Shown here: one piece after another, positions 1 to 64,000 of the stretch
Layout: each line of letters opens with the position of its first letter
Position numbering within the stretch: the stretch's first letter is position 1
Program-made: the position numbers and the translations under genes
The notes under the pieces: model-generated
What the model saw: the letters and a program-made list of their open reading frames with translations, nothing else
Database searches by the model: none
What the model was told of the DNA's origin: nothing
Source of the DNA: Candidatus Competibacter sp.
GTDB taxonomy: Bacteria > Pseudomonadota > Gammaproteobacteria > Competibacterales > Competibacteraceae
Reading direction: 5' to 3'
DNA length: 64,000 bases
Assembly: GCA_037045685.1 (NCBI GenBank)
Contig: JBAOII010000036.1
Coordinates: 18,317 to 82,316 of the forward strand

Positions 1-1
1 C

Positions 2-760
2 AGCGGTGCGTCGATGCCCGGCACGCCGGTGGACGGGTTGACGATCGGCATCGGTAGCGGCGCGATGAGCGTGGGCGACCGCTTTCTGGTCCAGCCGACC
101 CAGCAGATGGCGAGAACTTTTCAGCTCGCCATCCAAGATCCTCGGGATATCGCCGCCGCCGCGCCGATCAAGACCTTGGCCGGATCGAGCAATACCGGGA
201 CCGCCAAAATTTCGGCGGGCGAGGTGCCGAGCAATCAGAGTCCACCCCCCACGAATCCGCCCTTGCTCGATACGGTCAACATTCAATTTCCCAGCGCCAA
301 CCAATACACCATCAACGGTGGCGCACCCATCGCCTACACCAGCGGCGACAATATCGATTTCAACGGCTGGCGAGTCCAGATCACCGGCACGCCGGCGGCG
401 GGCGACACCTTCCAGGTCGCTTCCAACGCGGGCGGCGTCGGCGACAACCGCAACGCGCTCAAACTGGTCGATTTGCAGAGCAAGCAAACCTTGGTGAACG
501 GCGCCAGCAGCGTCCAGGAGATGCACGGCGAAATGGTCGCCGAGGTCGGCACGCGGGGCAGCAACGCCCGTGCTACCCTGCAAGCGCAAACGGCTTTGCT
601 GGAGCACGCCACCCAGGCGCGCGATGGGGTGTCCGGGGTCAACCTGGATGAGGAAGCGGCCAATCTGATGAAGTATCAGCAATCTTACGAGGCCGCCGCG
701 AAAGTGATCCAGATCGGCGATTCGATCATTCAAACCTTGCTGGACGCGATCAGGAGATAA
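2..760 (+). CDS. flgK: Flagellar hook-associated protein 1 FlgK, C-terminal part (5' end lies outside the window)
   Basis: The frame is open from the window edge. The C-terminus ...VNLDEEAANLMKYQQSYEAAAKVIQIGDSIIQTLLDAI is the conserved FlgK-type terminal helix. flgL follows 3 nt later. Confidence 0.85.
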   Translation, partial: SGASMPGTPVDGLTIGIGSGAMSVGDRFLVQPTQQMARTFQLAIQDPRDIAAAAPIKTLAGSSNTGTAKISAGEVPSNQSPPPTNPPLLDTVNIQFPSANQYTINGGAPIAYTSGDNIDFNGWRVQITGTPAAGDTFQVASNAGGVGDNRNALKLVDLQSKQTLVNGASSVQEMHGEMVAEVGTRGSNARATLQAQTALLEHATQARDGVSGVNLDEEAANLMKYQQSYEAAAKVIQIGDSIIQTLLDAIRR

Positions 761-763
761 ACC

Positions 764-1975
764 ATGCTGCGCATCGCCACTTCCCAGATTTACCAGCAAG
801 GCGCCAAGGCCATCGGCGAGCGGCAGGTGGCGCTGGCCAAGGTGCAGCAGCAGATGGCGACCGGCCAGCGCCTGTTGGCCAACGCCGACGATCCGGTCGG
901 CAGCGCGCGCCTGCTGAGCCTGAGCGAAGAACTCGGCCGGTACGACCAGTACCAGCGGAATATCGATCTGGCGAACGGCCGGCTGAATCTGGAGGACAGC
1001 ACGCTGGGAGACGCCAGCGAATTGCTGCAACGGGCGCGGGAGCTGACCGTTCAAGCCAACAACGCGCCGCTGAACGGCAGCGACCGGCGCGATATCGCCA
1101 AGGAAATCCGTCAGATCCACGATCAGATGTTCAGCGTGGCCAACACCCGCGACGGCAACGGCGAATATCTGTTTTCCGGCTTCCAGAGCCGAACCCAGCC
1201 GTTCGTGCTGGACGCGAACAATCAGGCCGTTTACCAGGGCGACCAAGGCCAACGGCTGGTCAAAGCCGGCCCCGCCCTGGATATTCCGGTCGGCGATTCG
1301 GGCGACGAAGTGTTCCGGGGCGCGCTGAACGGCAACGGCAGTTTCCGGGTGGCGGCGTCTGCGGCCAATACCGGCAACGGGACCATCGCGGTCGGCAGCG
1401 TCACCGATCCGGCCGCGTTCCAGAACCATTCCTACACGATCGCTTTCACGTCGGCGACGACCTTCACCGTCAACGATGATACGGCGGGCGCGGCGGTGCC
1501 TCCGGCGACTTGGAACTACAGCGACGGAGGGATCATCCAGTTCGCCGGCTTGCAGACCGCCATCGACGGCAGCCCGACCACCGGCGACACCTTCACGATT
1601 CAGCCCGCGACCCGGCAGGATTTGTTTGCGACGCTGGATGCGCTGGCGACCGCGCTGGAAACCGGCGGCGGCACGCCGGCGAAAGGGGCGCAACTCAATC
1701 AATCGCTCGCCAACGCCTTGGCCGATCTGGACCAGGGTCTCGATCATCTGACCGGGATGCGCGCCAAGCCCGGTTCGCGGCTGAACGCCCTGCAAGAGCA
1801 GGAGTACACCAACGGCGATTTCACGACGCACCTCCAGCAGACCATCAACGATGTGGGCGGCCTGGACTACGCCGAGGCGGCCACCCGGCTGAGCCAGGAA
1901 ACCTTTGTCCTGCAAGTGGCCCAACAATCGTTTATCCGCATCCAGAGTCTTTCGCTGTTCAATTACATGGGATGA
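764..1975 (+). CDS. flgL: Flagellar hook-associated protein 3 FlgL
   Basis: 403 aa. The N-terminus MLRIATSQIYQQG...QQQMATGQRL and C-terminus ...ATRLSQETFVLQVAQQSFIRIQSLSLFNYM are flagellin-like termini typical of FlgL. It sits directly after flgK. Confidence 0.9.
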   Translation: MLRIATSQIYQQGAKAIGERQVALAKVQQQMATGQRLLANADDPVGSARLLSLSEELGRYDQYQRNIDLANGRLNLEDSTLGDASELLQRARELTVQANNAPLNGSDRRDIAKEIRQIHDQMFSVANTRDGNGEYLFSGFQSRTQPFVLDANNQAVYQGDQGQRLVKAGPALDIPVGDSGDEVFRGALNGNGSFRVAASAANTGNGTIAVGSVTDPAAFQNHSYTIAFTSATTFTVNDDTAGAAVPPATWNYSDGGIIQFAGLQTAIDGSPTTGDTFTIQPATRQDLFATLDALATALETGGGTPAKGAQLNQSLANALADLDQGLDHLTGMRAKPGSRLNALQEQEYTNGDFTTHLQQTINDVGGLDYAEAATRLSQETFVLQVAQQSFIRIQSLSLFNYMG

Positions 1976-2258
1976 GCGACTGTTCCGTTCGCCGCACCCG
2001 ACCATCGCCGGGCGCGGCGCGGCCACAGTTTTTTCCCGAACAGAGCTTCACTGCGTTGCTTTCCTCGCTATTCTCGCTTTAGCTGTTCGCTCTTTATCTC
2101 CCGCTCGCCAAAGACCTCTCGCCTCAAATCGGATCATCGCTCCAGTGTTCCATTTCGGTTGAAGCGTCGGAATTCTGGCAGAATTCCCCGTGAAACAATC
2201 GGAGAAATAGAGCTTGGTAGACTAATAATTTGCTTATTTATTAATATTATATATATAT

Positions 2259-2274
2259 TGGCCTGCAATGTGCT
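2259..2274 (+). promoter_or_regulatory. Candidate sigma-54 (RpoN) promoter upstream of the sugar island
   Basis: TGGCCT-gcaat-GTGCT has correct GG-N10-GC spacing (GG at 2260-2261, GC at 2272-2273). It is preceded by a very AT-rich tract (2220-2258) and lies ~90 nt upstream of the rfbF ATG. Confidence 0.4.
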
Positions 2275-2361
2275 TTTCCGATTGTAGAACGGGCTTGGTT
2301 CGATTCGGCCAACCGTGCCGGAAACCGTATCATCATACCCAACCATCGAAGAGCGACGCGC

Positions 2362-3132
2362 ATGAAAGCCGTTATCCTGGCCGGCGGCCTCGGTACCCGT
2401 CTCAGCGAAGAAACCGTGCTCAAGCCCAAGCCGATGGTAGAAATCGGTGGTCGGCCGATCCTGTGGCACATCATGAAAATTTACTCGGCCCACGGGATCA
2501 ACGAGTTCGTAGTTTGTTGCGGATACAAGGGCTATTTGATCAAAGAGTATTTCGCCAATTACTTCCTGTACATGTCCGATGTGACCTTCGACATGGCGAA
2601 CAACCGGATGGAAGTGCATGTGAAGCACGCCGAGCCTTGGCGAGTCACGCTGGTCGATACTGGCCAAGAGACGATGACCGGTGGTCGCGTGCGCAGGATC
2701 AGGGACTATCTGGACAATCAAACTTTTTGCCTGACTTACGGCGATGGCGTATCCGATGTCGATATCGGAGCGCTGCTCGCTTTTCATCGGCGGCAGGAAA
2801 CTCTGGTCACCGTGAGCGGCGTGCAGCCGAGCGGGCGTTACGGTGTGCTGGAAGTCGAGCAAGAGAGGGTCATGGCGTTCCAGGAAAAACCCACGGGCAA
2901 CGGCATTTGGGTGAGCGGGGGATTTTTCGTCGTCGAACCTCGCGCGCTCGATTACATCGAGAGCGACGCCTCGATTTGGGAGCGCGAGCCGCTCGATCGC
3001 ATCGCGGCGGAAGGTCAATTGGCCATTTTCAAGCACGGCGGATTTTGGGCCGCGATGGATACTTTGCGCGACAAATATCACCTCGAACAGCTTTGGGCGA
3101 ACGGGCGGGCACCATGGAAAGTTTGGGATTGA
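2362..3132 (+). CDS. rfbF: Glucose-1-phosphate cytidylyltransferase (RfbF/DdhA/AscA type)
   Basis: 256 aa. MKAVILAGGLGTRLSEET...KPKPMVEIGGRPILWHIMKIYSAHGINEFVVCCGYKGYLIKEYF is the canonical nucleotidyltransferase G-loop and RfbF family signature. Confidence 0.9.
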   Translation: MKAVILAGGLGTRLSEETVLKPKPMVEIGGRPILWHIMKIYSAHGINEFVVCCGYKGYLIKEYFANYFLYMSDVTFDMANNRMEVHVKHAEPWRVTLVDTGQETMTGGRVRRIRDYLDNQTFCLTYGDGVSDVDIGALLAFHRRQETLVTVSGVQPSGRYGVLEVEQERVMAFQEKPTGNGIWVSGGFFVVEPRALDYIESDASIWEREPLDRIAAEGQLAIFKHGGFWAAMDTLRDKYHLEQLWANGRAPWKVWD

Positions 3133-4247
3133 CGCCGGCGTTTTGGGCGGGGCGGCGAGTCCTGGTCACTGGGCATACCGGCTTCAAGGGCGGCTGGCTG
3201 TGCTTGTGGTTACAACACTTGGGCGCGGAGGTCACCGGCTACGCCCTGGAGCCACCGACTCAACCGAATCTGTTCGAAGCGGCGCGGGTCGGCGAGGGCA
3301 TGCGCTCTGTCTTGGGTGATATCCGTGACTTCGATGCGTTTTGGTCGGCGGTGCGGGAGTATCAGCCCGAGATTATTTTCCACTTGGCCGCACAACCGCT
3401 GGTGTTGCCCGCTTACCGGCAACCGCTCGAGACCTACGCGATCAACGTGCTGGGCACGGTTCATCTGCTGGAGGCGGTGCGACGGACCGCTGGCGTTCGC
3501 GCTGTGGTGAACGTCACCAGCGATAAATGCTACGAAAATCGGGAATGGGTGGCCGGCTATCGAGAAGACGAGCCGATGGGTGGTTACGACCCCTACAGCA
3601 GCAGCAAGGGTTGCGCGGAACTGGTGACAGCCGCCTATCGCCGCTCCTTTTTCAATCGGGCATCGGATCGGGCTGGCGTAGCCTTGGCCTCGGCGCGGGC
3701 CGGCAATGTGATTGGTGGGGGGGATTGGGCGGAAGACCGTTTGATACCCGATGCGATTCGTTCTTTTCGCGCCGGTCGGCCGGTCACGCTCCGCCGCCCG
3801 GACGCCGTTCGACCCTGGCAGCATGTGCTGGAGCCGTTGAGCGGCTATCTGAGGTTGGCGGAACGGCTCTGGCGGGATGGAGCCGCTTATGCCGAAGGCT
3901 GGAACTTCGGGCCGCTAGATGAAGATGCCCACCCGGTCGATTGGCTGGTCGAGAGATTGACGGTGCTGTGGGGCGAAGGGGCGTCTTGGATTCGGGATGA
4001 AACCCCCCATCCGCACGAGGCGCGCTATTTGAAGCTGAATTGCGCCAAAGCGGCGGCCAAGCTGGATTGGCGGCCGCGCTGGTCGCTCGACCGCGCGCTG
4101 GCTGAAACCGTGGCCTGGTATCGCGCCGCTTACGCTAAAGCGGACATGCGAGCGTTTACTCTGGCGCAAATCGCCCGATACCGAGGCGGGGAAGTGCGTG
4201 AAGCCATGCTGGACGCATGCGCCCTCTCTCTCGCCGAGACTCTCTAG
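3114..4247 (+). CDS. rfbG: CDP-glucose 4,6-dehydratase (RfbG/DdhB/AscB type)
   Basis: The internal ATG at 3114 ([29 protein letters not shown]...) gives a Rossmann GxxGxxG, and ...[10 protein letters not shown] is the SDR YxxxK. The 282 codons upstream in ORF 2268..4247 overlap rfbF out of frame and look non-coding. Confidence 0.9.
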
Positions 4248-4264
4248 CTTTGGAATGCGGCCCC

Positions 4265-5593
4265 ATGACCGATCACTGCCCGAGCGAAACGGATTTGCGC
4301 CGCCGGATTTTGGCTTTGGTTGCCGAGTACGCCGAGCGCTTCATGCGACCCGCGCCGTTCGAGAGCGGCGTCACTCCCATTCCGCCATCCGGCAAGGTGA
4401 TCGGTGCGCGAGAACTGGAGTGCATGGTCGAGGCATCGCTGGATGGTTGGCTGACCACCGGTCGTTTCAACGCCGCGTTCGAGCAAAAGCTAGGCGAGTT
4501 TCTCGGGTTGCCCCACGTTCTGACGGTCAACTCTGGCTCGTCCGCGAATTTGGTGGCGGTGTCGGCCCTGTGCTCACCGTTACTCGGCGAACGAGCGTTG
4601 CGGCCGGGCGACGAGGTCATCACGGTCGCGGCGGGTTTTCCGACCACCGTCAATCCTCTGCTGGTCAATCGGTTGACGCCAGTGTTCGCGGATATCGAGA
4701 TCGGTACTTACAACGTCGATGTCGCCCGCCTCGAAGCCGCCATCGGGCCGCGCACCCGCGCGATCGTGCTGGCGCACACGCTGGGCAATCCGTTCGATCT
4801 CGACACCGTGACGCGGCTGGCGCGCGAGCGCGGATTGTGGTTGGTGGAGGATTGTTGCGATGCGCTCGGCTCGACTTGGCGGGGCCAGCGGGTCGGCACT
4901 TTCGGCGATATCGGCACGCTCAGCTTCTATCCGGCCCATCATATCACCATGGGCGAGGGCGGCGCCGTTTTTACCCGCAATCCGCTTTTGGCGCGGGTCA
5001 TGGCTTCTATCCGTGACTGGGGGCGCGATTGCTGGTGCGAGCCTGGCCGCGACAACACCTGCGGTCGTCGCTTCGATTGGCGGCTGGGGGATTTGCCGGC
5101 AGGTTACGATCACAAGTACGTTTACTCGCACTTGGGCTACAACCTGAAAATCACCGATATGCAGGCCGCTTGCGGGTTGGCGCAACTGGAGCGTCTGCCG
5201 GAATTCATCGCGGCGCGCCGGCGCAATTTTCGGTTTTTGCGAGAGCGATTGGCCGAGTTGGGCGAGTTTCTGATCTTGCCCGAGGCCACGTCGGGCAGCG
5301 ATCCTTGCTGGTTTGGGTTCCCCTTGACGCTGCGGGAGGGCGCTGGAGTAGAGCGAGTCGAGCTGCTGCGCTATCTGGAGCAGTGTCGGATCGGTACGCG
5401 ATTGCTGTTCGCCGGCAATCTGTTGCGGCAGCCGTATTTTCGAGACCGGGATTATCGGGTTCAAGACGATCTCGGCAATACCGATCAGGTTATGCGCAAC
5501 ACGTTCTGGATCGGTTTGTATCCTGGCTTGGGTGAGAACGCACTGGGTTATGCGGCGGAAAAAATGGGGCAATTTTTTGGAGTCGGATTTTAG
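4265..5593 (+). CDS. rfbH: CDP-6-deoxy-4-keto-hexose 3-dehydrase (E1, RfbH/DdhC/AscC type), PMP- and [2Fe-2S]-dependent
   Basis: DegT/DnrJ/EryC1 fold. His occupies the Schiff-base Lys position ([14 protein letters not shown]). The cysteine pattern C-X57-C-X1-C-X7-C (DCC...[12 protein letters not shown]) was read directly. Start chosen at MTDHCPSE (4265), after the rfbG stop. Confidence 0.85.
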
Positions 5594-6195
5594 TGGTCGC
5601 TTCTTCGCGGTATACCGAGACCGGAGCCGATCAAGCGCTATTCGAATCGCGGGCTACCTCGATTCCGGGTTGCTTCGAGATTCTGCCGAGAATCCGGCAC
5701 GATGCGCGTGGCCGATTCGTCAAAGTGTTTCATGTCGATTTTTTTGGGGCCAATCGGCTACAGACACGCTATGCGGAGGAGTATTACTCCAAATCGGTGC
5801 GCGGCGTCATTCGCGGCCTACACTTTCAAGCGCCTCCCATGGGCCACGCCAAGCTCGTGTATTGCGTCGAAGGCCGGGTGCAGGATGTCGCGCTCGATTT
5901 GCGAAGAGGCTCCCCGAGCTATGGGAACTACGAGCTGTTTGAATTGAGCGCCGAGGGAGCGAACATGGCATACCTGCCCGAAGGGGTCGCCCACGGTTTT
6001 TGCGTGCTGAGCGATACCGCCACGCTCGTTTACAAGGTTTCGACCGTCTATTCGGCCGAGCACGATGCCGGTCTACTGTGGAGTTCCGCCAATATCCCTT
6101 GGCTGGTGGATGATCCGATCGTGTCGGCGCGGGATCGCGCGCATCCGCCGTTCATCGATTTTGTCAGCCCTTTCGTTTACCGGGACGAGCGATGA
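5593..6195 (+). CDS. Sugar-nucleotide 3,5-/5-epimerase, RmlC-like cupin (AscE-like)
   Basis: 200 aa with a GTG start overlapping the rfbH stop. ...RGRFVKVF...SVRGVIRGLHFQAPPMGHAKLVYCVEGRVQDVALDLRRGSPSYG...LPEGVAHGF is the dTDP-4-dehydrorhamnose 3,5-epimerase family core. Confidence 0.75.
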   Translation: MVASSRYTETGADQALFESRATSIPGCFEILPRIRHDARGRFVKVFHVDFFGANRLQTRYAEEYYSKSVRGVIRGLHFQAPPMGHAKLVYCVEGRVQDVALDLRRGSPSYGNYELFELSAEGANMAYLPEGVAHGFCVLSDTATLVYKVSTVYSAEHDAGLLWSSANIPWLVDDPIVSARDRAHPPFIDFVSPFVYRDER

Positions 6196-7100
6196 AGGTT
6201 TTGGTCACAGGCGCTTCGGGCTTTCTCGGCTCGCGCTTGGTTCGCCGATTGTTGGAGGAAAGACATGAGGTTGCTTGCCTGTCGCGGGCGAGTTCGGCCC
6301 ATAAAAGCGAGTGCTTCGCGCTGCCACGGTGGACGGCGGGAGAGGATGGTTCCGGTTTCCGGGAGGCGCTAGAGGGTTTCCGGCCGGAAGTCGTCGCGCA
6401 TCTGGCGGCGCATTATGTGGCCGAACACGGCTACAAGGATGTCGGCTCTTTGGTGCGCTCAAACGTTTTGTTTGGCGCCTACCTGCTGGATGCCATGCGG
6501 GAGGTCGGCTGCGATGCCTTGGTTTATGCCGGAACTTCGTGGCAACACTATCGGGATCGGGAATACTGTCCGGTCAATCTGTATGCCGCGACCAAGCAAG
6601 CGTTCTCGACTTTGGCCGACTATTATCGCGACGCGGCTGGATTGCGGTTGCTGGAGCTGCATCTCTACGACAGCTACGGCGCGGATGACCCGCGAAAAAA
6701 ATTGATCAATCTGCTCAAGTTTTCCGCCGGGTCCGCCGATAAATTAGCGATGTCGGCGGGCGATCAGCGGCTTCATTTAGTGCATGTCGACGACGTGTCG
6801 CGGGGGGTCGCGCTGGCGTGCCAGCGAGTCCTGGAGTGGGCACCGGGCGAAAGGAATATTTATCGGTTGCCTTCGCAAAAAGCGGTCAGCTTGAGAGAGC
6901 TTATCGCGGCATTTAATGCGGTTAACCCTAAATGTCCGGTAAAGGTCATTTGGGGTAAGCGGGATTATCGGGAGCGAGAAGTTTTTCAACCATGGGAAAA
7001 AGCGAACATTTTACCTGGGTGGCAGCCGGCGATACCCCTTTTAGAAGGCCTGAAGATGGTTTGCCGAGATTCGGTAGAATTTGAGGTGGGTATAAAGTAA
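6192..7100 (+). CDS. NAD(P)-dependent sugar epimerase/reductase (SDR; AscF/RfbJ/RfbS-like 4-ketoreductase candidate)
   Basis: 302 aa. MKVLVTGASGFLGSRLV is a Rossmann motif and NLYAATK is a YxxxK catalytic motif. The start overlaps the upstream stop by 4 nt. Confidence 0.75.
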   Translation: MKVLVTGASGFLGSRLVRRLLEERHEVACLSRASSAHKSECFALPRWTAGEDGSGFREALEGFRPEVVAHLAAHYVAEHGYKDVGSLVRSNVLFGAYLLDAMREVGCDALVYAGTSWQHYRDREYCPVNLYAATKQAFSTLADYYRDAAGLRLLELHLYDSYGADDPRKKLINLLKFSAGSADKLAMSAGDQRLHLVHVDDVSRGVALACQRVLEWAPGERNIYRLPSQKAVSLRELIAAFNAVNPKCPVKVIWGKRDYREREVFQPWEKANILPGWQPAIPLLEGLKMVCRDSVEFEVGIK

Positions 7101-7105
7101 GTATT

Positions 7106-7849
7106 ATGGATAAGAAATATATAAATAATAATAACCTCGTGTATGACCTTGGCATGCATAATGGCGATGATACCGATTATTATTTACACAAAGGATATCG
7201 GGTAATCGCAGTAGATCCAAATCCTGATTTTATAAAAAAAGCGTTGATTAGATTTCATGAATTTATTGAAAAAGGGCAACTTGTATTAATAGAAAGCGCA
7301 ATTTGGGAGTCAGAGAGTACACGAGTATTTTATATAAGTCCAAATTTTCCACATCTGGCGAGTCTCCATAAAAATTGGGCAGCACGTGAAGATGTTAATT
7401 TAACTGAAATCGAAGTATGCTGTTTGCCAATAGAGCATTTATTTGCACTTTATGGGGTGCCGATGTATTTAAAAATAGATATAGAAGGGTCTGATGAATT
7501 AGTTCTCGATCAATTGGCAATGCTCCGCTATCTGCCGTGTTATTTGAGTGTAGAAGACTGCCGTTTTGGGTTCCGTTACCTGGAAAAATTGATGGCCTTA
7601 GGCTATAGCAGCTTTAAGCTCGTAAACCAAAAACATATCGCTGATTCGATCGATACGACCATCGGTTATCGGTTTTCGGCGCATGCTTCTGGGCCGATGA
7701 GCGAAGATGCTCCCGGGTCGTGGATTCCGGCCTGCGACATTGTCCAACACTATTCGGAGACCGTGCGCACGGTCGGCGGGCAGCGCCTGTCTCCGTTCGA
7801 TACATGGTGGGATATCCATTGCCGGGGTCCGGCGGAGTTCCGTATCTGA
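7106..7849 (+). CDS. FkbM-family methyltransferase
   Basis: 247 aa. LVYDLGMHNGDDTDYYL...YRVIAVDPNPDF...LKIDIEGSDELVLDQL matches the FkbM pattern (xDxGAxxG ... lKiDvEGaE). The 5' half is conspicuously AT-rich. Confidence 0.7.
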   Translation: MDKKYINNNNLVYDLGMHNGDDTDYYLHKGYRVIAVDPNPDFIKKALIRFHEFIEKGQLVLIESAIWESESTRVFYISPNFPHLASLHKNWAAREDVNLTEIEVCCLPIEHLFALYGVPMYLKIDIEGSDELVLDQLAMLRYLPCYLSVEDCRFGFRYLEKLMALGYSSFKLVNQKHIADSIDTTIGYRFSAHASGPMSEDAPGSWIPACDIVQHYSETVRTVGGQRLSPFDTWWDIHCRGPAEFRI

Positions 7850-7864
7850 AAGGGGTCTGCGGTT

Positions 7865-8917
7865 ATGAAAGCAAAAGTCAAACCACGTATCAATTTGGAT
7901 AATCGGGTACCGCTCCAAACAGTGATTCCGCTGTCCACGCCCTTCGTGCTGTTTGTAGACCCAGTCAATACTTGTAATTTTCAATGCAAATTTTGCCCTA
8001 CCGGCGACCGTGATTTAATTAAAAAAACTGGCCGCTGGCAAGGAAGAATAAATTTTGATTTATATAGAACAATCATTGATGGTTTAGAAGAGTTCGAGCA
8101 ACCACTTAAAGTGCTTCGTCTTTATAAAGAAGGTGAGCCTTTGTTGCATACTCGATTTGCTGACATGGTCAGTTACGCTAAAAAAAGCGGTTATGTCGAA
8201 TATGTTGATACGACCACAAATGGGTATTTGCTCACTCCTGAAAAAGTTGGGCCTCTCCTCGATGCAGGTATTGATCGAATCAATATTTCCGTCGATGGAA
8301 TGTCCGATGAACAATATTGGGATTTTGCTCATGTCCGAGTTGACTTTGATCGCTTTGTGAATAATATCCGCTATCTTTACCAACATAAAGGCGATTGTGA
8401 AATTTGCGTCAAAATACCAGGCGATATTCTTTCATCTGAAGACAAAGCGCGTTTTTTTGAAACCTTTGGTGAAATTTCGGATCGGGTGTTCATCGAAAAT
8501 ATAGCTCCCTGCTGGCCAGCGTTTAACGTAGAGGAGTATATGGATATCCAAATTAGCGAAGGTATCTACGGTCAGCCTATTGGCGAGGTCCAGTCCTGTC
8601 CTTATATCTTTTATTCTATTGCCGTGAACACTGATGGTACGGTCAGTCTCTGTTTTTTGGATTGGGAGCGCACGTTAATTATCGGAGATACCAAAACGCA
8701 AACTATCAAGGAAATCTGGGAAAGCCAAACGTTGCGCGAACATCAAGTGGCCCATCTGCAAGGTCGGCGTAAACATAACGCAACGTGTGCGGAATGCGGG
8801 CAACTATCCCATTGTTTGCCGGATAATATCGATGCGTACACCGGGCAGATAATGGAGCGTATGGCCGGGCGGCCAGGAAGCCATGAGCGGCGGGTTGCCC
8901 GATTGGAGCGCGTATGA
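7865..8917 (+). CDS. Radical SAM enzyme with SPASM/twitch-type C-terminal cysteine cluster
   Basis: 350 aa. CNFQCKFC is a CX3CX2C motif. C-terminally, SCPYIFYSIAVNTDGTVSLC is C-X12-G-X4-C and CAECGQLSHC is CX2CX5C. AT-richer than the flanks. Confidence 0.8.
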   Translation: MKAKVKPRINLDNRVPLQTVIPLSTPFVLFVDPVNTCNFQCKFCPTGDRDLIKKTGRWQGRINFDLYRTIIDGLEEFEQPLKVLRLYKEGEPLLHTRFADMVSYAKKSGYVEYVDTTTNGYLLTPEKVGPLLDAGIDRINISVDGMSDEQYWDFAHVRVDFDRFVNNIRYLYQHKGDCEICVKIPGDILSSEDKARFFETFGEISDRVFIENIAPCWPAFNVEEYMDIQISEGIYGQPIGEVQSCPYIFYSIAVNTDGTVSLCFLDWERTLIIGDTKTQTIKEIWESQTLREHQVAHLQGRRKHNATCAECGQLSHCLPDNIDAYTGQIMERMAGRPGSHERRVARLERV

Positions 8918-10575
8918 AAAATGAAAGAATTTTGTTTGTGATTCCTCCCTACTTTAGCGCTGACGACTATATAACCAGCGACCGGTCCAGGGTATTGCCG
9001 CCGTTTACTGTTCCTTATGGGGTTCTTTCGCTCGATGCCTATTTGAAGCGGCAGTGCGGGGATCAGGTTAGTTGTTATATTGTTGATTTAAATATTACGC
9101 TAAAAAATATTGTTGACTCCGTTGAGAAACAGGATTGCTTTACCGCGTTTAGCGCTTCGTTAACCGCAGCGATCCATGATTTCGAGCCATCCATGATTGG
9201 GATATCAGCGCTATTTAATATCTCGTTCCAATATATTGAAGAGATCGCCAAAACTGCAAAACAAGCGGATGACCGGCTTTTAATCCTGACGGGCGGTGGT
9301 TTGCCTTCGGCCGCCTACCAGCAAGTCCTGCGTCTTTGCCCGTCGGTAGATGCGGTGTGCAAGGGTGAGGGCGAGCTGCCGCTGGCCGATCTGGTGATGG
9401 CCGACGATAGGGCGGCCCTGCTCGAATCGCATCCCTCGTGGATTACCCGTATCGGGCTATCCTCCAACAAAAAACCCGAACCCCGGTTTATAAAAAATCT
9501 CGATGAGATTCCGATGTTGAACTATGAAATGATCGATCTCGACAATTATAATTCAAGATCGCTCGATAAAAGGTATTCGGGAATCAAAAAAAGAGAGATG
9601 GCGATTCACACCTCGCGCGGCTGTCCATTTTCATGTGTGTTTTGCTCGAACCCATTCTTGCATGGAAAAAAAATGCGCGCCATGAGCGTGGAGCGCGTCA
9701 TCGATGAAGTGAGGGTTATGAAGGAGCAGCATGGGCTAACGGTTTTACTGATCGAGGATGATCATTTTTTGTTCGATACCCAGCGTGCGAAGAAAATCCT
9801 GCACGGATTATCTGAACTGAACATTCGAATCGAATTTCCCAATGGGATCGCAGTTTACGCGATCGATGAAGAGCTGGCGGCTTTGCTCTACCAAGCTGGC
9901 GTGTCCACGGTCGCGCTCGCCATCGAGTCCGGCTCGGATTATGTTTTGAATAAAATTATCAAAAAGCCGCTGAAAACAAATATCGTCAAAAGCAAAGTTG
10001 AAATGCTCAGAAAGCAGGGCGTTTTGAGCCACGCTTTCATCGTGGTTGGCCTGCCGGGAGAACAGGCGTCCCATCGGCGGCAGACCCTTGAGCTATTGCT
10101 CGATATCGGTGTTGATTGGGCGCACGTTTTTTGTGCCGTGCCGATATTCGGCAGCAGACTTCACGAGATTTGCGTCGAAAACGGTTATATTGAGAACAGC
10201 AATTTTCTGGATCACATCAATACCAAATCGGTGATCAAGGCGCCTGGCGTCGATCCGCAGGAGATCGAGAAAACTGCCTATCAGATCAATTTGCTAGTCA
10301 ATTTTGTGCATAATTTCAACTTGAAAACGGGCAATTACCAAACGGCGATCCAATATTTTTCCAACGTGGCCGAAAAATATCCGCAACACGCTTTCGCCCA
10401 TCATGCTCTGGCGCGAGCGTACGCCGGCGCGGGAAGGTCGCACGATGCCGATGCGTCCCGAGACCGATTTGAGCGCATCCTCCTCCACGACCCGTGGTGG
10501 CGGGCTCAAGCGGAGGCGTTCGGGTTGATCGGGGACGCTACGCGCATTGGCCGCGAGAGCCCGATCGTCGCGTGA
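8914..10575 (+). CDS. B12-binding-domain radical SAM protein (class B methyltransferase-like) with TPR-like C-terminal tail
   Basis: 553 aa. It has an N-terminal B12-binding-like domain, a CPFSCVFC (CX3CX2C) motif, and a C-terminal helical repeat ...YQTAIQYFSNVAEKYPQHAFAHHALARAYAGAG. The start overlaps the upstream stop by 4 nt. Confidence 0.8.
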   Translation: MKNERILFVIPPYFSADDYITSDRSRVLPPFTVPYGVLSLDAYLKRQCGDQVSCYIVDLNITLKNIVDSVEKQDCFTAFSASLTAAIHDFEPSMIGISALFNISFQYIEEIAKTAKQADDRLLILTGGGLPSAAYQQVLRLCPSVDAVCKGEGELPLADLVMADDRAALLESHPSWITRIGLSSNKKPEPRFIKNLDEIPMLNYEMIDLDNYNSRSLDKRYSGIKKREMAIHTSRGCPFSCVFCSNPFLHGKKMRAMSVERVIDEVRVMKEQHGLTVLLIEDDHFLFDTQRAKKILHGLSELNIRIEFPNGIAVYAIDEELAALLYQAGVSTVALAIESGSDYVLNKIIKKPLKTNIVKSKVEMLRKQGVLSHAFIVVGLPGEQASHRRQTLELLLDIGVDWAHVFCAVPIFGSRLHEICVENGYIENSNFLDHINTKSVIKAPGVDPQEIEKTAYQINLLVNFVHNFNLKTGNYQTAIQYFSNVAEKYPQHAFAHHALARAYAGAGRSHDADASRDRFERILLHDPWWRAQAEAFGLIGDATRIGRESPIVA

Positions 10576-10615
10576 GCGTCGACACCTCTCGGGCGCTGGC
10601 GTTGGCGCGAGGGCG

Positions 10616-11929
10616 ATGCCCGTGATCGGGTTGCTGCACGTCACGGCGCATCTGGGCGGCGGCGTCGGTAAGGTGCTTTCGCGCCTGGTGGAGGAATCCG
10701 GCCGCCGGAACGATGGCTTGCGACACGCGATCATTTGTCTGGAGCGGCCGGAAAAAGACCAGTTCGCCGAGCGCGTTCGGGCTTGTGGCGCCGAGCTGCT
10801 GATCGGCCCGTCTCGGGAGGAGTTAAACCGGCGGATCGCCGAAGCCGACATCGTGCAGCTGGAATGGTGGCACCATCCGCGCGTGGCCGAATGGCTTTGC
10901 TCCGGCGTTTTGCCGCCCATGCGCCTGATCGTGTGGAGCCACGTATCGGGCTTGCATCCGCCCGAAATCCCCGCCGGGTTTTTGACCCTTCCCCACCGCT
11001 TCCTGTTCAGCTCTCCCTGCTCTTGGGAGCATCGGTCGGTGATCGGCTTGAGCCCGAGCCAGCGCTCGAAAGTGGATTCGGTCTTCAGCTCGGGCGGCTT
11101 CGAGGATTTGCCGGAGCCGCCACCGCGCTCGGCGCGCGGCCCTTTGCGGGTCGGCTATGTGGGCACGCTCAATTTCGCCAAATTGCATCCGCGGCTGCTC
11201 GACTTTCTCGGCGCCGTTTCGCTGCCGGGGTTTCGGTTGACGCTGGTCGGCGACCCCACCACCGGCGCCGAGCTGCGCGCTCGGGTTGCCGGCCAAAGCC
11301 TCGCGGTCCAACTGGAGTTTCGCGGCTACCGGACCGATGTGGCCGCCGAGCTAGCCCGGCTCGATGTCTTGGCGTATCTGCTCAACCCCCTGCACTATGG
11401 GACGACCGAGAACGCGCTGCTGGAGGCCATGGCGATGGGGGTGGTGCCGGTCGTGCTGGACAACCCTGCGGAGAGATGTTTGGTCCGGCACGGCGAAACC
11501 GGCCTGGTGGTCGGCGATCCCGCCGCGTTTGCGGAGGCTTTGGCGTACTTGGCCGATCACCCGGCCGAGCGCCGCAGACTGTCCGCTCGCGCCAGCCGAG
11601 AAACGCGTTTCCGCTTCTCGATCGAGCGCACGGCGGATGGCCTCGAAGCGCATTACCGCGCCGTGCTGGCGGAAGACAAGCGCGCTTTCGATTTGCGGCC
11701 GGTATTCGGGCCGACGCCGGCCGACTGGTTCCGAGCCTGCCAGGGAGACCAAGCGTGGCGCTTTGCCGATGGCGGGAGCGCGACGCGGGGGCCGGCGGTC
11801 GAAAAAGCCGGGCGTGGACCGCATTATTTGTACGAAAAAACCAAAAGCTCGGCGTTCCACTATCGCGATACGTTTCCGGACGATCCGAGATTGCGGCGTT
11901 GGGCCGAGCGGCTGGAGGCGGGCCGGTGA
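10616..11929 (+). CDS. Glycosyltransferase, GT-B fold (family 1/4-like)
   Basis: Start taken at MPVIGLLHVTAHLGGGVGKV (10616). ...GTTENALLEAMAMGVVPVVLDNP...GETGLVV is the EX7E-type GT1 C-terminal signature. Confidence 0.75.
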   Translation: MPVIGLLHVTAHLGGGVGKVLSRLVEESGRRNDGLRHAIICLERPEKDQFAERVRACGAELLIGPSREELNRRIAEADIVQLEWWHHPRVAEWLCSGVLPPMRLIVWSHVSGLHPPEIPAGFLTLPHRFLFSSPCSWEHRSVIGLSPSQRSKVDSVFSSGGFEDLPEPPPRSARGPLRVGYVGTLNFAKLHPRLLDFLGAVSLPGFRLTLVGDPTTGAELRARVAGQSLAVQLEFRGYRTDVAAELARLDVLAYLLNPLHYGTTENALLEAMAMGVVPVVLDNPAERCLVRHGETGLVVGDPAAFAEALAYLADHPAERRRLSARASRETRFRFSIERTADGLEAHYRAVLAEDKRAFDLRPVFGPTPADWFRACQGDQAWRFADGGSATRGPAVEKAGRGPHYLYEKTKSSAFHYRDTFPDDPRLRRWAERLEAGR

Positions 11930-13110
11930 AACGCTTTGCTCTGCCTGACAGGCGGGTTGCGCGCCGGTTGTTCCAGCGGCTGGCGGAGCGCCCCCCGGCG
12001 GTCGAGCCATGCCGGACCGATAAGCCCTTGGTTCTTTATGGCGCCGGCAATCTCGGCGCTCTGGCGGCGGATATGCTGGGGCGGCTGGCGTTGCCGGTGG
12101 CCTACGCGATGGATCGGGCGCCATCGGGCGACCGGCTGTTGGCGGGGCGTATCCCGGTGCTGGAGCCAAGACAGCCCTCTCCGGAAGAGCGGGGCGGTCA
12201 CACGGTCGCCGTCTGCGTGGTCAACGCGCCCTACCGGCCGATCCGCGACGCGCTCGCCGAAATGGGCTGGGGGCATATTTGCCCGGTTTACGACCTCTTG
12301 GAAGCCTATGCCGACCGGATGCCCATCAAGAATGGCTGGTTTGCGGGCCCCTTGAGCGAGCGAGATGTGGCGGGCATCGAAGCGGTGCTTGCCCGCTGGG
12401 AAGATGACCGTTCCCGCGCCGCTCACTTGCAGTTCCTGGCTTGGCGGCTCCACCGCCGAGAGTGGTGTTTCGCCGATGCGCCGGTGCGCATCGACGATCG
12501 GTATTTCATCGGGCCGATCCGCGAGGCCTTGCGGCCCGACGAGTGTTTCTTGGACGGCGGGGCCCATCGCGGAGCGGTGATCGAGCGATGGCTCGAAACG
12601 GCCGGAGGCGCGTTTCGGGCGGTCTTGGCCGTGGAGCCGGACCGAGAAAACGCGCGATGCCTGCGCGAGCGCATCGCCAGGTTGCCGGCCGGCGTGGCCC
12701 GACGCATCCGGGTGATGGAGTGCGCCCTGGCCGCGCGCGGCGGGAGCCAACCGTTTCGCCACGGTTTTGACTTGGCCTCGCGCCTGGAGCCGGGGGCTGC
12801 CGATAGCGTCGCGGCCCATCGGTTGGACGATCTGGATTTCCCGGTTTCGTTCGGCAAAATCCATCTGGAAGGGGGTGAGCGGGCGGCGCTCGAAGGGGGG
12901 ATGGAAACCTTGCGGCGTTTTCGCCCCCTGCTGGCGGTCACGCTTTATCACGACCGGGACGGCCTGTGGCGAACCGCCGCGCTGTTGATGGAGCTGTTGC
13001 CGGACTACCGGTTTTTGTTGCGCCTGCACGCATGGTGTGGGACCGGGGTGGTCTTGTACGCGATCCCCGCTGAAAGATGGGTGGGTTCTTCCGCCGCCGG
13101 AAATCGCTGA
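11926..13110 (+). CDS. FkbM-family methyltransferase (second copy, GC-rich)
   Basis: The GTG at 11926 overlaps the GT1 stop (GTGA). ...FLDGGAHRGAVIERW...AVEPDREN...GKIHLEGGERAALEG is the FkbM pattern. The upstream part of the 791-aa ORF 10735..13110 is an off-frame overlap with the GT1 gene. Confidence 0.7.
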   Translation: MKRFALPDRRVARRLFQRLAERPPAVEPCRTDKPLVLYGAGNLGALAADMLGRLALPVAYAMDRAPSGDRLLAGRIPVLEPRQPSPEERGGHTVAVCVVNAPYRPIRDALAEMGWGHICPVYDLLEAYADRMPIKNGWFAGPLSERDVAGIEAVLARWEDDRSRAAHLQFLAWRLHRREWCFADAPVRIDDRYFIGPIREALRPDECFLDGGAHRGAVIERWLETAGGAFRAVLAVEPDRENARCLRERIARLPAGVARRIRVMECALAARGGSQPFRHGFDLASRLEPGAADSVAAHRLDDLDFPVSFGKIHLEGGERAALEGGMETLRRFRPLLAVTLYHDRDGLWRTAALLMELLPDYRFLLRLHAWCGTGVVLYAIPAERWVGSSAAGNR

Positions 13111-13176
13111 GCTGGCGAGTGGCGGAAAATGTAGAGCGCGACCTCTGAAAACCGAGAAAGAAGGAATGATCAGGAA

Positions 13177-16100
13177 ATGAGCGAACCGTATGGATCGAAT
13201 GATCAATGCGAGGTTGATGTCATCATTCCCGCATACAATTATGGTCGCTATTTAGATGGCTGCCTGACTTCCGTTTTAGAGCAAACCTTCGGTGGCTACT
13301 CTGTTCTCGTTATCGATAACGCTTCGGAAGACGATACCGAGGAGGTCGCGAGGCGGTGGGTCCGTTCGGATTCCCGTTTTAGCTATATCAGGAATGAAAC
13401 CAATATCGGTTTGCGGGATAGCTCCCTGAAGGCTTACGCGCATACCCGGGCCAAATGGGTTTTGTTTCTCTCGGCGGACGATCTGTTAAAGCCCCGCTTT
13501 CTGGAAATGGCGGTGAGCGCTCTCCGGCGTCACCCGGAATGCACGTTCGCGTATAGCGCTTGGCGCATGCTCGTCGATAATCCGGGTGGCTTGCGCCACG
13601 GGGAAGAAATAGACGTGCAGATCCCCCATGATCGGAGCGGTTGCTACGATGAGTCCGGGCTTTTGCTGTCTCATAACTGGATCACCAACTCGTTTACCCT
13701 GTTCCGTCGCGAAGCTTGCGAGTCGGCAGGCGGTTTCATGCCGGCCGGTTTCAGCCATTTCGGCGATTGGTATTTATGGATGCGCCTTTCCGCGAAAGGG
13801 CCGGCATTTTACATTAACGAGCATTTGGGGCTATACCGGAGCCACGGCCGGTCCGAGTCGGATCGCTTGATCGCCAACCACCAATCCGGCTTCGACCATA
13901 TCTACTTTCACGACAAAATTTTTGAGTCCGATCTCTGGCCTTGGCCGGTGAGGCTGTTGGCTAAGGCCAACCAAATTCGTTGGCTGACGGGAGAACCGCT
14001 CACCCAAATCGCCCGTAAAATGGGTGGAGCAGCGGCGGAGCCCAGGGTGCGCGGCTTCGTGGATCGGCATCGAAGCAGGTTTTGGACCGAGGTGGCGCGG
14101 TCCGTTCTCCATTACAAGAATTCGATAATCCCAAATTTTCTGGACACGCCGGAGAATGGGCTCGCCTTGCTGCGAGAAGCTTTGCAGCATGATCCCCATA
14201 ATGCGGAAGCCGCCGCTTTGCTCGAGCATCACCGAGAAGGCCGTGGCGACTATCGGGAGTGGTCGCTGGGCCATCGCTGGGATGCCGAGCGGTGCCGCCG
14301 GTTATTGGCCGGCACCGATGCGCCCGAAACCATTGTCGATATCCATGTCTTGGTGGTGGATCGCGGGGATCGGAACCTGCTCGCCGATACGATCGACGAT
14401 CTCGCCGCTCAGGCGTTAGCGAATTGGCGACTCACGGTGGTTTCCGAAACGGCCCGTCCCGAGTCGGCCGAGCCCATCGAGATGATCGAGTGGGCGCAGG
14501 TGTCGGGCCAATCGGCCGCCGAGGCGATAGCCGCTTCGGTCGTCGCGAGTGCCGCGCGCTGGTTTGTTTGCTTTCCGGCCGGCGTGCGCTTGTCGCCAGC
14601 ATTTACTCTGCTCGCGGGGTTGCGGTTGCGCGAGCGCCCCGATTCCTTGCTGTTGTATCTGGACGAAGATGCTGTAGACGCTGATGGAGAACACGCGTTC
14701 CCGAGATTCAAGCCCGACGTTAACGTCGATTTTCTTCGTTCGTATCCCTATGTCGGCGCCGCGACCCTGATCTCTAGGTCCGTGATGCTCGATCCGAGAA
14801 TCGCGATTTTGCCGGTCGGGTTACCGCGCAATTACGGAGCGGCGCTGCTGGCTATCGAGCGAACTCCGAGCGCGGTGGAACATCTGGATGAGGTTTTGGT
14901 GCATGTCCCGGAGCCGCTGGCCGCCGAGTTCCAAAGTACCGAGCTCGCGAGATTGCTGGTCGAGCAGCACTTGGCGAGGTGCGGAATTGCCGCCGAGGTT
15001 TCCGATGGATCGCTGGCCGGTTCTTTGGTCGTCGAATATCTGCTGCCGGCGCAACCGCCGATGGTCAGCGTTCTGATATTGGTTCGAGACAATATCGAGC
15101 ATGTCCAGCTTTGCCTGGAAGCTTTGCTGGAGAAAACCCGTTATCCGAGTTTCGAGGTGTTGGCCGTTGTCGGCCCGGATACGCCACAGCCGGTGCTCGC
15201 TTATTTGGCCGAGCTGGCCGGCGGCGATGCCCGCGTGCGACCGTTGCGCCACGAGGAAACGCGCGATGGCGCCGCGATTCGCCACCTTCAGGCTGATCGA
15301 GCGGTTGGCGAATACTTGGTGCTGCTGGATGACGATGTCGCCGCGTTGCAGGATAACTGGCTTGCCCGTTTGGTGGCCATGGGGTTGCGTCCGGAGGTCG
15401 GAGCCGTTGGCTGCCGGTTGCTGGCCCTCGATCGACGGGTGCGCCATGCTGGGATGATTCTCGGCATTGGCGGTGCGATTGATCGCATAGGGGCTGGGTT
15501 GACGCTGACCGAGAGCGGGTATATGGGCCGCGTTCAATTGGCCCAAAATTTTTCGGCCGTGAGCGCCGCTTGCATGCTGGTGCGAAAAAGCCTGTTTCTT
15601 GAGGTGGGGGGCTTTGCTGAAGCGGGTGTCAGCGCCTTTTCCCGCGATGGCGATTTGTGCCTCAAAATCGGAGACCGGGGTTTTCTGATCGTTTGGACTC
15701 CGCACGTTACGATGGTTTGCCACGGAAGCCGAGATGAATGGGGCGAATCCGATCCCGATCCCGATAAACGCCATCAATCCGCTCGGCGGGCGTTTGTCAA
15801 AAAATGGCTTCACCGCTTGGGCAACGATCCCGCCTATAATCGCCACTTAAGCCTGCGACAACGAGAATGGATGATCGACGGTGATTTTGACGTGCCTTGG
15901 CATCCCGGCTTGGAGCCCTTGCCGCGAATTGTCGCTCAACCACCCGATGAAATGGGCGTCGGACAATACCGGATGATCGGTCCGCTCAAGGAACTGACCG
16001 ACAGCGGTCGGATTTGCAGCTTTCTCTTGCCGGCGTTGACCAGCGACAAACGCTTCCTGCCGTATGTATCCGAATTGATCAGGGCAAAACCCACGGTCTT

Positions 16101-16920
16101 CTTCCTGCAAAATGCTTTTTCGGACTTCCATCTGGACGACTTGCAACAATATGCGGATTTGCTTCCTGATCTCTTCCGGGTCTTCGGCCAGGACGACATC
16201 GTGTTTTCCGTTCCGCAGAAAAGCGCGGCGCGCAAACACTTCGGCAAGGACACCAAGGCCCGGGTGCGCAAAGCCGTTTCGCTCTGCCATCGGGCCATCG
16301 TGACCACCGAACCCATCGCCGAAGCGATGCGCGGCATGCTGGACGACATCCGGGTGATGCCGAATTACTTGGAGCGCTTCCGCTGGGGCGACCTGCAAGC
16401 GCCAAGGAACGAACGACGCAAGCCACGAGTCGGTTGGGCCGGCGCACAACAGCATCAGGGCGATCTGGAATTCATCCTGCCGGTGGTCGAGGCGACCGCC
16501 AACGAGGTGGACTGGATTTTCATGGGGATGTATCCGCCCAAACTCCGATATCACGTTGCCGAAACGCATCCGGCGGTCGCGTTCGACCAATACCCGGCCG
16601 CGCTGGCAAAGCTCGATCTCGACCTCGCGATCGCGCCGCTCGAACTCAACCGTTTCAATGCCGCCAAAAGCAACCTGCGCCTGCTGGAATACGGCGCGGT
16701 CGGTTACCCGGTCATCGCCACCGACATTTTGCCGTACCGGAACGCCCCGGTGACCCGCGTTCCCAACAACCCGCAAGCGTGGGTCAAGGCGATTCGCGAG
16801 CACATCTACGAATTGGAGGCCACTCGGGCGGCGGGCGAACGATTGCGTCAGTGGGTGTTATCCGACTGGATGCTGGATCAGCATCTCGATGAATGGCTGC
16901 GGGTGTTGCTGCCGGATTGA
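13177..16920 (+). CDS. Large multidomain glycosyltransferase (two GT2-like domains plus a C-terminal GT-B-like domain)
   Basis: 1247 aa. The first GT2-like domain is DVIIPAYNYGRYLDGCLTSVLEQTF...VLVIDNASEDDT and the second is VSVLILVRDNIEHVQLCLEALL...LLDDD. The C-terminus ...PRVGWAGAQQHQGDL...LLEYGAVGYPVIATD is GT-B-like. Its position just upstream of fliC resembles the large flagellin glycosyltransferases of Pseudomonas islands. Confidence 0.8.
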   Translation: MSEPYGSNDQCEVDVIIPAYNYGRYLDGCLTSVLEQTFGGYSVLVIDNASEDDTEEVARRWVRSDSRFSYIRNETNIGLRDSSLKAYAHTRAKWVLFLSADDLLKPRFLEMAVSALRRHPECTFAYSAWRMLVDNPGGLRHGEEIDVQIPHDRSGCYDESGLLLSHNWITNSFTLFRREACESAGGFMPAGFSHFGDWYLWMRLSAKGPAFYINEHLGLYRSHGRSESDRLIANHQSGFDHIYFHDKIFESDLWPWPVRLLAKANQIRWLTGEPLTQIARKMGGAAAEPRVRGFVDRHRSRFWTEVARSVLHYKNSIIPNFLDTPENGLALLREALQHDPHNAEAAALLEHHREGRGDYREWSLGHRWDAERCRRLLAGTDAPETIVDIHVLVVDRGDRNLLADTIDDLAAQALANWRLTVVSETARPESAEPIEMIEWAQVSGQSAAEAIAASVVASAARWFVCFPAGVRLSPAFTLLAGLRLRERPDSLLLYLDEDAVDADGEHAFPRFKPDVNVDFLRSYPYVGAATLISRSVMLDPRIAILPVGLPRNYGAALLAIERTPSAVEHLDEVLVHVPEPLAAEFQSTELARLLVEQHLARCGIAAEVSDGSLAGSLVVEYLLPAQPPMVSVLILVRDNIEHVQLCLEALLEKTRYPSFEVLAVVGPDTPQPVLAYLAELAGGDARVRPLRHEETRDGAAIRHLQADRAVGEYLVLLDDDVAALQDNWLARLVAMGLRPEVGAVGCRLLALDRRVRHAGMILGIGGAIDRIGAGLTLTESGYMGRVQLAQNFSAVSAACMLVRKSLFLEVGGFAEAGVSAFSRDGDLCLKIGDRGFLIVWTPHVTMVCHGSRDEWGESDPDPDKRHQSARRAFVKKWLHRLGNDPAYNRHLSLRQREWMIDGDFDVPWHPGLEPLPRIVAQPPDEMGVGQYRMIGPLKELTDSGRICSFLLPALTSDKRFLPYVSELIRAKPTVFFLQNAFSDFHLDDLQQYADLLPDLFRVFGQDDIVFSVPQKSAARKHFGKDTKARVRKAVSLCHRAIVTTEPIAEAMRGMLDDIRVMPNYLERFRWGDLQAPRNERRKPRVGWAGAQQHQGDLEFILPVVEATANEVDWIFMGMYPPKLRYHVAETHPAVAFDQYPAALAKLDLDLAIAPLELNRFNAAKSNLRLLEYGAVGYPVIATDILPYRNAPVTRVPNNPQAWVKAIREHIYELEATRAAGERLRQWVLSDWMLDQHLDEWLRVLLPD

Positions 16921-16974
16921 GTCGAGCATATCGGCCGGTTTATCAATACAATACGATTTATCAAGGATAATACA

Positions 16975-17640
16975 GTGCCATCGAAAACGACGCGCAAGCG
17001 CGGTGGTCCCGGCCACCGATCCACGTCTTCGCCCGCGCCGCGCAACGCGGCCGTGGCGTTGCTGCAAAGCCTGATGCGTGGCGACCAGCGCCTCACGGTG
17101 CGGATCGACGGGCAGCCACTCGCGCTGGCGCAAGCGATCGCCTTGGCCGAACAGCGCGGGAAAGCGGGTCAGGCGCGCGAAGCCGGGCGCGTTTTCGATC
17201 AGCTTTTGGCCCAGGCGGCCGAGTGGCACCGGGAGAGGCGTTTGGACGATGCCGAAGCGGTTTACCGTCAGGTCTTCGAGGCGCGGCCCGAATATATCGA
17301 TGCCTTGCATCTGCTGGGCGTGATTTACTCGCAGCGCGGCGATCACCAAACCGCCGAGCGCCTGATTCGGCAGGCGTTGGCGGAGAGTCCCTCGGCCGAT
17401 ACCTATCACAACAATCTGGGCAAGGCGCTGCAAGGCCAGGGGCAGTTGGAAGAAGCCGCCGCCAGTTACGGGCGCGCTTTGGAATTGAATCCCGGCCACG
17501 CCATGGCCTGTAACAATCTGGGGAAGGTGTTTCTGGAGCTGGGGCGTCGGCCGGAGGCCATCGCCAGCTTCCAACGGGCGGTGGAGCTGCGACCGGATTA
17601 CGCCGAGGCGCGGGCCAACCTGGAACGAGCGTCGCGGTAG
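16975..17640 (+). CDS. Tetratricopeptide-repeat (TPR) protein
   Basis: 221 aa, GTG start. It carries 4-5 consecutive 34-aa TPR units (AEAVYRQVFEARPEYIDALHLLGVIYSQRGDHQTAERLIRQAL...YHNNLGKALQGQGQLEEAAASYGRALELNPGH...). Confidence 0.8.
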   Translation: MPSKTTRKRGGPGHRSTSSPAPRNAAVALLQSLMRGDQRLTVRIDGQPLALAQAIALAEQRGKAGQAREAGRVFDQLLAQAAEWHRERRLDDAEAVYRQVFEARPEYIDALHLLGVIYSQRGDHQTAERLIRQALAESPSADTYHNNLGKALQGQGQLEEAAASYGRALELNPGHAMACNNLGKVFLELGRRPEAIASFQRAVELRPDYAEARANLERASR

Positions 17641-17662
17641 CGAGATTTTTTCGACCGACCCC

Positions 17663-17689
17663 TAAAGCCCGCGCGGTCGCTGCCGATAC
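17663..17689 (+). promoter_or_regulatory. Sigma-28 (FliA) promoter of fliC
   Basis: TAAA-N15-GCCGATAC (consensus TAAA-N15-GCCGATAA), about 95 nt upstream of the fliC ATG. Confidence 0.65.
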
Positions 17690-17781
17690 CTGAGATCAAG
17701 CGAGGAGTTCAAGCCTGATACAAAAAGCTTGGATTTCCAACCAAAACTTAGTCTTCGATCTCATTCTGCGGAGAAGCAACC

Positions 17782-19245
17782 ATGGCACTCGGAATCAATA
17801 CCAACGCCTCTGCCCTGAACGCCCAGCGCGGTCTGGTTAGCAGCCAGGATAACCTCAACACGGCGATGCAGCGCCTGACCACCGGCCTGCGCATCAATTC
17901 CGCCAAGGACGACTCCGCTGGCCTGGCGATTGCCGATCGCATGACCGCGCAGGTTCGCGGTCTCAATCAGGGCGTCCGCAATGCCAACGACGGTATCTCC
18001 TTGGCGCAGACGGCGGAAGGCGCTTTGCAGGAGTCCACCAATATTCTGCAACGGATGCGCGAGCTGTCCGTGCAGTCGGCCAACGACACCAACACGGGCA
18101 CCGACCGTACTTCGTTGCAGAAGGAAGTCGGCCAGTTGCAACAGGAACTCAACCGCATCGCCAACACCACCGCGTTCAACGGCAAGACGCTGCTGGACGG
18201 CACCTTCAGTGCCCAGAAGTTCCAAGTCGGCGCCAATTCGAGCCAAACCATCCAGGTCAGCATGGGTAGCGCGCAAGCCTCATCTATCGGTGCCCAGCGG
18301 GTAACCACGTCTAGCGCGAGCTATGCCGTCGCCACCACTTCGGGTAATGCGATTACTGGTGGTACGTTGACGATCAATGGCTCGGTAGGATCGGCAACCG
18401 GCACTGTTGCGGCAGGTGATAGCGCGAAGACCATCGCGGCGACGGTGAACGGTTTGACCGCGAAAACCGGGGTGACAGCGCGGGCGATCACTCAGGCCGA
18501 GTTTAAAATCGCCTCATCCGGTGCGATCAACTTTGAACTGAGAGGCCAGAATACGACGGCTGCTTCGGGAGTAGCCATTTCCTACAGCGCCAGCACCACG
18601 GCTGGCGCCACGGATTTGGCGGGCTTGGCAGCGGCGATCAACGATAAGGCCGGCACGACGGGCATTACGGCCAAGGTCAACGACGCCAAGACCGGCCTGA
18701 CCCTCGAAAATGCCGACGGCTACGACATTCAGGTGAGGGCTACGGCGACTTCGGTCGCGACCATGTCACTGAATAATGTTAACGAGAACGGCGGTACCGG
18801 AACCGCTTCCACCAGCACCACGTTAACAGCCGGTTATCTGACGGTCGGTGGCCGAGTCACCCTCGAATCCGGCAAGAGTTTCTCGGAGTCGGTTAGCGCT
18901 GGCAACTTGGGTAACGGCACATCGACCTTAAAAGATGTGGGTACCGTCGATATCACCTCCCAGGCTGGCGCCAACGACGCCATCAGCGTGGTCGACAACG
19001 CCTTGGCTTTCATCGACGACTTGCGGGGCGATTTGGGCGCGGTCCAGAACCGCTTCGACTCGACCATCAGCAACCTGCAAAACGTGTCGGATAACATCAC
19101 CAGCGCCCGCTCGCGGATTCAGGATGCCGACTTCGGCAAGGAAACGTCGAACCTGAGCAAGTCGCAAATCTTGCAGCAGGCCGGTATCGCGATGCTGTCG
19201 CAGGCGAATCAGGCGCAGCAAAACGTGCTCTCGCTGCTGCGGTAA
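17782..19245 (+). CDS. fliC: Flagellin
   Basis: 487 aa. [18 protein letters not shown]...[24 protein letters not shown] is the conserved N-terminus and ...[32 protein letters not shown] the conserved C-terminus. The central domain is rich in Ser, Thr and Ala. Confidence 0.95.
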
Positions 19246-19258
19246 TCAAGTGGCATGG

Positions 19259-19295
19259 CGTGGAGTCCGAGATGAGTTCGCTCTCGGGCTCCACG
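19259..19295 (+). terminator. Stem-loop downstream of fliC (terminator or attenuator candidate)
   Basis: cgtggagtccgaga / tctcgggctccacg form a 14-bp stem with one G-T pair and a 9-nt loop, followed by cttta. The U-tract is weak. Confidence 0.4.
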
Positions 19296-19316
19296 CTTTA
19301 GCCTGGAGGGATCGCC

Positions 19317-19841
19317 ATGGCTGACATCAGCACTATCGGCAACCTTTCTTCCGGCGGGACTACCGCGCCGGTCGCGCGCCCCGCGCCTCCCGAACCTGTC
19401 ACGGTCCAGCAGGCGGTGGCGCAACCGCTCACTTCCCCCCAATCCGCGGTCACCCAATCGCCCAAGGCCGGCGGCACGGAGTGGCAGCGGAACGCCGATT
19501 CGGACGCCAGCAAGCCGCAGAGCCCGACATCGCAAACCGAAGCCGCTCGCAAGCAACTGACCGAAACCATCGACCATCTGAACCGGCGCCTGAGCGATTA
19601 CAACACCAACCTGCAATTCGAGATAGACGACAAATACCAGCAAGTGGTGATCCGTATCGTGGACCGGGAAACCAAGGAGGTGGTGCGGCAGATTCCGTCG
19701 GAGAAAGCCTTGGCGTTCGCCAAGTTCTTCGAGGAGATGGAATCGGAGCAGAGCCAAGGGCCGCCAGGCGGTAGCTCGTCCGGTGGCAAGGAGAGCGGGC
19801 GGTTGAAAGCGGAGGGTTGGTTGCTCCGGGCCACGGCGTGA
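19317..19841 (+). CDS. flaG: Flagellar protein FlaG
   Basis: 174 aa. ...NTNLQFEIDDKYQQVVIRIVDRETKEVVRQIPSEKALAFAKFF is the FlaG family core. It sits between fliC and fliD. Confidence 0.85.
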   Translation: MADISTIGNLSSGGTTAPVARPAPPEPVTVQQAVAQPLTSPQSAVTQSPKAGGTEWQRNADSDASKPQSPTSQTEAARKQLTETIDHLNRRLSDYNTNLQFEIDDKYQQVVIRIVDRETKEVVRQIPSEKALAFAKFFEEMESEQSQGPPGGSSSGGKESGRLKAEGWLLRATA

Positions 19842-19948
19842 TGGCCTAGAGCTTTTGTGTCTTTGTAGATAACGCTTCATTCCCCTGTCCCGTTTCTGGA
19901 GGACTGAGGGTGAGGAGGGTCCAAGCGCCCCGGCGCGAGGAGGACAAC

Positions 19949-21988
19949 ATGGCGAGCATCACATCATCGGGAATCGGTTCGGGCATCGATATCGACGGCT
20001 TGGTTTCGAAACTGGTGACCGCCGAGCGTCAGCCGATCGAAACCCGGTTCAACCAGCGTGAAGCTGCCCTGCAAACGCGAATTTCCGCGCTCGGCTCTTT
20101 CAAGGGCGCCCTGTCTCAGTTTCAGTCGGCGCTCGCCGGTTTGAAAAACGCGGATACCTTCAAGAGCGGCGCCAGCGCCACGGTGAGCAACGACAAGCTG
20201 CTCGCCGCCACCGCCACCGCCGGTGCGCCGGTCGGCTCCTACAGCGTGACGGTGGAGCAACTGGCCCAAGGTCAGAGATTGGCGACTTCCGCCGATCACC
20301 GCTTCGACAGCCTGACCGATGTGGTCGGCACCGGAACGCTCACCTTCCAGTTTGGAACTTATGGCGGAACCGCGGCCAATCCGACCTTCACGGCCAATCC
20401 CGACAAGGCGGTCAAGACCGTTACCATCGACGCTTCCAACAACACGCTGAGCGGTGTCGCCAAGGCGATCAACGAGGCCAAGATCGGCGTTCAGGCCAGC
20501 GTGATCAACGACGGCGGCGGTTATCGGCTGGTCCTGGGTTCGACGACCACCGGCGCCGCCAACAGCCTCAAGATCACCGCCGCCGACGGCGACAGCGACA
20601 ACACCGACATGGCCGGCCTGTCGCTGCTGGCGCACGACCCGACCCTGGCCGATGGAACCGCCGGCAAAAACATGACGCAAACCGTGGCCGGCCAGGACGC
20701 CCGCGCCATCATCGACGGCCTGACCGTCACCGGTGCCAGCAACACGCTCACCGATGCGGTTCCAGGGGTCACGCTCACGCTCAAGTCCAAGGATACCGCT
20801 CCCGCCACCTTGACCGTCGCCGAAGACAACGGCGCGATCAGCGGCGGCATCAACGCTTTCGTCAAGGCGTATAACGAGCTGGCCGGCACGATCAAATCCC
20901 TGACCAGCTACGATGCCAAAACCAAGCAGGGCGGCGCCTTGCAAGGGGATTTCAGCGTCCGCGCCATCTTCGGCCAAATCCGCAGCGAGCTGAACAAGGT
21001 GGTGAAAGGCGCCTCGTCCCAGGTGGATTCGCTGGCCGATCTGGGCATCACCACCCAGCGCGACGGCACCATCGCACTGGATAGCGCCAAGCTGCAAAAG
21101 GCCATCCAGGCCGACGCGCAAGGGGTCGCCAACCTGTTCGCCCGCGCCGGCCGCGCCACCGATCCGCTGGTCAACTACGTCGGCGCCACCAGCGACAGCA
21201 AAGTTGGCGACTACGGGCTGACCGTCTCGCAACTGGCGACCCAGGGCAGCTATACCGGAGCCGCCGTGGCGGCCGGCTCGTTCGCCATCGACAGCAACAA
21301 CAACACCTTTGCCCTCAAGGTCAACGGCACCCAATCCGGCACCATCACGCTGACGCAGGGCACCTTCACTTCGGCCCAAGTGGTCGCGGAGTTGCAAAGC
21401 CAGATCAACGGCGATTCGGCCTTGCAGGCGGCCAGCGCTTCGGTCAGCGTCAGCTTCAGCGCCACCACCCGCCAGTTCGCTTTCACCTCGGCCACTTACG
21501 GTGCGACCTCGAACGTCGAATTCACGGCGGTCGGCACCAGCACCCAGGCCACGTTCGGATTCAGCGTCGGCGCGGGAACCGCCGGTCAGGACGTGCAGGG
21601 CACCTTGGGGGACAATCCGGCCACTGGAACCGGACGGAAGCTCACCGGGTCCGAGGGGGGAGCGAAGGGCATTGCCGTCGAGATATTGGGCGGGGGCACC
21701 GGCGACCGCGGCAAGGTCTCGCTCTCGGACGGGCTCGCCCAACGGCTGGACAATCTGCTGAGCGACATTCTCGGCGGTGATGGCCCGCTGAGCGATCGCA
21801 TCGATAGCCTCAACAAGCAAGTGAGCGGAATCGACGACCAGCGCAAGACCCTCGATGATCGAATGACGTCCTTGGAAAAGCGCTACCGCGCCCAGTTTAT
21901 GGCGATGGACAAGCTGGTCGGTCAATTGACCGCCACCAGCAATTATTTGACGCAACAGTTCAACAGCTTATCCGGTTCCAAGTCGTAG
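19949..21988 (+). CDS. fliD: Flagellar filament cap protein FliD
   Basis: Start at MASITSSGIGSGIDIDGLVSKLV (ATG 19949, preceded by gaggagga). The C-terminus is ...EKRYRAQFMAMDKLVGQLTATSNYLTQQF. Confidence 0.9.
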   Translation: MASITSSGIGSGIDIDGLVSKLVTAERQPIETRFNQREAALQTRISALGSFKGALSQFQSALAGLKNADTFKSGASATVSNDKLLAATATAGAPVGSYSVTVEQLAQGQRLATSADHRFDSLTDVVGTGTLTFQFGTYGGTAANPTFTANPDKAVKTVTIDASNNTLSGVAKAINEAKIGVQASVINDGGGYRLVLGSTTTGAANSLKITAADGDSDNTDMAGLSLLAHDPTLADGTAGKNMTQTVAGQDARAIIDGLTVTGASNTLTDAVPGVTLTLKSKDTAPATLTVAEDNGAISGGINAFVKAYNELAGTIKSLTSYDAKTKQGGALQGDFSVRAIFGQIRSELNKVVKGASSQVDSLADLGITTQRDGTIALDSAKLQKAIQADAQGVANLFARAGRATDPLVNYVGATSDSKVGDYGLTVSQLATQGSYTGAAVAAGSFAIDSNNNTFALKVNGTQSGTITLTQGTFTSAQVVAELQSQINGDSALQAASASVSVSFSATTRQFAFTSATYGATSNVEFTAVGTSTQATFGFSVGAGTAGQDVQGTLGDNPATGTGRKLTGSEGGAKGIAVEILGGGTGDRGKVSLSDGLAQRLDNLLSDILGGDGPLSDRIDSLNKQVSGIDDQRKTLDDRMTSLEKRYRAQFMAMDKLVGQLTATSNYLTQQFNSLSGSKS

Positions 21989-21989
21989 C

Positions 21990-22013
21990 GCTCAGCCGGT
22001 CGCGCGGCTGAGC
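21990..22013 (+). terminator. Perfect 9-bp hairpin after fliD
   Basis: gctcagccg-gtcgcg-cggctgagc followed by gatttcgg. Confidence 0.4.
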
Positions 22014-22024
22014 GATTTCGGTGC

Positions 22025-22040
22025 CGGCATTCAATTTGCA
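22025..22040 (+). promoter_or_regulatory. Candidate sigma-54 promoter upstream of fliS
   Basis: CGGCAT-tcaat-TTGCA with correct GG-N10-GC spacing (GG 22026-22027, GC 22038-22039), 40 nt upstream of the fliS ATG. Confidence 0.45.
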
Positions 22041-22079
22041 ACCCTATCGCAGGTTATCCCCAATCGCCGAGAATCCGAC

Positions 22080-22514
22080 ATGGCCACACCGAACATCCCC
22101 AAAGCCTTGCAGCAGTACCAACAGGTGAACGCCCAGACCGGCGTCGCCTACGCCAGCCCGCACCGGCTGATCCAGATGCTCATGGAAGGCGCCCTGGAAC
22201 GGATCGCCGTCGCCAAGGGCTGCATCCAGCGTCAGGATATCGCCGCCAAGGGCGAGCAGATCGGCAAGGCGATCGATATCGTCGGCGGTTTGCGCGACGG
22301 GTTGAATTTGGAAGCCGGCGGCGAACTCGCCGCCAATCTCGACGCGCTCTACGATTACATGCAGCGGCGGTTGCTCGAAGCCAACCTGCGCTCCGACATC
22401 GCCATTCTCGACGAAGTCGCCGAGCTGCTGCGTCCCGTCAAAGAAGCGTGGGATGCCATCGGCGGTTCGTCGAGCCCCGAGCAGCCGCCCGCCGTCGCGG
22501 ACGCGCCCGCATGA
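22080..22514 (+). CDS. fliS: Flagellin-specific export chaperone FliS
   Basis: 144 aa. ...YQQVNAQTGVAYASPHRLIQMLMEGALERIAVAKG...LYDYMQRRLLEANL is the FliS four-helix signature. Confidence 0.9.
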   Translation: MATPNIPKALQQYQQVNAQTGVAYASPHRLIQMLMEGALERIAVAKGCIQRQDIAAKGEQIGKAIDIVGGLRDGLNLEAGGELAANLDALYDYMQRRLLEANLRSDIAILDEVAELLRPVKEAWDAIGGSSSPEQPPAVADAPA

Positions 22515-22831
22515 TGGTCACGGCCGAGGACTGGGAGCAGGGGATCAAGCTGCTGCGGCTGATGAGCGTCGAGATGCTCGAACTGGCCCAGGCTGGCGGC
22601 TGGGAGGAAGTGACCGAATGGGAGGAAAAGCGGCGTGCCCTGCTCGATGAATTGTTCCAGCAGGCGCCGCCGGCCGATCTGGCGCCCTCGCTCGAAAACG
22701 CCGCGCGCGCCGCGCTGGCCAGCGACGCCAAGCTGGTGGAGCTAGCGCGGGCCGAAATGGACAAGCTGGGCGAATATCTCAGATCGTTCGGTCAGGGTCG
22801 CCGTGCCCGCCACGCTTACCAGACCCTCTGA
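22511..22831 (+). CDS. FliT-like flagellar chaperone (small helical protein)
   Basis: 106 aa. The ATG overlaps the fliS stop (ATGA). ...MLELAQAGGWEEVTEWEEKRRALLDELF resembles the FliT-like proteins found after fliS in Pseudomonas-type clusters. Confidence 0.55.
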   Translation: MMVTAEDWEQGIKLLRLMSVEMLELAQAGGWEEVTEWEEKRRALLDELFQQAPPADLAPSLENAARAALASDAKLVELARAEMDKLGEYLRSFGQGRRARHAYQTL

Positions 22832-22861
22832 ACGCCAACGCCATCCTTTCGCCGCGCTGCC

Positions 22862-23437
22862 ATGACCGCCATCGCCCCCGACCCATCCATCTCCGGCTTG
22901 GTTTTTGCCGGTCGCCTGCCTCTGGCGTGGCGCGAGCTGCCGGAACTGCCCGACGAAATTGAAAGCCGCGAGCTGGAGCGGGCCAATCTGATCAACCTGC
23001 ACACCCTGTTCGCGCTGGACATTCATGCCGGCGATTCCGGCGACGACCCCATCGCCCTCGCCAGCGCCACCGAACTCAAGCGCTTGGATTTCAAGGTCGG
23101 TTTGCTGCTCGAACTGGTCGGGCAACTGTATGCGCGCCAGCAGGCCATTCCCCCGGAGCACCACCTGATCCTGACGGTGGATGGCCTGCGCTGGCGGGCC
23201 GAGGCCGCCCCTCCAACCGGCGGCTTGCTGCGGCTGGAGCTGTATTGCAATCTCAGCTATCCCCGCCCGCTCATCCTCCATGCCCGAGTGGCCGACACGG
23301 TTCCCTATCCGGGCGGCTGGCAAATCCAAACCCGCTTCGAGGAACCCAGCGAAGCCCTCCAGGAAGCCCTGGAACGCTATATTTTCCTGCAACATCGCCG
23401 CTCCATCGCTCATAGCCGGCGCAGTGGCCTCCGCTAA
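22862..23437 (+). CDS. Hypothetical protein, possibly an atypical PilZ-like domain
   Basis: 191 aa with a coding-like composition, located between the fliT-like gene and fleQ. It has no canonical RxxxR or DxSxxG motifs. The PilZ-like call rests only on context and a beta-rich C-terminal half (ILTVDGLRW...LRLELYCN...ILHARV). Confidence 0.45.
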   Translation: MTAIAPDPSISGLVFAGRLPLAWRELPELPDEIESRELERANLINLHTLFALDIHAGDSGDDPIALASATELKRLDFKVGLLLELVGQLYARQQAIPPEHHLILTVDGLRWRAEAAPPTGGLLRLELYCNLSYPRPLILHARVADTVPYPGGWQIQTRFEEPSEALQEALERYIFLQHRRSIAHSRRSGLR

Positions 23438-23438
23438 G

Positions 23439-23598
23439 GCTTTGATCTGCGTTTGACTTTCATTACAATTGCCCCATCGACAACGGTCTGGCGAAAGAAA
23501 CGCGGCCAGCGGCGTGGCCGCTAGCGTTAACGCTTTGATCCGCGTGCGGCCTTCATTACAATTGCCCGGATAACAACAGCAATTGCCTCGATAACAGC
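23439..23598. repeat. Direct-repeat array upstream of fleQ (probable transcription-factor binding sites)
   Basis: Two ~46-nt imperfect repeats lie at 23439-23484 and 23532-23577, sharing GCTTTGATC...TTCATTACAATTGCCC...GA.AACAAC. The 19-mer CAATTGCC-N3-GA-N-AACA occurs three times, at 23467, 23559 and 23580, and the last two copies are 21 nt apart. Confidence 0.6.
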
Positions 23599-23731
23599 GC
23601 AGCGTATCGGAAGCCGGCGCGCGGCTCCGACAGCGGGCGAGAGCGTCGCGAGGCGGTCGATGGCGGGCATCGTGCCAGCTTTTCCCATCCACCGAGCGTC
23701 GCGTCGCATCCATTCCGAGACCATCAGACCG

Positions 23732-25252
<1,521 letters not shown>

Positions 25253-25352
25253 CGCCGGATCGTCGGCGGCCTGGACTCTCCCCGCCGCCGCCAATTTATT
25301 GGCGTCAACGTCGCTAATAAACTAACATTTTGATAAAAAATAAATTTTTTTG

Positions 25353-25369
25353 AGGCACGGTTTTTGCTG
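25353..25369 (+). promoter_or_regulatory. Sigma-54 promoter of the fliE operon
   Basis: aGGCAC-ggttt-TTGCT is a near-perfect TGGCAC-N5-TTGCW. It is preceded by an AT-rich tract (25321-25350) and lies ~60 nt upstream of the fliE ATG. Confidence 0.7.
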
Positions 25370-25425
25370 CCAATTGAGGGTCACCCGCCTTCAAGGCGAT
25401 CCAACCCATCAGGGAGCAGGAACCG

Positions 25426-25755
25426 ATGCACTCGATCAACACGACCAATCCACTGGCCAACGGTTTGCGTCAACTCGGCGAACCGGCGGTCGCGGCGCCT
25501 CCGCAGATCGGCGCCGAGGCCGGAACCCAGTCCTCGGACGATTTCGCCAGCGTGTTCAGAACCGTGCTGGCCGGCGTCAATCGCTCCCAACAGCACGCGA
25601 CCCGCTTGGCCGAATCGTTCGACGTGGGCCAGGAGCAGGATCTGGCCGGCGTGATGATCGCTCAGCAAAAAGCCCGACTGTCGTTCCAAACCACCTTGCA
25701 GGTTCGCAACAAGGTGGTTTCCGCCTATCAAGACATCATGAACATGCCGATCTGA
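25426..25755 (+). CDS. fliE: Flagellar hook-basal body complex protein FliE
   Basis: 109 aa. ...VMIAQQKARLSFQTTLQVRNKVVSAYQDIMNMPI is the FliE C-terminus. Confidence 0.9.
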   Translation: MHSINTTNPLANGLRQLGEPAVAAPPQIGAEAGTQSSDDFASVFRTVLAGVNRSQQHATRLAESFDVGQEQDLAGVMIAQQKARLSFQTTLQVRNKVVSAYQDIMNMPI

Positions 25756-25796
25756 ACGGCCCGAAGACCCGCGTGATCGCGTGAGGGGAACGCACC

Positions 25797-27560
25797 GTGG
25801 CCGAAGCGAACAACGCGCCGCCATCGGGTCCACCCGCCGGTATCGACTGGCGGGCCGAACTCGCGAAATTCCGCCGGCCGGGGCCGGCCCAGATCGGCAT
25901 CCTGGCCGGCGTTGCCGCCCTGCTCGCGCTGCTGGTGGCCGGAACGCTGTGGGTCAACGCCCCGACCTACGACGTGCTGTATCGGGGTTTGGCCGAGGCG
26001 GACGCCGGCCAAATCATGGAGGCCCTGCAGAAATCCAACATTCCGTTCAAGGTCGATACCCGCAGCGGCGCGTTGCTGGTATCGGCCGATCAGGTCCACG
26101 AAGCCCGCCTCAAGCTCGCCAGCCAAGGCTTGCCGCGCGGCACCGTCAACGGCCTGGAGGCGCTGGAGCAAAAGAACAGCTTCGGGGTCAGCCAGTTCAT
26201 GGAAACCGCCCGTTACCAGCACGCGCTGGAGGGCGAGCTGGCCCGCTCGATCATGACCATCGGCTCGGTGGAAGCCGCCCGGGTCCATCTGGCGTTCCCG
26301 AAGGAAACCGTGTTCGCCCGCCAGCAACAGCCGCCCACGGCCTCGGTTCTGGTGCGCTTGCATCCGGGCCGGACGCTGGACCCCGGCCAGGTCGCCGCCA
26401 TCGTGCATCTGGTCGGGTCGAGCGTTCCCAAGCTCGCCCCGGAGAAGGTGTCGGTGATCGATCAGGCCGGCAATCTGCTGACCCGGCCGGAGCGGGAAGG
26501 CGACAGCGATCTGAACCTGGATCAACTGGAGTACGCGCGGCGCCTGGAAGAGCGCTACGCCCGCCGCATCGAGGATTTGCTGACGCCGGTGTGGGGCGCG
26601 GGCCGGGTTCGCGCCCAGGTCTCGCTGGATCTGGATTTCACCGCCAACGAGGAAACCGCCGAGCGCTACGAGCCCCGGCAGGAGCCGCGCCCGGTGCGCA
26701 GCGAGCAGTTGCTGGAGGAAACCAATCCCCGGCTGAATCCGGCCGGCATTCCCGGCGCCCTGTCCAACCAGCCGCCCGGCGTGGCGACCGCGCCGGAAAC
26801 GACCGGCCAGACTCAGGCAAACCCCAACCAGAATCCCCAGAATCCGCAAAACCCGGCCGCGACGCCGGGCGCCGTCCCCGGGCAGACCGCGCAAAATACC
26901 GTGGTGACCCCCACCCGCAAGGAAGTGACCCGCAACTACGAACTGGACAAGCGAGTCACGCACAGTCGCGGCGTGCCGGGGCGGATCGCGCGGGTTTCGG
27001 CGGCGGTGGTGGTGGACGACCGCACCGCCCTCGAAGGCGGTCAGCCGGTGCGCAAGCCGCTCGGCCCGGAGGAAATCGAACGGATCACCGCCCTGGTCAA
27101 ACAGGCGGTCGGTTTCAGCGCCGACCGGGGCGACAGCGTCAACGTGCTGAACGCCACCTTCGCGCCGGCGGCGCTGGAGGAACCGCCGCTGCCGATGTGG
27201 CAGCAGGCCTGGTTCCTGGAGCTGGTCAAGTGGGGCGTGGTGGCGGTGCTGTCCCTGGCGGTGCTGCTGCTGGTGGTGCGGCCGGTGCTGCGGCGCTTGC
27301 TGCCGGCGCCGGCGGTCCCCGCCGAGGGCGGCGCCAGGGAAACCGCCGGAGCGCTGCCGGCCCCCGAAGAGGGTGTCGAGGGGTTGCTGGAAGACCAGGT
27401 CGAGATCGGCGGCGCCCTGGAAAACGGACGGCCCAAGGGGCTGTTGGGCAACCCGGCCGAGCAACTGGAAAAACGCATGGATCTGGCCCGCTCCCTGGTG
27501 GCCGAGGACCCGAAGCGGGCGGTCCAAGTGATCCGCAACTGGCTGACCAGCGAGGGGTAG
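25797..27560 (+). CDS. fliF: Flagellar MS-ring protein FliF
   Basis: 587 aa, GTG start. ...YDVLYRGLAEADAGQIMEALQKSNIPFKVD...ARYQHALEGELARSI is the FliF/YscJ signature. Confidence 0.95.
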   Translation: MAEANNAPPSGPPAGIDWRAELAKFRRPGPAQIGILAGVAALLALLVAGTLWVNAPTYDVLYRGLAEADAGQIMEALQKSNIPFKVDTRSGALLVSADQVHEARLKLASQGLPRGTVNGLEALEQKNSFGVSQFMETARYQHALEGELARSIMTIGSVEAARVHLAFPKETVFARQQQPPTASVLVRLHPGRTLDPGQVAAIVHLVGSSVPKLAPEKVSVIDQAGNLLTRPEREGDSDLNLDQLEYARRLEERYARRIEDLLTPVWGAGRVRAQVSLDLDFTANEETAERYEPRQEPRPVRSEQLLEETNPRLNPAGIPGALSNQPPGVATAPETTGQTQANPNQNPQNPQNPAATPGAVPGQTAQNTVVTPTRKEVTRNYELDKRVTHSRGVPGRIARVSAAVVVDDRTALEGGQPVRKPLGPEEIERITALVKQAVGFSADRGDSVNVLNATFAPAALEEPPLPMWQQAWFLELVKWGVVAVLSLAVLLLVVRPVLRRLLPAPAVPAEGGARETAGALPAPEEGVEGLLEDQVEIGGALENGRPKGLLGNPAEQLEKRMDLARSLVAEDPKRAVQVIRNWLTSEG

Positions 27561-27563
27561 GCG

Positions 27564-28574
27564 ATGCCGGAACTGACCGCGACATTCAAGGGCGTCGAGC
27601 GCGCGGCGGTGGTGCTGATGGCTCTCGGCGAAAGCCACGCCGCCGAAATCCTCCGCCACCTGGACCCGCGCGAGCTGCACAAGCTGGGTGTCGCCATGGC
27701 CAATCTGGCCAACGTCAACCGCGACCAGCTCAGCGAGATCGTCCACGCCTTCAACGAGGAAGTGCACCAGCAGAACTCCCTGATGCTGGACGGCGAAAAC
27801 TATATTCGCGGCGTGCTGACCCGCGCTCTGGGGCGCGACAAAGCCCGGAATATTCTGGAACACATTTTCGATGGCGAGGGCCAGTCCGGCGTCGATTCGC
27901 TGAAATGGATGGATGCCGGTTCCATCGCCGGCGGCCTGCGCGAAGAGCACCCCCAGGTCGTCGCCCTGGTGCTGTCGTCGCTGCGGCCCGAGCAGGCCGC
28001 CGAGGTGGTCAACCTGCTGCCCTCGCCGCTGCGCGACGAGGCTCTGCTGCGGGTGGCGATCCTGGACGAGATCCCCTCGGGCGCCCTGGCCGAGTTGAAC
28101 GAACTGATCGAGAAGCAAGTCATGCGCAACATCAGCGCCGCCGCCACCTCCAAGATCGGCGGACCCAAGCGGGCCGCCGAAATTCTCGGCCGGCTGGACG
28201 CCGCCGTCGAGGGCCAGATTCTCGACAAGATCAAGGAAACGGACGCCGAACTCGGCGACAAGATCGAAGAGTTGATGGTCGTGTTCGAGAATCTGCTCGG
28301 CCTCAGCGACCGCGATATCCAGACCCTGCTGCGCGAGGTTTCCTCCGAGATGCTGCTGGTGGCCTTGCGCGGCGCGGACGAGGCGGTCCGGCAGAAGATC
28401 ATGGGCAACATGTCCCGGCGGGCCGCCGACCTGCTGCGCGACGATCTGGAAGCCATGCCGCCGGTCAAGCTCAGCGACGTGGAAGCCGCCCAGAAGGAGA
28501 TCATGGCCGCCGCCAAGCGGTTGGCGGAGGCCGGCGAAATTACCCTGAGCAGCAAGGGAGACCAGCTTGTCTAA
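27564..28574 (+). CDS. fliG: Flagellar motor switch protein FliG
   Basis: 336 aa. ...ERAAVVLMALGESHAAEILRHL...MVVFENL...IQTLLREV...MSRRAADLLRDDLE are FliG motifs. Confidence 0.95.
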   Translation: MPELTATFKGVERAAVVLMALGESHAAEILRHLDPRELHKLGVAMANLANVNRDQLSEIVHAFNEEVHQQNSLMLDGENYIRGVLTRALGRDKARNILEHIFDGEGQSGVDSLKWMDAGSIAGGLREEHPQVVALVLSSLRPEQAAEVVNLLPSPLRDEALLRVAILDEIPSGALAELNELIEKQVMRNISAAATSKIGGPKRAAEILGRLDAAVEGQILDKIKETDAELGDKIEELMVVFENLLGLSDRDIQTLLREVSSEMLLVALRGADEAVRQKIMGNMSRRAADLLRDDLEAMPPVKLSDVEAAQKEIMAAAKRLAEAGEITLSSKGDQLV

Positions 28575-29367
28575 AATCATTCCAGGCGACAATTTGACGG
28601 CGTATCAGCGCTGGGAGATGCCCAGCGTGGAACGGCCGCCCGAACCGGAACCGCCGCCGGCCGCGCCCGCCGCCGCACCGGCCGAGGCCCGCGATGGCGC
28701 CCGCGCGCCGCGCCCGCCGAAAGCCGCCAAATCCGCGACGGCGTTGCCGACCCTGGAGGAAATCGAGGCGATCCAGCGCGAGGCCCACGAGGAGGGGTTC
28801 GCCGCCGGCTATCAGGAAGGCCGCCGGGAAGGCCGCGAACAGGGCTACAAGAAGGGCCAGCACGAGGGCCACGCGGAAGGCTATCAGCGCGGCTACGCCG
28901 AAGGGCTGGCCGGCGGTCGCGACGACGTGCTGTTGCGCGTCCAGAAACTCGATCAAATCCTGGGATTCATCGGCCGGCCGCTGGAACAGCTCGACGCGGC
29001 GGTCGAGGAGGAACTGACCTGGCTGGCCACCGAAATCGCCCGCCAGTTGGTGCGCCGGGAATTGCGCAACTCGCCCGGCGAGGTGGTGGCGGTGGTGCGC
29101 GAAGCGGTCGGCCTGTTGCCCGTGGCCAGCACCGACGTGCAGGTCCGCCTGCATCCCGAGGACGCGCAACTGATCCGCGAGGTGCTCTCGCTGGGCCGCG
29201 ACGACCAGCCGGTCTGGCGGATCGTCGAGGATCAGACCTTGAGCCGGGGCGGTTGCGTGGTCAACACCGACCTGTCGCGGATCGACGCGACGCTGGAGAA
29301 ACGGCTGGGCGCGGTGATCGCCACCGTGCTGGGGGACGAGCGTGAGCAAAATGGCAAGCGCGCCTGA
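28567..29367 (+). CDS. fliH: Flagellar assembly protein FliH
   Basis: 266 aa, TTG start. It has a Gly/charge repeat region ([38 protein letters not shown]) and a FliH C-terminal domain, and sits between fliG and fliI. Confidence 0.85.
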
Positions 29368-30724
29368 AATGAATCGCGCCCGTCACTGGGGCGCGCGCTT
29401 GGCCCAGCGGCGGTCCCGGATCGTCGAAACGCCGGGCTTGGTGGTGGAAGGACAATTGACCCGCCTGGTCGGTTTGACGCTGGAGGCGGCCGGTTGCGTG
29501 GCGCCGGTCGGCGCCCGCTGCTTGGTGGTGAATCCCGACGGCGGCCGCTTCCAGGCGGAAGTGGTCGGATTTTCGGGCGGCAAGCTGTTCCTGATGCCCA
29601 GCAGCGACATTCACGGCTTGATGCCGAACGCGCGGGTGATTCCCACCAACGGCGTCAGCCAGGTGCCGGTGGGCGAGGGCTTGCTCGGCCGGGTGCTGGA
29701 CGGCTCCGGCCGGTTCCTGGACGGGTTGCCGCCCCCGCCGCAAGTCGGCTGGGCCTCGCTGAGCGGCAAGACCATCAATCCGCTGTTGCGCAAGCCGATC
29801 CGCGAGCCGCTGGATGTCGGGGTGCGCGCCATCAACGCCCTGCTGTCGGTGGGGCGCGGCCAGCGCATGGGCCTGTTCGCCGGCTCCGGCGTCGGCAAGA
29901 GCGTGCTGCTCGGCATGATGACCCGGTTCACCAACGCCGAAGTGGTGGTGGTCGGGCTGATCGGCGAGCGCGGCCGAGAAGTGCAGGAGTTCATTCAGGA
30001 AATTCTCGGCCCGCAAGGCATGGCCCGGGCGGTGGTGGTGGCGGCTCCGGCCGACGACCCGCCGCTCAAGCGGCTGTACGGCGCCGCGCTGGCCACCCGC
30101 ATCGCCGAATATTTCCGCGATTCCGGCCGGCAGGTGTTGCTGCTGATGGATTCGCTGACCCGTTACGCCCAAGCCCAGCGCGAGATCGCGCTGGCCATCG
30201 GCGAGCCACCGGCCACCAAGGGCTATCCGCCGTCGGTGTTCGCCAAGCTGCCGCAACTGGTGGAGCGGGCCGGCAACGACACGGTCGGCGGCTCGATCAC
30301 CGCTTTTTACACCGTGCTGACCGAGGGCGACGACCAGCAGGACCCCATCGCCGACGCGGCCCGCGCCATTCTCGACGGTCATGTGGTGCTGTCGCGGCGG
30401 CTAGCCGAGGCCGGCCACTATCCGGCCATCGACATCGAAGCCTCGATCAGCCGGGTGATGCCGCAGATCAGCGGGCCCCGCCACCAGCAACTGGCGCGGC
30501 GGTTCAAGCACGTCTATTCGACTTACGAGCAGCACCGCGATCTGATCAACGTCGGGGCTTATGTCGCCGGCAGCGATCCGGCGGTGGACGAGGCGCGCGA
30601 ATTCCATCCCCGACTCCGACAGTTTTTGATGCAGGGCATCGACGAGCAGGTCACGCTGGCCGACAGCTTGCAGGCGCTGGAGGCGGTTCTGCAACCCAAG
30701 TCCAGGGAAGGGAAGGGGAAGTGA
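29342..30724 (+). CDS. fliI: Flagellum-specific ATPase FliI
   Basis: 460 aa. Walker A is [11 protein letters not shown] and Walker B is [11 protein letters not shown], on an F1/T3SS ATPase fold. An alternative ATG lies at 29351. Confidence 0.95.
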
Positions 30725-30742
30725 GGGGGGATTTAAAACGCC

Positions 30743-31210
30743 ATGGCAAAAAAATCCCATCCGTTGCAGGCGGCGGTGCGGGTCGCGCAATCCCGGGAGG
30801 ACGAGGCGGTCAAACTGCTGGCCGAATCCCAGCAGCGCGTGGTCGAGCAGCAGAATCGCTTGCGGCAGCTATTGCTGTTCCGGGGCGAGTACGCCACCCA
30901 GTTTCAGAGCGAAGGCAGCGGCGGCATTTCGGCCCGCCGGTTCCAGGATTACGCCACGTTTCTGAACAGCCTGGATCAAGGCATCACCCAATCGCGGCAA
31001 CAACTGGAGCGGCTGCAACACGAACTGCAACGCAAGCGCCAGGATTGGGTGCAAATGCACGCCAAGACCAAGGCGCTCGAAGAGGTGATGGAGCGCGACC
31101 GAAAAGTTCAGTCGCGCCAAGAAGATCAACGCGAACAGCGGGATAGCGACGAACGCAACCTGCGCGGCTCGGGCGGACGGCAACGGTCGTCGGCCGGGGA
31201 AGGCCCGTGA
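30743..31210 (+). CDS. fliJ: Flagellar export protein FliJ
   Basis: 155 aa coiled-coil protein directly after fliI. ...LLLFRGEYATQF...RKRQDWVQMHAKTKALEEVMER is typical of FliJ. Confidence 0.85.
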   Translation: MAKKSHPLQAAVRVAQSREDEAVKLLAESQQRVVEQQNRLRQLLLFRGEYATQFQSEGSGGISARRFQDYATFLNSLDQGITQSRQQLERLQHELQRKRQDWVQMHAKTKALEEVMERDRKVQSRQEDQREQRDSDERNLRGSGGRQRSSAGEGP

Positions 31211-31252
31211 TCGACGGCCGGAATCATCGAAAATCTTGGAGAGAACGACATC

Positions 31253-33185
31253 ATGGCTCAACTTGAACTCGCCAATTTAGCGCCGGCCACCGGCGCGGCC
31301 GCCAAGGTCATCGGGGTGGGAACCACGGTTGAAGCCGATGGGGGAGCGGCCATGGCAAAGTCGTTTTCCTTCAGTCTGCTGCAAGCGGACGCCTCGGGGA
31401 ATCCCGTTGTGGCGGTTTTCTCTGGACTCGCGACCGGGGAGGCCGGGTTGTCGGCCATCAATCCGCCAGCGGCGCAACCCGGTCTGGAGCTGATCGATCC
31501 GACGGATCTCGGCAAGGCCGGGGAACAGCTTATGGTCGCGGCGTTGACGGCGGGATTGACCCAGGAAGCGGGCGAGGGCAAACCGGAAGAGTCGAAGGAA
31601 TCGACGACCGAGGCCGTCGCCAACGATTCGGACACCGCGACCGGACAGATGGAAACCGAAGCTGTTTGGGTCGGCCTGCCGTTGTTCATGGATGCGCGGG
31701 CAGCGCTGCGGAATGCCGGTGCTTCGGAGGTTGCGACGTCGTCGTCCACCGTCTCGGTGGATGCGGCGCGATTGCGCTTGATACGGTGTTCGACGCCCGC
31801 TTCGGGTCGCTTGGTGGATGGCGGCCGTGGGCTGGCGCGGCCGACCGGCGAGCCGGTATCCGAAGCCTTGGCCGGTTTGGGTTTGGTATCGGCTGTCCCC
31901 CCATCGCTGGCGCCGGCACCGGTCGCCGGAGCGGCGTCCGGTGCCGCCATGACCAAACCGGAGACTGGTGCGGCGGCGAGTTTGGCGGAAGGCTTGGAAA
32001 ACCTCGAGATCGCTCGGCCGGCCGATTCCCGATCCCCGTCCGATTTGGTTGTGGCGACTGGATTAGCGGTTGGGCCGACGGTTGGGCCGGCGGTTGGGCC
32101 GACGGCGGAGTCGGTGGCGGGCGAGGCGACGGCAGTCGCGGTTGAAGAAGCGGTCGCGGTCGGGCAGACGCATGGAATCGTGCCGCGCTCGGATGCGCCG
32201 AGCGCCGCCAGCGCGGCATCGACCCATGCCATCTCTGTTGGGGCAATCACCGCAGAGGAGGAGAGCGGTGCGGCTGGCCGGACCGGCGCCGTCAGCGACC
32301 CGCGTTCGGCGCAACCGGCAAGCGGCCATCCGTTGCAGTGGCATCCCCGGCTGGCCGAATCCCTAGCCCGGATCGGTTCCGAGCCGGCGGCGGCGGGGCA
32401 ACTGGCGCCGGCAGGAAACGAGGGCACTATCGAGCAAGCATCGCAACCGACAGCGGCGGCGGACAAAAACAGGGCGGATGCCGCTCGGCCGCTGCCGCCG
32501 GCCGGTCAGGAGCTGGCTTCGCTGTTGGCATCCAATCAAGCGCCGGGCCGACCGGCCGACACGGTTGCCGCGCTCGCGGCCGGACGCCCCGAAGAGGCGG
32601 TGCGGGAAGTGGTTGCCATCCGCGCCGGAGAACCGGCCGGGCCGGCCAATGGCGGAACGCCGACCCAGGCCGGCGCATCGTCCTCCGCGCCGGCCCGCCC
32701 GGAAGCGGCGGCATCGCCTGGCTTCCCTGCCGACAACGCCGGATGTATTGAATCTCAATCAGAAAAATTGGGAGCGAACGCTGGGCCACCAACTGAATTG
32801 GATGGTGAACAACCGGCTTCAGGAAGCGGAAATCAAAGTCAATCCACCCGACTTGGGACCGCTCGAAGTCCGGGTGTCGCTGCATCACAACCAGACCAAC
32901 GTGACGTTCTTCAGCCACGAGGCCGCCGTGCGGGAAGCGCTCGAAAGCGCGTTGCCCCGGCTGCGGGAGATGTTGGACGGCCAAGGGATCACGCTGAACC
33001 AGGCGCAGGTATCCGATCAGTCGCTGGCCCGCCAGCAGGCGGGCGCCGGCGAGCAGCCGTCTTACGGCCAGCGCGACGGTGGCCGGCCGGTGGCCACGCC
33101 GGGCGCGGAAGCGGCGATGGAGGCGGAAGAATCGTCCCGGCCACGCTCCCGCAGCCTGCTCGGGATGGTGGACGATTACGCCTGA
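31253..33185 (+). pseudogene. fliK: Flagellar hook-length control protein FliK, with an apparent +1 frameshift between the N-terminal ruler region and the conserved C-terminal domain
   Basis: The Ala/Pro/Gly-rich N-terminal region is in the frame of ATG 31253. The conserved FliK C-terminal domain (LNLNQKNWERTLGHQLNWMVNNRLQEAEIKVNPPDLGPLEVRVSLHHNQTNVTFFSHEAAVREALESALPRLREMLDGQGI) is in the +1 frame, which ends at 33185. That second frame has a TAG at 32364-32366 and reads Arg-rich nonsense before about 32720. Confidence 0.7.
32068..32103 (+). repeat. 12-nt tandem repeat x3 inside fliK (GGTTGGGCCGRC, encoding VGPT/VGPA)
   Basis: Read directly from the sequence. In frame. Confidence 0.9.
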
Positions 33186-33437
33186 AGCATGACTGCCATC
33201 AGGGATCGGGCCGCGTCCATGGCCCGGTCCGCAGAAAACCGGAGAAGAGCCGGCGCCGAGCCGGCTTGATCGGCAGGGCGATTGCCGTCCGGTTCAAGGT
33301 TTTTTCTTGATGCCGATCTGGGCCGCAGAGATCGACGGGGCAGTGAAAGCGGCGGACCCGAGCGCCGCGATCCGCCTGTTGTCGAGAGAGATCGAAGGCG
33401 CTTTCCGGATGGGATTGATCTGGCCCGACCGGGGATT

Positions 33438-33932
33438 CTAGCCGCCGCCAACCGGATCGCTCTCGCGCAACTCGGCGACGCGAGAGGTGAATTGCCGGAT
33501 CGATTCGCCGGCGACGCTGCTGGGGCTGACCTGGTTGCTGGAGTGCAACATGCAAATCAAATCGGCTTCGCCCCGGCTGAGCCCGCAAAGCTCCATGATC
33601 TCGTCCACGCTGGCGCCTTGCAGGGCCAGTTTGGTGGCCACCTTGAAAAACTTCTGATCGGCGTCCCGGTTGAGCGGAAGCCCCGGCGGACCCCCCTGCT
33701 CCCGGAGCTGTCCGATTTGCACTTCCAGTTTCACCAGCCGCTCGCCCAGCGCCGCCAGCGAAAGGGTGACGCCTTTCAAGTCCTGATGCAGGTTGGGCGG
33801 CTCTTCCCGGCCGGCTTCGGTTTCGGGCGCCGGGGAGAACAGCCGGGCCGCCAGAAAACCCAGCGCGATCATCAGCGCGTTGCCGATCAGCAGGGCGGCA
33901 ATCGCGATACCGTGAAACAAGACATCGTGCAT
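33438..33932 (-). CDS. DUF2802-family protein (associated with flagellar/chemotaxis clusters)
   Basis: 164 aa. It has an N-terminal TM helix, a coiled-coil and the C-terminal motif ...ALQGASVDEIMELCGLSRGEADLICMLH typical of DUF2802. It lies downstream of motD, as in Pseudomonas and Vibrio. Confidence 0.7.
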   Translation of the reverse strand: MHDVLFHGIAIAALLIGNALMIALGFLAARLFSPAPETEAGREEPPNLHQDLKGVTLSLAALGERLVKLEVQIGQLREQGGPPGLPLNRDADQKFFKVATKLALQGASVDEIMELCGLSRGEADLICMLHSSNQVSPSSVAGESIRQFTSRVAELRESDPVGGG

Positions 33933-33971
33933 GGGTTTGCCCCGGCGCGTGTGGAGGATGAGGTCGAGTCG

Positions 33972-34952
33972 TTATTTGGACGGTTTTCGGGTTGCGACCG
34001 CGTTCTCGGCGATGATGCCGGCGGGCGGCGCGGGCGGCGCGGGCGGCGCGGCGCTGGCCTGGTCGAAATCCGCCGGATAGCGGGTGTCGGTGTTGCCCAT
34101 GATCACCAAGACCACCCGGCGATTCTGCAAGCGACCCTGCTCGGTGCGGTTGTCGGCGATGGGTTGGTGCTCGCCGTAGCCGATCGCCGCCATGCGCTCC
34201 GGCCGCACGCCGTCGTTCATCAGAACGTGGACCATGTTGGCGGCGCGGGCCGCCGACAGCTCCCAGTTCGACGGATAGATCGGCGTGTTGATCGGCCGGT
34301 TGTCGGTGAAACCCTCGACCTGAATGCGGTTGGGGATTTCCCGCAGGATTTCGGCGATCACGGCCATCGGCGGCAGCGCTTCCGGGTTGACGATGGCGCT
34401 GCCGCTGGCGAACAAGATGCTGTTTTTGATTTCCACTTCCACCCAAAAGTCGCTGCTGCGAACGTTGACCAGATCGGTGCGGATCAGCTTCGCCAAGTGC
34501 TCCCGCAGCTTGGCCGCGACCTTGGCCAGATTCGGATCGCCCGCAGCTTTGCCGTCGGCGAGCTCGGAGGCGAGCACCGGCGCGGAAGGTTTGCCGGTCG
34601 GGCCGTAGTCCTTCGCCACGGCGTGCAGCGTCCGCGGGGCGCGCTGGAAGATGGCGGTGGGCAGGGGCCGCAGATCGGGAGCCACGCCGGGATTCATGTT
34701 CGGTTGGCCGACCGCCTGCGGGGACGGCGTCCCGACCATCCCGCCCAATTGGATCGGCTTCATGCTGTTGGGGGTGGGGGAGCGAAAGGCCGTCATCATC
34801 GATTCGGACAGCACCCGGAATTTGCCTTCGTTGACCGAGGATACCGAATACATCACCACAAAGAAAGCGAACAGCAGGGTGATGAAGTCGGCGTAGGAAA
34901 CCAGCCAGCGCTCGTGATTCTCGTGGGACTCGGCGTGCTTTTTCTTGCTCAT
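33972..34952 (-). CDS. motD: Flagellar stator protein MotD (MotB/OmpA family)
   Basis: 326 aa. ...HERWLVSYADFITLLFAFFVVMY is the plug/TM segment with the conserved Asp. The C-terminus is an OmpA-like peptidoglycan-binding domain (...NWELSAARAANMV...NRRVVLVI). Confidence 0.9.
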   Translation of the reverse strand: MSKKKHAESHENHERWLVSYADFITLLFAFFVVMYSVSSVNEGKFRVLSESMMTAFRSPTPNSMKPIQLGGMVGTPSPQAVGQPNMNPGVAPDLRPLPTAIFQRAPRTLHAVAKDYGPTGKPSAPVLASELADGKAAGDPNLAKVAAKLREHLAKLIRTDLVNVRSSDFWVEVEIKNSILFASGSAIVNPEALPPMAVIAEILREIPNRIQVEGFTDNRPINTPIYPSNWELSAARAANMVHVLMNDGVRPERMAAIGYGEHQPIADNRTEQGRLQNRRVVLVIMGNTDTRYPADFDQASAAPPAPPAPPAGIIAENAVATRKPSK

Positions 34953-34962
34953 CGCGGCAGTC

Positions 34963-35706
34963 TCAGCCCTGGGTGAAGCCCTGCAAGCGCGATTCGATGT
35001 TGCGCGGGTTCTCGCCGTGGGCGATGGCGATGATGCCTTCGATGAACAGCTCGCAAAGGCGGGTCTGTTTCTTGACGGCGCTCTTGATCTTGTTGCCCAT
35101 CGGCAAGGCGAACACGTTGGCCAAGATCAGGCCGTAAATGGTGGCGACGAACGCGGCGGCGATACCGCCCCCCAGCTTGCTGGGGTCGGCCAGGTTGCCC
35201 ATGACGTGGATCAGGCCCAGCACCGCGCCGATGATGCCGATGGTGGGCGCGTAACCGCCGAGCGCTTCGAAAAAGCTGATCGCCTGCAAGTCGTTTTCCT
35301 CGCGGATGGCCATATCCATTTCCAGAATGTGGCGGATTTCCTCCGGCTCCTTGCCGTCCACCAGCAGTTGCAGGGCCTTGGACGCGAAGGGGTCCGGTTC
35401 CTGCTGGATGTAATCCTCCAGCCGCAGCAGGCCTTCCTTGCGGGCGATGTTGCTCCATTCGACGATTTTTTCGATGGCGGGCTGCATCGCGACTGCGGGC
35501 GGCAGGAAGGCCCACTTGGCGCGGCCGAGCGCCCGCTTGAACACGTCCATCGGCATCTGCACCAGCACCGCGCCGAGGGTGCCGCCGACCACGATCAGGA
35601 ACGCCGGGCCGTTGAGCAGCGAGCTGACGTGGCCGCCTTCGATCAGCATGCCGCCGATGATGCCGCCGAAGGCGACCACCAGGCCGGCGAGAGTGAGAAT
35701 GTCCAC
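34963..35706 (-). CDS. motC: Flagellar stator protein MotC (MotA/PomA family)
   Basis: 247 aa. MDILTLAGLVVAFGGIIGGMLIEGG...APTIGIIGAVLGLIHVM...AFVATIYGLILANVFALP is the MotA/TolQ/ExbB channel signature. Confidence 0.9.
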   Translation of the reverse strand: MDILTLAGLVVAFGGIIGGMLIEGGHVSSLLNGPAFLIVVGGTLGAVLVQMPMDVFKRALGRAKWAFLPPAVAMQPAIEKIVEWSNIARKEGLLRLEDYIQQEPDPFASKALQLLVDGKEPEEIRHILEMDMAIREENDLQAISFFEALGGYAPTIGIIGAVLGLIHVMGNLADPSKLGGGIAAAFVATIYGLILANVFALPMGNKIKSAVKKQTRLCELFIEGIIAIAHGENPRNIESRLQGFTQG

Positions 35707-35732
35707 GATTTCGCTCCGATGAGATCAGAGGT

Positions 35733-36458
35733 TCAGGCCGCGCCGGCCCCGACCCGCGCCCGCAGCCGGGCGAGCGCCTGGCCGTGCAACTGGCTGACCC
35801 GCGATTCGCTCACGCCCAGCACCGCGCCGATTTCCTTGAGGTGCAGCTCCTCGTCGTAATAGAGCGACAGCACCAGCTTTTCCCGCTCGGGCAGCAGATC
35901 GATCGCCGAAGCCAGCAGCTTGAGCAGGCTGTCCCGGCCGACGGCTTCGGACGGATCGCCGCCGGGCGCGGGCACGCGATGGATTTCGCTCTCGTCGTCC
36001 GGCCCGCCCTCGTCGAGCGACAGCAAGCGTTGGCCGCGCAGGTCGGTCAGCGCCTCGTGATACTCGGTCAGGCTCACGCCCATCTGCTCGGCGATGTCCC
36101 GGTCTTGGGCCTCGCGGCCGGTGGCGGTTTCCACGGCGTGGATCGCCGCCGTCACCTCGCGCGCCTTGCGGTGCACCGAGCGCGGCGTCCAGTCGCCCTT
36201 GCGGATCTCGTCGAGCATGGCGCCGCGAATGCGCGGTTCGGCGAAGGTGGCGAAGCTGGCGCCCTGAGCCGGATCGTAGCGCCGCGCCGCTTCCAGCAGA
36301 CCCAACATGCCGGCCTGGATCAGATCGTCCACCTGCACCGATGCCGGCAACCGGGCCAGCAGGTGGTAGGCGATCCGCTTGACCTGCGGCGCGTGGCGGG
36401 CGATCAAGTCGTCCGCCGTCTCGCCGCCCAGGCTGGCGTACAGGGCCACGCCTTTCAT
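35733..36458 (-). CDS. fliA: Flagellar sigma factor FliA (sigma-28)
   Basis: 241 aa. It has sigma-70 region 2 (DDLIQAGMLGLLEAARRYD), region 3 and region 4 (LHLKEIGAVLGVSESRVSQLH). Confidence 0.95.
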   Translation of the reverse strand: MKGVALYASLGGETADDLIARHAPQVKRIAYHLLARLPASVQVDDLIQAGMLGLLEAARRYDPAQGASFATFAEPRIRGAMLDEIRKGDWTPRSVHRKAREVTAAIHAVETATGREAQDRDIAEQMGVSLTEYHEALTDLRGQRLLSLDEGGPDDESEIHRVPAPGGDPSEAVGRDSLLKLLASAIDLLPEREKLVLSLYYDEELHLKEIGAVLGVSESRVSQLHGQALARLRARVGAGAA

Positions 36459-37345
36459 TCACCGCGTTCCTTGAGCCGGTAGGCGGGGTCGATCAGGCGT
36501 TCGATGAAAAATTGCAGATAGCCGCTGGCGCTGCGGGGGATCGGCCAGCGCCCGATGATGTGGGCGGCCAGCCGGTGAAAGGCTTCGGCCGAGCGGCTGC
36601 TCGGGAAGGCTTCCACCACGGCGCGCTGGGCCTGGACCGCCTTGCGCAACTGCGGGTCTTCGGGGATGAACCCGCAAAAGCTCAGGCTCACGTCCAGAAA
36701 CCGGTCGGAAACCCGGACCAGCTTGTTGAACAGCTCGCGGCCTTCCTGGGCGGTGGCGACCCGGTTGGCGAGGATCTGGAACCGGTCCATGTCGTAATCC
36801 TGGCTGAGCAGCTTGATCAGGGCGTAGGCGTCGGTGATCGAGGCCGGCTCGTCGCAGACCACCACGATGACGTCGTGGGAGGCCCGGCTGAAGGTGACCA
36901 CGCTGTCGGAGATGCCGGCGGCGGAGTCGATCAGCATGATGTCCACCGAGTCGTTCAGCTCGCTGAAGGCGCCGACCAGACCGGCGTTTTCCTCCGGCGT
37001 CAGCTCCGCCATGCGCTTGACCCCGGAACTGGCCGGAATGATCCGGATGCCGTTCGGGCCGGTGACGATGATTTCCTCCAGGGTCCGTTCCTGGCTGATG
37101 ACGTGGGACAGGTTGTAGAGCGGGTGCAGCCCCAGGATCACGTCCACGTTGGCCAGCCCGAGATCGGCGTCCAGCAGCATGACGCTCTGGTTCTGGAGGC
37201 TCAGGGCCAACGCCAGGTTGACCGAGATGTTGGTTTTGCCGACGCCGCCCTTGCCGCTGGTCACGCAGACCACGCGCACGGGCCGGTTATGGGTCGATTG
37301 TGACATGCCGAAAGCCTGAGCGCGGAGCGGTTCAACAGCAGACAT
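36455..37345 (-). CDS. fleN: Flagellar number regulator FleN/FlhG (MinD/ParA-type ATPase)
   Basis: 296 aa with the deviant Walker A TSGKGGVGKTNISVNLA, located between flhF and fliA. An alternative start lies at 37306. Confidence 0.9.
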   Translation of the reverse strand: MSAVEPLRAQAFGMSQSTHNRPVRVVCVTSGKGGVGKTNISVNLALALSLQNQSVMLLDADLGLANVDVILGLHPLYNLSHVISQERTLEEIIVTGPNGIRIIPASSGVKRMAELTPEENAGLVGAFSELNDSVDIMLIDSAAGISDSVVTFSRASHDVIVVVCDEPASITDAYALIKLLSQDYDMDRFQILANRVATAQEGRELFNKLVRVSDRFLDVSLSFCGFIPEDPQLRKAVQAQRAVVEAFPSSRSAEAFHRLAAHIIGRWPIPRSASGYLQFFIERLIDPAYRLKERGE

Positions 37346-38663
37346 GAGCGGTCAACCTCTTCCCGAAGGTCAGCGCGAGGGTATCGTTTTCGAGCGCCGC
37401 TGCGTACAGCCCCGCGAATTCCTCGCCCAGCCGGATCAGGGCATCGATTTGCGCCGCCTGGAGATCCTCGGGCACCCGCTGGCCGTTGCAGATGTACGCC
37501 AGCGGCAGGCCCTGTTCGTGCACCGCCGAGAGCGCCGCGCCCAGCCGGGTGGTTTCGTCCACCTTGGTGAGGATGGCGCCGCTCAGGGGCACGCGGGCGA
37601 ACGCGGTCATCGATTCCTGGAGCACGGCGTGCTGGGCGTTGGCGGCCAGCACCAGATAGCTGCGGATGTGGGAGGGATCGTCGAGCAGGGCGAATTGCTG
37701 CGACAGGCGCAGGTCGCGCTGGCTCATGCCGGCGGTGTCGATCAGGATCAAAGACTTGTCGGAAAACGCCCGGATGGTCTCCTGCAACTCTTGCGCGCTG
37801 CGGACCAGGCGCACCGGCGCGTCCAGGATCATGCCGAAGGTGCAAAGCTGCTCGAAGGCGCCGATCCGGTAGCTGTCGGTGGTGATCAGCGCCACCCGGT
37901 TCGGGCCGTGACGCAAGTTGTAGCGCGCGGCCAGCTTGGCGGCGGTGGTGGTCTTGCCGACCCCGGTCGGACCGATCAGGGCCGCGACGCCGCCCCGGGT
38001 CAGGATATCGTCCTGGGTGACGGACAGGCCGCGCCCCAGGGTCGCGAGCGCCAGCCGCCACGCCCGCGCCGGGTCGGACTCGCCGGCGGCGGCGTCGGCC
38101 AAGTGCAGGCACAGGTTGGGGTTGCAACCGAAATCCAGCAACTGGCCCAGCAGATCGGCCCGGTGGGGTTGCCGGCGTCCCAGCTCGCCCCAGGCCAGCC
38201 CCGAGAGCTGCTGCTCCAGCAGGTTGTGCATGATTTGAAGCTCGTGGCGCATTTCCACCAGCAGCGGATCCTGCGACCAGACCACGCGCGGCTTGTCGGG
38301 TCGCGCCGGTCCCGCCGCCGGCTCGGCGCTCGCCGGCCGCGCCGCCGGGGCGGCGGGAATGGCCGACCGGATCGTCCGGATCGCCGCCGCCGGCTCGGCC
38401 GGCCGAGGTTCCTCCCCATCCGGGTTGGCGTCTGCGGACACGCCGGTTTCGGGGACCTCGGCGCGGGTCCGCGCGCCGGCGTCGGGCGCCGCCGGCAGTT
38501 GCATCCCTTGCAGCAGCCGTTCGTCGTAATCGACCGCCGCGATGATTTCGAAGCCGGCCTCGGAGCGCTGGTTGGACAGGATCACCGCGTCCGGACCCAG
38601 CTCCTCCCGGATTTTGCGCATCGCTTCACGGATATTGGCGGCATTCAATCGTTTGATTTTCAT
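37332..38663 (-). CDS. flhF: Flagellar biosynthesis GTPase FlhF (SRP family)
   Basis: 443 aa. MKIKRLNAANIREAMRKIREELGPDAVILS is the B-domain and GPTGVGKTTTAAKLAAR...DTAG is the SRP-type G domain. Confidence 0.9.
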   Translation of the reverse strand: MKIKRLNAANIREAMRKIREELGPDAVILSNQRSEAGFEIIAAVDYDERLLQGMQLPAAPDAGARTRAEVPETGVSADANPDGEEPRPAEPAAAIRTIRSAIPAAPAARPASAEPAAGPARPDKPRVVWSQDPLLVEMRHELQIMHNLLEQQLSGLAWGELGRRQPHRADLLGQLLDFGCNPNLCLHLADAAAGESDPARAWRLALATLGRGLSVTQDDILTRGGVAALIGPTGVGKTTTAAKLAARYNLRHGPNRVALITTDSYRIGAFEQLCTFGMILDAPVRLVRSAQELQETIRAFSDKSLILIDTAGMSQRDLRLSQQFALLDDPSHIRSYLVLAANAQHAVLQESMTAFARVPLSGAILTKVDETTRLGAALSAVHEQGLPLAYICNGQRVPEDLQAAQIDALIRLGEEFAGLYAAALENDTLALTFGKRLTAHVCC

Positions 38664-38723
38664 CGTGTTCGTTCCTGCGGTTGTCGCGACTTCCGCATCC
38701 GGGGCAGGCCGCGTTCGATTCGC

Positions 38724-40805
38724 TTACTTGCCCACTGTGGCGATGACCTTGAGCTTCTTGTCCTCGGGGATTTCGCTGAAGGCGAGGACGTGGAGGTTGG
38801 GTATCCCGTGCCGCGTGAACCGCGCCAGCATGACGCGGATCACATCCGGGACCAGCAGCACCGCCGGTTGACCCACCAACTCCTGCTTCTGGGCAGTTTC
38901 CAGCAGCGCCTTGTGCAAGCGCTCGGCCAGTCCCGGCTCCAGGGGCGCTTGCTCGTCCCTGCCCATCTGCAAGGTACGGAGCAATATCTGTTCCAATTCG
39001 GCGGCCAGGGTGATCACCGACAGCTCGTCTTCCAAGCTATTGATATTTTGGACGATCATCCGCCCCAAGGCGACCCGGACGGCGGCCGTCAGCACGTCGG
39101 GGTCCTGACTCCGGGAGCCGTGCTCCGCCAAAGTTTCGGCGATGGTCCGCATATCCCGGATCGGCACCTGTTCCAGCAGCAGATTTTGCAGCACGCGCAC
39201 CACGACCCGCAGCGCCAGGGTCTTGGGCACCAGATCCTGCACCAGGCGCGGCATGGCCTGCGCCAGCCGGTCCAGCAGTTGCTGGGTTTCCTCGTGGCCC
39301 AGCAATTCGTGGGCGTGGCCGAGCAGGATCTGGTTCAGGTGGGTGGCGATGACGGTGCTGGCGTCCACCACGGTGTAGCCGAGGGTCTGGGCCTGCTCGC
39401 GCAGGTTGGGCTCGATCCACACCGCCGGCAGCTTGAAGGCCGGGTCCTGGGTGGGGATGCCGGGCAGGGGGCTGTGGACCTGGCCGGGATTGATGGCGAG
39501 CTGCCGGTCGGGAAACGCCTCGGATTCGGCGGCCGTCACCCCCAGCAAGGCGATCCGGTAGGCGGTCGGCGCCAGATCGAGATTGTCGCGGATGTGGACC
39601 GGCGGAATCAGGAAGCCCAGCTCCTGGGACAGCTTCTTGCGAACCCCCTTGATCCGGCCCAGCAACTGGCCGTTCTGGTTGCGATCCACCAGGGCGATCA
39701 GCCGGTAGCCCACTTCCATGCCGATGGTGTCCAGCGGCGGCACGTCGTCCCAGCCCACCTCGCGGGTTTCCTCGCCGGAGGGCGCTCCCGGCCCGGCGGT
39801 CCCGCCGCCCTCGTCCGTCGGGGCCGGGGCCGGGGGGCGGCGGGAGGTGCGCCAGGCCAGATAGCCGGCGCCGCCGGCCAGGCTCAGGAACACCAGGTTG
39901 GGCATGCCCGGAATCAGCCCCAACATGCCGATGATGCCGGCGGTGACGCCCAGGGTTTGCGGGCTGCCGAACAGCTGGCGGGTGATCTGTTGGCCGATGT
40001 CCTGGGAGCCCGAGGCGCGGGTGACCATGATGGCGGCGGCGGTGGACAGCAGCAGCGCCGGCAGTTGCGCCACCAAACCGTCGCCGATGGTCAGCAGCGT
40101 GTAGAACTGGGCCGCCTCGCCCAGCGGCAGGTCGTGTTGCAGGGTGCCGATGGCGATGCCGCCCAGCATGTTGATGAACAGGATCAGAATGCCGGCGATG
40201 GCGTCGCCGCGCACGAATTTGCTGGCGCCGTCCATGGAGCCGTAGAAGTCGGCTTCCTGGACCACCTCGGAGCGCCGGCGCTTGGCTTCGGACTGATCGA
40301 TGATCCCGGCGTTGAGGTCGGCGTCGATGGCCATCTGCTTGCCCGGCATGGCGTCCAGGGTAAAGCGAGCGCTGACTTCGGAGACGCGACCGGCGCCCTT
40401 GGTGACCACCACGAAATTGATGATGGTGAGGATGGCGAACACCACCAGGCCGACGGCGTAGTTGCCGCCGACCACGAAATGGCCGAACGATTCGATCACT
40501 TTGCCGGCGGCGTCCGCCCCGGCGTGGCCGTGCAGCAGCACCACCCGGGTGGAGGCCACGTTGAGGGCCAGCCGCAACAGAGTGGTCACCAGCAGCACGG
40601 TGGGGAACACCGCGAAGTCCAGCGGCCGTTCGCTGTAGACGGTGGCCAGCAGCACGACCAGCGACAGGGCGATGTTGAAGGTGAAAAACACGTCCAGCGC
40701 GAACGGCGGCAGCGGCACGACCACCATCATCAGGATGACGATCAGCAGGGCCGGCGCGCCCAGGCCGGACCGAGCCATGCCGGTGAGCGAGGCGGCCAGA
40801 TTCAT
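38724..40805 (-). CDS. flhA: Flagellar export apparatus protein FlhA
   Basis: 693 aa. ...FPTVLLVTTLLRLALNVASTRVVLL...FVRGDAIAGILI is the FHIPEP signature. It also has the large cytoplasmic domain. Confidence 0.95.
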   Translation of the reverse strand: MNLAASLTGMARSGLGAPALLIVILMMVVVPLPPFALDVFFTFNIALSLVVLLATVYSERPLDFAVFPTVLLVTTLLRLALNVASTRVVLLHGHAGADAAGKVIESFGHFVVGGNYAVGLVVFAILTIINFVVVTKGAGRVSEVSARFTLDAMPGKQMAIDADLNAGIIDQSEAKRRRSEVVQEADFYGSMDGASKFVRGDAIAGILILFINMLGGIAIGTLQHDLPLGEAAQFYTLLTIGDGLVAQLPALLLSTAAAIMVTRASGSQDIGQQITRQLFGSPQTLGVTAGIIGMLGLIPGMPNLVFLSLAGGAGYLAWRTSRRPPAPAPTDEGGGTAGPGAPSGEETREVGWDDVPPLDTIGMEVGYRLIALVDRNQNGQLLGRIKGVRKKLSQELGFLIPPVHIRDNLDLAPTAYRIALLGVTAAESEAFPDRQLAINPGQVHSPLPGIPTQDPAFKLPAVWIEPNLREQAQTLGYTVVDASTVIATHLNQILLGHAHELLGHEETQQLLDRLAQAMPRLVQDLVPKTLALRVVVRVLQNLLLEQVPIRDMRTIAETLAEHGSRSQDPDVLTAAVRVALGRMIVQNINSLEDELSVITLAAELEQILLRTLQMGRDEQAPLEPGLAERLHKALLETAQKQELVGQPAVLLVPDVIRVMLARFTRHGIPNLHVLAFSEIPEDKKLKVIATVGK

Positions 40806-40932
40806 CGGAGCGATTCCCCGGGTTGGCGCCGCCCGCCGGCGGGCGCGCGAGTCACGGCGAGAGCGGCCGAGCGGCCGATCCCGAGCGATGGGCGAGGCGG
40901 AATTTTTGGTGGAACCCGCATGCGGTCGGCCC

Positions 40933-42054
40933 TCATTCGGTGCGCAGCTCGGGCGGCACCGGCACGTCGTGCATGGCGATCGGATCGCCGGTCAGCTCGC
41001 CGTCCCGGCGCAGCCGGTACACGTAGGCGAGCACTTGGGCGACCGCCTGGTACAGGCCGACCGGAATGGGCTTATCGAGCGCGCCGTTGTGATACAGAGC
41101 GCGGGCCAGCAACCGCGATTCCACCCTCGGGATTTTGTGCTGGCCGGCCAGTTCGCGGATGCGCAGCGCCACCCGTTCGACGCCCATGGCCACGATCACC
41201 GGGGCCTTCATGGTGTCCGGCTGGTATTGCAAGGCCACGGCGTAATGGCTCGGGTTGGTCACGATCACGTCGGCGGCGGGCACTTTTTCCATCATCCGGC
41301 GCTGGGCGAACTCCTGTTGCAGGCGGCGGATGCGGCCCTTGACCTCCGGTTTGCCCTCGGTGTCCTTCATCTCGTCGCGCACTTCCTGCTTGGTCATGCG
41401 CAGGTTGCGGAAAAACGTGATGAGCTGAAACGGCACGTCCACCCCGGCGATCAGCAGCATCGGCAGGGTCAGGATCAGAAAGGTCCAGCCCAGGGTGTGG
41501 GCGGTGTGGGCCAGCGCCGGCAGCAGCGGTTCCCGACCCAAGTGCAGCAGTTCGGCTTGGCCCCGCCACAGCAGAACGACCGCCACGCCGCCCACCACCA
41601 GGAATTTGATCAGGGCCTTGATCAGCTCCATCAGCGACTGCCAGGAGAACAGGCGGGCGACACCCTTCATGACGTTGAGATGCTCCCACTTGAAACCCAG
41701 GCTGAAGGACCAGCCGCCGAGCGCCAGCGGACCCATGAGAGCGATGACCAGCATCAGCCCGAGGAACGGCCCCAGCAACAGCAGGAGATCGATGAAGGCT
41801 TGTCCCAGCGCGGCGGAAATTTGACCGGTGTCGGTTATTTTCTTCGGATCGAGGGCCAAGCCGGCGCGCATTTGCGCGGCCAGACCCTCGATCAGCGCCG
41901 GCCCCAGGATCAGCAGGGCGGTGGCGGCGACCAGCAGCATCGCCAGCGTGGTCAACTCGCGGGAACGGGCCACTTGGCCCTTTTCGGCGGCTTGTTCCAG
42001 GCGACGGGGCGTCGCCTGTTCCGTTCGTTCTTGGCCGTCTTCGTTTTCGGCCAT
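40933..42054 (-). CDS. flhB: Flagellar export apparatus protein FlhB
   Basis: Start at MAENEDGQERTEQATPRRLEQAAEKGQVARSREL (ATG 42054, overlapping the fliR stop). The NPSHY autocleavage motif (NPTH-like) is present. The upstream 244 codons of ORF 40933..42786 overlap fliR off frame. Confidence 0.9.
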   Translation of the reverse strand: MAENEDGQERTEQATPRRLEQAAEKGQVARSRELTTLAMLLVAATALLILGPALIEGLAAQMRAGLALDPKKITDTGQISAALGQAFIDLLLLLGPFLGLMLVIALMGPLALGGWSFSLGFKWEHLNVMKGVARLFSWQSLMELIKALIKFLVVGGVAVVLLWRGQAELLHLGREPLLPALAHTAHTLGWTFLILTLPMLLIAGVDVPFQLITFFRNLRMTKQEVRDEMKDTEGKPEVKGRIRRLQQEFAQRRMMEKVPAADVIVTNPSHYAVALQYQPDTMKAPVIVAMGVERVALRIRELAGQHKIPRVESRLLARALYHNGALDKPIPVGLYQAVAQVLAYVYRLRRDGELTGDPIAMHDVPVPPELRTE

Positions 42055-42833
42055 CAGCCGTTTTCTCCCGCCAGTTGGCCGATGCCGCGAAACGCGTCCT
42101 CGAACAAGCCGTTCAACTGGTACAGCAGGGTGGGCAGATTGTAGAGCAGGATCAGCAGGCCGAGCACCAGGGTGATCGGAAAGCCGACCGCGAAAATGTT
42201 GAGCTGCGGCGCGGCGCGGGTCATGACGCCGAAGGCGAGATTGACCACCAGCAGCGAGGCGACCGCCGGCAGCGCGATCAGCACCGCCCCGGCGAAGGTC
42301 CGGCTGGCCCAGCCGACCAGCGTCCACAGCAGATCGCGATCGACGCCGGTCGCCGCCACCGGCAGGGTCGCGAAGCTGTCCACCAGCAGCCGGATCAGCA
42401 GCAGATGGCCGTTCAAGCTCAGAAAAACCAGGGTGCCGAGCAGGGTGTAAAACTGGCTCAGCAGCGGGCTCTGGGCACCGTTTTGCGGGTCCACCAGGCT
42501 GGCGAAGCCCAGCCCCATCTGGGTGGCGACCATCTGGCCGCCGAGTTCCAGCGCGCCGAACACCAGCCGCAGCACGAAGCCCATGCTCAGGCCGATCAAC
42601 ACTTGCTGAGCCACGATCAGCAGGCCGGTGGGACTGACGGGCTCGACGGCCGGCACCGGCGGCACGAACGGCACGATCGCCCAGGTCAGGGCCAGCGCCA
42701 GCATCAGCCGAACCCGGCGCGGCAGGGTCCGCGAGCCGAACACGGGCGCGACGCTGACCAGGGCGGCGACCCGGGTCAGCGGCCACAGGAAGGCGCCGAC
42801 CCAGGCGGCGATTTCGGCGCTGCCCAATTGCAT
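42054..42833 (-). CDS. fliR: Flagellar export apparatus protein FliR
   Basis: Start at MQLGSAEIAAWVGAFLWPLTRVAALVSVAPVFG (ATG 42833). 259 aa polytopic membrane protein. Confidence 0.9.
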   Translation of the reverse strand: MQLGSAEIAAWVGAFLWPLTRVAALVSVAPVFGSRTLPRRVRLMLALALTWAIVPFVPPVPAVEPVSPTGLLIVAQQVLIGLSMGFVLRLVFGALELGGQMVATQMGLGFASLVDPQNGAQSPLLSQFYTLLGTLVFLSLNGHLLLIRLLVDSFATLPVAATGVDRDLLWTLVGWASRTFAGAVLIALPAVASLLVVNLAFGVMTRAAPQLNIFAVGFPITLVLGLLILLYNLPTLLYQLNGLFEDAFRGIGQLAGENG

Positions 42834-42838
42834 GGCGC

Positions 42839-43108
42839 TCAGCCGATCAGGTTGGGGATGTCCTGGAACAGCTTGCGGGTGAATTCGACCAGCAATTCCA
42901 GCATCCACGGCCCGGCCAGGAGCAGCACCAGCACCAGCACCAGCAACTTGGGGACGAAGCTCAGGGTCATCTCGTTGATCTGGGTCGCGGCCTGGAACAG
43001 GCTGATCAAGACGCCGATCACCAGGGCCGACAGCAGCAGCGGCGCCGACAGCAAGGTCGCCATCTCCAGCGCCCGCTGGCCGAGCGTCATGATCGTTTCC
43101 GGGGTCAT
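42839..43108 (-). CDS. fliQ: Flagellar export apparatus protein FliQ
   Basis: 89 aa. MTPETIMTLGQRALEMATLLSAPLLLSALVIGVLISLFQAATQINEMTLSFVPK is canonical FliQ. Confidence 0.95.
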   Translation of the reverse strand: MTPETIMTLGQRALEMATLLSAPLLLSALVIGVLISLFQAATQINEMTLSFVPKLLVLVLVLLLAGPWMLELLVEFTRKLFQDIPNLIG

Positions 43109-43123
43109 GGCGGTCTCCGGGCA

Positions 43124-43918
43124 TCAGGGCAGGTAGAAGCTGGAGGCCAGCGTGCTCATGAGCAGGCTCCATCCATCCACCAGCACGAACAGCATGAGCT
43201 TGAGAGGAAACGAAATCATCATCGGCGACAGCATCATCATGCCCATCGCCATCAGCACGCTGGCCACCACCAGATCGATGATCAGGAACGGGATGAACAG
43301 CATGAAGCCGATCTGGAAGGCGGTCTTCAGCTCGCTGGTGATGTAGGCCGGCACCAGCAGCCCGAACGGCACCTGGTCGGCGGATTCCAGCGATTTCCGG
43401 CCAGACAGTTGGGTGAACAGGGCCAGATCGCTTTCCCGGGTCTGGGCCAGCATGAACGCCTGCAAGGGTTGCTGGCCTTCCTGAAGCGCCTGCTGAAACG
43501 TGATGGTCTCGCTCAGATAGGGCGCCAGCGCCCGCTCGTTGATGCGCTCGAACACCGGCGCCATGATGAAAAAGGTCAGGAACAGCGCCAGGCCGATCAG
43601 GATCTGGTTGGACGGGGTCTGCATGGTGCCCAGCGCCTGCCGCAGCAGCGCCAGCACGATGATGACGCGGGTGAAGGCGGTCATCATCAACAGGGCCGAC
43701 GGCAGCAGGGTCAGCGCCGTCATCAATGCCAGGATTTGCAGGCTCAGCGACCAGGTTTCGCCGCCGCCCGCCGCCGGGATCACGGTGACCGCCGGCAAGC
43801 CGCCCGGCGCGGCCAGCGCCGTCCCCGATCCGGCCAGCAGGACCAGCAGGACCAGCGGCGCCAGCGGACGGCCACCGGCGAACCGGGGACGGCAGCGCTC
43901 AGGGTGGAGGGGCGTCAT
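43124..43918 (-). CDS. fliP: Flagellar export apparatus protein FliP
   Basis: 264 aa with a signal peptide. ...[27 protein letters not shown]...[23 protein letters not shown] is the FliP signature. Confidence 0.9.
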
Positions 43919-44324
43919 GGGAGGATTCCGAGGGTGGCGGTGGGACGATCCGGAAAGAAGGAGCGGCCGGTCGAGAGGTCGCCGGGGCCAGGACGTGCAG
44001 GGTCTGGACCTGGTGGGCGGTCACCCCGATCAGCAGACGGGTCTGGTCCACTTCGACCAAGAGCAGGCGCTCCCGGCCGCCCAGAGGCAGACCGCCGACG
44101 ACCCGGATGACGCCGTCGCGGGGCAGGGCATAGCGGCGCAGCAGCCAGCTCAGGCCGACCGCCAGAGCCAGAACCACGACCAGACCCAGGGTGAGTTGCA
44201 TCAGCATCCCGCCGCCGGGCATCCCGGACACGGCGGGCTCGGCGCGCGCCGGCTCGCCGGCGGCGGCCAGCGCCCATCCCGGTAGCGCCAGCGGCGCCAG
44301 CCATCCCGCGTGCCGCGCGCTCAT
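43899..44324 (-). CDS. fliO: Flagellar protein FliO
   Basis: Start at [12 protein letters not shown] (ATG 44324, overlapping the fliN stop). It has a single TM ([19 protein letters not shown]) and the FliO motif ...[34 protein letters not shown]. The competing ORF 43915..44304 is Arg/Gly-rich nonsense. Confidence 0.75.
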
Positions 44325-44659
44325 CGCAGCCGACGAATCCGCTCTTCCTGGCTGACGATATCGGTGATCCGCACGCCGAAGCGCTCGTTGACCACCACCA
44401 CCTCGCCGCGCGCCACCAGGCAGCCGTTGACCAGAATGTCGAGCGGGTCGCCGCCGGGCCGATCCAGCTTGACCACCGAGCCTTGGGTCAATCGCAGCAG
44501 CTCGCGGATGCTCATCCGAGTGTGGCCCAATTCCAGGGAAAGGGTGATGGGGATGTCCATCACCATGTCCAGGTTTTGCCCGGTCTTGCCGCCGGACAGT
44601 TCCGGGTCGTCGCCGAGCGTGGCGTGCTCTGGGTCCAGGGTATCGGCTTGGGCGTTCAT
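44321..44659 (-). CDS. fliN: Flagellar motor switch protein FliN
   Basis: 112 aa. ...NLDMVMDIPITLSLELGHTRMSIRELLRLTQGSVVKLDRPGGDPLDILVNGCLVARGEVVVVNERFGVRITDI is the SpoA/FliN domain. Confidence 0.9.
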   Translation of the reverse strand: MNAQADTLDPEHATLGDDPELSGGKTGQNLDMVMDIPITLSLELGHTRMSIRELLRLTQGSVVKLDRPGGDPLDILVNGCLVARGEVVVVNERFGVRITDIVSQEERIRRLR

Positions 44660-44721
44660 GGTGGGGCGTTCTCCTCAATGCGGTACGGCGTTTGGGCGGC
44701 GGCAGGCCGAGAAGGTCGAGG

Positions 44722-45759
44722 TCAGGGCTTGGCCGCGAACGGCGCAAAATCTTGCGTCGCCGCCGGATGTTCCGCCCACTCGCCGGGCGAGCCGAGCGAT
44801 TGCTCGATCTTGAGCGCGCTCCAGCCCTGGGCGATCCCGTAGTGGCCGCTGTAGACCGGCACGTCTTCGACCCGGAGGACGGCGGTGGGGGGGATGTTGA
44901 CCGGTATCACGTCGCCGATCCTCAGCGCCAGCAGCTCGCTCAGGCTGAGCTCGAAGCCGGCCAGCGAGCAGCGCACGTCCACCTGGCTGTCCCGGATGCC
45001 GTCGCGCAGGCGCTCGGCGAGCTGTTTGCTGGGATTGGGACGCTCCTTGCAGGCGCTGTTCAGCAGGGTTTCCCGAATCGGCTCCAGGATCGAGTACGGC
45101 AGCGCCAGATGCAGGGTGCCGGCGATGTTGTCGCGGCTGACGTGCACGCTGCTGACGGTCAGCGGTTCGTTGGGATTCAGCGAGGTGATGAACTGCGGCT
45201 TGTTCTCGGAATCGATGTGGCTGCATTTCAGCTTGGCGAACGGTTCCCAGGCTTCCTCCAGGCAAGCGAAAGACAGTTGCAGCAGGCGCTGGATAAAGCG
45301 GGTTTCAGTGGTGGTGAAATCCCGGACGCTGGGCGATTTGTACAGGCGTCCGGTCCCGCCGAAAAAGGTGTCCACGATCATGAAGATCAACTCCAGATCG
45401 AAGATCAGCAGGGCCGGGCCGCTCAAGGGGCTCATGCCGATGACGTTGACGCTGCACGGGACGCTGAGGGAAGTGGTCAGGTCGGTATAGCCGCGCTTTT
45501 CGATGGAGCCGACGGTGACGATCAATTCGCGCCGCACCAGCTCGAACAGGCCGATCCGCAGGCGATGGGCGAAGCGCTCGTGAATGGTGTCCAGCACCGG
45601 CAGCAGGCTGTTGATGGCGTAGTCCTGGCTGGCCAGATCGTAGGGGTGGGCCCCTTCCTTGAAGGCGCTCGCGCCCGCGCTGGAGCCGCGCGGCTTTTTG
45701 GACACCACTTCCATGAGCGCGGCGCGCTCGTCCCGGGTGAGGAATTCGTCGGTGGACAT
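44722..45759 (-). CDS. fliM: Flagellar motor switch protein FliM
   Basis: 345 aa. It has the FliM middle domain (GPALLIFDLELIFMIVDTFFGG) and a C-terminal SpoA-like domain. The N-terminus ...DEFLTRDERAALM is unlike the classical LSQxEIDALL CheY-P binding peptide. Confidence 0.93.
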   Translation of the reverse strand: MSTDEFLTRDERAALMEVVSKKPRGSSAGASAFKEGAHPYDLASQDYAINSLLPVLDTIHERFAHRLRIGLFELVRRELIVTVGSIEKRGYTDLTTSLSVPCSVNVIGMSPLSGPALLIFDLELIFMIVDTFFGGTGRLYKSPSVRDFTTTETRFIQRLLQLSFACLEEAWEPFAKLKCSHIDSENKPQFITSLNPNEPLTVSSVHVSRDNIAGTLHLALPYSILEPIRETLLNSACKERPNPSKQLAERLRDGIRDSQVDVRCSLAGFELSLSELLALRIGDVIPVNIPPTAVLRVEDVPVYSGHYGIAQGWSALKIEQSLGSPGEWAEHPAATQDFAPFAAKP

Positions 45760-45762
45760 GGC

Positions 45763-46350
45763 TTATTGCATCACGAACGCGGTGTAGTAGATGGCTTCGA
45801 CGCCCGGATCGCCGATTTCCTCGTTCAGCACGGCCTGAATCAGTTCCAGCGCCTGGGCGCGCAGCTTTTCCTTGCCTTCGTTGGAGTTCAGCGTCTCCAT
45901 TTTCTGGTTGCCGAACAGCAGGATCAGGCTGTTGCGGATCCGGGGCATGTTGTTGGTGACGGCGTCGATCGCCGCCTTGTCTCTGGACATCACCGACAGG
46001 CCGATCTGCAAATAACGCAGCATGCCCTGGTCTTCGATGTTGATGATGAACGGTGGGTCGAGCGCCTGATAAACCGCGGTTTGTGCCGCCGCTTCCGAGC
46101 CGTGCCCTTTGGCGGGCGCTTTGGCGGGCGCTTTTTTGGGTCCGCCGTGCGCCGCCGCCGCTTTGGCCGCAGGCTTTTCTTCGCCGGCATCTTCGGCGAC
46201 ATCGGCGGTTGGGTGCAGCGCTCCGGTGAAGAACAGGGTGGCGCCCACGGCGCCGCCGATCAGCACGATGGCACCGATCACGATCAGCAGAACTTTCATG
46301 AGGCCGGCGCTTTTTTTCGCCGGCGCCTTGGCGTCGTCTTTCTGAGCCAT
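45763..46350 (-). CDS. fliL: Flagellar basal-body-associated protein FliL
   Basis: 195 aa with a single N-terminal TM. ...FIINIEDQGMLRYLQIGLSVMSRD...KEKLRAQALELIQAVL is the FliL family pattern. It is the first gene of the fliL-R block. Confidence 0.85.
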   Translation of the reverse strand: MAQKDDAKAPAKKSAGLMKVLLIVIGAIVLIGGAVGATLFFTGALHPTADVAEDAGEEKPAAKAAAAHGGPKKAPAKAPAKGHGSEAAAQTAVYQALDPPFIINIEDQGMLRYLQIGLSVMSRDKAAIDAVTNNMPRIRNSLILLFGNQKMETLNSNEGKEKLRAQALELIQAVLNEEIGDPGVEAIYYTAFVMQ

Positions 46351-46389
46351 GCGGGTTTCCGAAGCTTGAAGGGGAACTAGTGCGGGTTT

Positions 46390-46406
46390 AGCAAATAGCG
46401 CGCCAT
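46390..46406 (-). promoter_or_regulatory. Sigma-54 promoter of the fliLMNOPQR-flhB block
   Basis: The minus strand reads TGGCGC-gctat-TTGCT with GG-N10-GC spacing, ~40 nt upstream of the fliL ATG. An AT-rich, IHF-like tract lies just upstream at 46420-46452. Confidence 0.6.
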
Positions 46407-46675
46407 CGTATTTTCAGGATGTTTTTCAATTTATTTCAATTAATTAATTAGCTGGTGGGGCTCCCGTCGGGAAACTGGCGGGACCGGCGCCGACCAAGCC
46501 GCCAAAATCCTGTCGCTGAATGGGGTGTATTGCTGGGGTAGCGAAGCGGGCGCTCGCGCAACAAAGCCGCGCGGCGGCGGTCGTGGCGGTCGATGCCGAT
46601 AACCGGTGTCGGGTCTCTGTGGACTTCGGGTCGCGGAGAGAGGCTCGTTTCGACGGCGGTGGCAAGCGGGGGTTT

Positions 46676-48889
<2,214 letters not shown>

Positions 48890-49030
48890 GACAGGCCGAT
48901 TTCCCCGAAGCCTACACGAAAAAATCCCTCGCCCCGGTCATCGTCCAAAGCGAGCGGGAATCGGGCGGGAATCGAGAGTGTTCTATTGGTCCTACCCATC
49001 TTCCCGGATACCGGATCGGGTGGAGCGGTT

Positions 49031-49597
49031 TCACCATAATGGCTTGCGCGACTTTTTCGGGATCAGCGTCAAGAACACCGCCGTGATGAGCGAGGTCAGA
49101 GTCACCTCGGGCCATAATGAAATATAAAGGTCCAGCAGCGCTTGGCCGGGCGTGCCATCGCGAAAAACGCGGGCGAACAGGTCGGGAGACAGGCCGGCCC
49201 CGAAAACTAAAACGGGAATGCAAACCCCGAAATAATAAACGGCGATCAGCCCGATCCACGCGGGAAAAAAGAGCCAGGAGGAAAACTTCTCGAAGACCAG
49301 CTTCTTGTAGGCGAAAGCCATCCAGAGCGCGCCGGCCACATGCATCGCGATCGTGACCGGATACAGACCGGGCGAGGGGTCGTAAATGCCCGCCAGAACG
49401 CCGATCAGGACGGCGCCCACCGGCCCGGTCAGCGCGGCGCCGAGAGTGACGAAAATCTCGCGCGGGTCCGTGATCGCCCCCGTTCCCGCAATGAAGGCCG
49501 TTAGGCCGCCATAGACGCAGATGAATGCCGCCAAACCGAACGGCAGGGCGATGGCCAAAGTTTTCAGCACAGCCCGGATATCGGTCATGGGGCGCAT
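49031..49597 (-). CDS. Polytopic membrane protein of unknown function (paralog 1)
   Basis: 188 aa with about 5-6 TM helices. It has DPREIFVTLGAALTGPVGAVLIGVLAGIYDP and AMHVAGALWMAFAYKKL motifs. By homology with paralog 2, the start may be MTD at 49588. Confidence 0.7.
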   Translation of the reverse strand: MRPMTDIRAVLKTLAIALPFGLAAFICVYGGLTAFIAGTGAITDPREIFVTLGAALTGPVGAVLIGVLAGIYDPSPGLYPVTIAMHVAGALWMAFAYKKLVFEKFSSWLFFPAWIGLIAVYYFGVCIPVLVFGAGLSPDLFARVFRDGTPGQALLDLYISLWPEVTLTSLITAVFLTLIPKKSRKPLW

Positions 49598-49643
49598 CCT
49601 GCAACGATGTGGAAAAGGCGTGAAGGTCGACCGGAAACAGGGT

Positions 49644-50204
49644 TCACCACAGCGGCTTGCGCAGCTTTTTCGGGAGCAGCGCCAAAATGGCTGCCGTGAT
49701 GAGCGAGGTCAAGACAAGCTCTGGCCATATCACTGCGCGATAAAAAATTCCCAGCGCCTGGGCTGGTGTGCTATCGGGAAAAATCTGGGCCAACAGGTCG
49801 GGAAACAGGCTGATTCCGACCACGAACGCGGGGATGACGAAGATGAGGTAGTAGACGGCGACCAGCCCGATCCACGCGGGAAAGAACAGCCAGGAAGCAA
49901 ACTTCTCGAAGACCAGCTTTTTGTAGGCGAAAGCCATCCAGAGCGCGCCGGCCACATGCATCGCGATCGTGGCCGGGTACAGGCCGGGCAAGGGGTCGTA
50001 AATGCCCGCCAAGACGCCGATCAGGACGGCGCCGATCGGCCCGGTCAAGGCGGCGCCGAGAGTGACGAAAATCTCGCGCGGGTCGGTCGTGGACTGCGTG
50101 CCCGGAACATAGATCGTGAGCCCGCCGTACACGCAAAGAAAGGCCGCCAGGCCGAAGGGCAGGGCGATGGCCAAGATTTTGAGCGAACTTCGCGTGTCGG
50201 TCAT
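49644..50204 (-). CDS. Polytopic membrane protein of unknown function (paralog 2, tandem duplicate)
   Basis: Start taken at MTDTRSS (ATG 50204, with a GAGGGGA RBS 8 nt upstream). It is ~75% identical to paralog 1 at the protein level. Nucleotides 49907-49976 differ from 49291-49360 at only 2 of 70 positions. Confidence 0.7.
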   Translation of the reverse strand: MTDTRSSLKILAIALPFGLAAFLCVYGGLTIYVPGTQSTTDPREIFVTLGAALTGPIGAVLIGVLAGIYDPLPGLYPATIAMHVAGALWMAFAYKKLVFEKFASWLFFPAWIGLVAVYYLIFVIPAFVVGISLFPDLLAQIFPDSTPAQALGIFYRAVIWPELVLTSLITAAILALLPKKLRKPLW

Positions 50205-50299
50205 GAACCGATCCCCTCTGAATTCTGGCTGACAGGAACCAGACAACGCTTCTCCAGACGATTTGGGTCGTTCGATGAAGGATTGTTGGTATCAGTAAT

Positions 50300-50331
50300 A
50301 ATACTATTATACTGAAAGCTATAATAGTATT
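50300..50331. promoter_or_regulatory. Perfect 12-bp inverted repeat in an AT-rich intergenic region (operator or hairpin candidate)
   Basis: AATACTATTATA-ctgaaagc-TATAATAGTATT, within a ~70-nt AT-rich stretch between the che operon end and the membrane-protein genes. Confidence 0.45.
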
Positions 50332-50511
50332 GAATATTGATGAACCTATGATTTTTAAAATATCACTCCAAAATCGAATCGCCCGCAAATCATGATCGAC
50401 TCGCCGGCGCCCGATGGTTCGGGTCCGTCGCCCGACCAGGGTTCGGGCAAAAATGCGGAGAACGACGGGCGGCGAGATCGGGCGGCCGGGGAAACCCCGG
50501 CCGAAAATCGG

Positions 50512-51000
50512 TCAGGTCGTCAGCAGCGACAGGGCGCCGGGGCCGTATTTCGGCACGTTGACGCTGAAATCGGCCCGGCCTTTGACCGCGCCCAGCAGCG
50601 CCTTGGCGTCGGCCGGCAGCTTGCCGGGATCGGGATACAGGGTCGCCAGCTTGAGGTGCGGGGTGTGCTCGGTCATCAGCAGCGTCGAGAGGATGTTCAT
50701 CACCTCGTACAGATTGTCGAGCATGGTCTGCTCCAGCTTCTTGGCCTTGATCGCGTCCTTGGCCACCGCCGCCGGCATCATCGACAGCGCGCAGCCGGCG
50801 TTGGCCGCGAACGGCAGGTCGCAAACGGCGACCGCGACCGGCTTTTCGTGGTCGTCGATGAAGGTCGCGATCAGGTTGCCGGTACCGGGTTTGGTGTCGA
50901 GCGGTTTGCCGGCCGCGACCGGCACGGTGCCGCCGAACAGCATTTCGAGCGTTTGCGTCATCGCCTTTGCGTTGGGTAGAGCGAACGTGGTGGTTGCCAT
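50512..51000 (-). CDS. Hypothetical protein, last gene of the che operon (possibly a divergent CheX/CheC-like fold)
   Basis: 162 aa. Its order of elements resembles CheX (N-terminal helix, LIATFIDD...VAVAVCDLPFAANAGCALSMMP, then ...DNLYEVMNILSTLL), but the conserved ExxN/G motif is degenerate. Confidence 0.4.
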   Translation of the reverse strand: MATTTFALPNAKAMTQTLEMLFGGTVPVAAGKPLDTKPGTGNLIATFIDDHEKPVAVAVCDLPFAANAGCALSMMPAAVAKDAIKAKKLEQTMLDNLYEVMNILSTLLMTEHTPHLKLATLYPDPGKLPADAKALLGAVKGRADFSVNVPKYGPGALSLLTT

Positions 51001-51115
51001 GAGCGTGTGTCCGGGTTGTGGTTTTTGAGGGTTTTAGCGGGTGGCGGAAGCGGGCAGCCGGGGATCGCCGAGACAGCGGACGATCCTGCGGGTTGCCGGA
51101 GCGCGCCGAGGCGGA

Positions 51116-51481
51116 TCATTTCTTGAGAAAGGCATCCAGAACCTTGGCGAAAATCTCGGCGGTGAACGGTTTGGTGATGAGGAACTTGGCGCCCGTCTGG
51201 GCCGCCCGGGACCGCATTTCGGCCGAGGATTCGGTGGTCACGAAACCGAAGGGGATTTTGTAGCCTTCTTCGTTGAGGGCTTGCAGCAGTTCGATCCCGG
51301 ATTTGTTGGGCATGTTCCAGTCCGAGAAAATCAGATCGGGCGGATCCTTGTGAATGACGGCCAGAGCCTCGTTGCCGTCGCCGGCTTGCAGGACTTCCAG
51401 GTTGCCGTAACCCGCCTCGCGCAGGGTGCGCCGGACGATCATGCGCATGGCGCTGCTGTCGTCGACGATCAAAATTTTCAT
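51116..51481 (-). CDS. cheY: Chemotaxis response regulator CheY
   Basis: 121 aa stand-alone receiver: MKILIVDDSSAMR...DLIFSDWNMPNKSGIELL...ITKPF. Confidence 0.85.
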   Translation of the reverse strand: MKILIVDDSSAMRMIVRRTLREAGYGNLEVLQAGDGNEALAVIHKDPPDLIFSDWNMPNKSGIELLQALNEEGYKIPFGFVTTESSAEMRSRAAQTGAKFLITKPFTAEIFAKVLDAFLKK

Positions 51482-51487
51482 ACCGCT

Positions 51488-51961
51488 TTACTCCTGTTCG
51501 AACAAGCTGATCTGTAGGATTTGGCCTTCGCAACGCAGCAAAACTCGCCCGGCCAGCCGGCCGGCCACCGCTATATTGTAATGCTCGGTCACGTCGGGTA
51601 GGGATACGAGAGAAGGCGAGGGCAACAAGCTTTTCAAATTGCTGCCCAGCATGTGGGTCAGCTCGCCGACGGTATCCCGCAGCTCGGTGTCGGTGATGGC
51701 CGACGGCGGGATCTCGAACATGGCCGCCGCCGCCTTGCGGGCGACGGCCTTCGGGCAAACCAGCAGCACGCAGCCTTGCCAGCTCCCGTCGATGGTCACT
51801 CGCCCGGCCAGCAGTCGCTCGCCATCCGGCGGGATGATCGGCAGCCCGTCGTCCCGCTCGATTTCCAGTTCGAGCATGGAGTTCCAGATATTTGCGGCGG
51901 CCTCGTGGAGCACATCCCCCGGCAGCCCTACGAAATTCTGTTCTGGCGCAACTGGTAGCAT
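51488..51961 (-). CDS. cheX: CheX-type CheY-P phosphatase
   Basis: 157 aa from ATG 51961, overlapping the cheR 3' end by 34 nt. ...LAGRVTIDGSWQGCVLLVCPKAVARKAAAAMF...LRDTVGELTHMLGSNLKSLL matches the CheX architecture. The upstream part of ORF 51488..53569 is off-frame overlap. Confidence 0.65.
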   Translation of the reverse strand: MLPVAPEQNFVGLPGDVLHEAAANIWNSMLELEIERDDGLPIIPPDGERLLAGRVTIDGSWQGCVLLVCPKAVARKAAAAMFEIPPSAITDTELRDTVGELTHMLGSNLKSLLPSPSLVSLPDVTEHYNIAVAGRLAGRVLLRCEGQILQISLFEQE

Positions 51962-52782
51962 ACGGTTTTTCCCATGGAAATCGGTTCGAAAGCGGCGTCC
52001 AGATTGAGCGTCGTTTCCGAGGACCCCAAAAACAGATAGCCATCCGGCTTGAGGATGCCGCGCACCCGGGCCAGGATCGCTTTCTTGGTTTCCGGGCCGA
52101 AATAAATCAGCACGTTGCGCATGAAGATCACGTCCAGCTCCGGGAATGGCGGCCAAGCCTCGACCAGGTTGCTCTGCCGGAAATCCACCATGCGCCGGAT
52201 TTCGGATTTGAGCCGCCAGTGCAGGCCCTGCTTGTCGAAATAGCGGGTCAGCAGGGCCGCCGGCAGGCCGCGATTGATTTCGATCTGCGTGTACAAGCCG
52301 TCGCGGGCTCGGGCGAGGACGGCGCCGGACAGATCGGTGGCGAAAATTCGCAGCCGGCCCCTGACCAGATGGGGAAAATGTTCGTGCGCCAGCATCGCGA
52401 CGCTGAAGGGTTCCTGCCCGCTGGAGCAGGCCGCACACCAGATCGCGAGGTGCTGGCCGGGCGTTCGCCTGGCGATCAGGGTGGGGAGAATCGCGGTTTT
52501 GAGGGTTTCGAACGGATGGCCGTCGCGAAAGAACGAAGTTTCGTGCGTGGTCATGGCTTCGACCACTTTGTTCTGGAGGCCGTCGCCCGCGCCGATCCGC
52601 AAGGAGGCGATCAGCTCCCGCAGCGAGGCGAATCCGGTCTGGCGGGCCAGCGGGGTCAGCCGGGTCTCGATCAGATAGGCTTTGTCCGGCTCCAGCACGA
52701 TGGCGGAGTGGCGCCGCACCAAATCGCGGATGTAGTTGAAGTCTTGAGGGCTTAGCGTGCTCATCGGGGCGGGCAAGGGCAA
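51928..52782 (-). CDS. cheR: Chemotaxis protein methyltransferase CheR
   Basis: 284 aa. ...ETSFFRDGHPFETL...LAIWCAACSSGQEPFSVAMLA...VIFMRNVLIYF are CheR N-terminal and SAM-binding motifs. Confidence 0.9.
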   Translation of the reverse strand: MPLPAPMSTLSPQDFNYIRDLVRRHSAIVLEPDKAYLIETRLTPLARQTGFASLRELIASLRIGAGDGLQNKVVEAMTTHETSFFRDGHPFETLKTAILPTLIARRTPGQHLAIWCAACSSGQEPFSVAMLAHEHFPHLVRGRLRIFATDLSGAVLARARDGLYTQIEINRGLPAALLTRYFDKQGLHWRLKSEIRRMVDFRQSNLVEAWPPFPELDVIFMRNVLIYFGPETKKAILARVRGILKPDGYLFLGSSETTLNLDAAFEPISMGKTVCYQLRQNRIS

Positions 52783-52797
52783 GGGTGGGAGCGTCGG

Positions 52798-53970
52798 CTA
52801 GCGGCCCATCCGAACCCGGCTCATGATTTCGCCGGCCAGTTGGGAGAGCGGGATCTGTCCGTCGGCCAGACCGGCCTTCGCCACGAAACCGGGCATGCCC
52901 CACACCACCGAGCTGGCTTCGTCCTGGACCAGGATTTGTCCACCGGCCTTGCGAATCGCCTCGCAGCCCCGCAATCCGTCGTTGCCCATGCCGGTCAGAA
53001 TCACCGCCAGGGTGTTGCCCCGATAAACGTCGGCCACCGACCGGAACAGCACGTCGACCGCCGGCCGGCAGGAATTCTCCGGCTCGCCCTGATGCAATTG
53101 CAGGCGAATCTGGTTGCCTTGCCGTTCCAGCGCCATGTGCGAGCCGCCCGGCGCCACCACGACCTGTCCCGGCCGCAGGATTTCGCCGGCCGCGCCCTCG
53201 GCGACGGCCAAGCTCGATTGGGTGGCGAGGCGCTCCGCCAGCAGCCGGGTAAAAATCGGCGGCATGTGCTGGACGATCAGGATCGGCACCGGGAACGAGG
53301 CCGGCAGCCTGGGCAGCAGCGCGGCCAGCGCGGGCGGGCCTCCGGTGGACACCCCGATCACCACCACGTCCACCCGCTGGCGAATGCGCGGCGGGGCCGG
53401 CAGCGGGCTCGGCCTGGCTTCGGGCTTGAAGGCCGTTGTCCGCTCGAACGGCGCCGGCCCGGCCGTCGGCCGCCCGAACGGCACGAATCCGCCCGGCGTC
53501 CGCCCGCCGGGGGCCGGCTCGGCGGCGGCCGGCGGCTGGACCGGCGGCGGCGCGATGAGGTGGCGGCAAAAGGTCTTGATCCGGGGGATCAGCTCGTCGC
53601 GAACCCGCTGCAAAGAGGCGGCCATGTTGCCGGTGTTGGAGGGCTTGGTCACGTAGTCGTTGGCGCCCCGCGCCAGCGCTTCGAGCGTGACGATCGCTCC
53701 CCGCTCGGTGATCGAGCTGAACATGATGACCGGCAGGCGCGGTTGCCGCTTGCGGATTTCGGTCAGCGTCTCCAGGCCGTCCATCTCGGGCATTTCCACA
53801 TCCAGAATCACCATGTCCGGGTTGATCGCCGCCAGCCGTTCCAGCGCGACCCGGCCGTTGGGAGCTTGGCCGGCGACTTCCAGTTGGGGGTCGCCGGTCA
53901 GCACGTCGGTCAGCAGCCGGCGGATCAGCGCCGAGTCATCGACGAGCATCAAACGTATTTTGTTGGCCAT
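52798..53970 (-). CDS. cheB: Chemotaxis methylesterase/deamidase CheB
   Basis: Start at MANKIRLMLVDDSALIRRLL (ATG 53970). It has a REC domain (VILDVEMPEMDG), a Pro-rich linker and an esterase domain (VVIGVSTGGPPAL...HMPP...GMGNDG). Confidence 0.9.
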   Translation of the reverse strand: MANKIRLMLVDDSALIRRLLTDVLTGDPQLEVAGQAPNGRVALERLAAINPDMVILDVEMPEMDGLETLTEIRKRQPRLPVIMFSSITERGAIVTLEALARGANDYVTKPSNTGNMAASLQRVRDELIPRIKTFCRHLIAPPPVQPPAAAEPAPGGRTPGGFVPFGRPTAGPAPFERTTAFKPEARPSPLPAPPRIRQRVDVVVIGVSTGGPPALAALLPRLPASFPVPILIVQHMPPIFTRLLAERLATQSSLAVAEGAAGEILRPGQVVVAPGGSHMALERQGNQIRLQLHQGEPENSCRPAVDVLFRSVADVYRGNTLAVILTGMGNDGLRGCEAIRKAGGQILVQDEASSVVWGMPGFVAKAGLADGQIPLSQLAGEIMSRVRMGR

Positions 53971-53972
53971 GG

Positions 53973-54344
53973 CTAAGGGGGCGTGATTCCGAGTAAATTG
54001 AGCTTGTCCAACACCGCGTCGCGGGTGAACGGTTTCATGACGTATTCGTCGGCGCCGGCCGCCAGCGCCCTGGCGACTTGGTCGAGTTCCGATTCGGCGG
54101 TCACCATCATCATCGGCAGCGCGCGGTGGGCGTCGTCGGCGCGGACGGCGCGGACGAAATCGCAGCCGTCCATGCCCGGCATTTGCCAGTCGACCAGCAC
54201 CGCCTGGATATCGTCCCGCCCTTGCAGGTGGGCCAGTCCCTCCTCGCCGCCGCCGGCCTCGATCACCTCGAAACCGGAACCGCTCAGGATGCGCCGGAGC
54301 AGCGAACGCATCGCCAGGGAATCGTCGATCACCAGTACGGCCAT
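53973..54344 (-). CDS. CheY-like single-domain response regulator
   Basis: 123 aa: MAVLVIDDSLAMR...VLVDWQMPGMDG...VMKPF. Confidence 0.85.
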   Translation of the reverse strand: MAVLVIDDSLAMRSLLRRILSGSGFEVIEAGGGEEGLAHLQGRDDIQAVLVDWQMPGMDGCDFVRAVRADDAHRALPMMMVTAESELDQVARALAAGADEYVMKPFTRDAVLDKLNLLGITPP

Positions 54345-54376
54345 GGGACAATCTCCAGGATCGCGCGCCGCGCGCT

Positions 54377-56626
54377 TCAGGTCACCGCGCGGATGCCGCC
54401 GCGCCCCGGCCGGTGGCCGGCGTGAAAAGAGGCCGGCTCGTAGCGGAACCGATCGACCAGTTGCTGCAGCTCGACCGCCATGCGGGCCATTTCGCTGGAG
54501 GCGTTGTGAACGTCGTTGGCGCTGCCGAGCGTGCTCTGGGTGGCCTGCGCCACGTTGGTGATGTTCTGGGCGATCTCGGCGCTGCCCCGGGCGGCTTCCG
54601 ACACGCTGCGGCCGATCTCGTTGGTGGTCGCGGTCTGCTGTTCGACCGCGCTGGCGATGGTGATCTGGATGTCGTTGATCTGGTTGATGATCGCGCTGAT
54701 GCCGCCGATGGCGTCCACCGCGCTGCCGGTGTCCATTTGGATGGCCTCGATCTTGCGGCCGATTTCCTCGGTAGCTTTGGCGGTTTCCTTGGCCAGCTCC
54801 TTGACTTCGTTGGCGACCACCGCGAAGCCCTTGCCGGCCTCGCCGGCGCGGGCCGCCTCGATGGTGGCGTTCAAGGCCAGCAGGTGGGTCTGTTCGGCGA
54901 TCGAGGTGATGACCTTGATGATGTTGCCGATGCCGGCGCTGCTCTCGCCCAGCTTGCGCACGGTCGTGTTGGCGCTTTGCGCCATGGTGACCGCCGAGGC
55001 GACCACCTTGGCGGCCTCGGCCGCGTTCAGGGCGATTTCGCGGATGCTGGCGCCCATTTCCTCGGTGGCCGCCGCGACCGCCTCGACGTTGGCGCTGACC
55101 TGATCGGCGGTCGAGGAAGCCATCGTCGCCTTGTGCGAGGCGGCCTCGGCGTTGCCGCCCATCTGGTGGCTGACCATGGTCAGCTCCTCGGCGGCGCCGG
55201 CCAGGGTCTGGGCGGTTTGGCCGATGCGCGCCATGCTGTCGCGCAGGGTGGCGAGCAGTTGGTCCAGCCCCTGGGCCATGCGGTCGATGGTCTCGTTGCC
55301 GGCGACGGCCAGCTCCTGGGTCAGATCGCCTCCGGCCGCCGCGCTGACCGCTTTGAGCATCCGGTCGACCTTGGCTTGCAGCGACTGGGCCTGCTCCTTT
55401 TCGCGCTCTCCCGCTTCCTTGACCATGCGCTCGTTTTTGATTTTATCGGTCGCCAGCTCCCAGGTGATCATCGGTCCCAGATAGGCGCCGTCGCGGTCGC
55501 GAACCGCGCTGAAGTGCAGCTCGCACATCTCGCCGCCCAGCGCGACGGTCGCCCGGTGCGGCAGTTGGGCCGGATCGGCGACCGTTCGCCGCAAGTCGGC
55601 CTGTTGCGGGTAGAGCGCTTCGATCGGCTGGCCGATCAGCCCGGAGACCGGAGCCGGCAACTGCGGCTCCAGCCGGCGCAGCAGCCGTTCCATCGCGGGA
55701 TTCATGTAGCGCAGCCGGAGATCGCGATCCGCGGCCATGATGTTGGAGGGGGTGCTTTGCACCATGGACAGGACTCGGCTTGCTTGCTTGCGCTCTTCCG
55801 CCACCTCGGCCCAGTTGACCTGGTCGGCTTGCAGCACGGAGCGGATGTTTTTCACGGCTTGGTTGAGCGCCCGAGTCATGTTGCCCAACTCGTCGTTGGA
55901 GACTGATGGGCGCTTCGCGGGAAAGGTCGCCGCTGGCCAAGTTGCACGCCAGTTCCAGCACGCCGTTGCACGCTGGTCCGCAAGTTCCCGGCGCAGCCAG
56001 AGGAACAGCGCGAGCAGCGGCAGGGCGAGCGCGGCGACCAGCAGCGATTCGCGCAAGGTCGCGCCGAAGAAGCCGGCCTGCGCCTCGTCGATGTAAACGC
56101 CGGTGGCGAGCACCCATTCCCAGGGCGCGAACTCCCGGGCGTAGCCGATTTTGGAAACCGGTTTGTTGGTCCCCGGCCTCGGCCATTCGTAGGCGACAAA
56201 GCCGCTCCCGTCCCGCCGAGCGGTCTCGGCCAATTCCGCCAGGATAGCGGCCAAGCTGTTGCCGTCGCGGCCGGCGTGGGGCGGCTGGTTTTCCAGTTCC
56301 GGCCGGGCGGCGTGCAGCACCAGCCGCTGGTCCTTGTCCAGCGCCACGAAATACAGATCCTCGCGACGCATGTTGCGGAGGGTTTCGATGGCCAGCTTTT
56401 GGGCCTGTTCGCGGGTGAGGGCGCCGGCCTGTTCCTGCTTGTGGTAGCGATCCAGGATACCGGCGGCCATCTCGACCACGTTGAGGGCCAGGGCCTTGGG
56501 TTCCTCCCGCACGCTCTGCCAGCGCATCCACAGCGACAGGACCATCAGAAGGGCCATGCTGGCGATGGCCCAGCCCACGATCAGGGCCAGCTTGCCGCGC
56601 AGGCTCAAGTTTTTCAGCAGATTCAT
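54377..56626 (-). CDS. Methyl-accepting chemotaxis protein (sCache_2 sensor, TM, aberrant HAMP, PAS, signalling domain)
   Basis: 749 aa. The periplasmic domain ...GSGFVAYEWPRPGTNKPVSKIGYAREFAPWEWVLATGVYIDE is sCache_2-like. It has a PAS-like segment and the highly conserved hairpin IAEQTHLLALNATIEAARAGEAGKGFAVVANEVKELA. The HAMP AS1 region reads abnormally in this frame (see findings). Confidence 0.85.
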   Translation of the reverse strand: MNLLKNLSLRGKLALIVGWAIASMALLMVLSLWMRWQSVREEPKALALNVVEMAAGILDRYHKQEQAGALTREQAQKLAIETLRNMRREDLYFVALDKDQRLVLHAARPELENQPPHAGRDGNSLAAILAELAETARRDGSGFVAYEWPRPGTNKPVSKIGYAREFAPWEWVLATGVYIDEAQAGFFGATLRESLLVAALALPLLALFLWLRRELADQRATACWNWRATWPAATFPAKRPSVSNDELGNMTRALNQAVKNIRSVLQADQVNWAEVAEERKQASRVLSMVQSTPSNIMAADRDLRLRYMNPAMERLLRRLEPQLPAPVSGLIGQPIEALYPQQADLRRTVADPAQLPHRATVALGGEMCELHFSAVRDRDGAYLGPMITWELATDKIKNERMVKEAGEREKEQAQSLQAKVDRMLKAVSAAAGGDLTQELAVAGNETIDRMAQGLDQLLATLRDSMARIGQTAQTLAGAAEELTMVSHQMGGNAEAASHKATMASSTADQVSANVEAVAAATEEMGASIREIALNAAEAAKVVASAVTMAQSANTTVRKLGESSAGIGNIIKVITSIAEQTHLLALNATIEAARAGEAGKGFAVVANEVKELAKETAKATEEIGRKIEAIQMDTGSAVDAIGGISAIINQINDIQITIASAVEQQTATTNEIGRSVSEAARGSAEIAQNITNVAQATQSTLGSANDVHNASSEMARMAVELQQLVDRFRYEPASFHAGHRPGRGGIRAVT

Positions 56627-56691
56627 CGGTGTCGTTCTCCTCGTGGCAATCTGGTTGGGGGTATCTCCGCGGACGGGGACATCCCCCTTCC

Positions 56692-57159
56692 CTACGGTCG
56701 GACGCTCGCTGTACCTTGGTCGCGATTGAGTATGTCCGGGCTGAACAGCTTTTCGACGTTCAGCACCAGCAGCAGGCGACCCTGCAATTTGTAGGCGCCC
56801 CGGATCAGTTCCCGCGCGATGCCCTCCAGGGTGTCGGGCGGATGCTCGAAGCTGACTTCCTCCACTTCCAGCACGTCGCCGATGCGGTCCACCAGCAGGC
56901 TGAAAATGCTCTGCCGGGTCTGGATGACGATGTTGATCGGCAGGCGGTCGTCCGGGCGGTCTTCCACTTGCAGCAGGCGCCGCAAATCGACGGCGGTCAC
57001 GATCTGGCCGCGCAGGTTGATCAGGCCGCGGACCACGCCGGGCGCCAGCGGCACGGGGGTGATCGTCTGGTAGCGGATGACCTCCTGGACTTTTTCGACT
57101 TCGATGCCGAAAAACCGCTCGTTCAGGAAGAAAGTGCAGAGCTGTCGCTGGTCGGCCAC
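56692..57159 (-). CDS. cheW: Chemotaxis coupling protein CheW
   Basis: 155 aa. ...LCTFFLNERFFGIEVEKVQEVI...PGVVRGLINLRGQIVTAVDLR is the CheW-like domain. Confidence 0.9.
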   Translation of the reverse strand: MADQRQLCTFFLNERFFGIEVEKVQEVIRYQTITPVPLAPGVVRGLINLRGQIVTAVDLRRLLQVEDRPDDRLPINIVIQTRQSIFSLLVDRIGDVLEVEEVSFEHPPDTLEGIARELIRGAYKLQGRLLLVLNVEKLFSPDILNRDQGTASVRP

Positions 57160-57163
57160 GGGC

Positions 57164-59578
57164 TCAAGCCTCCTCGGCCAGCGCCAGCAGCGGCGCCACC
57201 TGCTCCAGGAAGCTGCGCACGTCGAACAGCTCGGTCACCCGGCCCTGGATCACCAGGGTGCTGGAGACGCCGGGACGGGTCGAGCGTCCCTTGACTTCGA
57301 ACACGCCCTGGATGATGTCGAGAATCTCGTCCACGATCAGGCCGATCCGGCGCGGGCCGTCGCCGAAGACGATGACTTGCAACAGGCCGGCGTTGGCGTT
57401 GCCGTCGGGTTCCGTGACCCGATCGAAGGATCGGCGCTCGCTGAGGATGTTGCGCAGGTGAATCAGCGGCAATATCTGCCCGCGATACTGGACCACGTCC
57501 ACCTCGCCGGCCCCTTCCACTTGCTCCAGCTCGATTTCTTCCAACCGGGAGACGGGCGCGAGCGGGATGGCCAGCCGGCCGTTGCCGGGGGAGCGGACCA
57601 CCAGCAGGGTCTGGCGGTCGCCTTCGCGGTCCCGGGACCGCAGTTGCGCCGAGACGTTGTGATCGTGGCTGTCGCTCAAGATCCGGGCCTGCTGGGCGAT
57701 CCCCAGCACGTCCAGGATCAGCGCGACCCGGCCGTCGCCCATGATGGTGGCGCCGGCGAAGACCGGGATGTCCTGCAACACCTTGTCGAGCGGCTTGACC
57801 ACGATTTCCTGGGTGTCGTTGATCTGGTCCACCACCAGGCCGAACTGGTGCTGGCCGGCTTGCAGCACCACGATGTTGATGACCCCGGAGGTGGAGGCGC
57901 TGGTCAGGGCCAGCTCCCGGTTGAGATGGACGATCGGCAACAGCTTGCCGCGCAGCCGGTAGACCGGGTTGCTGTGCACGTATTCGATGGCGGTGGCGCG
58001 CTGCTCTTCGTTGACCCGGATCAGCTCCAGCAGGTTGACCTGGGGGATGGCGAAGCGCTGCTTGCCGCTGGTGACGATCAGCGCCGGCACGATGGCCAGG
58101 GTCAGGGGAATGCGGATCTTGAAGGTGGTGCCCTGCCCGAGCTCGCTTTCCAGGTCGATGACGCCGCCGATTTTTTCGATGTTGGTCTTGACCACGTCCA
58201 TGCCGACGCCGCGCCCGGAGATGTTGGTGATCTTTTCGGCGGTGGAAAAGCCCGGCAAGAAGATCAGCCGGCGGATGTCCTGGTCGCTCATGGCGGCGGC
58301 CCGCTCCGGGGTGATCAAGCCCTTTTCGAGCGCCTTGCCGCGCAGCTTGACCGGATTGATGCCGGCGCCGTCGTCGCCGATCTCGATGTGGACCTGCCCG
58401 CCCTCGTGGTAGGCGCGCATCGACAGCCGGCCTTCCTCGGGCTTGCCGGCGGCGCGGCGGGTGGCGGGCAGCTCGACGCCGTGATCGATGGCGTTGCGGA
58501 TCAGATGGGTCAGCGGGTCCTTCATCGCTTCGATCAGGCTCTTGTCCAGCTCGGTTTCCTTGCCTTCCATTTCGACCCGGACCTGCTTGCCGCAACTGAC
58601 CGACAGATCGCGCACCACCCGGGGGAACTTGGCCCAGATGTTGTGGATGGGCTGCATCCGGGTGCGCATGATCCCTTCCTGGAGTTCGCTGGTGATCAGG
58701 TTGAGGCGCTGCGAGGCGGCCAGCAGCGGCGAGTTTTCCTGGAGGACGCTGTATTCGAGAATCTGGTTGCGGGCCAGCACCAGTTCTCCCACCAGATTCA
58801 TCAGCTTGTCCAGCAGCGGCACATCGACCCGAATCGAGCTTTCCGCGATGGTGGGCGGGCCGCCGCCGGACGCTGGAGGCGCGGCGACCCTTTCCGTCGG
58901 CGCGGCGGCGGGCGGTTCGGGCGCGGGCCGCGCCGGTGGGGCGCCGCTGGCCGGACTGGCCGGCGGCTCTGGCTCGGAGAAAAAAAACAGGTTGTCCGGC
59001 AGCGGGGCCGGCGCCGGGACGGGCTTGGGCTCGGCGCGAGCCGCGCTCGTCCCTTTCGGCGGGGCCGGCGGCAGGGGCGGGAGCAGGTCCAGCCCGTGGC
59101 GCGCGGCGTCCGGGCATGAGACGGTCGTCGCCGGGTTTCGGCCGCTATCGGGAGGGGGAGGCGCGGTGGCCGGAATTGGCGCCGGCGCCGGTGGCGCGGC
59201 TCCGCCTTCCTTGAGCCGGTTCAAGGTCTCGATCAAGCCGAGATAGCTTTCCTCGCCGTCGCCTCCCGTGCGCTCGACTTCCCCCAGCATGGTGCGCACC
59301 GCGTCCAGCATGTTCAGCAGGGCGCTGGCGATTTCCCGCGTGAATTGCAGTTTGCCGTCCCGCAGCAGGGATAGCAGGTTTTCGCCGGCGTGAGTCAGCT
59401 TTTCGAGATGGCCGAAGCCGAGGAAACCGCAGGTTCCCTTGATGGTGTGAATGGTGCGAAAGATGCTGGCGAGCGTATCCCGATCATCGGGATTCTGCTC
59501 GAGCATGACGAATTTGGTATCGAGCAGATCCAGACCTTCCAGGCTTTCGGTCAGAAATTCTCTAAGGATGTCATCCAT
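57164..59578 (-). CDS. cheA: Chemotaxis histidine kinase CheA with two C-terminal CheW-like domains
   Basis: 804 aa. Hpt is FRTIHTIKGTCGFLGF. A long Pro/Ala linker replaces a recognisable P2. The dimerisation and HATPase domains carry HLIRNAIDHG, DDGAGI and GRGVGMDVV. The first CheW-like domain is RFAIPQVNLLEL...GDGRVALILDV and the second is RLAIPLAPVSRLEEI...QGRVTELFDV. Confidence 0.9.
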   Translation of the reverse strand: MDDILREFLTESLEGLDLLDTKFVMLEQNPDDRDTLASIFRTIHTIKGTCGFLGFGHLEKLTHAGENLLSLLRDGKLQFTREIASALLNMLDAVRTMLGEVERTGGDGEESYLGLIETLNRLKEGGAAPPAPAPIPATAPPPPDSGRNPATTVSCPDAARHGLDLLPPLPPAPPKGTSAARAEPKPVPAPAPLPDNLFFFSEPEPPASPASGAPPARPAPEPPAAAPTERVAAPPASGGGPPTIAESSIRVDVPLLDKLMNLVGELVLARNQILEYSVLQENSPLLAASQRLNLITSELQEGIMRTRMQPIHNIWAKFPRVVRDLSVSCGKQVRVEMEGKETELDKSLIEAMKDPLTHLIRNAIDHGVELPATRRAAGKPEEGRLSMRAYHEGGQVHIEIGDDGAGINPVKLRGKALEKGLITPERAAAMSDQDIRRLIFLPGFSTAEKITNISGRGVGMDVVKTNIEKIGGVIDLESELGQGTTFKIRIPLTLAIVPALIVTSGKQRFAIPQVNLLELIRVNEEQRATAIEYVHSNPVYRLRGKLLPIVHLNRELALTSASTSGVINIVVLQAGQHQFGLVVDQINDTQEIVVKPLDKVLQDIPVFAGATIMGDGRVALILDVLGIAQQARILSDSHDHNVSAQLRSRDREGDRQTLLVVRSPGNGRLAIPLAPVSRLEEIELEQVEGAGEVDVVQYRGQILPLIHLRNILSERRSFDRVTEPDGNANAGLLQVIVFGDGPRRIGLIVDEILDIIQGVFEVKGRSTRPGVSSTLVIQGRVTELFDVRSFLEQVAPLLALAEEA

Positions 59579-59670
59579 CGCCGATGGGGTCGCTCAATTG
59601 TGACGTAGTGTCCAAAAAGTGAGTAATAACCGGCTAGCGAATCTATTGGCGCGAGCCGGCGATGGCAGTA

Positions 59671-59686
59671 AAGCAATAACCGAACC
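59671..59686 (-). promoter_or_regulatory. Weak sigma-54-like promoter candidate upstream of cheA
   Basis: The minus strand reads TGGTTC-ggtta-TTGCT with correct GG-N10-GC spacing and a perfect -12 element but a poor -24 element. It lies ~95 nt upstream of the cheA ATG. Confidence 0.3.
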
Positions 59687-60159
59687 AATCGATCATCGAA
59701 ATCGCCGAGGGATTGCTGAGGGGTGATTGGACTCCCGCTTTCGCTTCCCGAGGGCGAATTGGAAGAAGCGGGGATTGACGCGGCGACAAAGGATTGACTC
59801 GGCGGGGAGCTTGGCTCGCCAAAATATTGGCATCTCCGCCGATGAGCCGCGCCGTCGCCCGAGATCGTCGGATCCGGATGCTCGCTTCGGGCTACCTGTC
59901 TGGCCCGGAGCGGGTGAAAGGGTGCCGCCAAGCTGTGAGAGCAGTGGCGAGAGCGACTTGTTATCTCTGATTTTAAAAGTTATTTACCCGTTTCACTGCC
60001 ACGGTGCCAGCCGCGCCGCGCCGGTGCCCGAAGAGTGAATGTGACAATTGCGCCCGAACAGCCCGGCCAGTTGGTATCAATGTTGCTTCTTTCACGCCGA
60101 CGCCGATCCTGGTCGGTCGGGGCGGCACCATTCCCTAATCCGGAGCGAGCGAACATCCC

Positions 60160-60744
60160 ATGAAAATCGGCAACTATATGAATTTTATTAAAGATAATAG
60201 GAGCGATCCGAGCGAGCGTCGCTTGGATCGGCTCGAAAAGCGGCGGGACCGCTGGGATCAAACTTTTGACAGGATGCAGCAGCAAGCGATCAAGGATGGC
60301 GATTCTGAAAAAGCCCAGCAAATCTTCGAGATGTCGGAAATGATGGAAGATAAGCTGGACACGAGGCTAGATAAGCTGGAAGAAAAAACCGGTTCGTTTA
60401 GCTGGGATCGCCATCTCGACAATGCTTTCGACGAGTTGCAAGCCAAGGCTTATGAAGGCGATGACCCCGAGATGGCGGAAAGCATTTTCGGCTTGTCCCA
60501 GGTGGTCAAGGGAGGCAAATTCGATTCCTCGAAGCAATTGCTGCTGCAAAAACTGCTGTCGGATTCCGATGCCAAACCCAGCATGATAGCGGCGCTCAGC
60601 AGCGGCTCGGACGAGACGGGTTGGGCTAGCTATTTGAAGGCGTCCACCCAAAAAACCGCCGCGACCGAAACCACGGCCTCAAACACCTCCACGACGGCTG
60701 GAACTACCGCCAATACCGCGACCGGCGGCGTGAAGACCAGTTAA
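60160..60744 (+). CDS. Hypothetical protein (charged helical N-terminal part, Thr/Ala-rich tail)
   Basis: 194 aa with lower GC than the surroundings. I recognise no family. The tail is ...TAATETTASNTSTTAGTTANTATGG. Confidence 0.5.
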   Translation: MKIGNYMNFIKDNRSDPSERRLDRLEKRRDRWDQTFDRMQQQAIKDGDSEKAQQIFEMSEMMEDKLDTRLDKLEEKTGSFSWDRHLDNAFDELQAKAYEGDDPEMAESIFGLSQVVKGGKFDSSKQLLLQKLLSDSDAKPSMIAALSSGSDETGWASYLKASTQKTAATETTASNTSTTAGTTANTATGGVKTS

Positions 60745-61415
60745 AAGGCGCGAGGGCTTGACACGGGACCGCGCGATTGATTTTTCATCGGTCCGATGCG
60801 CGATAAAGCGATAGTTTATCAGGTGGCTGTTCTCTCGGTAAGTATAAGGGAACGTTAAAATATTATGGCATTTTATCGGGTTTTTTATCAGTCGATATTA
60901 TTGTTTGCGACCGCTTACCGGTAATTTTTATGTACTGATCACCAGTGAGCGGTTTTTCACTTGATAGAAGGCTTCGAAATGCGTGCGTGCCTCGCTGGCA
61001 CGCACGATTCTTCCTAAACGCATTGCGTGGAAAGCATATGGATTCCACCGCGATCAGGTTTTTCCGATTTTTTATTGCGGATTTTATTGGGAGCCTGCCC
61101 AGAAATTTCCCTCTCCATTGCATGAGAGAGGGGTCTGGGTGAGGTAGTCCCCTGGTTTTAATTCTTCTTTCTCCCGGAGGAGAGAGAATCGGGGGAGAAA
61201 CTTTAACTTTTGAGATTTTTTCTATATTTTCATAATTTTATTTTTCTTAAATAGGCGCTTGAAATTCGGCATCGGGGGGGTTCGTCGATAGCTCGGTATC
61301 GTGATGCCAGCATAGGCGGATACCAAGTTATTAAAGGGTTTATGGATTTCGGTCTGAGCGGTAAGCGCGAAAAGCGAGAATCCAGAAGCCAGAATAATTA
61401 TGCCAGAGGTGGAAC

Positions 61416-63500
61416 ATGGAGAATGGGTCTGTTTTAGCGCGTATCAGCACTGCCAAGCGACTGTGGTTGCTGTCGGGAATTTTTATTCTGGGGATCGTGG
61501 GCATGGCGAGCCGCGATCTGAGCGATTTCAGAACTCAATTGTTCCAGGATCGCGCCGTCGCCACGCAACAATTGGCCGAATCTGCGCACAGCATTTTGGT
61601 TCGCTATCACGCCTTGGCCGCCAGCGGCAAGCTGAGCGAGGATGCCGCCAAACAAGCGGCGCTGGAAACCATCAAGAACCTGCGCTACGGCGAAAAGGAC
61701 TATTTCTGGGTCAACGACATGCATCCGAGAATGGTGATGCATCCGTTCAAGCCAGACCTGGACGGCAAGGATTTGCGGGATTTTAAAGACCCGGCCGGCA
61801 AGCATTTGTTCGTCGAGATGGTGGAAACCGTCAAAAAGGATGGCGCGGGATTGGTGCCGTATCTGTGGCCGAAACCGGGTGCAGAACAGCCCGTTTCTAA
61901 GGTTTCTTACGTCAAGGAATTCAAGCCTTGGGGCTGGATCGTCGGCACCGGCATCTACGTGGACGATGTCGATCGGTTGTTCAAGGAACAGCTTTTGAAA
62001 AACGGCGGCTTGAGCGTGGGGCTGATTCTCGTGTTGGCGATTATTGGCTATTGGATAACCCGCAGCATCGTTCGACCGATCAACGCGGCTGTCGCGGTGG
62101 CAGGTCGAATCGCCGAAGGGGATCTGAAAACCGATATCGTGGTGGCCGGCCGCGATGAACTCGCCCGCTTGCTGAGCGCCATGCGGGAAATGTCCGCGAA
62201 ACTCGGCGAGATTGTGGCGAGCGCGATGAACTCGTCCCGGCAAATGACGGCGGCGGCGGGCGCGCTGGCCCAGGACAGCGTCGATCTTTCGCGGCGCACC
62301 GAGCAGCAAGCCACGGCGCTGGAAGAAACCGCTTCCGCGATGGAAGAGTTGACCGGGACGGTCAAGCAAAGCGCCGACAACGCCGAGCGCGCCAGCCGGT
62401 TGGCGATCACCACCCGCAGCCAGGCCGAACAGGGCGGGCAGGCGGTGGAACGGACGATGGCCGCGATGAGCGCGATCCACCAGAGCAGCAAGAAAATCGC
62501 CGACATCATCGGGGTGATCGACGAGATCGCCTTCCAGACCAACCTGCTGGCGCTGAACGCGGCGGTGGAAGCTGCGCGGGCGGGCGAGCAGGGGCGGGGT
62601 TTCGCCGTGGTCGCGGGCGAGGTGCGCAAGCTGGCCCAGCGCAGCGCGGATGCCGCCAAGGAGATCAAGGCGCTGATCGGCGACAGCGTGGCCAAGGTCG
62701 ATGACGGCGGCAAGCTGGTCGAACAGTCCGGTCACACCCTCAAAGACATCGTGACCGCCATCAAGCAGGTCAGCGACATCGTCGCCGAGATGGCCGCTAC
62801 CGCCCGCGAGCAGGCCGGCGGTATCGAGCAGACCAGCAAGGCGATTTCGCAGATGGATCAGGTCACCCAGCAAAACGTCGCCCTGGCCGAGCAGGCCGCC
62901 GCCGCCAGCGAAGCCATGAGCGAGCAGGCCGGCGAGCTTCAGCGGGTGATGGAGTTTTTCAAGACGTACGACACCGGGCGGGACTCGGCAACCGACGCGG
63001 CCGCTTGGTCCGGCCGAGAAAGCGCGGGCGACAAACCCGCTCTGGTCGTCTGGACCGATGCGCTGAGCGTGAACGACCCCGAAATCGACCAGCAGCACCG
63101 GCAGTTGATCGACATCATCAATTCGCTCCACGCAGCCATGGTCGCGGGTAAAGCCAAGCAGGTGATCGGCGATCTGACCGACCGCTGGATGGAATACACC
63201 GTTCGCCATTTTCAATATGAGGAAAAGCGCATGGCGGCGTGCGGCTATCCCGATCTTGAAAACCATCGACGGCAGCACGCCAAAATGGCGCAACGAGTGC
63301 GGGATATCAAAGAAAAAGCGAATAGCGGTCAAGGTTTGGTGGAGTTGGAAGCGAGAAAAATTCTCAAGGCATGGCTCACCGAGCATATTAAGGGTAGCGA
63401 CAAACAATATGTGCCTTACCTGGAAAAAGGCCGCTCCGGGAATAAGCCGGCGTCTCGTTTGAGTCGCGGCGTGGATGAAGCCGCCATCGCGCCCGTTTAA
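61416..63500 (+). CDS. Methyl-accepting chemotaxis protein with C-terminal hemerythrin-like domain (sCache_2, HAMP, MA, hemerythrin)
   Basis: 694 aa. sCache_2 is YGEKDYFWVNDMHPRMVMHP...YLWPKPGAEQPVSKVSYVKEFKPWGWIVGTGIYVDD. HAMP is RPINAAVAVAGRIAEGDL...DELARLLSAMREM. The MA hairpin is IAFQTNLLALNAAVEAARAGEQGRGFAVVAGEVRKLA. The C-terminus has di-iron ligand motifs IDQQH, HFQYEE, HRRQH and HIKGSD. Confidence 0.9.
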   Translation: MENGSVLARISTAKRLWLLSGIFILGIVGMASRDLSDFRTQLFQDRAVATQQLAESAHSILVRYHALAASGKLSEDAAKQAALETIKNLRYGEKDYFWVNDMHPRMVMHPFKPDLDGKDLRDFKDPAGKHLFVEMVETVKKDGAGLVPYLWPKPGAEQPVSKVSYVKEFKPWGWIVGTGIYVDDVDRLFKEQLLKNGGLSVGLILVLAIIGYWITRSIVRPINAAVAVAGRIAEGDLKTDIVVAGRDELARLLSAMREMSAKLGEIVASAMNSSRQMTAAAGALAQDSVDLSRRTEQQATALEETASAMEELTGTVKQSADNAERASRLAITTRSQAEQGGQAVERTMAAMSAIHQSSKKIADIIGVIDEIAFQTNLLALNAAVEAARAGEQGRGFAVVAGEVRKLAQRSADAAKEIKALIGDSVAKVDDGGKLVEQSGHTLKDIVTAIKQVSDIVAEMAATAREQAGGIEQTSKAISQMDQVTQQNVALAEQAAAASEAMSEQAGELQRVMEFFKTYDTGRDSATDAAAWSGRESAGDKPALVVWTDALSVNDPEIDQQHRQLIDIINSLHAAMVAGKAKQVIGDLTDRWMEYTVRHFQYEEKRMAACGYPDLENHRRQHAKMAQRVRDIKEKANSGQGLVELEARKILKAWLTEHIKGSDKQYVPYLEKGRSGNKPASRLSRGVDEAAIAPV

Positions 63501-63571
63501 ATGGCGAATGTGTTGGGATGAAAGCGAACCGTTAATCTCTAAACCTCGCATTTGAAAAGGAAAAGTTATCA

Positions 63572-64000
63572 ATGAGTGGCAATGAGAAAAGAAAAGCATT
63601 CCGGATGAACATTCGCCTGAAGATTTTGCTGGGCTTTTTTGCGGTGCTGCTGATCCTGCTGGCGCTGGGGGGCACGGCGGTGTTCAACCTCAGCAGCATC
63701 CGCGCCGAATTCGACGGGCTGGTGGAGGCGACCCAGGTCGAGCGCTTCGCCTACCGGACGATCGAGGAGGAAAAGAACTACCTGCTGGATGAAAAGGAGG
63801 AAAGCCGCGCCAGCGCCATGAAGAACATCGACACCATCGTGGCCGCGCTGGACGCCATCGACAAGACTTCGCACGACCCGGCGCTGCTGCAACGCTCGAA
63901 GGAGGCGCGGGCGGCGACGCTGGACTACCGCAAGGGCTACGAAAACGGGGTGGCGGCGCTGAAGGCCAACAAGGAAGCGGTCAAGACCATGAACGAGCAG
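63572..64000 (+). CDS. N-terminal part of a membrane sensor/MCP (four-helix-bundle or CHASE3-like periplasmic domain), truncated by the window end
   Basis: The frame is open from ATG 63572 to the window end. It has a TM helix (ILLGFFAVLLILLALGGTAVF) followed by a helical domain (...ERFAYRTIEEEKNYLLDEKEE...). An alternative ATG lies at 63605. Confidence 0.6.
   Translation, partial: MSGNEKRKAFRMNIRLKILLGFFAVLLILLALGGTAVFNLSSIRAEFDGLVEATQVERFAYRTIEEEKNYLLDEKEESRASAMKNIDTIVAALDAIDKTSHDPALLQRSKEARAATLDYRKGYENGVAALKANKEAVKTMNEQ

Follow-up and report, generated by a model that had tools for sequence, protein, structure and literature searches.

A predicted CDP-3,6-dideoxyhexose pathway at the front of a probable flagellin O-glycosylation island between flgL and fliC in Candidatus Competibacter

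The window analysed here is a 64,000 nt stretch of DNA from Candidatus Competibacter, a wastewater bacterium. Positions 2362–17640 hold an array of 12 genes, all on the + strand, running from rfbF to the gene of a TPR protein. The array is tightly packed, with intergenic distances of −19 to +66 bp, and stops 141 bp short of fliC. The initial annotation had placed the locus between flgL and fliC, and this placement is real. Upstream lies flgL (764–1975, + strand; Pfam Flagellin_N, flgK_1st_1), encoding the hook–filament junction protein; NCBI lists the identical protein, from a Candidatus Competibacter sp. MAG, under the name FlgL. Downstream lies the flagellin gene fliC (17782–19245, + strand; Flagellin_N, Flagellin_IN and Flagellin_C), whose product is the presumed acceptor and has a central domain containing 28 % Ser plus Thr. 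A sigma-28-type promoter (TAAA-N15-GCCGATA, 17663–17688, + strand) is located 94 nt before the fliC start; it is an exact match and the sole one in the window. The 386-bp AT-rich gap ahead of rfbF contains a sigma-54-like motif (TGGC-N8-TGCT, 2259–2274, + strand), a hint only; the window has 12 such motifs, where chance alone predicts 6.1. The flagellar cluster is Pseudomonas-like in layout, and the ORF at 23660–25252 matches FleQ, as judged by reading its sequence.

Profile searches confirmed the families first assigned to the five co-directional genes at the front of the array. The first, rfbF/ddhA/ascA (2362–3132), encodes a glucose-1-phosphate cytidylyltransferase (TIGR02623 equivalog, 450 bits, cut-off 300). 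The second, rfbG/ddhB/ascB (3114–4247), encodes a CDP-glucose 4,6-dehydratase of 377 aa with a YxxxK motif (TIGR02622 equivalog, 504 bits, cut-off 278), and metagenome gene calls give the same length. The third, rfbH/ddhC/ascC (4265–5593), encodes an E1-type CDP-4-keto-6-deoxyglucose 3-dehydrase (NF011936, 715 bits, cut-off 423) that aligns without gaps to the Yersinia pseudotuberculosis E1 (PDB 3BCX, E = 6e-201). Both E1 hallmarks claimed for this protein hold. A 13-residue stretch reads as in the wild-type E1 chain, while the deposited mutant chain of PDB 3BB8 has FYPAKH at the same place; His225 (codon 4937–4939) is thus the His that replaces the PLP-binding Lys, and it aligns with the E1 catalytic position. 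Likewise, Cys198, Cys256, Cys258 and Cys266 (codons 4856–4858, 5030–5032, 5036–5038 and 5060–5062) form exactly the C-X57-C-X1-C-X7-C [2Fe-2S] motif, identical to that of the Yersinia enzyme.

The fourth gene (5593–6195) encodes an RmlC-family (cupin) sugar-nucleotide epimerase (PF00908, 178 bits) that scores 152.6 on TIGR01221, slightly below the cut-off of 155.75, and retains the catalytic His77 and Tyr147. Its best solved relative is WbcA (5BUV, 141 bits), the CDP-6-deoxy-D-xylo-4-hexulose 3-epimerase of Yersinia enterocolitica O:8, to which it aligns without gaps over 162 residues. The substrate of WbcA is a CDP-linked 4-keto sugar. However, WbcA has a Cys where the window enzyme and RmlC-type enzymes have the catalytic Tyr, and its pathway lacks an E1. 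The fifth gene (6192–7100) encodes an extended SDR (PF01370; GxxGxxG at residue 7, YxxxK at residue 131), presumed to be a 4-ketoreductase; its homologs carry generic names only, and in related loci its gene always comes after the epimerase gene. The epimerase and SDR are present as first annotated, and the label ‘ascarylose-type’ rests on these two enzymes, leaving the stereochemistry it implies unproven. The product may be a CDP-3,6-dideoxy-L-hexose, either ascarylose or its C4 epimer.

Seven further genes complete the array, and two of them encode radical-SAM enzymes. An FkbM-family methyltransferase (7106–7849; PF05050, TIGR01444) is followed by a radical-SAM enzyme with a SPASM domain (7865–8917; PF04055 and PF13186), which is 72–75 % identical to the copies in Nitrogeniibacter mangrovi and Methylotuvimicrobium buryatense and whose relatives immediately precede the GT4 gene in almost every related locus. 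Next comes a radical-SAM enzyme with a B12-binding domain and a C-terminal TPR (8914–10575; PF02310, PF04055, TPR_19). The GT4 (GT-B) glycosyltransferase (10616–11929; PF13692, PF00534) is the most conserved gene of the module, with 55–67 % identity across beta- and gamma-proteobacterial loci. A second FkbM-family methyltransferase (11926–13110; PF05050) precedes a soluble glycosyltransferase of 1247 aa (13177–16920) that contains two GT2 domains and, towards its C-terminus, a region weakly matching GT-B; the glycosyltransferases noted earlier near fliC are thus present. Relatives of the large enzyme have GT2 domains fused to TPR repeats, and the flagellin genes of loci L091 and L092 are immediately preceded by homologs of it. 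Between it and fliC is a stand-alone TPR protein (16975–17640; TPR_1, TPR_2), of which L091 has a 75 %-identical copy in the same place. Flagellin glycosyltransferases have a published signature, the combination of a glycosyltransferase with TPR (PMC13317340).

Clear transmembrane segments are missing from all 12 island proteins, and within window positions 1–22000 every ORF of 250 aa or longer has fewer than four. Searches of the island and its 20-kb surroundings found no Wzx, Wzy, Wzm/Wzt, initiating transferase or polytopic membrane protein. Among related loci, 2 of the 35 that carry the module have polytopic membrane ORFs, whereas such ORFs are present at 50 of 70 (71 %) ordinary RfbH genome loci.

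Linkage of the module to flagellin genes recurs in distant lineages. In N. mangrovi (CP048836.1) the order is RfbG-RfbH-Epi-SDR-FkbM-rSAM-B12rSAM-rSAM-GT4-large GT-GT2-flagellin-FlaG-FliD-FliS, and metagenome locus L108 reads RfbG-RfbH-Epi-SDR-four rSAMs-GT4-large GT-FliC-FlaG-FliD. A Competibacteraceae MAG (GCA_016710535.1) carries the radical-SAM genes, GT4, large glycosyltransferase, TPR protein, flagellin and FliD. FliC is found in loci L104 and L124, and FlgK-FlgL in L127 and L138. Several related modules (L104–L107, L123, L152) have RfbF-RfbG-Epi but lack RfbH, so that within this family the 3-deoxy step can be dispensed with. On this comparative evidence flagellin is favoured over LPS as the target, because the island has no membrane proteins, the flagellin linkage spans distant lineages and polytopic ORFs are almost absent from module loci.

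The first three enzymes are common to the asc cluster of Y. pseudotuberculosis and the Salmonella/Yersinia ddhDABC (rfbIFGH) cluster, and in asc these are followed by AscE and AscF, as an RmlC-family epimerase and an SDR follow here. Unlike asc and ddh, the window has no AscD/DdhD (E3), lies in a flagellar context without O-antigen processing genes, and has extra radical-SAM and FkbM enzymes. The AscA-B-C-E-F logic proposed at first therefore holds for the enzyme families, with AscE- and AscF-like roles presumed for the last two, but not as a complete pathway. Additionally, the epimerase and SDR share only ~30 % identity with their counterparts in the asc-like E3-F-G-H-Epi-SDR locus of Ideonella (L021), and thus form a separate lineage.

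In position the island resembles those of Pseudomonas (P. aeruginosa PAK; P. syringae fgt1/fgt2, viosamine), which also occupy the flgL–fliC/fliD stretch. In P. syringae, fliC is preceded by fgt1 and fgt2 (PMC3927599), and the likeness to the window, large soluble glycosyltransferases directly upstream of fliC, is one of position. Whereas Pseudomonas glycans are built on dTDP-rhamnose and viosamine derivatives, the window encodes a pathway predicted to yield a CDP-activated 3,6-dideoxyhexose, with probable radical-SAM tailoring. For flagellin islands of Clostridium butyricum, C. sporogenes and C. thermosuccinogenes, RfbF/G/H/S (paratose) or a 3,6-dideoxyhexose has been predicted (PMC13317340, 2026). 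The C. thermosuccinogenes island lies between flgL and fliD, and TPR-repeat glycosyltransferases are taken as the flagellin transferases (PMC13317340). RfbF/G/H within a flagellin island is thus shared, as a prediction in both cases. However, the Clostridium sets end in RfbS, a paratose synthase of the D-series, whereas the RmlC-like epimerase and distinct SDR of the window imply an L-series sugar. Hosts of the window-type module are Gram-negative beta- and gamma-proteobacteria, and its core of SPASM and B12-type radical-SAM, FkbM and GT4 enzymes is conserved, again unlike Clostridium. Four enterobacterial strains with flagellin island type 23 also carry CDP-4-keto-6-deoxyglucose genes (PMC4875605).

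Taken together, it seems fairly probable that the 12-gene array is an island for flagellin O-glycosylation and that its first five genes provide a 3,6-dideoxyhexose pathway. RfbF would supply CDP-glucose and RfbG would convert it to CDP-4-keto-6-deoxy-D-glucose, from which the E1-type RfbH, using PMP and its [2Fe-2S] cluster, would remove the 3-OH to give CDP-4-keto-3,6-dideoxyhexose. RfbH would receive its electrons from a reductase whose gene lies elsewhere, or else from general ferredoxin/flavodoxin reductases, as SpnQ does. The RmlC-like enzyme would then epimerize C5, the only epimerizable centre left, and the SDR would reduce C4, giving the CDP-3,6-dideoxy-L-hexose. Further tailoring of the sugar or glycan is probably the role of the FkbM methyltransferases and of both radical-SAM enzymes. 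Finally, two soluble glycosyltransferases, the GT4 and the 1247-aa enzyme, possibly guided by the TPR protein, would attach it to flagellin Ser/Thr residues in the cytoplasm before export.

The alternative that survives best, though itself unlikely, is that without E3 the E1 homolog does not perform reductive 3-deoxygenation and the sugar is a different one, perhaps a 6-deoxyhexose with radical-SAM deoxygenation or rearrangement. Neither the 64-kb window, where the best tblastn match has E = 0.09, nor any of the related module loci contains an AscD/DdhD homolog. Radical-SAM enzymes accompany the module universally, RfbH-less variants included, and the best solved relative of the B12-type enzyme is AprD4 (6FD2, 80 bits), a diol dehydratase of the radical-SAM type that deoxygenates a sugar at C3′. 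Against this, every module RfbH copy keeps the His and all four Cys at 43–85 % identity, a conservation that argues for a working, redox-active E1. E1 needs E3 (PMC8987622), but of 84 RfbH loci, whatever their type, only 19 have E3 within 10 kb; reliance on a reductase that is distant or generic is therefore the norm. SpnQ, the spinosyn TDP-4-keto-2,6-dideoxyglucose 3-dehydrase, functions without a dedicated E3, general ferredoxin or flavodoxin reductases serving instead, and wild-type E1 lacks an aminotransferase side activity (PMC8987622). SpnQ and the window RfbH are both E1-type, with His for Lys, a [2Fe-2S] cluster and no clustered E3. They differ in that SpnQ belongs to an antibiotic pathway of an actinomycete and takes a substrate that is TDP-linked and 2-deoxy, whereas the window RfbH is closely orthologous to the CDP-specific E1 of Yersinia and not to SpnQ.

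Somewhat more improbable is a target other than, or besides, flagellin, such as an S-layer protein, pilin or general O-glycosylation, with the flagellar site one of several insertions. The copy in M. buryatense has transposases on both sides and no large glycosyltransferase. The window copy is itself a mosaic: a block at 7100–10400, covering the first FkbM gene, the SPASM gene and most of the B12-type gene, has 33–54 % GC in 300-base windows against ~63 % for the genome, and the closest relatives have a different radical-SAM block. The module is therefore mobile. GT4 led to 24 metagenome loci with the module that span 15 kb or more, of which 18 have no flagellar gene in their flanks and 6 do; yet these flanks reach only 10 kb, many contigs end early, and large glycosyltransferase genes of 3.7–8 kb separate GT4 from fliC. 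The 25 % of loci with filament genes within 10 kb looks, by rough estimate, far above the expectation for an unrelated gene, and in the window the array runs almost up to fliC. Most doubtful of the three is an LPS O-antigen or capsule pathway merely beside flagellar genes, or a CDP-sugar shared with LPS: 3,6-dideoxyhexoses are classically O-antigen sugars, the nearest characterized homologs are Yersinia and Salmonella O-antigen enzymes, NCBI names the window protein ‘lipopolysaccharide biosynthesis protein RfbH’, flagellar genes are absent from the 10-kb surroundings of all 80 nearest ordinary RfbH loci of species-representative genomes, and related F-G-H-Epi-SDR cassettes (L003, L093) lie away from such genes, but the missing export genes, the scarcity of polytopic ORFs, the recurrent flagellin linkage and the soluble glycosyltransferases and TPR protein packed up to fliC all stand against it.

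The initial annotation described the flagellin glycan chemistry as uncharacterized, and no chemical demonstration of a 3,6-dideoxy sugar on flagellin was found in the literature searched. As a genomic prediction it is not new, since 3,6-dideoxyhexose genes in flagellin islands have already been predicted (PMC13317340) and CDP-4-keto-6-deoxyglucose genes reported in one (PMC4875605), whereas the conserved radical-SAM partnership of the module looks undescribed. In this bacterium the flagellar filament protein most likely carries a sugar whose presence on any flagellin is so far without chemical demonstration.

Twelve plus-strand genes lie at 2362–17640, between flgL (764–1975) and fliC (17782–19245), with gaps between neighbours of −19 to +66 bp. 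The explanation that we favour, at somewhat better than even confidence, is that the first five are the front end of a 12-gene flagellin O-glycosylation island. The initial annotation had read these five genes as an ascarylose-type CDP-3,6-dideoxyhexose pathway serving flagellin glycosylation, and family models recover the same co-directional set at 2362–7100, all on the + strand. It comprises rfbF, for a glucose-1-phosphate cytidylyltransferase (2362–3132; TIGR02623, 450 bits), rfbG, for a CDP-glucose 4,6-dehydratase (3114–4247; TIGR02622, 504 bits), rfbH, for an E1-type CDP-4-keto-6-deoxyglucose 3-dehydrase (4265–5593; NF011936, 715 bits against a cut-off of 423), an RmlC-family epimerase (5593–6195; PF00908, 178 bits, with the rmlC equivalog score slightly below its cut-off) and an extended SDR with intact GxxGxxG and YxxxK motifs (6192–7100). 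Counterparts of AscA, AscB and AscC are all present, their equivalog models scoring well above the cut-offs, and as members of the Ddh/Asc families the sugar enzymes are unexceptional.

Residues 7–442 of RfbH align without gaps to the Yersinia pseudotuberculosis E1 structure (PDB 3BCX, E = 6e-201). The stretch in which a His had been seen in place of the PLP-binding Lys is identical in the wild-type chain 3BCX, and reads FYPAKH in the mutant chain 3BB8. His225 is aligned with the His of the former and the mutant Lys of the latter, and thus occupies the position of the aminotransferase Lys. Cys198, Cys256, Cys258 and Cys266 have exactly the predicted C-X57-C-X1-C-X7-C spacing. Both hallmarks therefore fall on E1 catalytic positions, and the His and all four Cys are kept in 19/19 related RfbH copies from the module loci examined. 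In many relatives the called protein is ~535 aa long and has ~95 extra N-terminal residues that are absent from the window (L003:9763–11605, L004 and L093:7613–9425; proteins P0009–P0018); some extensions match the PemK toxin family, and an ORF of 71–84 aa precedes the gene. The extension could stem from a toxin–antitoxin-like element inserted between rfbG and rfbH, or be an artefact of gene calling.

The Yersinia pathway requires E3 (AscD/DdhD), which supplies electrons to the E1 cluster (PMC8987622). With DdhD of Yersinia aleksiciae (locus L033) as query, however, tblastn found no E3 (AscD/DdhD/RfbI) homologue in the 64-kb window (best E = 0.09) or in any locus of the related module, the family of gene sets built around a GT4 glycosyltransferase, a SPASM radical-SAM enzyme, an FkbM protein and the RmlC-like epimerase. 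The view that the five genes reproduce the Asc logic is thereby weakened: the AscA, AscB and AscC steps stand, whereas the reductase is missing from the window and the module loci. The absence is not fatal to the pathway, since of the 84 RfbH loci fetched just 19 have E3 at a distance of 10 kb or less, all 19 related RfbH copies examined keep the His and the four Cys, and the E1 homologue SpnQ uses general ferredoxin or flavodoxin reductases (PMC8987622).

The epimerase keeps the RmlC catalytic His77 (RGLHFQ) and Tyr147 (YK). Among solved structures it comes closest to WbcA, a CDP-sugar epimerase that acts on a CDP-linked 4-keto sugar and in which Cys takes the place of the Tyr. As 3-deoxygenation leaves C5 as the sole invertible centre for this enzyme, the product would be an L-series 3,6-dideoxyhexose, with the SDR setting C4 after inversion of C5. 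Solved relatives of the SDR are weak (at most 59 bits), and orthology to an ascarylose-specific SDR is not assignable because the homologues have generic names in all 120 cases among the matches listed. The epimerase/SDR pair in the asc-like E3-F-G-H-Epi-SDR cluster of Ideonella (L021) is only ~30 % identical to that of the window. For these reasons ‘ascarylose-type’ is a reasonable guess rather than a result; ascarylose and its C4 epimer are not distinguishable from sequence, and the identity of the island's sugar is unproven.

After the sugar genes the array continues with an FkbM methyltransferase, a SPASM radical-SAM enzyme, a B12-binding radical-SAM enzyme with a C-terminal TPR region, the GT4, a second FkbM methyltransferase, a protein of 1247 aa that carries two GT2 domains and matches GT-B weakly, and a 221-aa TPR protein. 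Upstream lie the C-terminus of FlgK, as read from the sequence, and FlgL; downstream are FliC, FliD, a FleQ-like ORF and two ORFs at the places of FlaG and FliS (19317–19841 and 22080–22514), which were used under those names as queries. Family searches confirmed FlgL, FliC and FliD only among these neighbours. The position between flgL and fliC claimed for the locus is thus borne out, as are the glycosyltransferases near fliC: the GT4 and the 1247-aa GT2 protein lead up to that gene, with the TPR protein between. The latter is a candidate flagellin-binding adaptor, as known flagellin glycosyltransferases have TPR domains. Two Competibacteraceae genomes have it in the same slot, after the large glycosyltransferase and before fliC, at 16975–17640 of the window and 16312–16980 of L091 (MAG GCA_016710535.1), with 75 % identity. 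NCBI annotates identical proteins in a Candidatus Competibacter sp. MAG, and the exact RfbH sequence occurs in 93 metagenome-collection blocks, with identical gene order in all five contigs shown.

A sigma-28-like TAAA-N15-GCCGATA, the sole exact match in the window, precedes fliC. A sigma-54-like TGGC-N8-TGCT precedes rfbF in the 386-bp AT-rich flgL–rfbF gap; such sites occur window-wide at only ~2x chance expectation, so that this one is a hint. The downstream part of the gap (2150–2361) is very AT-rich, with …TAATAATTTGCTTATTTATTAATATTATATATATATT… immediately 5′ of the sigma-54-like motif, and the AT-rich stretch could be a regulatory region or an insertion scar. Scans of 1–20000 for sigma-70 promoters and terminators were uninformative, because shuffled sequence gave more matches.

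Within the module the GT4 is the most conserved gene (55–67 % identity across classes). In nearly all related loci one to four copies of the SPASM gene lie directly upstream of it, accompanied by FkbM and the RmlC-like epimerase. Some variants keep RfbF-RfbG-Epi but have no RfbH (L104–L107, L123, L152), and these presumably make a 6-deoxyhexose in place of a 3,6-dideoxyhexose. The module is therefore more broadly one for a CDP-6-deoxyhexose, in which 3-deoxygenation is optional. These RfbH-less loci, with L122, combine RfbF-RfbG-Epi with SPASM radical-SAM, FkbM and GT4 genes, and L104 ends at a flagellin gene. In L001 (3075–13018) an RfbH of 85 % identity is followed by a NeuB/cupin fusion, a thiamine-diphosphate enzyme, a methyltransferase, radical-SAM enzymes, a GT2 and a B12-type radical-SAM/TPR protein. 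The thiamine-diphosphate enzyme is YerE-like, as in yersiniose branching, and this gene content suggests a branched-chain-sugar variant of the family. Methylotuvimicrobium buryatense 5GB1C (L093; CP035467.1, 3953848–3974741) carries F-G-H-Epi-SDR-GT2-rSAM-SPASM rSAM-two methyltransferases-PhyH-GT4 with transposases on both sides, with no large glycosyltransferase and no flagellar genes within 10 kb, and the acceptor there may be a different one.

Between 7100 and 10400, a block spanning the first FkbM gene, the SPASM gene and most of the B12-type gene, GC content in 300-base windows is 33–54 % against a genome value of ~63 %, the right breakpoint falling inside the B12-type gene, in its 3′ (TPR) end. 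The SPASM enzyme is 72–75 % identical to the copies of Nitrogeniibacter mangrovi and M. buryatense, and only ~30 % identical to the copies in the relatives that are nearest by RfbH, SDR and GT4. The window copy is thus a mosaic and looks like the product of a recent cassette swap. An apparent disruption of the SPASM gene in L088/L089 was rejected as a gene-calling difference, as these have 3–4 substitutions relative to the window and an open frame.

Solved relatives of both radical-SAM enzymes are weak: AprD4 (6FD2, best at 80 bits) and TokK for the B12 type, and BtrN, MoaA and cytosylglucuronate decarboxylase for the SPASM type. Several of these are enzymes acting on sugars. For the B12-type enzyme the best family match, to a P-methyltransferase family, scores far under the cut-off. 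The B12-binding radical-SAM protein with a C-terminal TPR region occurs at 8914–10575 of the window and also at L092:5770–7458 in N. mangrovi. Its TPR region, in a flagellin island, could indicate action on a protein-bound glycan or on flagellin itself.

On a bolder reading, there is a widespread, mobile cassette for protein glycosylation in beta- and gammaproteobacteria, and the island is one of its copies. The cassette would comprise CDP-hexose genes with or without E1, epimerase, SDR, SPASM and B12-type radical-SAM enzymes, FkbM and GT4. Here it would build an undescribed, radical-SAM-tailored 3,6-dideoxy-L-hexose on flagellin, for example by C-methylation or rearrangement, with E1 working without the canonical E3. 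We hold this reading to be speculative and rather doubtful.

That the sugar is instead destined for LPS is the sense of the NCBI name ‘lipopolysaccharide biosynthesis protein RfbH’. In most module loci no flagellar gene lies within the limited flanks, and the M. buryatense copy lies among transposases, which counts against a flagellin target. However, no convincing transmembrane segments and no flippase, polymerase, ABC transporter or polyprenyl-phosphate initiating transferase were found among the island proteins, and window positions 1–22000 contain no polytopic ORF (at least 250 aa with at least four predicted transmembrane segments). ORFs for which at least six transmembrane segments are predicted are present in 2 of the 35 module loci; among the ordinary RfbH genome loci that served as control, the figure is 50 of 70. 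The island thus lacks the membrane export and initiating genes that mark an O-antigen or capsule cluster, and the NCBI name is probably misleading for this protein. That a flagellar position is a general trait of RfbH is ruled out: in the species-representative genomes, none of the 80 nearest loci of RfbH has flagellar genes within 10 kb.

For a flagellin target, the module is linked with filament genes in L091, L092, L104, L108, L124, L127 and L138. In the cultured betaproteobacterium N. mangrovi (L092; CP048836.1) the order is RfbG-RfbH-Epi-SDR-FkbM-rSAM-B12rSAM-rSAM-GT4-large GT-GT2-flagellin-FlaG-FliD-FliS-FliT; L108 has RfbG-RfbH-Epi-SDR-four rSAMs-GT4-large GT-FliC-FlaG-FliD; and in L091 the GT4, large glycosyltransferase and TPR protein are followed by flagellin and FliD. 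Scanning metagenomes with seven aligned GT4 proteins yielded 66 loci, 24 of them at least 15 kb long, and FliC, FliD or FlgK-FlgL flank 6 of these 24. A glycosyltransferase combined with TPR repeats is a published mark of flagellin glycosyltransferases (PMC13317340), and in proteins related to the large glycosyltransferase TPR repeats are fused to GT2 domains. P0126 was rejected as the large glycosyltransferase joined to the TPR protein that follows it, its TPR region being N-terminal and only weakly similar; P0143 does genuinely combine GT2 and TPR, but is a different protein. Solved-structure searches with the two glycosyltransferases returned generic GT2 and GT4 enzymes only. With sugar and glycosyltransferase genes set among filament genes, recurrent linkage and soluble, TPR-bearing machinery, the prediction from gene content and order that the array is a flagellin glycosylation island is well supported. 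The initial interpretation accordingly keeps its enzyme assignments, its flagellar setting and its preference for flagellin over LPS, and loses the full Asc logic, E3 being absent from the window and the module loci.

Flagellin glycans influence motility and the assembly of the filament, recognition by phages and the immune system, and the properties of the surface; apart from a few others, those characterised so far are nonulosonic acids and rhamnose/viosamine chains. Flagellin glycosylation islands in the flgL–fliC/fliD stretch are well known in Pseudomonas (PMC3927599), and De Maayer and Cowan described CDP-4-keto-6-deoxyglucose genes in the type 23 flagellin island of four enterobacterial strains (PMC4875605). 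For three Clostridium species, a 2026 study predicted that the flagellin islands specify paratose (RfbF/G/H/S) or a 3,6-dideoxyhexose, one island lying between flgL and fliD (PMC13317340). Those islands are likewise genome predictions, to which the window adds a Gram-negative version in Candidatus Competibacter. The claim of an uncharacterised flagellin glycan chemistry thus holds for the chemistry, although the genomic prediction has already been published for Clostridium: the literature searched yielded predictions only and no chemical proof of a 3,6-dideoxyhexose (ascarylose, colitose, abequose, yersiniose) on flagellin. The term ‘flagellin glycosylation’ appears in none of the top-ranked literature matches for radical SAM or B12.

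Candidatus Competibacter is an abundant glycogen-accumulating organism in wastewater plants. For specialists, the unexpected element of its island is the conserved radical-SAM partnership without E3. A module without E3 makes the reduction of E1 a question, and its conservation with two kinds of radical-SAM enzyme points to unexplored sugar chemistry. Two cultured carriers make the question testable: N. mangrovi, in which the module adjoins the flagellin gene, and M. buryatense 5GB1C, which has a variant elsewhere.

What the first reader, a model, noticed from the sequence alone, without database searches (positions are those of the whole stretch)
7106..10575. AT-richer three-gene cassette (FkbM methyltransferase, SPASM radical-SAM, B12 radical-SAM with TPR tail) inserted in the sugar island
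From about 7.1 to 10.3 kb the composition is visibly more AT-rich than the ~63% GC flanks, for example atggataagaaatatataaataataataacc at the start of the cassette. This suggests the cassette was acquired separately. It couples a CX3CX2C/SPASM-type enzyme (C-X12-G-X4-C and CX2CX5C read directly) with a cobalamin-type radical-SAM enzyme, translationally coupled by a 4-nt overlap. SPASM enzymes mostly act on peptides. A few twitch/SPASM relatives (BtrN, DesII-like chemistry) act on sugars. Class B enzymes methylate unactivated carbons. The pair could C-methylate or otherwise remodel the dideoxyhexose, or it could modify flagellin itself, and the TPR tail hints at protein recognition. I know of no precedent for either in flagellar loci.
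Basis: partly seen in the sequence, partly recalled or inferred. Interest (0 to 1): 0.72.

Follow-up and report, generated by a model that had tools for sequence, protein, structure and literature searches.

The report
Radical-SAM enzymes in flagellin sugar island
Three real genes (a methyltransferase and two radical-SAM enzymes) form an unusually AT-rich patch inside a flagellin sugar-decoration island, but they belong to a widespread, uncharacterised sugar-modification gene set found in over 300 species rather than being a one-off insert.

Summary
Window 7106-10575 encodes an FkbM methyltransferase, a radical-SAM/SPASM protein and a B12-domain radical-SAM protein, with an ATGA overlap between the last two. 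They lie in the deepest and longest low-GC tract of the 64-kb window. The host resembles Ca. Competibacter, and the island sits between flgK-flgL and fliC-flaG-fliD.

The interpretation needs revising.
- The three genes are not one cassette. Across 80 genomes the SPASM gene is the centre of a near-universal triad, SDR>SPASM>GT1, attached to a CDP-6-deoxyhexose pathway.
- The B12 enzyme and the small FkbM are optional add-ons. B12 is almost confined to these islands, but only about a quarter of the islands have it.
- The low GC is specific to this genome and has no mobile-element marks, so a recombination patch fits better than insertion of a new cassette.
- The "TPR tail" is a conserved C-terminal domain of the whole B12 family.
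- The closest characterised relatives act on sugars: BtrN and DesII for the SPASM protein; AprD4, then TokK, CysS and MgmA, for the B12 protein.
- Flagellar genes lie within 10 kb in 15 of 53 full-length loci, but the module also occurs in Pedobacter and an archaeon.

Most likely these are sugar-tailoring enzymes: a BtrN-like oxidation or epimerisation, plus optional C-methylation. I found no published precedent.

The parts
2362..3132 (+). rfbF, glucose-1-phosphate cytidylyltransferase (first step of the CDP-sugar pathway)
   Evidence: TIGR02623 450 bits, cutoff 300
3114..4247 (+). rfbG, CDP-glucose 4,6-dehydratase
   Evidence: TIGR02622 501 bits, cutoff 278; ATG at 3114
4265..5593 (+). rfbH, CDP-4-keto-6-deoxyglucose 3-dehydrase (E1); start could also be 4217
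   Evidence: NF011936 714 bits, cutoff 423; start candidates
5593..6195 (+). RmlC-like sugar epimerase
   Evidence: PF00908 1.5e-52; TIGR01221 152.6 bits, just under cutoff 155.75
6192..7100 (+). SDR, presumed 4-ketoreductase; first member of the conserved SDR>SPASM>GT1 triad; the low-GC tract begins in its last ~280 nt
   Evidence: PF01370 8e-31; gene order; GC3 falls to 0.45-0.48 from 6822
7106..7849 (+). small FkbM-family methyltransferase (FkbM1), optional module
   Evidence: PF05050 and TIGR01444 above cutoffs; present in 29 of 83 loci; GC3 0.20-0.30 in its 5' half
7865..8917 (+). radical-SAM enzyme with a BtrN-like twitch/SPASM-variant auxiliary-cluster domain; core gene of the island
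   Evidence: PF04055+PF13186; invariant C37/C41/C44 plus 7 conserved Cys; BtrN profile match E 1.5e-14; fold matches to BtrN, DesII, BlsE; family in 304 species
8914..10575 (+). B12-domain (class-B-type) radical-SAM enzyme with a conserved TPR-like C-terminal domain; optional tailoring module
   Evidence: PF02310+PF04055; C237/C241/C244, SxL-X26-GGG; fold matches to AprD4, MgmA, TsrM, CysS, TokK; TokK aligns through the N-terminal domain; 29 of 37 B12-anchored loci carry SPASM
10616..11929 (+). GT1/GT4-type glycosyltransferase, third member of the conserved triad
   Evidence: PF00534/PF13692; found with SPASM in 79 of 83 loci; ATG at 10616
11926..13110 (+). long FkbM-family methyltransferase (FkbM2)
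   Evidence: PF05050 1.2e-6; present in 58 of 83 loci
13177..16920 (+). 1247-aa multidomain glycosyltransferase (GT2, GT2, GT1-like)
   Evidence: PF00535 1.6e-37, two stretches, plus weak GT1 hits
16975..17640 (+). stand-alone TPR protein at the end of the island
   Evidence: many TPR families, e.g. TPR_1 3e-25
764..1975 (+). flgL, left boundary of the island
   Evidence: TIGR02550 300 bits, cutoff 127
17782..19245 (+). fliC flagellin, right boundary and presumed glycan acceptor
   Evidence: Flagellin_N 6.5e-48, Flagellin_C 3.5e-28

Best explanation
The three genes are tailoring enzymes of a conserved, widely distributed glycan-biosynthesis island. In this genome the island occupies the classic flagellin-glycosylation position between flgL and fliC.

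Shown by family assignment: RfbF, RfbG and RfbH make a CDP-4-keto-3,6-dideoxyhexose.

Inferred by analogy with the CDP-ascarylose pathway: the RmlC-like epimerase and the SDR finish a CDP-3,6-dideoxy-L-hexose.

Inferred for the SPASM-type enzyme: it is the central, nearly invariant partner of the SDR and the GT1 glycosyltransferase. It most likely works like BtrN. A 5'-deoxyadenosyl radical abstracts hydrogen from a sugar carbinol carbon. The substrate radical is then either oxidised to a ketone through the auxiliary Fe-S cluster(s), or quenched from the other face (epimerisation), just before or just after transfer by GT1.

Inferred for the B12-domain enzyme: it is an optional later decoration, most likely methylcobalamin-dependent methylation of an unactivated carbon of the sugar or of one of its O-methyl groups.

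Inferred for the FkbM enzymes: they O-methylate the sugar.

The low-GC tract is best read as a recombination patch. In this reading a homologous FkbM1-SPASM-B12 segment from a lower-GC relative replaced the resident segment of an island that already existed. It is not the arrival of a new function.
For: Gene and domain calls.
Position: the island lies between FlgK/FlgL and FliC/FlaG/FliD within a flagellar regulon.
Synteny: identical in Methylomarinum; the same gene set sits next to flagellin in Mariprofundus and Rhizobium.
Distribution: the family occurs in 304 species. Co-occurrence with SPASM in 83 loci: GT1 79, RmlC-like 66, SDR 58, RfbG 57, RfbF 54. The order SDR>SPASM>GT1 is near-universal, with B12 inserted between SPASM and GT1 in the nearest clade.
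Reverse test: 29 of 37 B12-anchored loci of at least 8 kb carry a SPASM orthologue.
Flagellar linkage: flagellar filament or hook-junction genes lie within +/-10 kb in 15 of 53 full-length loci.
SPASM protein: the BtrN profile match covers both core and auxiliary domain, with the Cys residues in register. The nearest folds, BtrN, DesII and BlsE, act on sugars or nucleotide sugars.
B12 protein: canonical SxL-X26-GG spacing, and the N-terminal domain aligns to the TokK cobalamin domain. Fold neighbours include the methylases MgmA, TsrM, CysS and TokK.
Recombination patch: no GC dip in other genomes; the tract edges lie inside the SDR and B12 genes; there are no repeats or tRNA; the same relatives are closest for both flank and cassette genes.
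Against: No member of either radical-SAM family is characterised, so the chemistry rests on remote homology (15-21% identity, TM 0.5-0.6). Peptide-modifying SPASM enzymes (CteB, anSME, SuiB) score nearly as well as the sugar enzymes. By both sequence and fold the best match of the B12 protein is AprD4, which is not a methylase and binds no cobalamin. No curated NCBIfam methylase family reaches its cutoff. RfbH normally needs an E3 reductase, and none was seen in the island. No donor for the low-GC tract was found, and the gradual GC3 gradient through B12 is not a clean breakpoint. Flagellin glycosylation itself is unproven here.
Confidence: 0.55

Rival explanations
1. The B12-domain enzyme is not a methylase. 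It is an AprD4-like (or HpnJ/OxsB/BchE-like) radical-SAM enzyme that dehydrates, rearranges or oxidises the sugar, for example a 1,2-diol dehydration leading to an extra deoxygenation, with an SDR reducing the resulting ketone.
For: AprD4 is the top hit by sequence (1.6e-21), by family profile (5.9e-24) and by fold (2.8e-19, TM 0.61/0.73), and it acts on a sugar. NCBIfam hits to HpnJ, BchE and AprD4 are in the same score range as those to the methylases, all far below cutoff.
Against: The AprD4 alignment covers only the radical-SAM core (230-431). The N-terminal domain aligns to the cobalamin domain of TokK instead. It keeps the canonical SxL-X26-GG cobalamin signature, invariant in 28 sequences. 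B12 co-occurs with RfbH, so it is not a substitute 3-deoxygenase. The best NCBIfam hit is a B12 methyltransferase family (162 bits).
Confidence: 0.25
2. One reading: a self-contained three-gene cassette was acquired horizontally as a unit and added a new radical-SAM function to a pre-existing sugar island.
For: There is a strong GC and GC3 break covering just these genes. A milder dip over the same three genes occurs in two Dechloromonas species. In the nearest clade FkbM1 occurs only where B12 is present. Close relatives exist with SDR>SPASM>GT1 only, so the variable genes do come and go.
Against: SPASM is present in every island variant, so it cannot be a new addition. The tract edges fall inside the SDR and B12 coding regions rather than at gene boundaries. 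There are no direct repeats, tRNA, integrase or transposase. Gene order is identical to islands with normal composition. No phylogenetic discordance is seen between cassette and flanks.
Confidence: 0.25
3. The radical-SAM enzymes act on protein, not sugar. The SPASM enzyme would modify flagellin or another polypeptide, as SPASM maturases do, and the TPR-like tail of the B12 enzyme would dock onto flagellin for side-chain C-methylation.
For: Most characterised SPASM enzymes modify peptides. CteB, anSME, ChlB, SuiB and EpeE are among the fold matches at E 1e-11 to 1e-9. The B12 tail matches designed TPR proteins (E 4e-7). MgmA, a protein methylase, is the third-best fold match for B12.
Against: The family occurs in Pedobacter, Fibrobacteres, Anaerolinea and Methanospirillum, always with CDP-sugar, methyltransferase and GT genes and with no flagellin nearby. 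The gaps around the cassette genes (5, 15, -4 and 40 nt) leave no room for a precursor-peptide gene there. The closest characterised relative is BtrN, with the auxiliary-cluster Cys in register. The tail is invariant whether or not flagellar genes are nearby. Flagellar linkage is independent of B12 presence (5 of 21 against 12 of 59).
Confidence: 0.08
4. The island does not serve the flagellum in this organism. It makes an LPS, capsule or S-layer glycan, and its position next to flagellar genes is incidental.
For: Only 28% of full-length loci have flagellar genes within 10 kb. Non-flagellate hosts carry the module. No Maf or other recognised flagellin transferase was identified in the window.
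Against: The island sits exactly between flgL and fliC inside a 60-kb flagellar and chemotaxis regulon, on the same strand. The same linkage recurs in Alpha-, Beta-, Gamma- and Zetaproteobacteria and a planctomycete, often with a TPR-GT41 enzyme adjacent to flagellin. By my own rough estimate, chance would give only 1-2%. No Wzx/Wzy or ABC-exporter gene was seen in the island.
Confidence: 0.12

Closest known systems
BtrN (butirosin pathway; 'twitch' radical-SAM 2-deoxy-scyllo-inosamine dehydrogenase)
   Same: It is the best solved relative of the SPASM-type protein by sequence (7e-7), by profile (1.5e-14, over both core and auxiliary domain) and by fold (6.6e-14). The CX17C hairpin and CX2C cysteines are in register. 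The substrate is a sugar-like secondary alcohol.
   Different: Identity is only about 18%. This family is about 100 residues longer and has three extra conserved Cys (C178, C216, C317) and an invariant LPDxxD motif. It sits in a CDP-deoxyhexose/glycosyltransferase island rather than an aminoglycoside cluster. Its substrate and reaction outcome are unknown.
DesII and BlsE (radical-SAM enzymes acting on TDP-4-amino-4,6-dideoxyglucose and cytosylglucuronate)
   Same: They are second- and eighth-ranked fold matches (1e-12 and 1e-11). They act directly on nucleotide-linked sugars, as proposed here.
   Different: No meaningful sequence similarity beyond the radical-SAM core. The auxiliary-domain architecture differs. 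The nucleotide is TDP or cytosine-nucleoside rather than CDP.
AprD4 (apramycin pathway; radical-SAM 1,2-diol dehydratase working with the reductase AprD3)
   Same: It is the best solved match of the B12-domain protein by sequence, profile and fold. It has the same two-domain layout and a sugar substrate.
   Different: By my own knowledge of the AprD4 literature, AprD4 binds no cobalamin. Its N-terminal domain does not align in sequence to this family, which keeps SxL-X26-GG. The NCBIfam AprD4 model scores 96 bits against a 500 cutoff. AprD4 has no TPR-like tail.
Cobalamin-dependent (class B) radical-SAM methylases: TokK, CysS, MgmA, TsrM; sugar-acting GenK/GenD1 of gentamicin
   Same: B12-binding domain plus radical-SAM core. 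Fold matches at 1e-15 to 1e-17. TokK aligns through the cobalamin domain. GenK and GenD1 C-methylate sugar carbons, and CysS extends an O-methyl group (my own knowledge).
   Different: No curated family cutoff is reached; the best is Sden_1168 P-methyltransferase at 162 bits against 575. The context is cell-surface or flagellin glycan rather than an antibiotic or cofactor pathway. The conserved C-terminal TPR-like domain is specific to this family.
Flagellin glycosylation islands between flgL and fliC (Pseudomonas aeruginosa a-type island; Enterobacteriaceae and Geobacillus islands surveyed in PMC4875605 and PMC5109656)
   Same: Same chromosomal position. Same kinds of accessory genes: nucleotide-sugar pathway, FkbM methyltransferases, GT2/GT1/GT41 transferases, and CDP-4-keto-6-deoxyglucose genes in one enterobacterial type.
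   Different: Those surveys report no radical-SAM enzymes. Here two are present, and one is the most conserved protein of the island.
CDP-ascarylose (3,6-dideoxy-L-hexose) pathway AscA-F of Yersinia pseudotuberculosis
   Same: RfbF, RfbG and RfbH are above equivalog cutoffs. An RmlC-like epimerase and an SDR follow in the same order as AscE and AscF (the pathway itself is from my own knowledge).
   Different: No E3 (AscD) reductase gene is in the island. The pathway feeds a flagellar island rather than O-antigen. Extra radical-SAM and methylation steps follow.

Membership tests
Radical SAM superfamily (both proteins) | PF04055 match above gathering score and a CX3CX2C cluster motif | tested here: met
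   68 and 74 bits against cutoff 29.5. C37/C41/C44 and C237/C241/C244 are invariant in the family alignments.
SPASM domain (canonical, two auxiliary clusters) | Full seven-Cys motif CX9-15GX4C ... CX2CX5CX3C ... C | tested here: not met
   PF13186 is matched (49.5 bits, cutoff 21.5), and CX12GX4C and CX2CX5C are present. However the CX3C cysteine is replaced by LPD(N/D), and no downstream Cys exists.
Twitch subclass (BtrN-like, one auxiliary cluster) | Hairpin CX17C plus CX2C ligands aligned to BtrN C169/C187/C232/C235 | tested here: inconclusive
   The profile aligns SLCFLDW to LPCFEDF and CxxC to CKNC. Three further conserved Cys (C178, C216, C317) could form a second cluster. Cluster number is not testable here.
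Class B (cobalamin-dependent) radical SAM | N-terminal B12-binding domain with SxL...GG signature | tested here: met
   PF02310 60.7 bits against 32.1. S98-A-L100 and G127-G128-G129 are invariant with 26-residue spacing. The domain aligns to the TokK cobalamin domain.
Class B (cobalamin-dependent) radical SAM | Actual cobalamin binding and methyl transfer | not testable with these tools
   This needs purified protein. AprD4 shows that the fold alone is not proof.
Any curated B12 radical-SAM equivalog (Sden_1168, PhpK, HpnJ, BchE, AprD4, KedN5, HpnR ...) | NCBIfam score at or above the curated cutoff | tested here: not met
   Best 162.5 against 575; the others score 75-113 against 480-700.
Any curated SPASM/twitch equivalog (anSME-like, NirJ, AhbD, PqqE, peptide maturases) | NCBIfam score at or above the curated cutoff | tested here: not met
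   Best 82.7 against 380, and only over the N-terminal core.
FkbM methyltransferase family | TIGR01444 / PF05050 above cutoff | tested here: met
   46.2 against 37.7, and 38.3 against 22.7.
TPR repeat protein (B12 tail) | A Pfam TPR family at or above gathering score | tested here: not met
   Best is TPR_19 at 23.9 against 25. The region matches designed TPR proteins at E 4e-7 and folds as 5-6 confident helices, so it is TPR-like but sub-threshold.
Flagellin glycosylation island | Glycan-biosynthesis genes located between hook-junction genes and flagellin | tested here: met
   FlgK and FlgL at 14-1975; FliC, FlaG and FliD at 17782-21988.
Flagellin glycosylation island | Flagellin actually carries the glycan | not testable with these tools
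   Requires mass spectrometry of flagellin.
CDP-3,6-dideoxyhexose pathway | RfbF, RfbG and RfbH equivalogs | tested here: met
   450/300, 501/278 and 714/423 bits.
CDP-3,6-dideoxyhexose pathway | E3 reductase (RfbI/AscD) partner of RfbH | not tested
   None of the island genes annotated here is an E3-type reductase. The rest of the window and genome was not searched for one.
Horizontally acquired genomic islet | Compositional deviation | tested here: met
Horizontally acquired genomic islet | Mobility signatures (flanking repeats, tRNA, integrase or transposase) or phylogenetic discordance | tested here: not met
   Only chance-level repeats and no tRNA. The same relatives are closest for both flanks and cassette.

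The most novel reading that the evidence does not exclude
The SDR>SPASM>GT1 triad defines a previously unrecognised radical-SAM-dependent step in making cell-surface and flagellar deoxyhexose glycans. The step is conserved at 55-77% identity from Proteobacteria to Nitrospira, Planctomycetes, Bacteroidota and a methanogen, and yields a sugar that ordinary nucleotide-sugar enzymology cannot make (for example, one epimerised or oxidised at an unactivated position). In about a quarter of islands a cobalamin-dependent radical-SAM enzyme then C-methylates it. I believe this would be the first radical-SAM chemistry shown in protein glycosylation or primary surface-glycan biosynthesis.
Probability: 0.45. 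Interest if true: 0.75.

Novelty: new variant of a known kind. Interest (0 to 1): 0.58.

Why it matters
Radical-SAM sugar chemistry is known almost entirely from antibiotic pathways (BtrN, DesII, AprD4, GenK). Here two uncharacterised radical-SAM families are built into a glycan island that recurs in several hundred species, and in more than a quarter of full-length loci it sits beside flagellin genes.

The SPASM-type enzyme is the most conserved protein of the island and is locked between a reductase and a glycosyltransferase. This suggests an obligatory and so far unknown step in making a surface sugar.

Natural variants with and without the B12 and small FkbM genes exist in culturable bacteria (Dechloromonas, Rhizobium, Methylomarinum, Mariprofundus). 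Mass spectrometry on these variants could test the predicted chemistry directly.

The result would bear on flagellar antigenic diversity, on cobalamin dependence of surface structures in environmental bacteria such as Competibacter in wastewater, and on the known range of radical-SAM reactions.

Tried and rejected
Literature. Seven full-text searches combined radical SAM, SPASM or cobalamin with flagellin glycosylation, CDP-glucose, nucleotide sugar, O-antigen or capsule. They found no characterised member and no description of this module. The Campylobacter HS:19 and Pelobacter papers mention unrelated radical-SAM genes only.

Donor search for the low-GC tract. Per-gene best hits and blastn against 160 fetched loci gave no locus with elevated identity in the cassette. 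The best hits are 75% protein identity and about 69-71% nucleotide identity.

Mobile-element signatures. The repeat and tRNA scans were negative.

Intrinsic low GC. The idea that these genes always have low GC is rejected: relatives show GC3 up to 0.90 for the same genes.

B12 as a substitute for the RfbH 3-deoxygenation. Rejected, because the two genes co-occur.

B12 tied to a small O-methyltransferase. B12 is often next to FkbM1 or a CmcI-like methyltransferase, which hints at O-methyl extension as in CysS. But each also occurs without the other, so I kept this only as a lead.

Cysteine clustering in the AlphaFold model.

Full report
OBSERVATION

Three same-strand ORFs lie at 7106-7849 (247 aa), 7865-8917 (350 aa) and 8914-10575 (553 aa).
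- The first matches the FkbM methyltransferase family above both Pfam and NCBIfam cutoffs.
- The second matches Radical_SAM plus the SPASM domain.
- The third matches B12-binding plus Radical_SAM, with weak, sub-threshold TPR matches at residues 460-512.

The quoted AT-rich start and the ATGA stop/start overlap were read directly.

The compositional break is real. GC in 500-nt windows falls to 0.36-0.53, against 0.60-0.68 in the flanks. This is the longest and deepest low-GC run in the 64-kb window, with a tract mean of 0.489 against 0.640 +/- 0.050 outside. Third-position GC is 0.42, 0.42 and 0.59 for the three genes, against 0.63-0.87 for their neighbours. At finer scale the tract starts about 280 nt inside the 3' end of the upstream SDR gene. 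It is deepest from 7106 to about 8400 (GC3 0.20-0.37) and climbs gradually through the B12 gene. The next gene then jumps to 0.78-0.85.

SETTING

An identical B12-type protein is labelled Candidatus Competibacter in NCBI. The window is a flagellar and chemotaxis regulon. In order it carries FlgK, FlgL, the sugar island, FliC, FlaG, FliD, FleQ, FliI, FlhF, FlhA, FlhB, MCPs and CheA.

The island (about 2.3-17.6 kb) holds the following genes:
- RfbF, RfbG and RfbH, all above NCBIfam equivalog cutoffs
- an RmlC-like epimerase
- an SDR
- the three genes in question
- a GT1 glycosyltransferase
- a second, longer FkbM protein
- a 1247-aa multidomain glycosyltransferase
- a TPR protein

This is the classic flgL-fliC position of flagellin glycosylation islands.

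IS IT A CASSETTE?

Both radical-SAM proteins belong to large, strongly conserved families. The SPASM-type family has 2151 hits, and the best 120 are 61-77% identical. The B12-type family has 749+ hits, and the best 120 are 54-67% identical.

Neighbourhoods in three distant genomes show the same gene set:
- Methylomarinum has identical gene order.
- Mariprofundus has the set next to flagellin and FlaG.
- Rhizobium sp. BK251 has it between flagellins and the flagellar basal-body genes.

A scan of one genome per species found the SPASM-type family in 304 species. These span Proteobacteria, Nitrospira, Planctomycetes, Chloroflexi, Geobacteraceae, Bacteroidota, Fibrobacteres, Gemmatimonadota and the archaeon Methanospirillum.

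Counts of genes found with the SPASM gene across 83 loci:

| Gene | Loci |
|---|---|
| GT1 | 79 |
| RmlC-like | 66 |
| SDR | 58 |
| long FkbM | 58 |
| RfbG | 57 |
| RfbF | 54 |
| RfbH | 33 |
| small FkbM | 29 |

A B12 orthologue (at least 50% identity) is present in only 21 of the 80 new loci.

Gene order is striking. SDR>SPASM>GT1 is almost universal. In the beta/gamma-proteobacterial and Nitrospira clade nearest the window, B12 is inserted between SPASM and GT1. The small FkbM, when present in that clade, sits between SDR and SPASM, and only where B12 is also present.

The reverse test used 37 B12-anchored metagenome loci of at least 8 kb. Of these, 29 contain a SPASM orthologue, and most exceptions are truncated.

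So SPASM is a core gene of the island. B12 and the small FkbM are optional decorations that essentially exist only within such islands. The "three-gene cassette" is not a natural unit.

THE LOW-GC TRACT

In relatives the same genes are not compositionally deviant. Thiobacillus L007, for example, has GC3 of 0.90 and 0.90 against 0.82-0.88 in its flanks. Methylomarinum, Mariprofundus and Rhizobium are flat. Only two Dechloromonas species show a milder dip over the same three genes.

There are no flanking repeats beyond chance, no tRNA and no mobility genes. The same relatives (L145, L007, L012, L014) are closest for both cassette and flank genes, so no donor or phylogenetic discordance is visible. 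Nucleotide alignments to high-GC relatives drop out between about 6820 and 9283.

The tract edges lie inside the conserved SDR and B12 genes. Together this fits homologous replacement of a segment of an existing island by a lower-GC allele better than insertion of a new function. The evidence is indirect, and a mixed event cannot be excluded.

WHAT THE SPASM-TYPE ENZYME IS

The family alignment (26 sequences, 72% mean column identity) has three features:
- The radical-SAM triad C37/C41/C44 is invariant.
- Seven further Cys are conserved: C178, C216, C245, C263, C308, C311 and C317.
- The canonical fourth Cys of CX2CX5CX3C and the final downstream Cys are missing, replaced by an invariant LPDxxD.

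It is therefore a SPASM variant or twitch-like domain. No curated NCBIfam equivalog comes close (best 83 bits against a 380 cutoff).

The closest solved relative is BtrN. The match holds by sequence and by family profile (E 1.5e-14). The profile match covers both domains, and the hairpin Cys and CxxC are in register. It also holds by fold: BtrN 6.6e-14, then DesII, CteB, BlsE and anSME (model pLDDT 86).

BtrN, DesII and BlsE act on sugars or nucleotide sugars. Peptide maturases score nearly as well, so the fold alone does not decide the substrate. Context does most of the work:
- The gene is locked between a sugar reductase and a glycosyltransferase.
- The gaps around the cassette genes (5, 15, -4 and 40 nt) leave no room for a precursor-peptide gene there.
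- The gene occurs in non-flagellate bacteria and an archaeon, inside glycan clusters.

I infer a BtrN-like hydrogen abstraction at a sugar carbinol carbon. The outcome would be either oxidation to a ketone or epimerisation.

WHAT THE B12-TYPE ENZYME IS

The family (28 sequences) keeps C237/C241/C244. It has an invariant SxL-X26-GGG with the canonical cobalamin-domain spacing, and it lacks DxHxxG. From my own knowledge, that absence is usual for class B enzymes.

No curated family cutoff is reached. The best is a B12 P-methyltransferase family at 162 bits against 575.

The top solved match by sequence, profile and fold is AprD4, a sugar 1,2-diol dehydratase. The cobalamin methylases MgmA, TsrM, CysS and TokK follow, then OxsB. 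AprD4 aligns only over the radical-SAM core, whereas TokK aligns through the N-terminal cobalamin domain.

I therefore favour a cobalamin-dependent C-methylase acting as an optional tailoring step. An AprD4-like non-methylating reaction remains a serious rival.

The "TPR tail" has many invariant residues across the whole family (N463, F464, N467, N469, Y481, N484, K488, Y489, P490, H492, D526, W529). It is modelled as confident helices within a protein whose pTM of 0.85 suggests one compact unit. It looks like a family-specific C-terminal domain rather than an added protein-docking module.

FLAGELLAR LINK

Flagellin, FlgL, FlgK or FliD genes lie within +/-10 kb of the SPASM gene in 15 of 53 full-length loci, or 17 of 80 overall. 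The hosts are Alpha-, Beta-, Gamma- and Zetaproteobacteria and a planctomycete. By my own rough estimate, chance would give 1-2%. Linkage is independent of B12 presence: 5 of 21 loci with B12 against 12 of 59 without.

The module is not restricted to flagella:
- Pedobacter carries it with two B12-type and two SPASM-type radical-SAM genes, methyltransferases, a GT2 and a ThDP enzyme plus SDR. From my own knowledge, that pair resembles YerE/YerF of yersiniose biosynthesis.
- Methanospirillum carries it flanked by transposases.

KNOWN OR NEW

Published surveys of flagellin glycosylation islands list FkbM, GT41 and CDP-4-keto-6-deoxyglucose genes but no radical SAM. None of seven literature searches found a characterised member or a description of the module. 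The library is incomplete, so this is absence of evidence only.

I class the finding as a new variant of a known kind. It is a flagellin or surface-glycan island whose conserved core includes an uncharacterised radical-SAM step, with an optional cobalamin-type radical-SAM decoration.

VERDICT

The interesting object is not the AT-rich patch. It is the conserved SDR>SPASM>GT1 triad with its optional B12 module.

The chemistry is inferred, not shown. Overall confidence in the model is about 0.55, and interest is 0.58.

Noticed in passing
window 59901-61800: This is the second-deepest low-GC run of the window (minimum 0.43 near 60801). It lies around a 194-aa ORF (60160-60744) and the start of an MCP gene. 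Its origin was not examined.
   Followed up: no
window 61416-63500: A methyl-accepting chemotaxis protein carries a C-terminal hemerythrin domain (sCache_2, HAMP, MCPsignal, Hemerythrin). It may be an oxygen- or iron-sensing chemoreceptor.
   Followed up: no
window 1801-2800 and 13001-13700: There are further, milder low-GC patches at the flgL-rfbF junction and 5' end of rfbF (minimum 0.49) and at the start of the 1247-aa glycosyltransferase (minimum 0.53). The island is compositionally mosaic, not uniform.
   Followed up: partly
window 2268-17640: RfbH (the E1 dehydrase) is present, but no E3-type reductase (RfbI/AscD) gene was seen in the island. The same appears true of related islands, so the electron donor for 3-deoxygenation is unexplained.
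   Followed up: no
L113 (metagenome contig Ga0307515_10000130), 10001-11596: A B12-family homologue (54% identity) sits alone in a 21.6-kb locus with none of the other island genes detectable. It is the one clear exception to confinement of B12 to these islands.
   Followed up: no
L035 Pedobacter 3444-19928; L061 Methanospirillum 4580-15509: These are non-flagellar versions of the island that are very rich in radical-SAM genes. Pedobacter has 2 B12-type and 2 SPASM-type genes plus a ThDP enzyme and SDR resembling YerE/YerF. The archaeal copy is 60% identical to the bacterial SPASM protein and is flanked by DDE and YhgA-like transposases, which suggests inter-domain transfer.
   Followed up: partly
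L023, L038-L040, L043-L045, L049, L053, L059, L147, L152, L159: Many islands carry a second, divergent SPASM paralogue (about 28-30% identity where measured, in L147, L152 and L159) and extra B12 paralogues (22-37%) downstream of GT1. Several radical-SAM steps per glycan may therefore be common.
   Followed up: no
L002, L026, L028, L049, L055, L063, L074, L079, L082, L120, L152, L156, L159: The B12-type gene is recurrently adjacent to a CmcI/rhamnosyl-O-methyltransferase-like gene. In the window's clade it is instead associated with the small FkbM. This could mean sequential O-methylation and radical C-methylation at one position, but each gene also occurs without the other.
   Followed up: partly
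L017, L018 (Dechloromonas hortensis, D. denitrificans): The same three genes show a milder GC3 dip (0.46, 0.62, 0.61 against 0.67-0.74 in the flanks). The FkbM1-SPASM-B12 segment may be exchanged between genomes repeatedly.
   Followed up: partly
window 25781-28597, 31253-33310, 33282-34976, 46520-49039: Long ORFs (564-938 aa) have no Pfam match and overlap opposite-strand ORFs of similar length. In a 63% GC genome some may be spurious, and the true genes there were not resolved.
   Followed up: no
L084 (metagenome contig WBZM01001869.1): A 19.4-kb metagenome contig carries the same island at 99-100% protein identity, including the low-GC genes. The tract is therefore present in at least one other sampled population of this organism.
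   Followed up: partly
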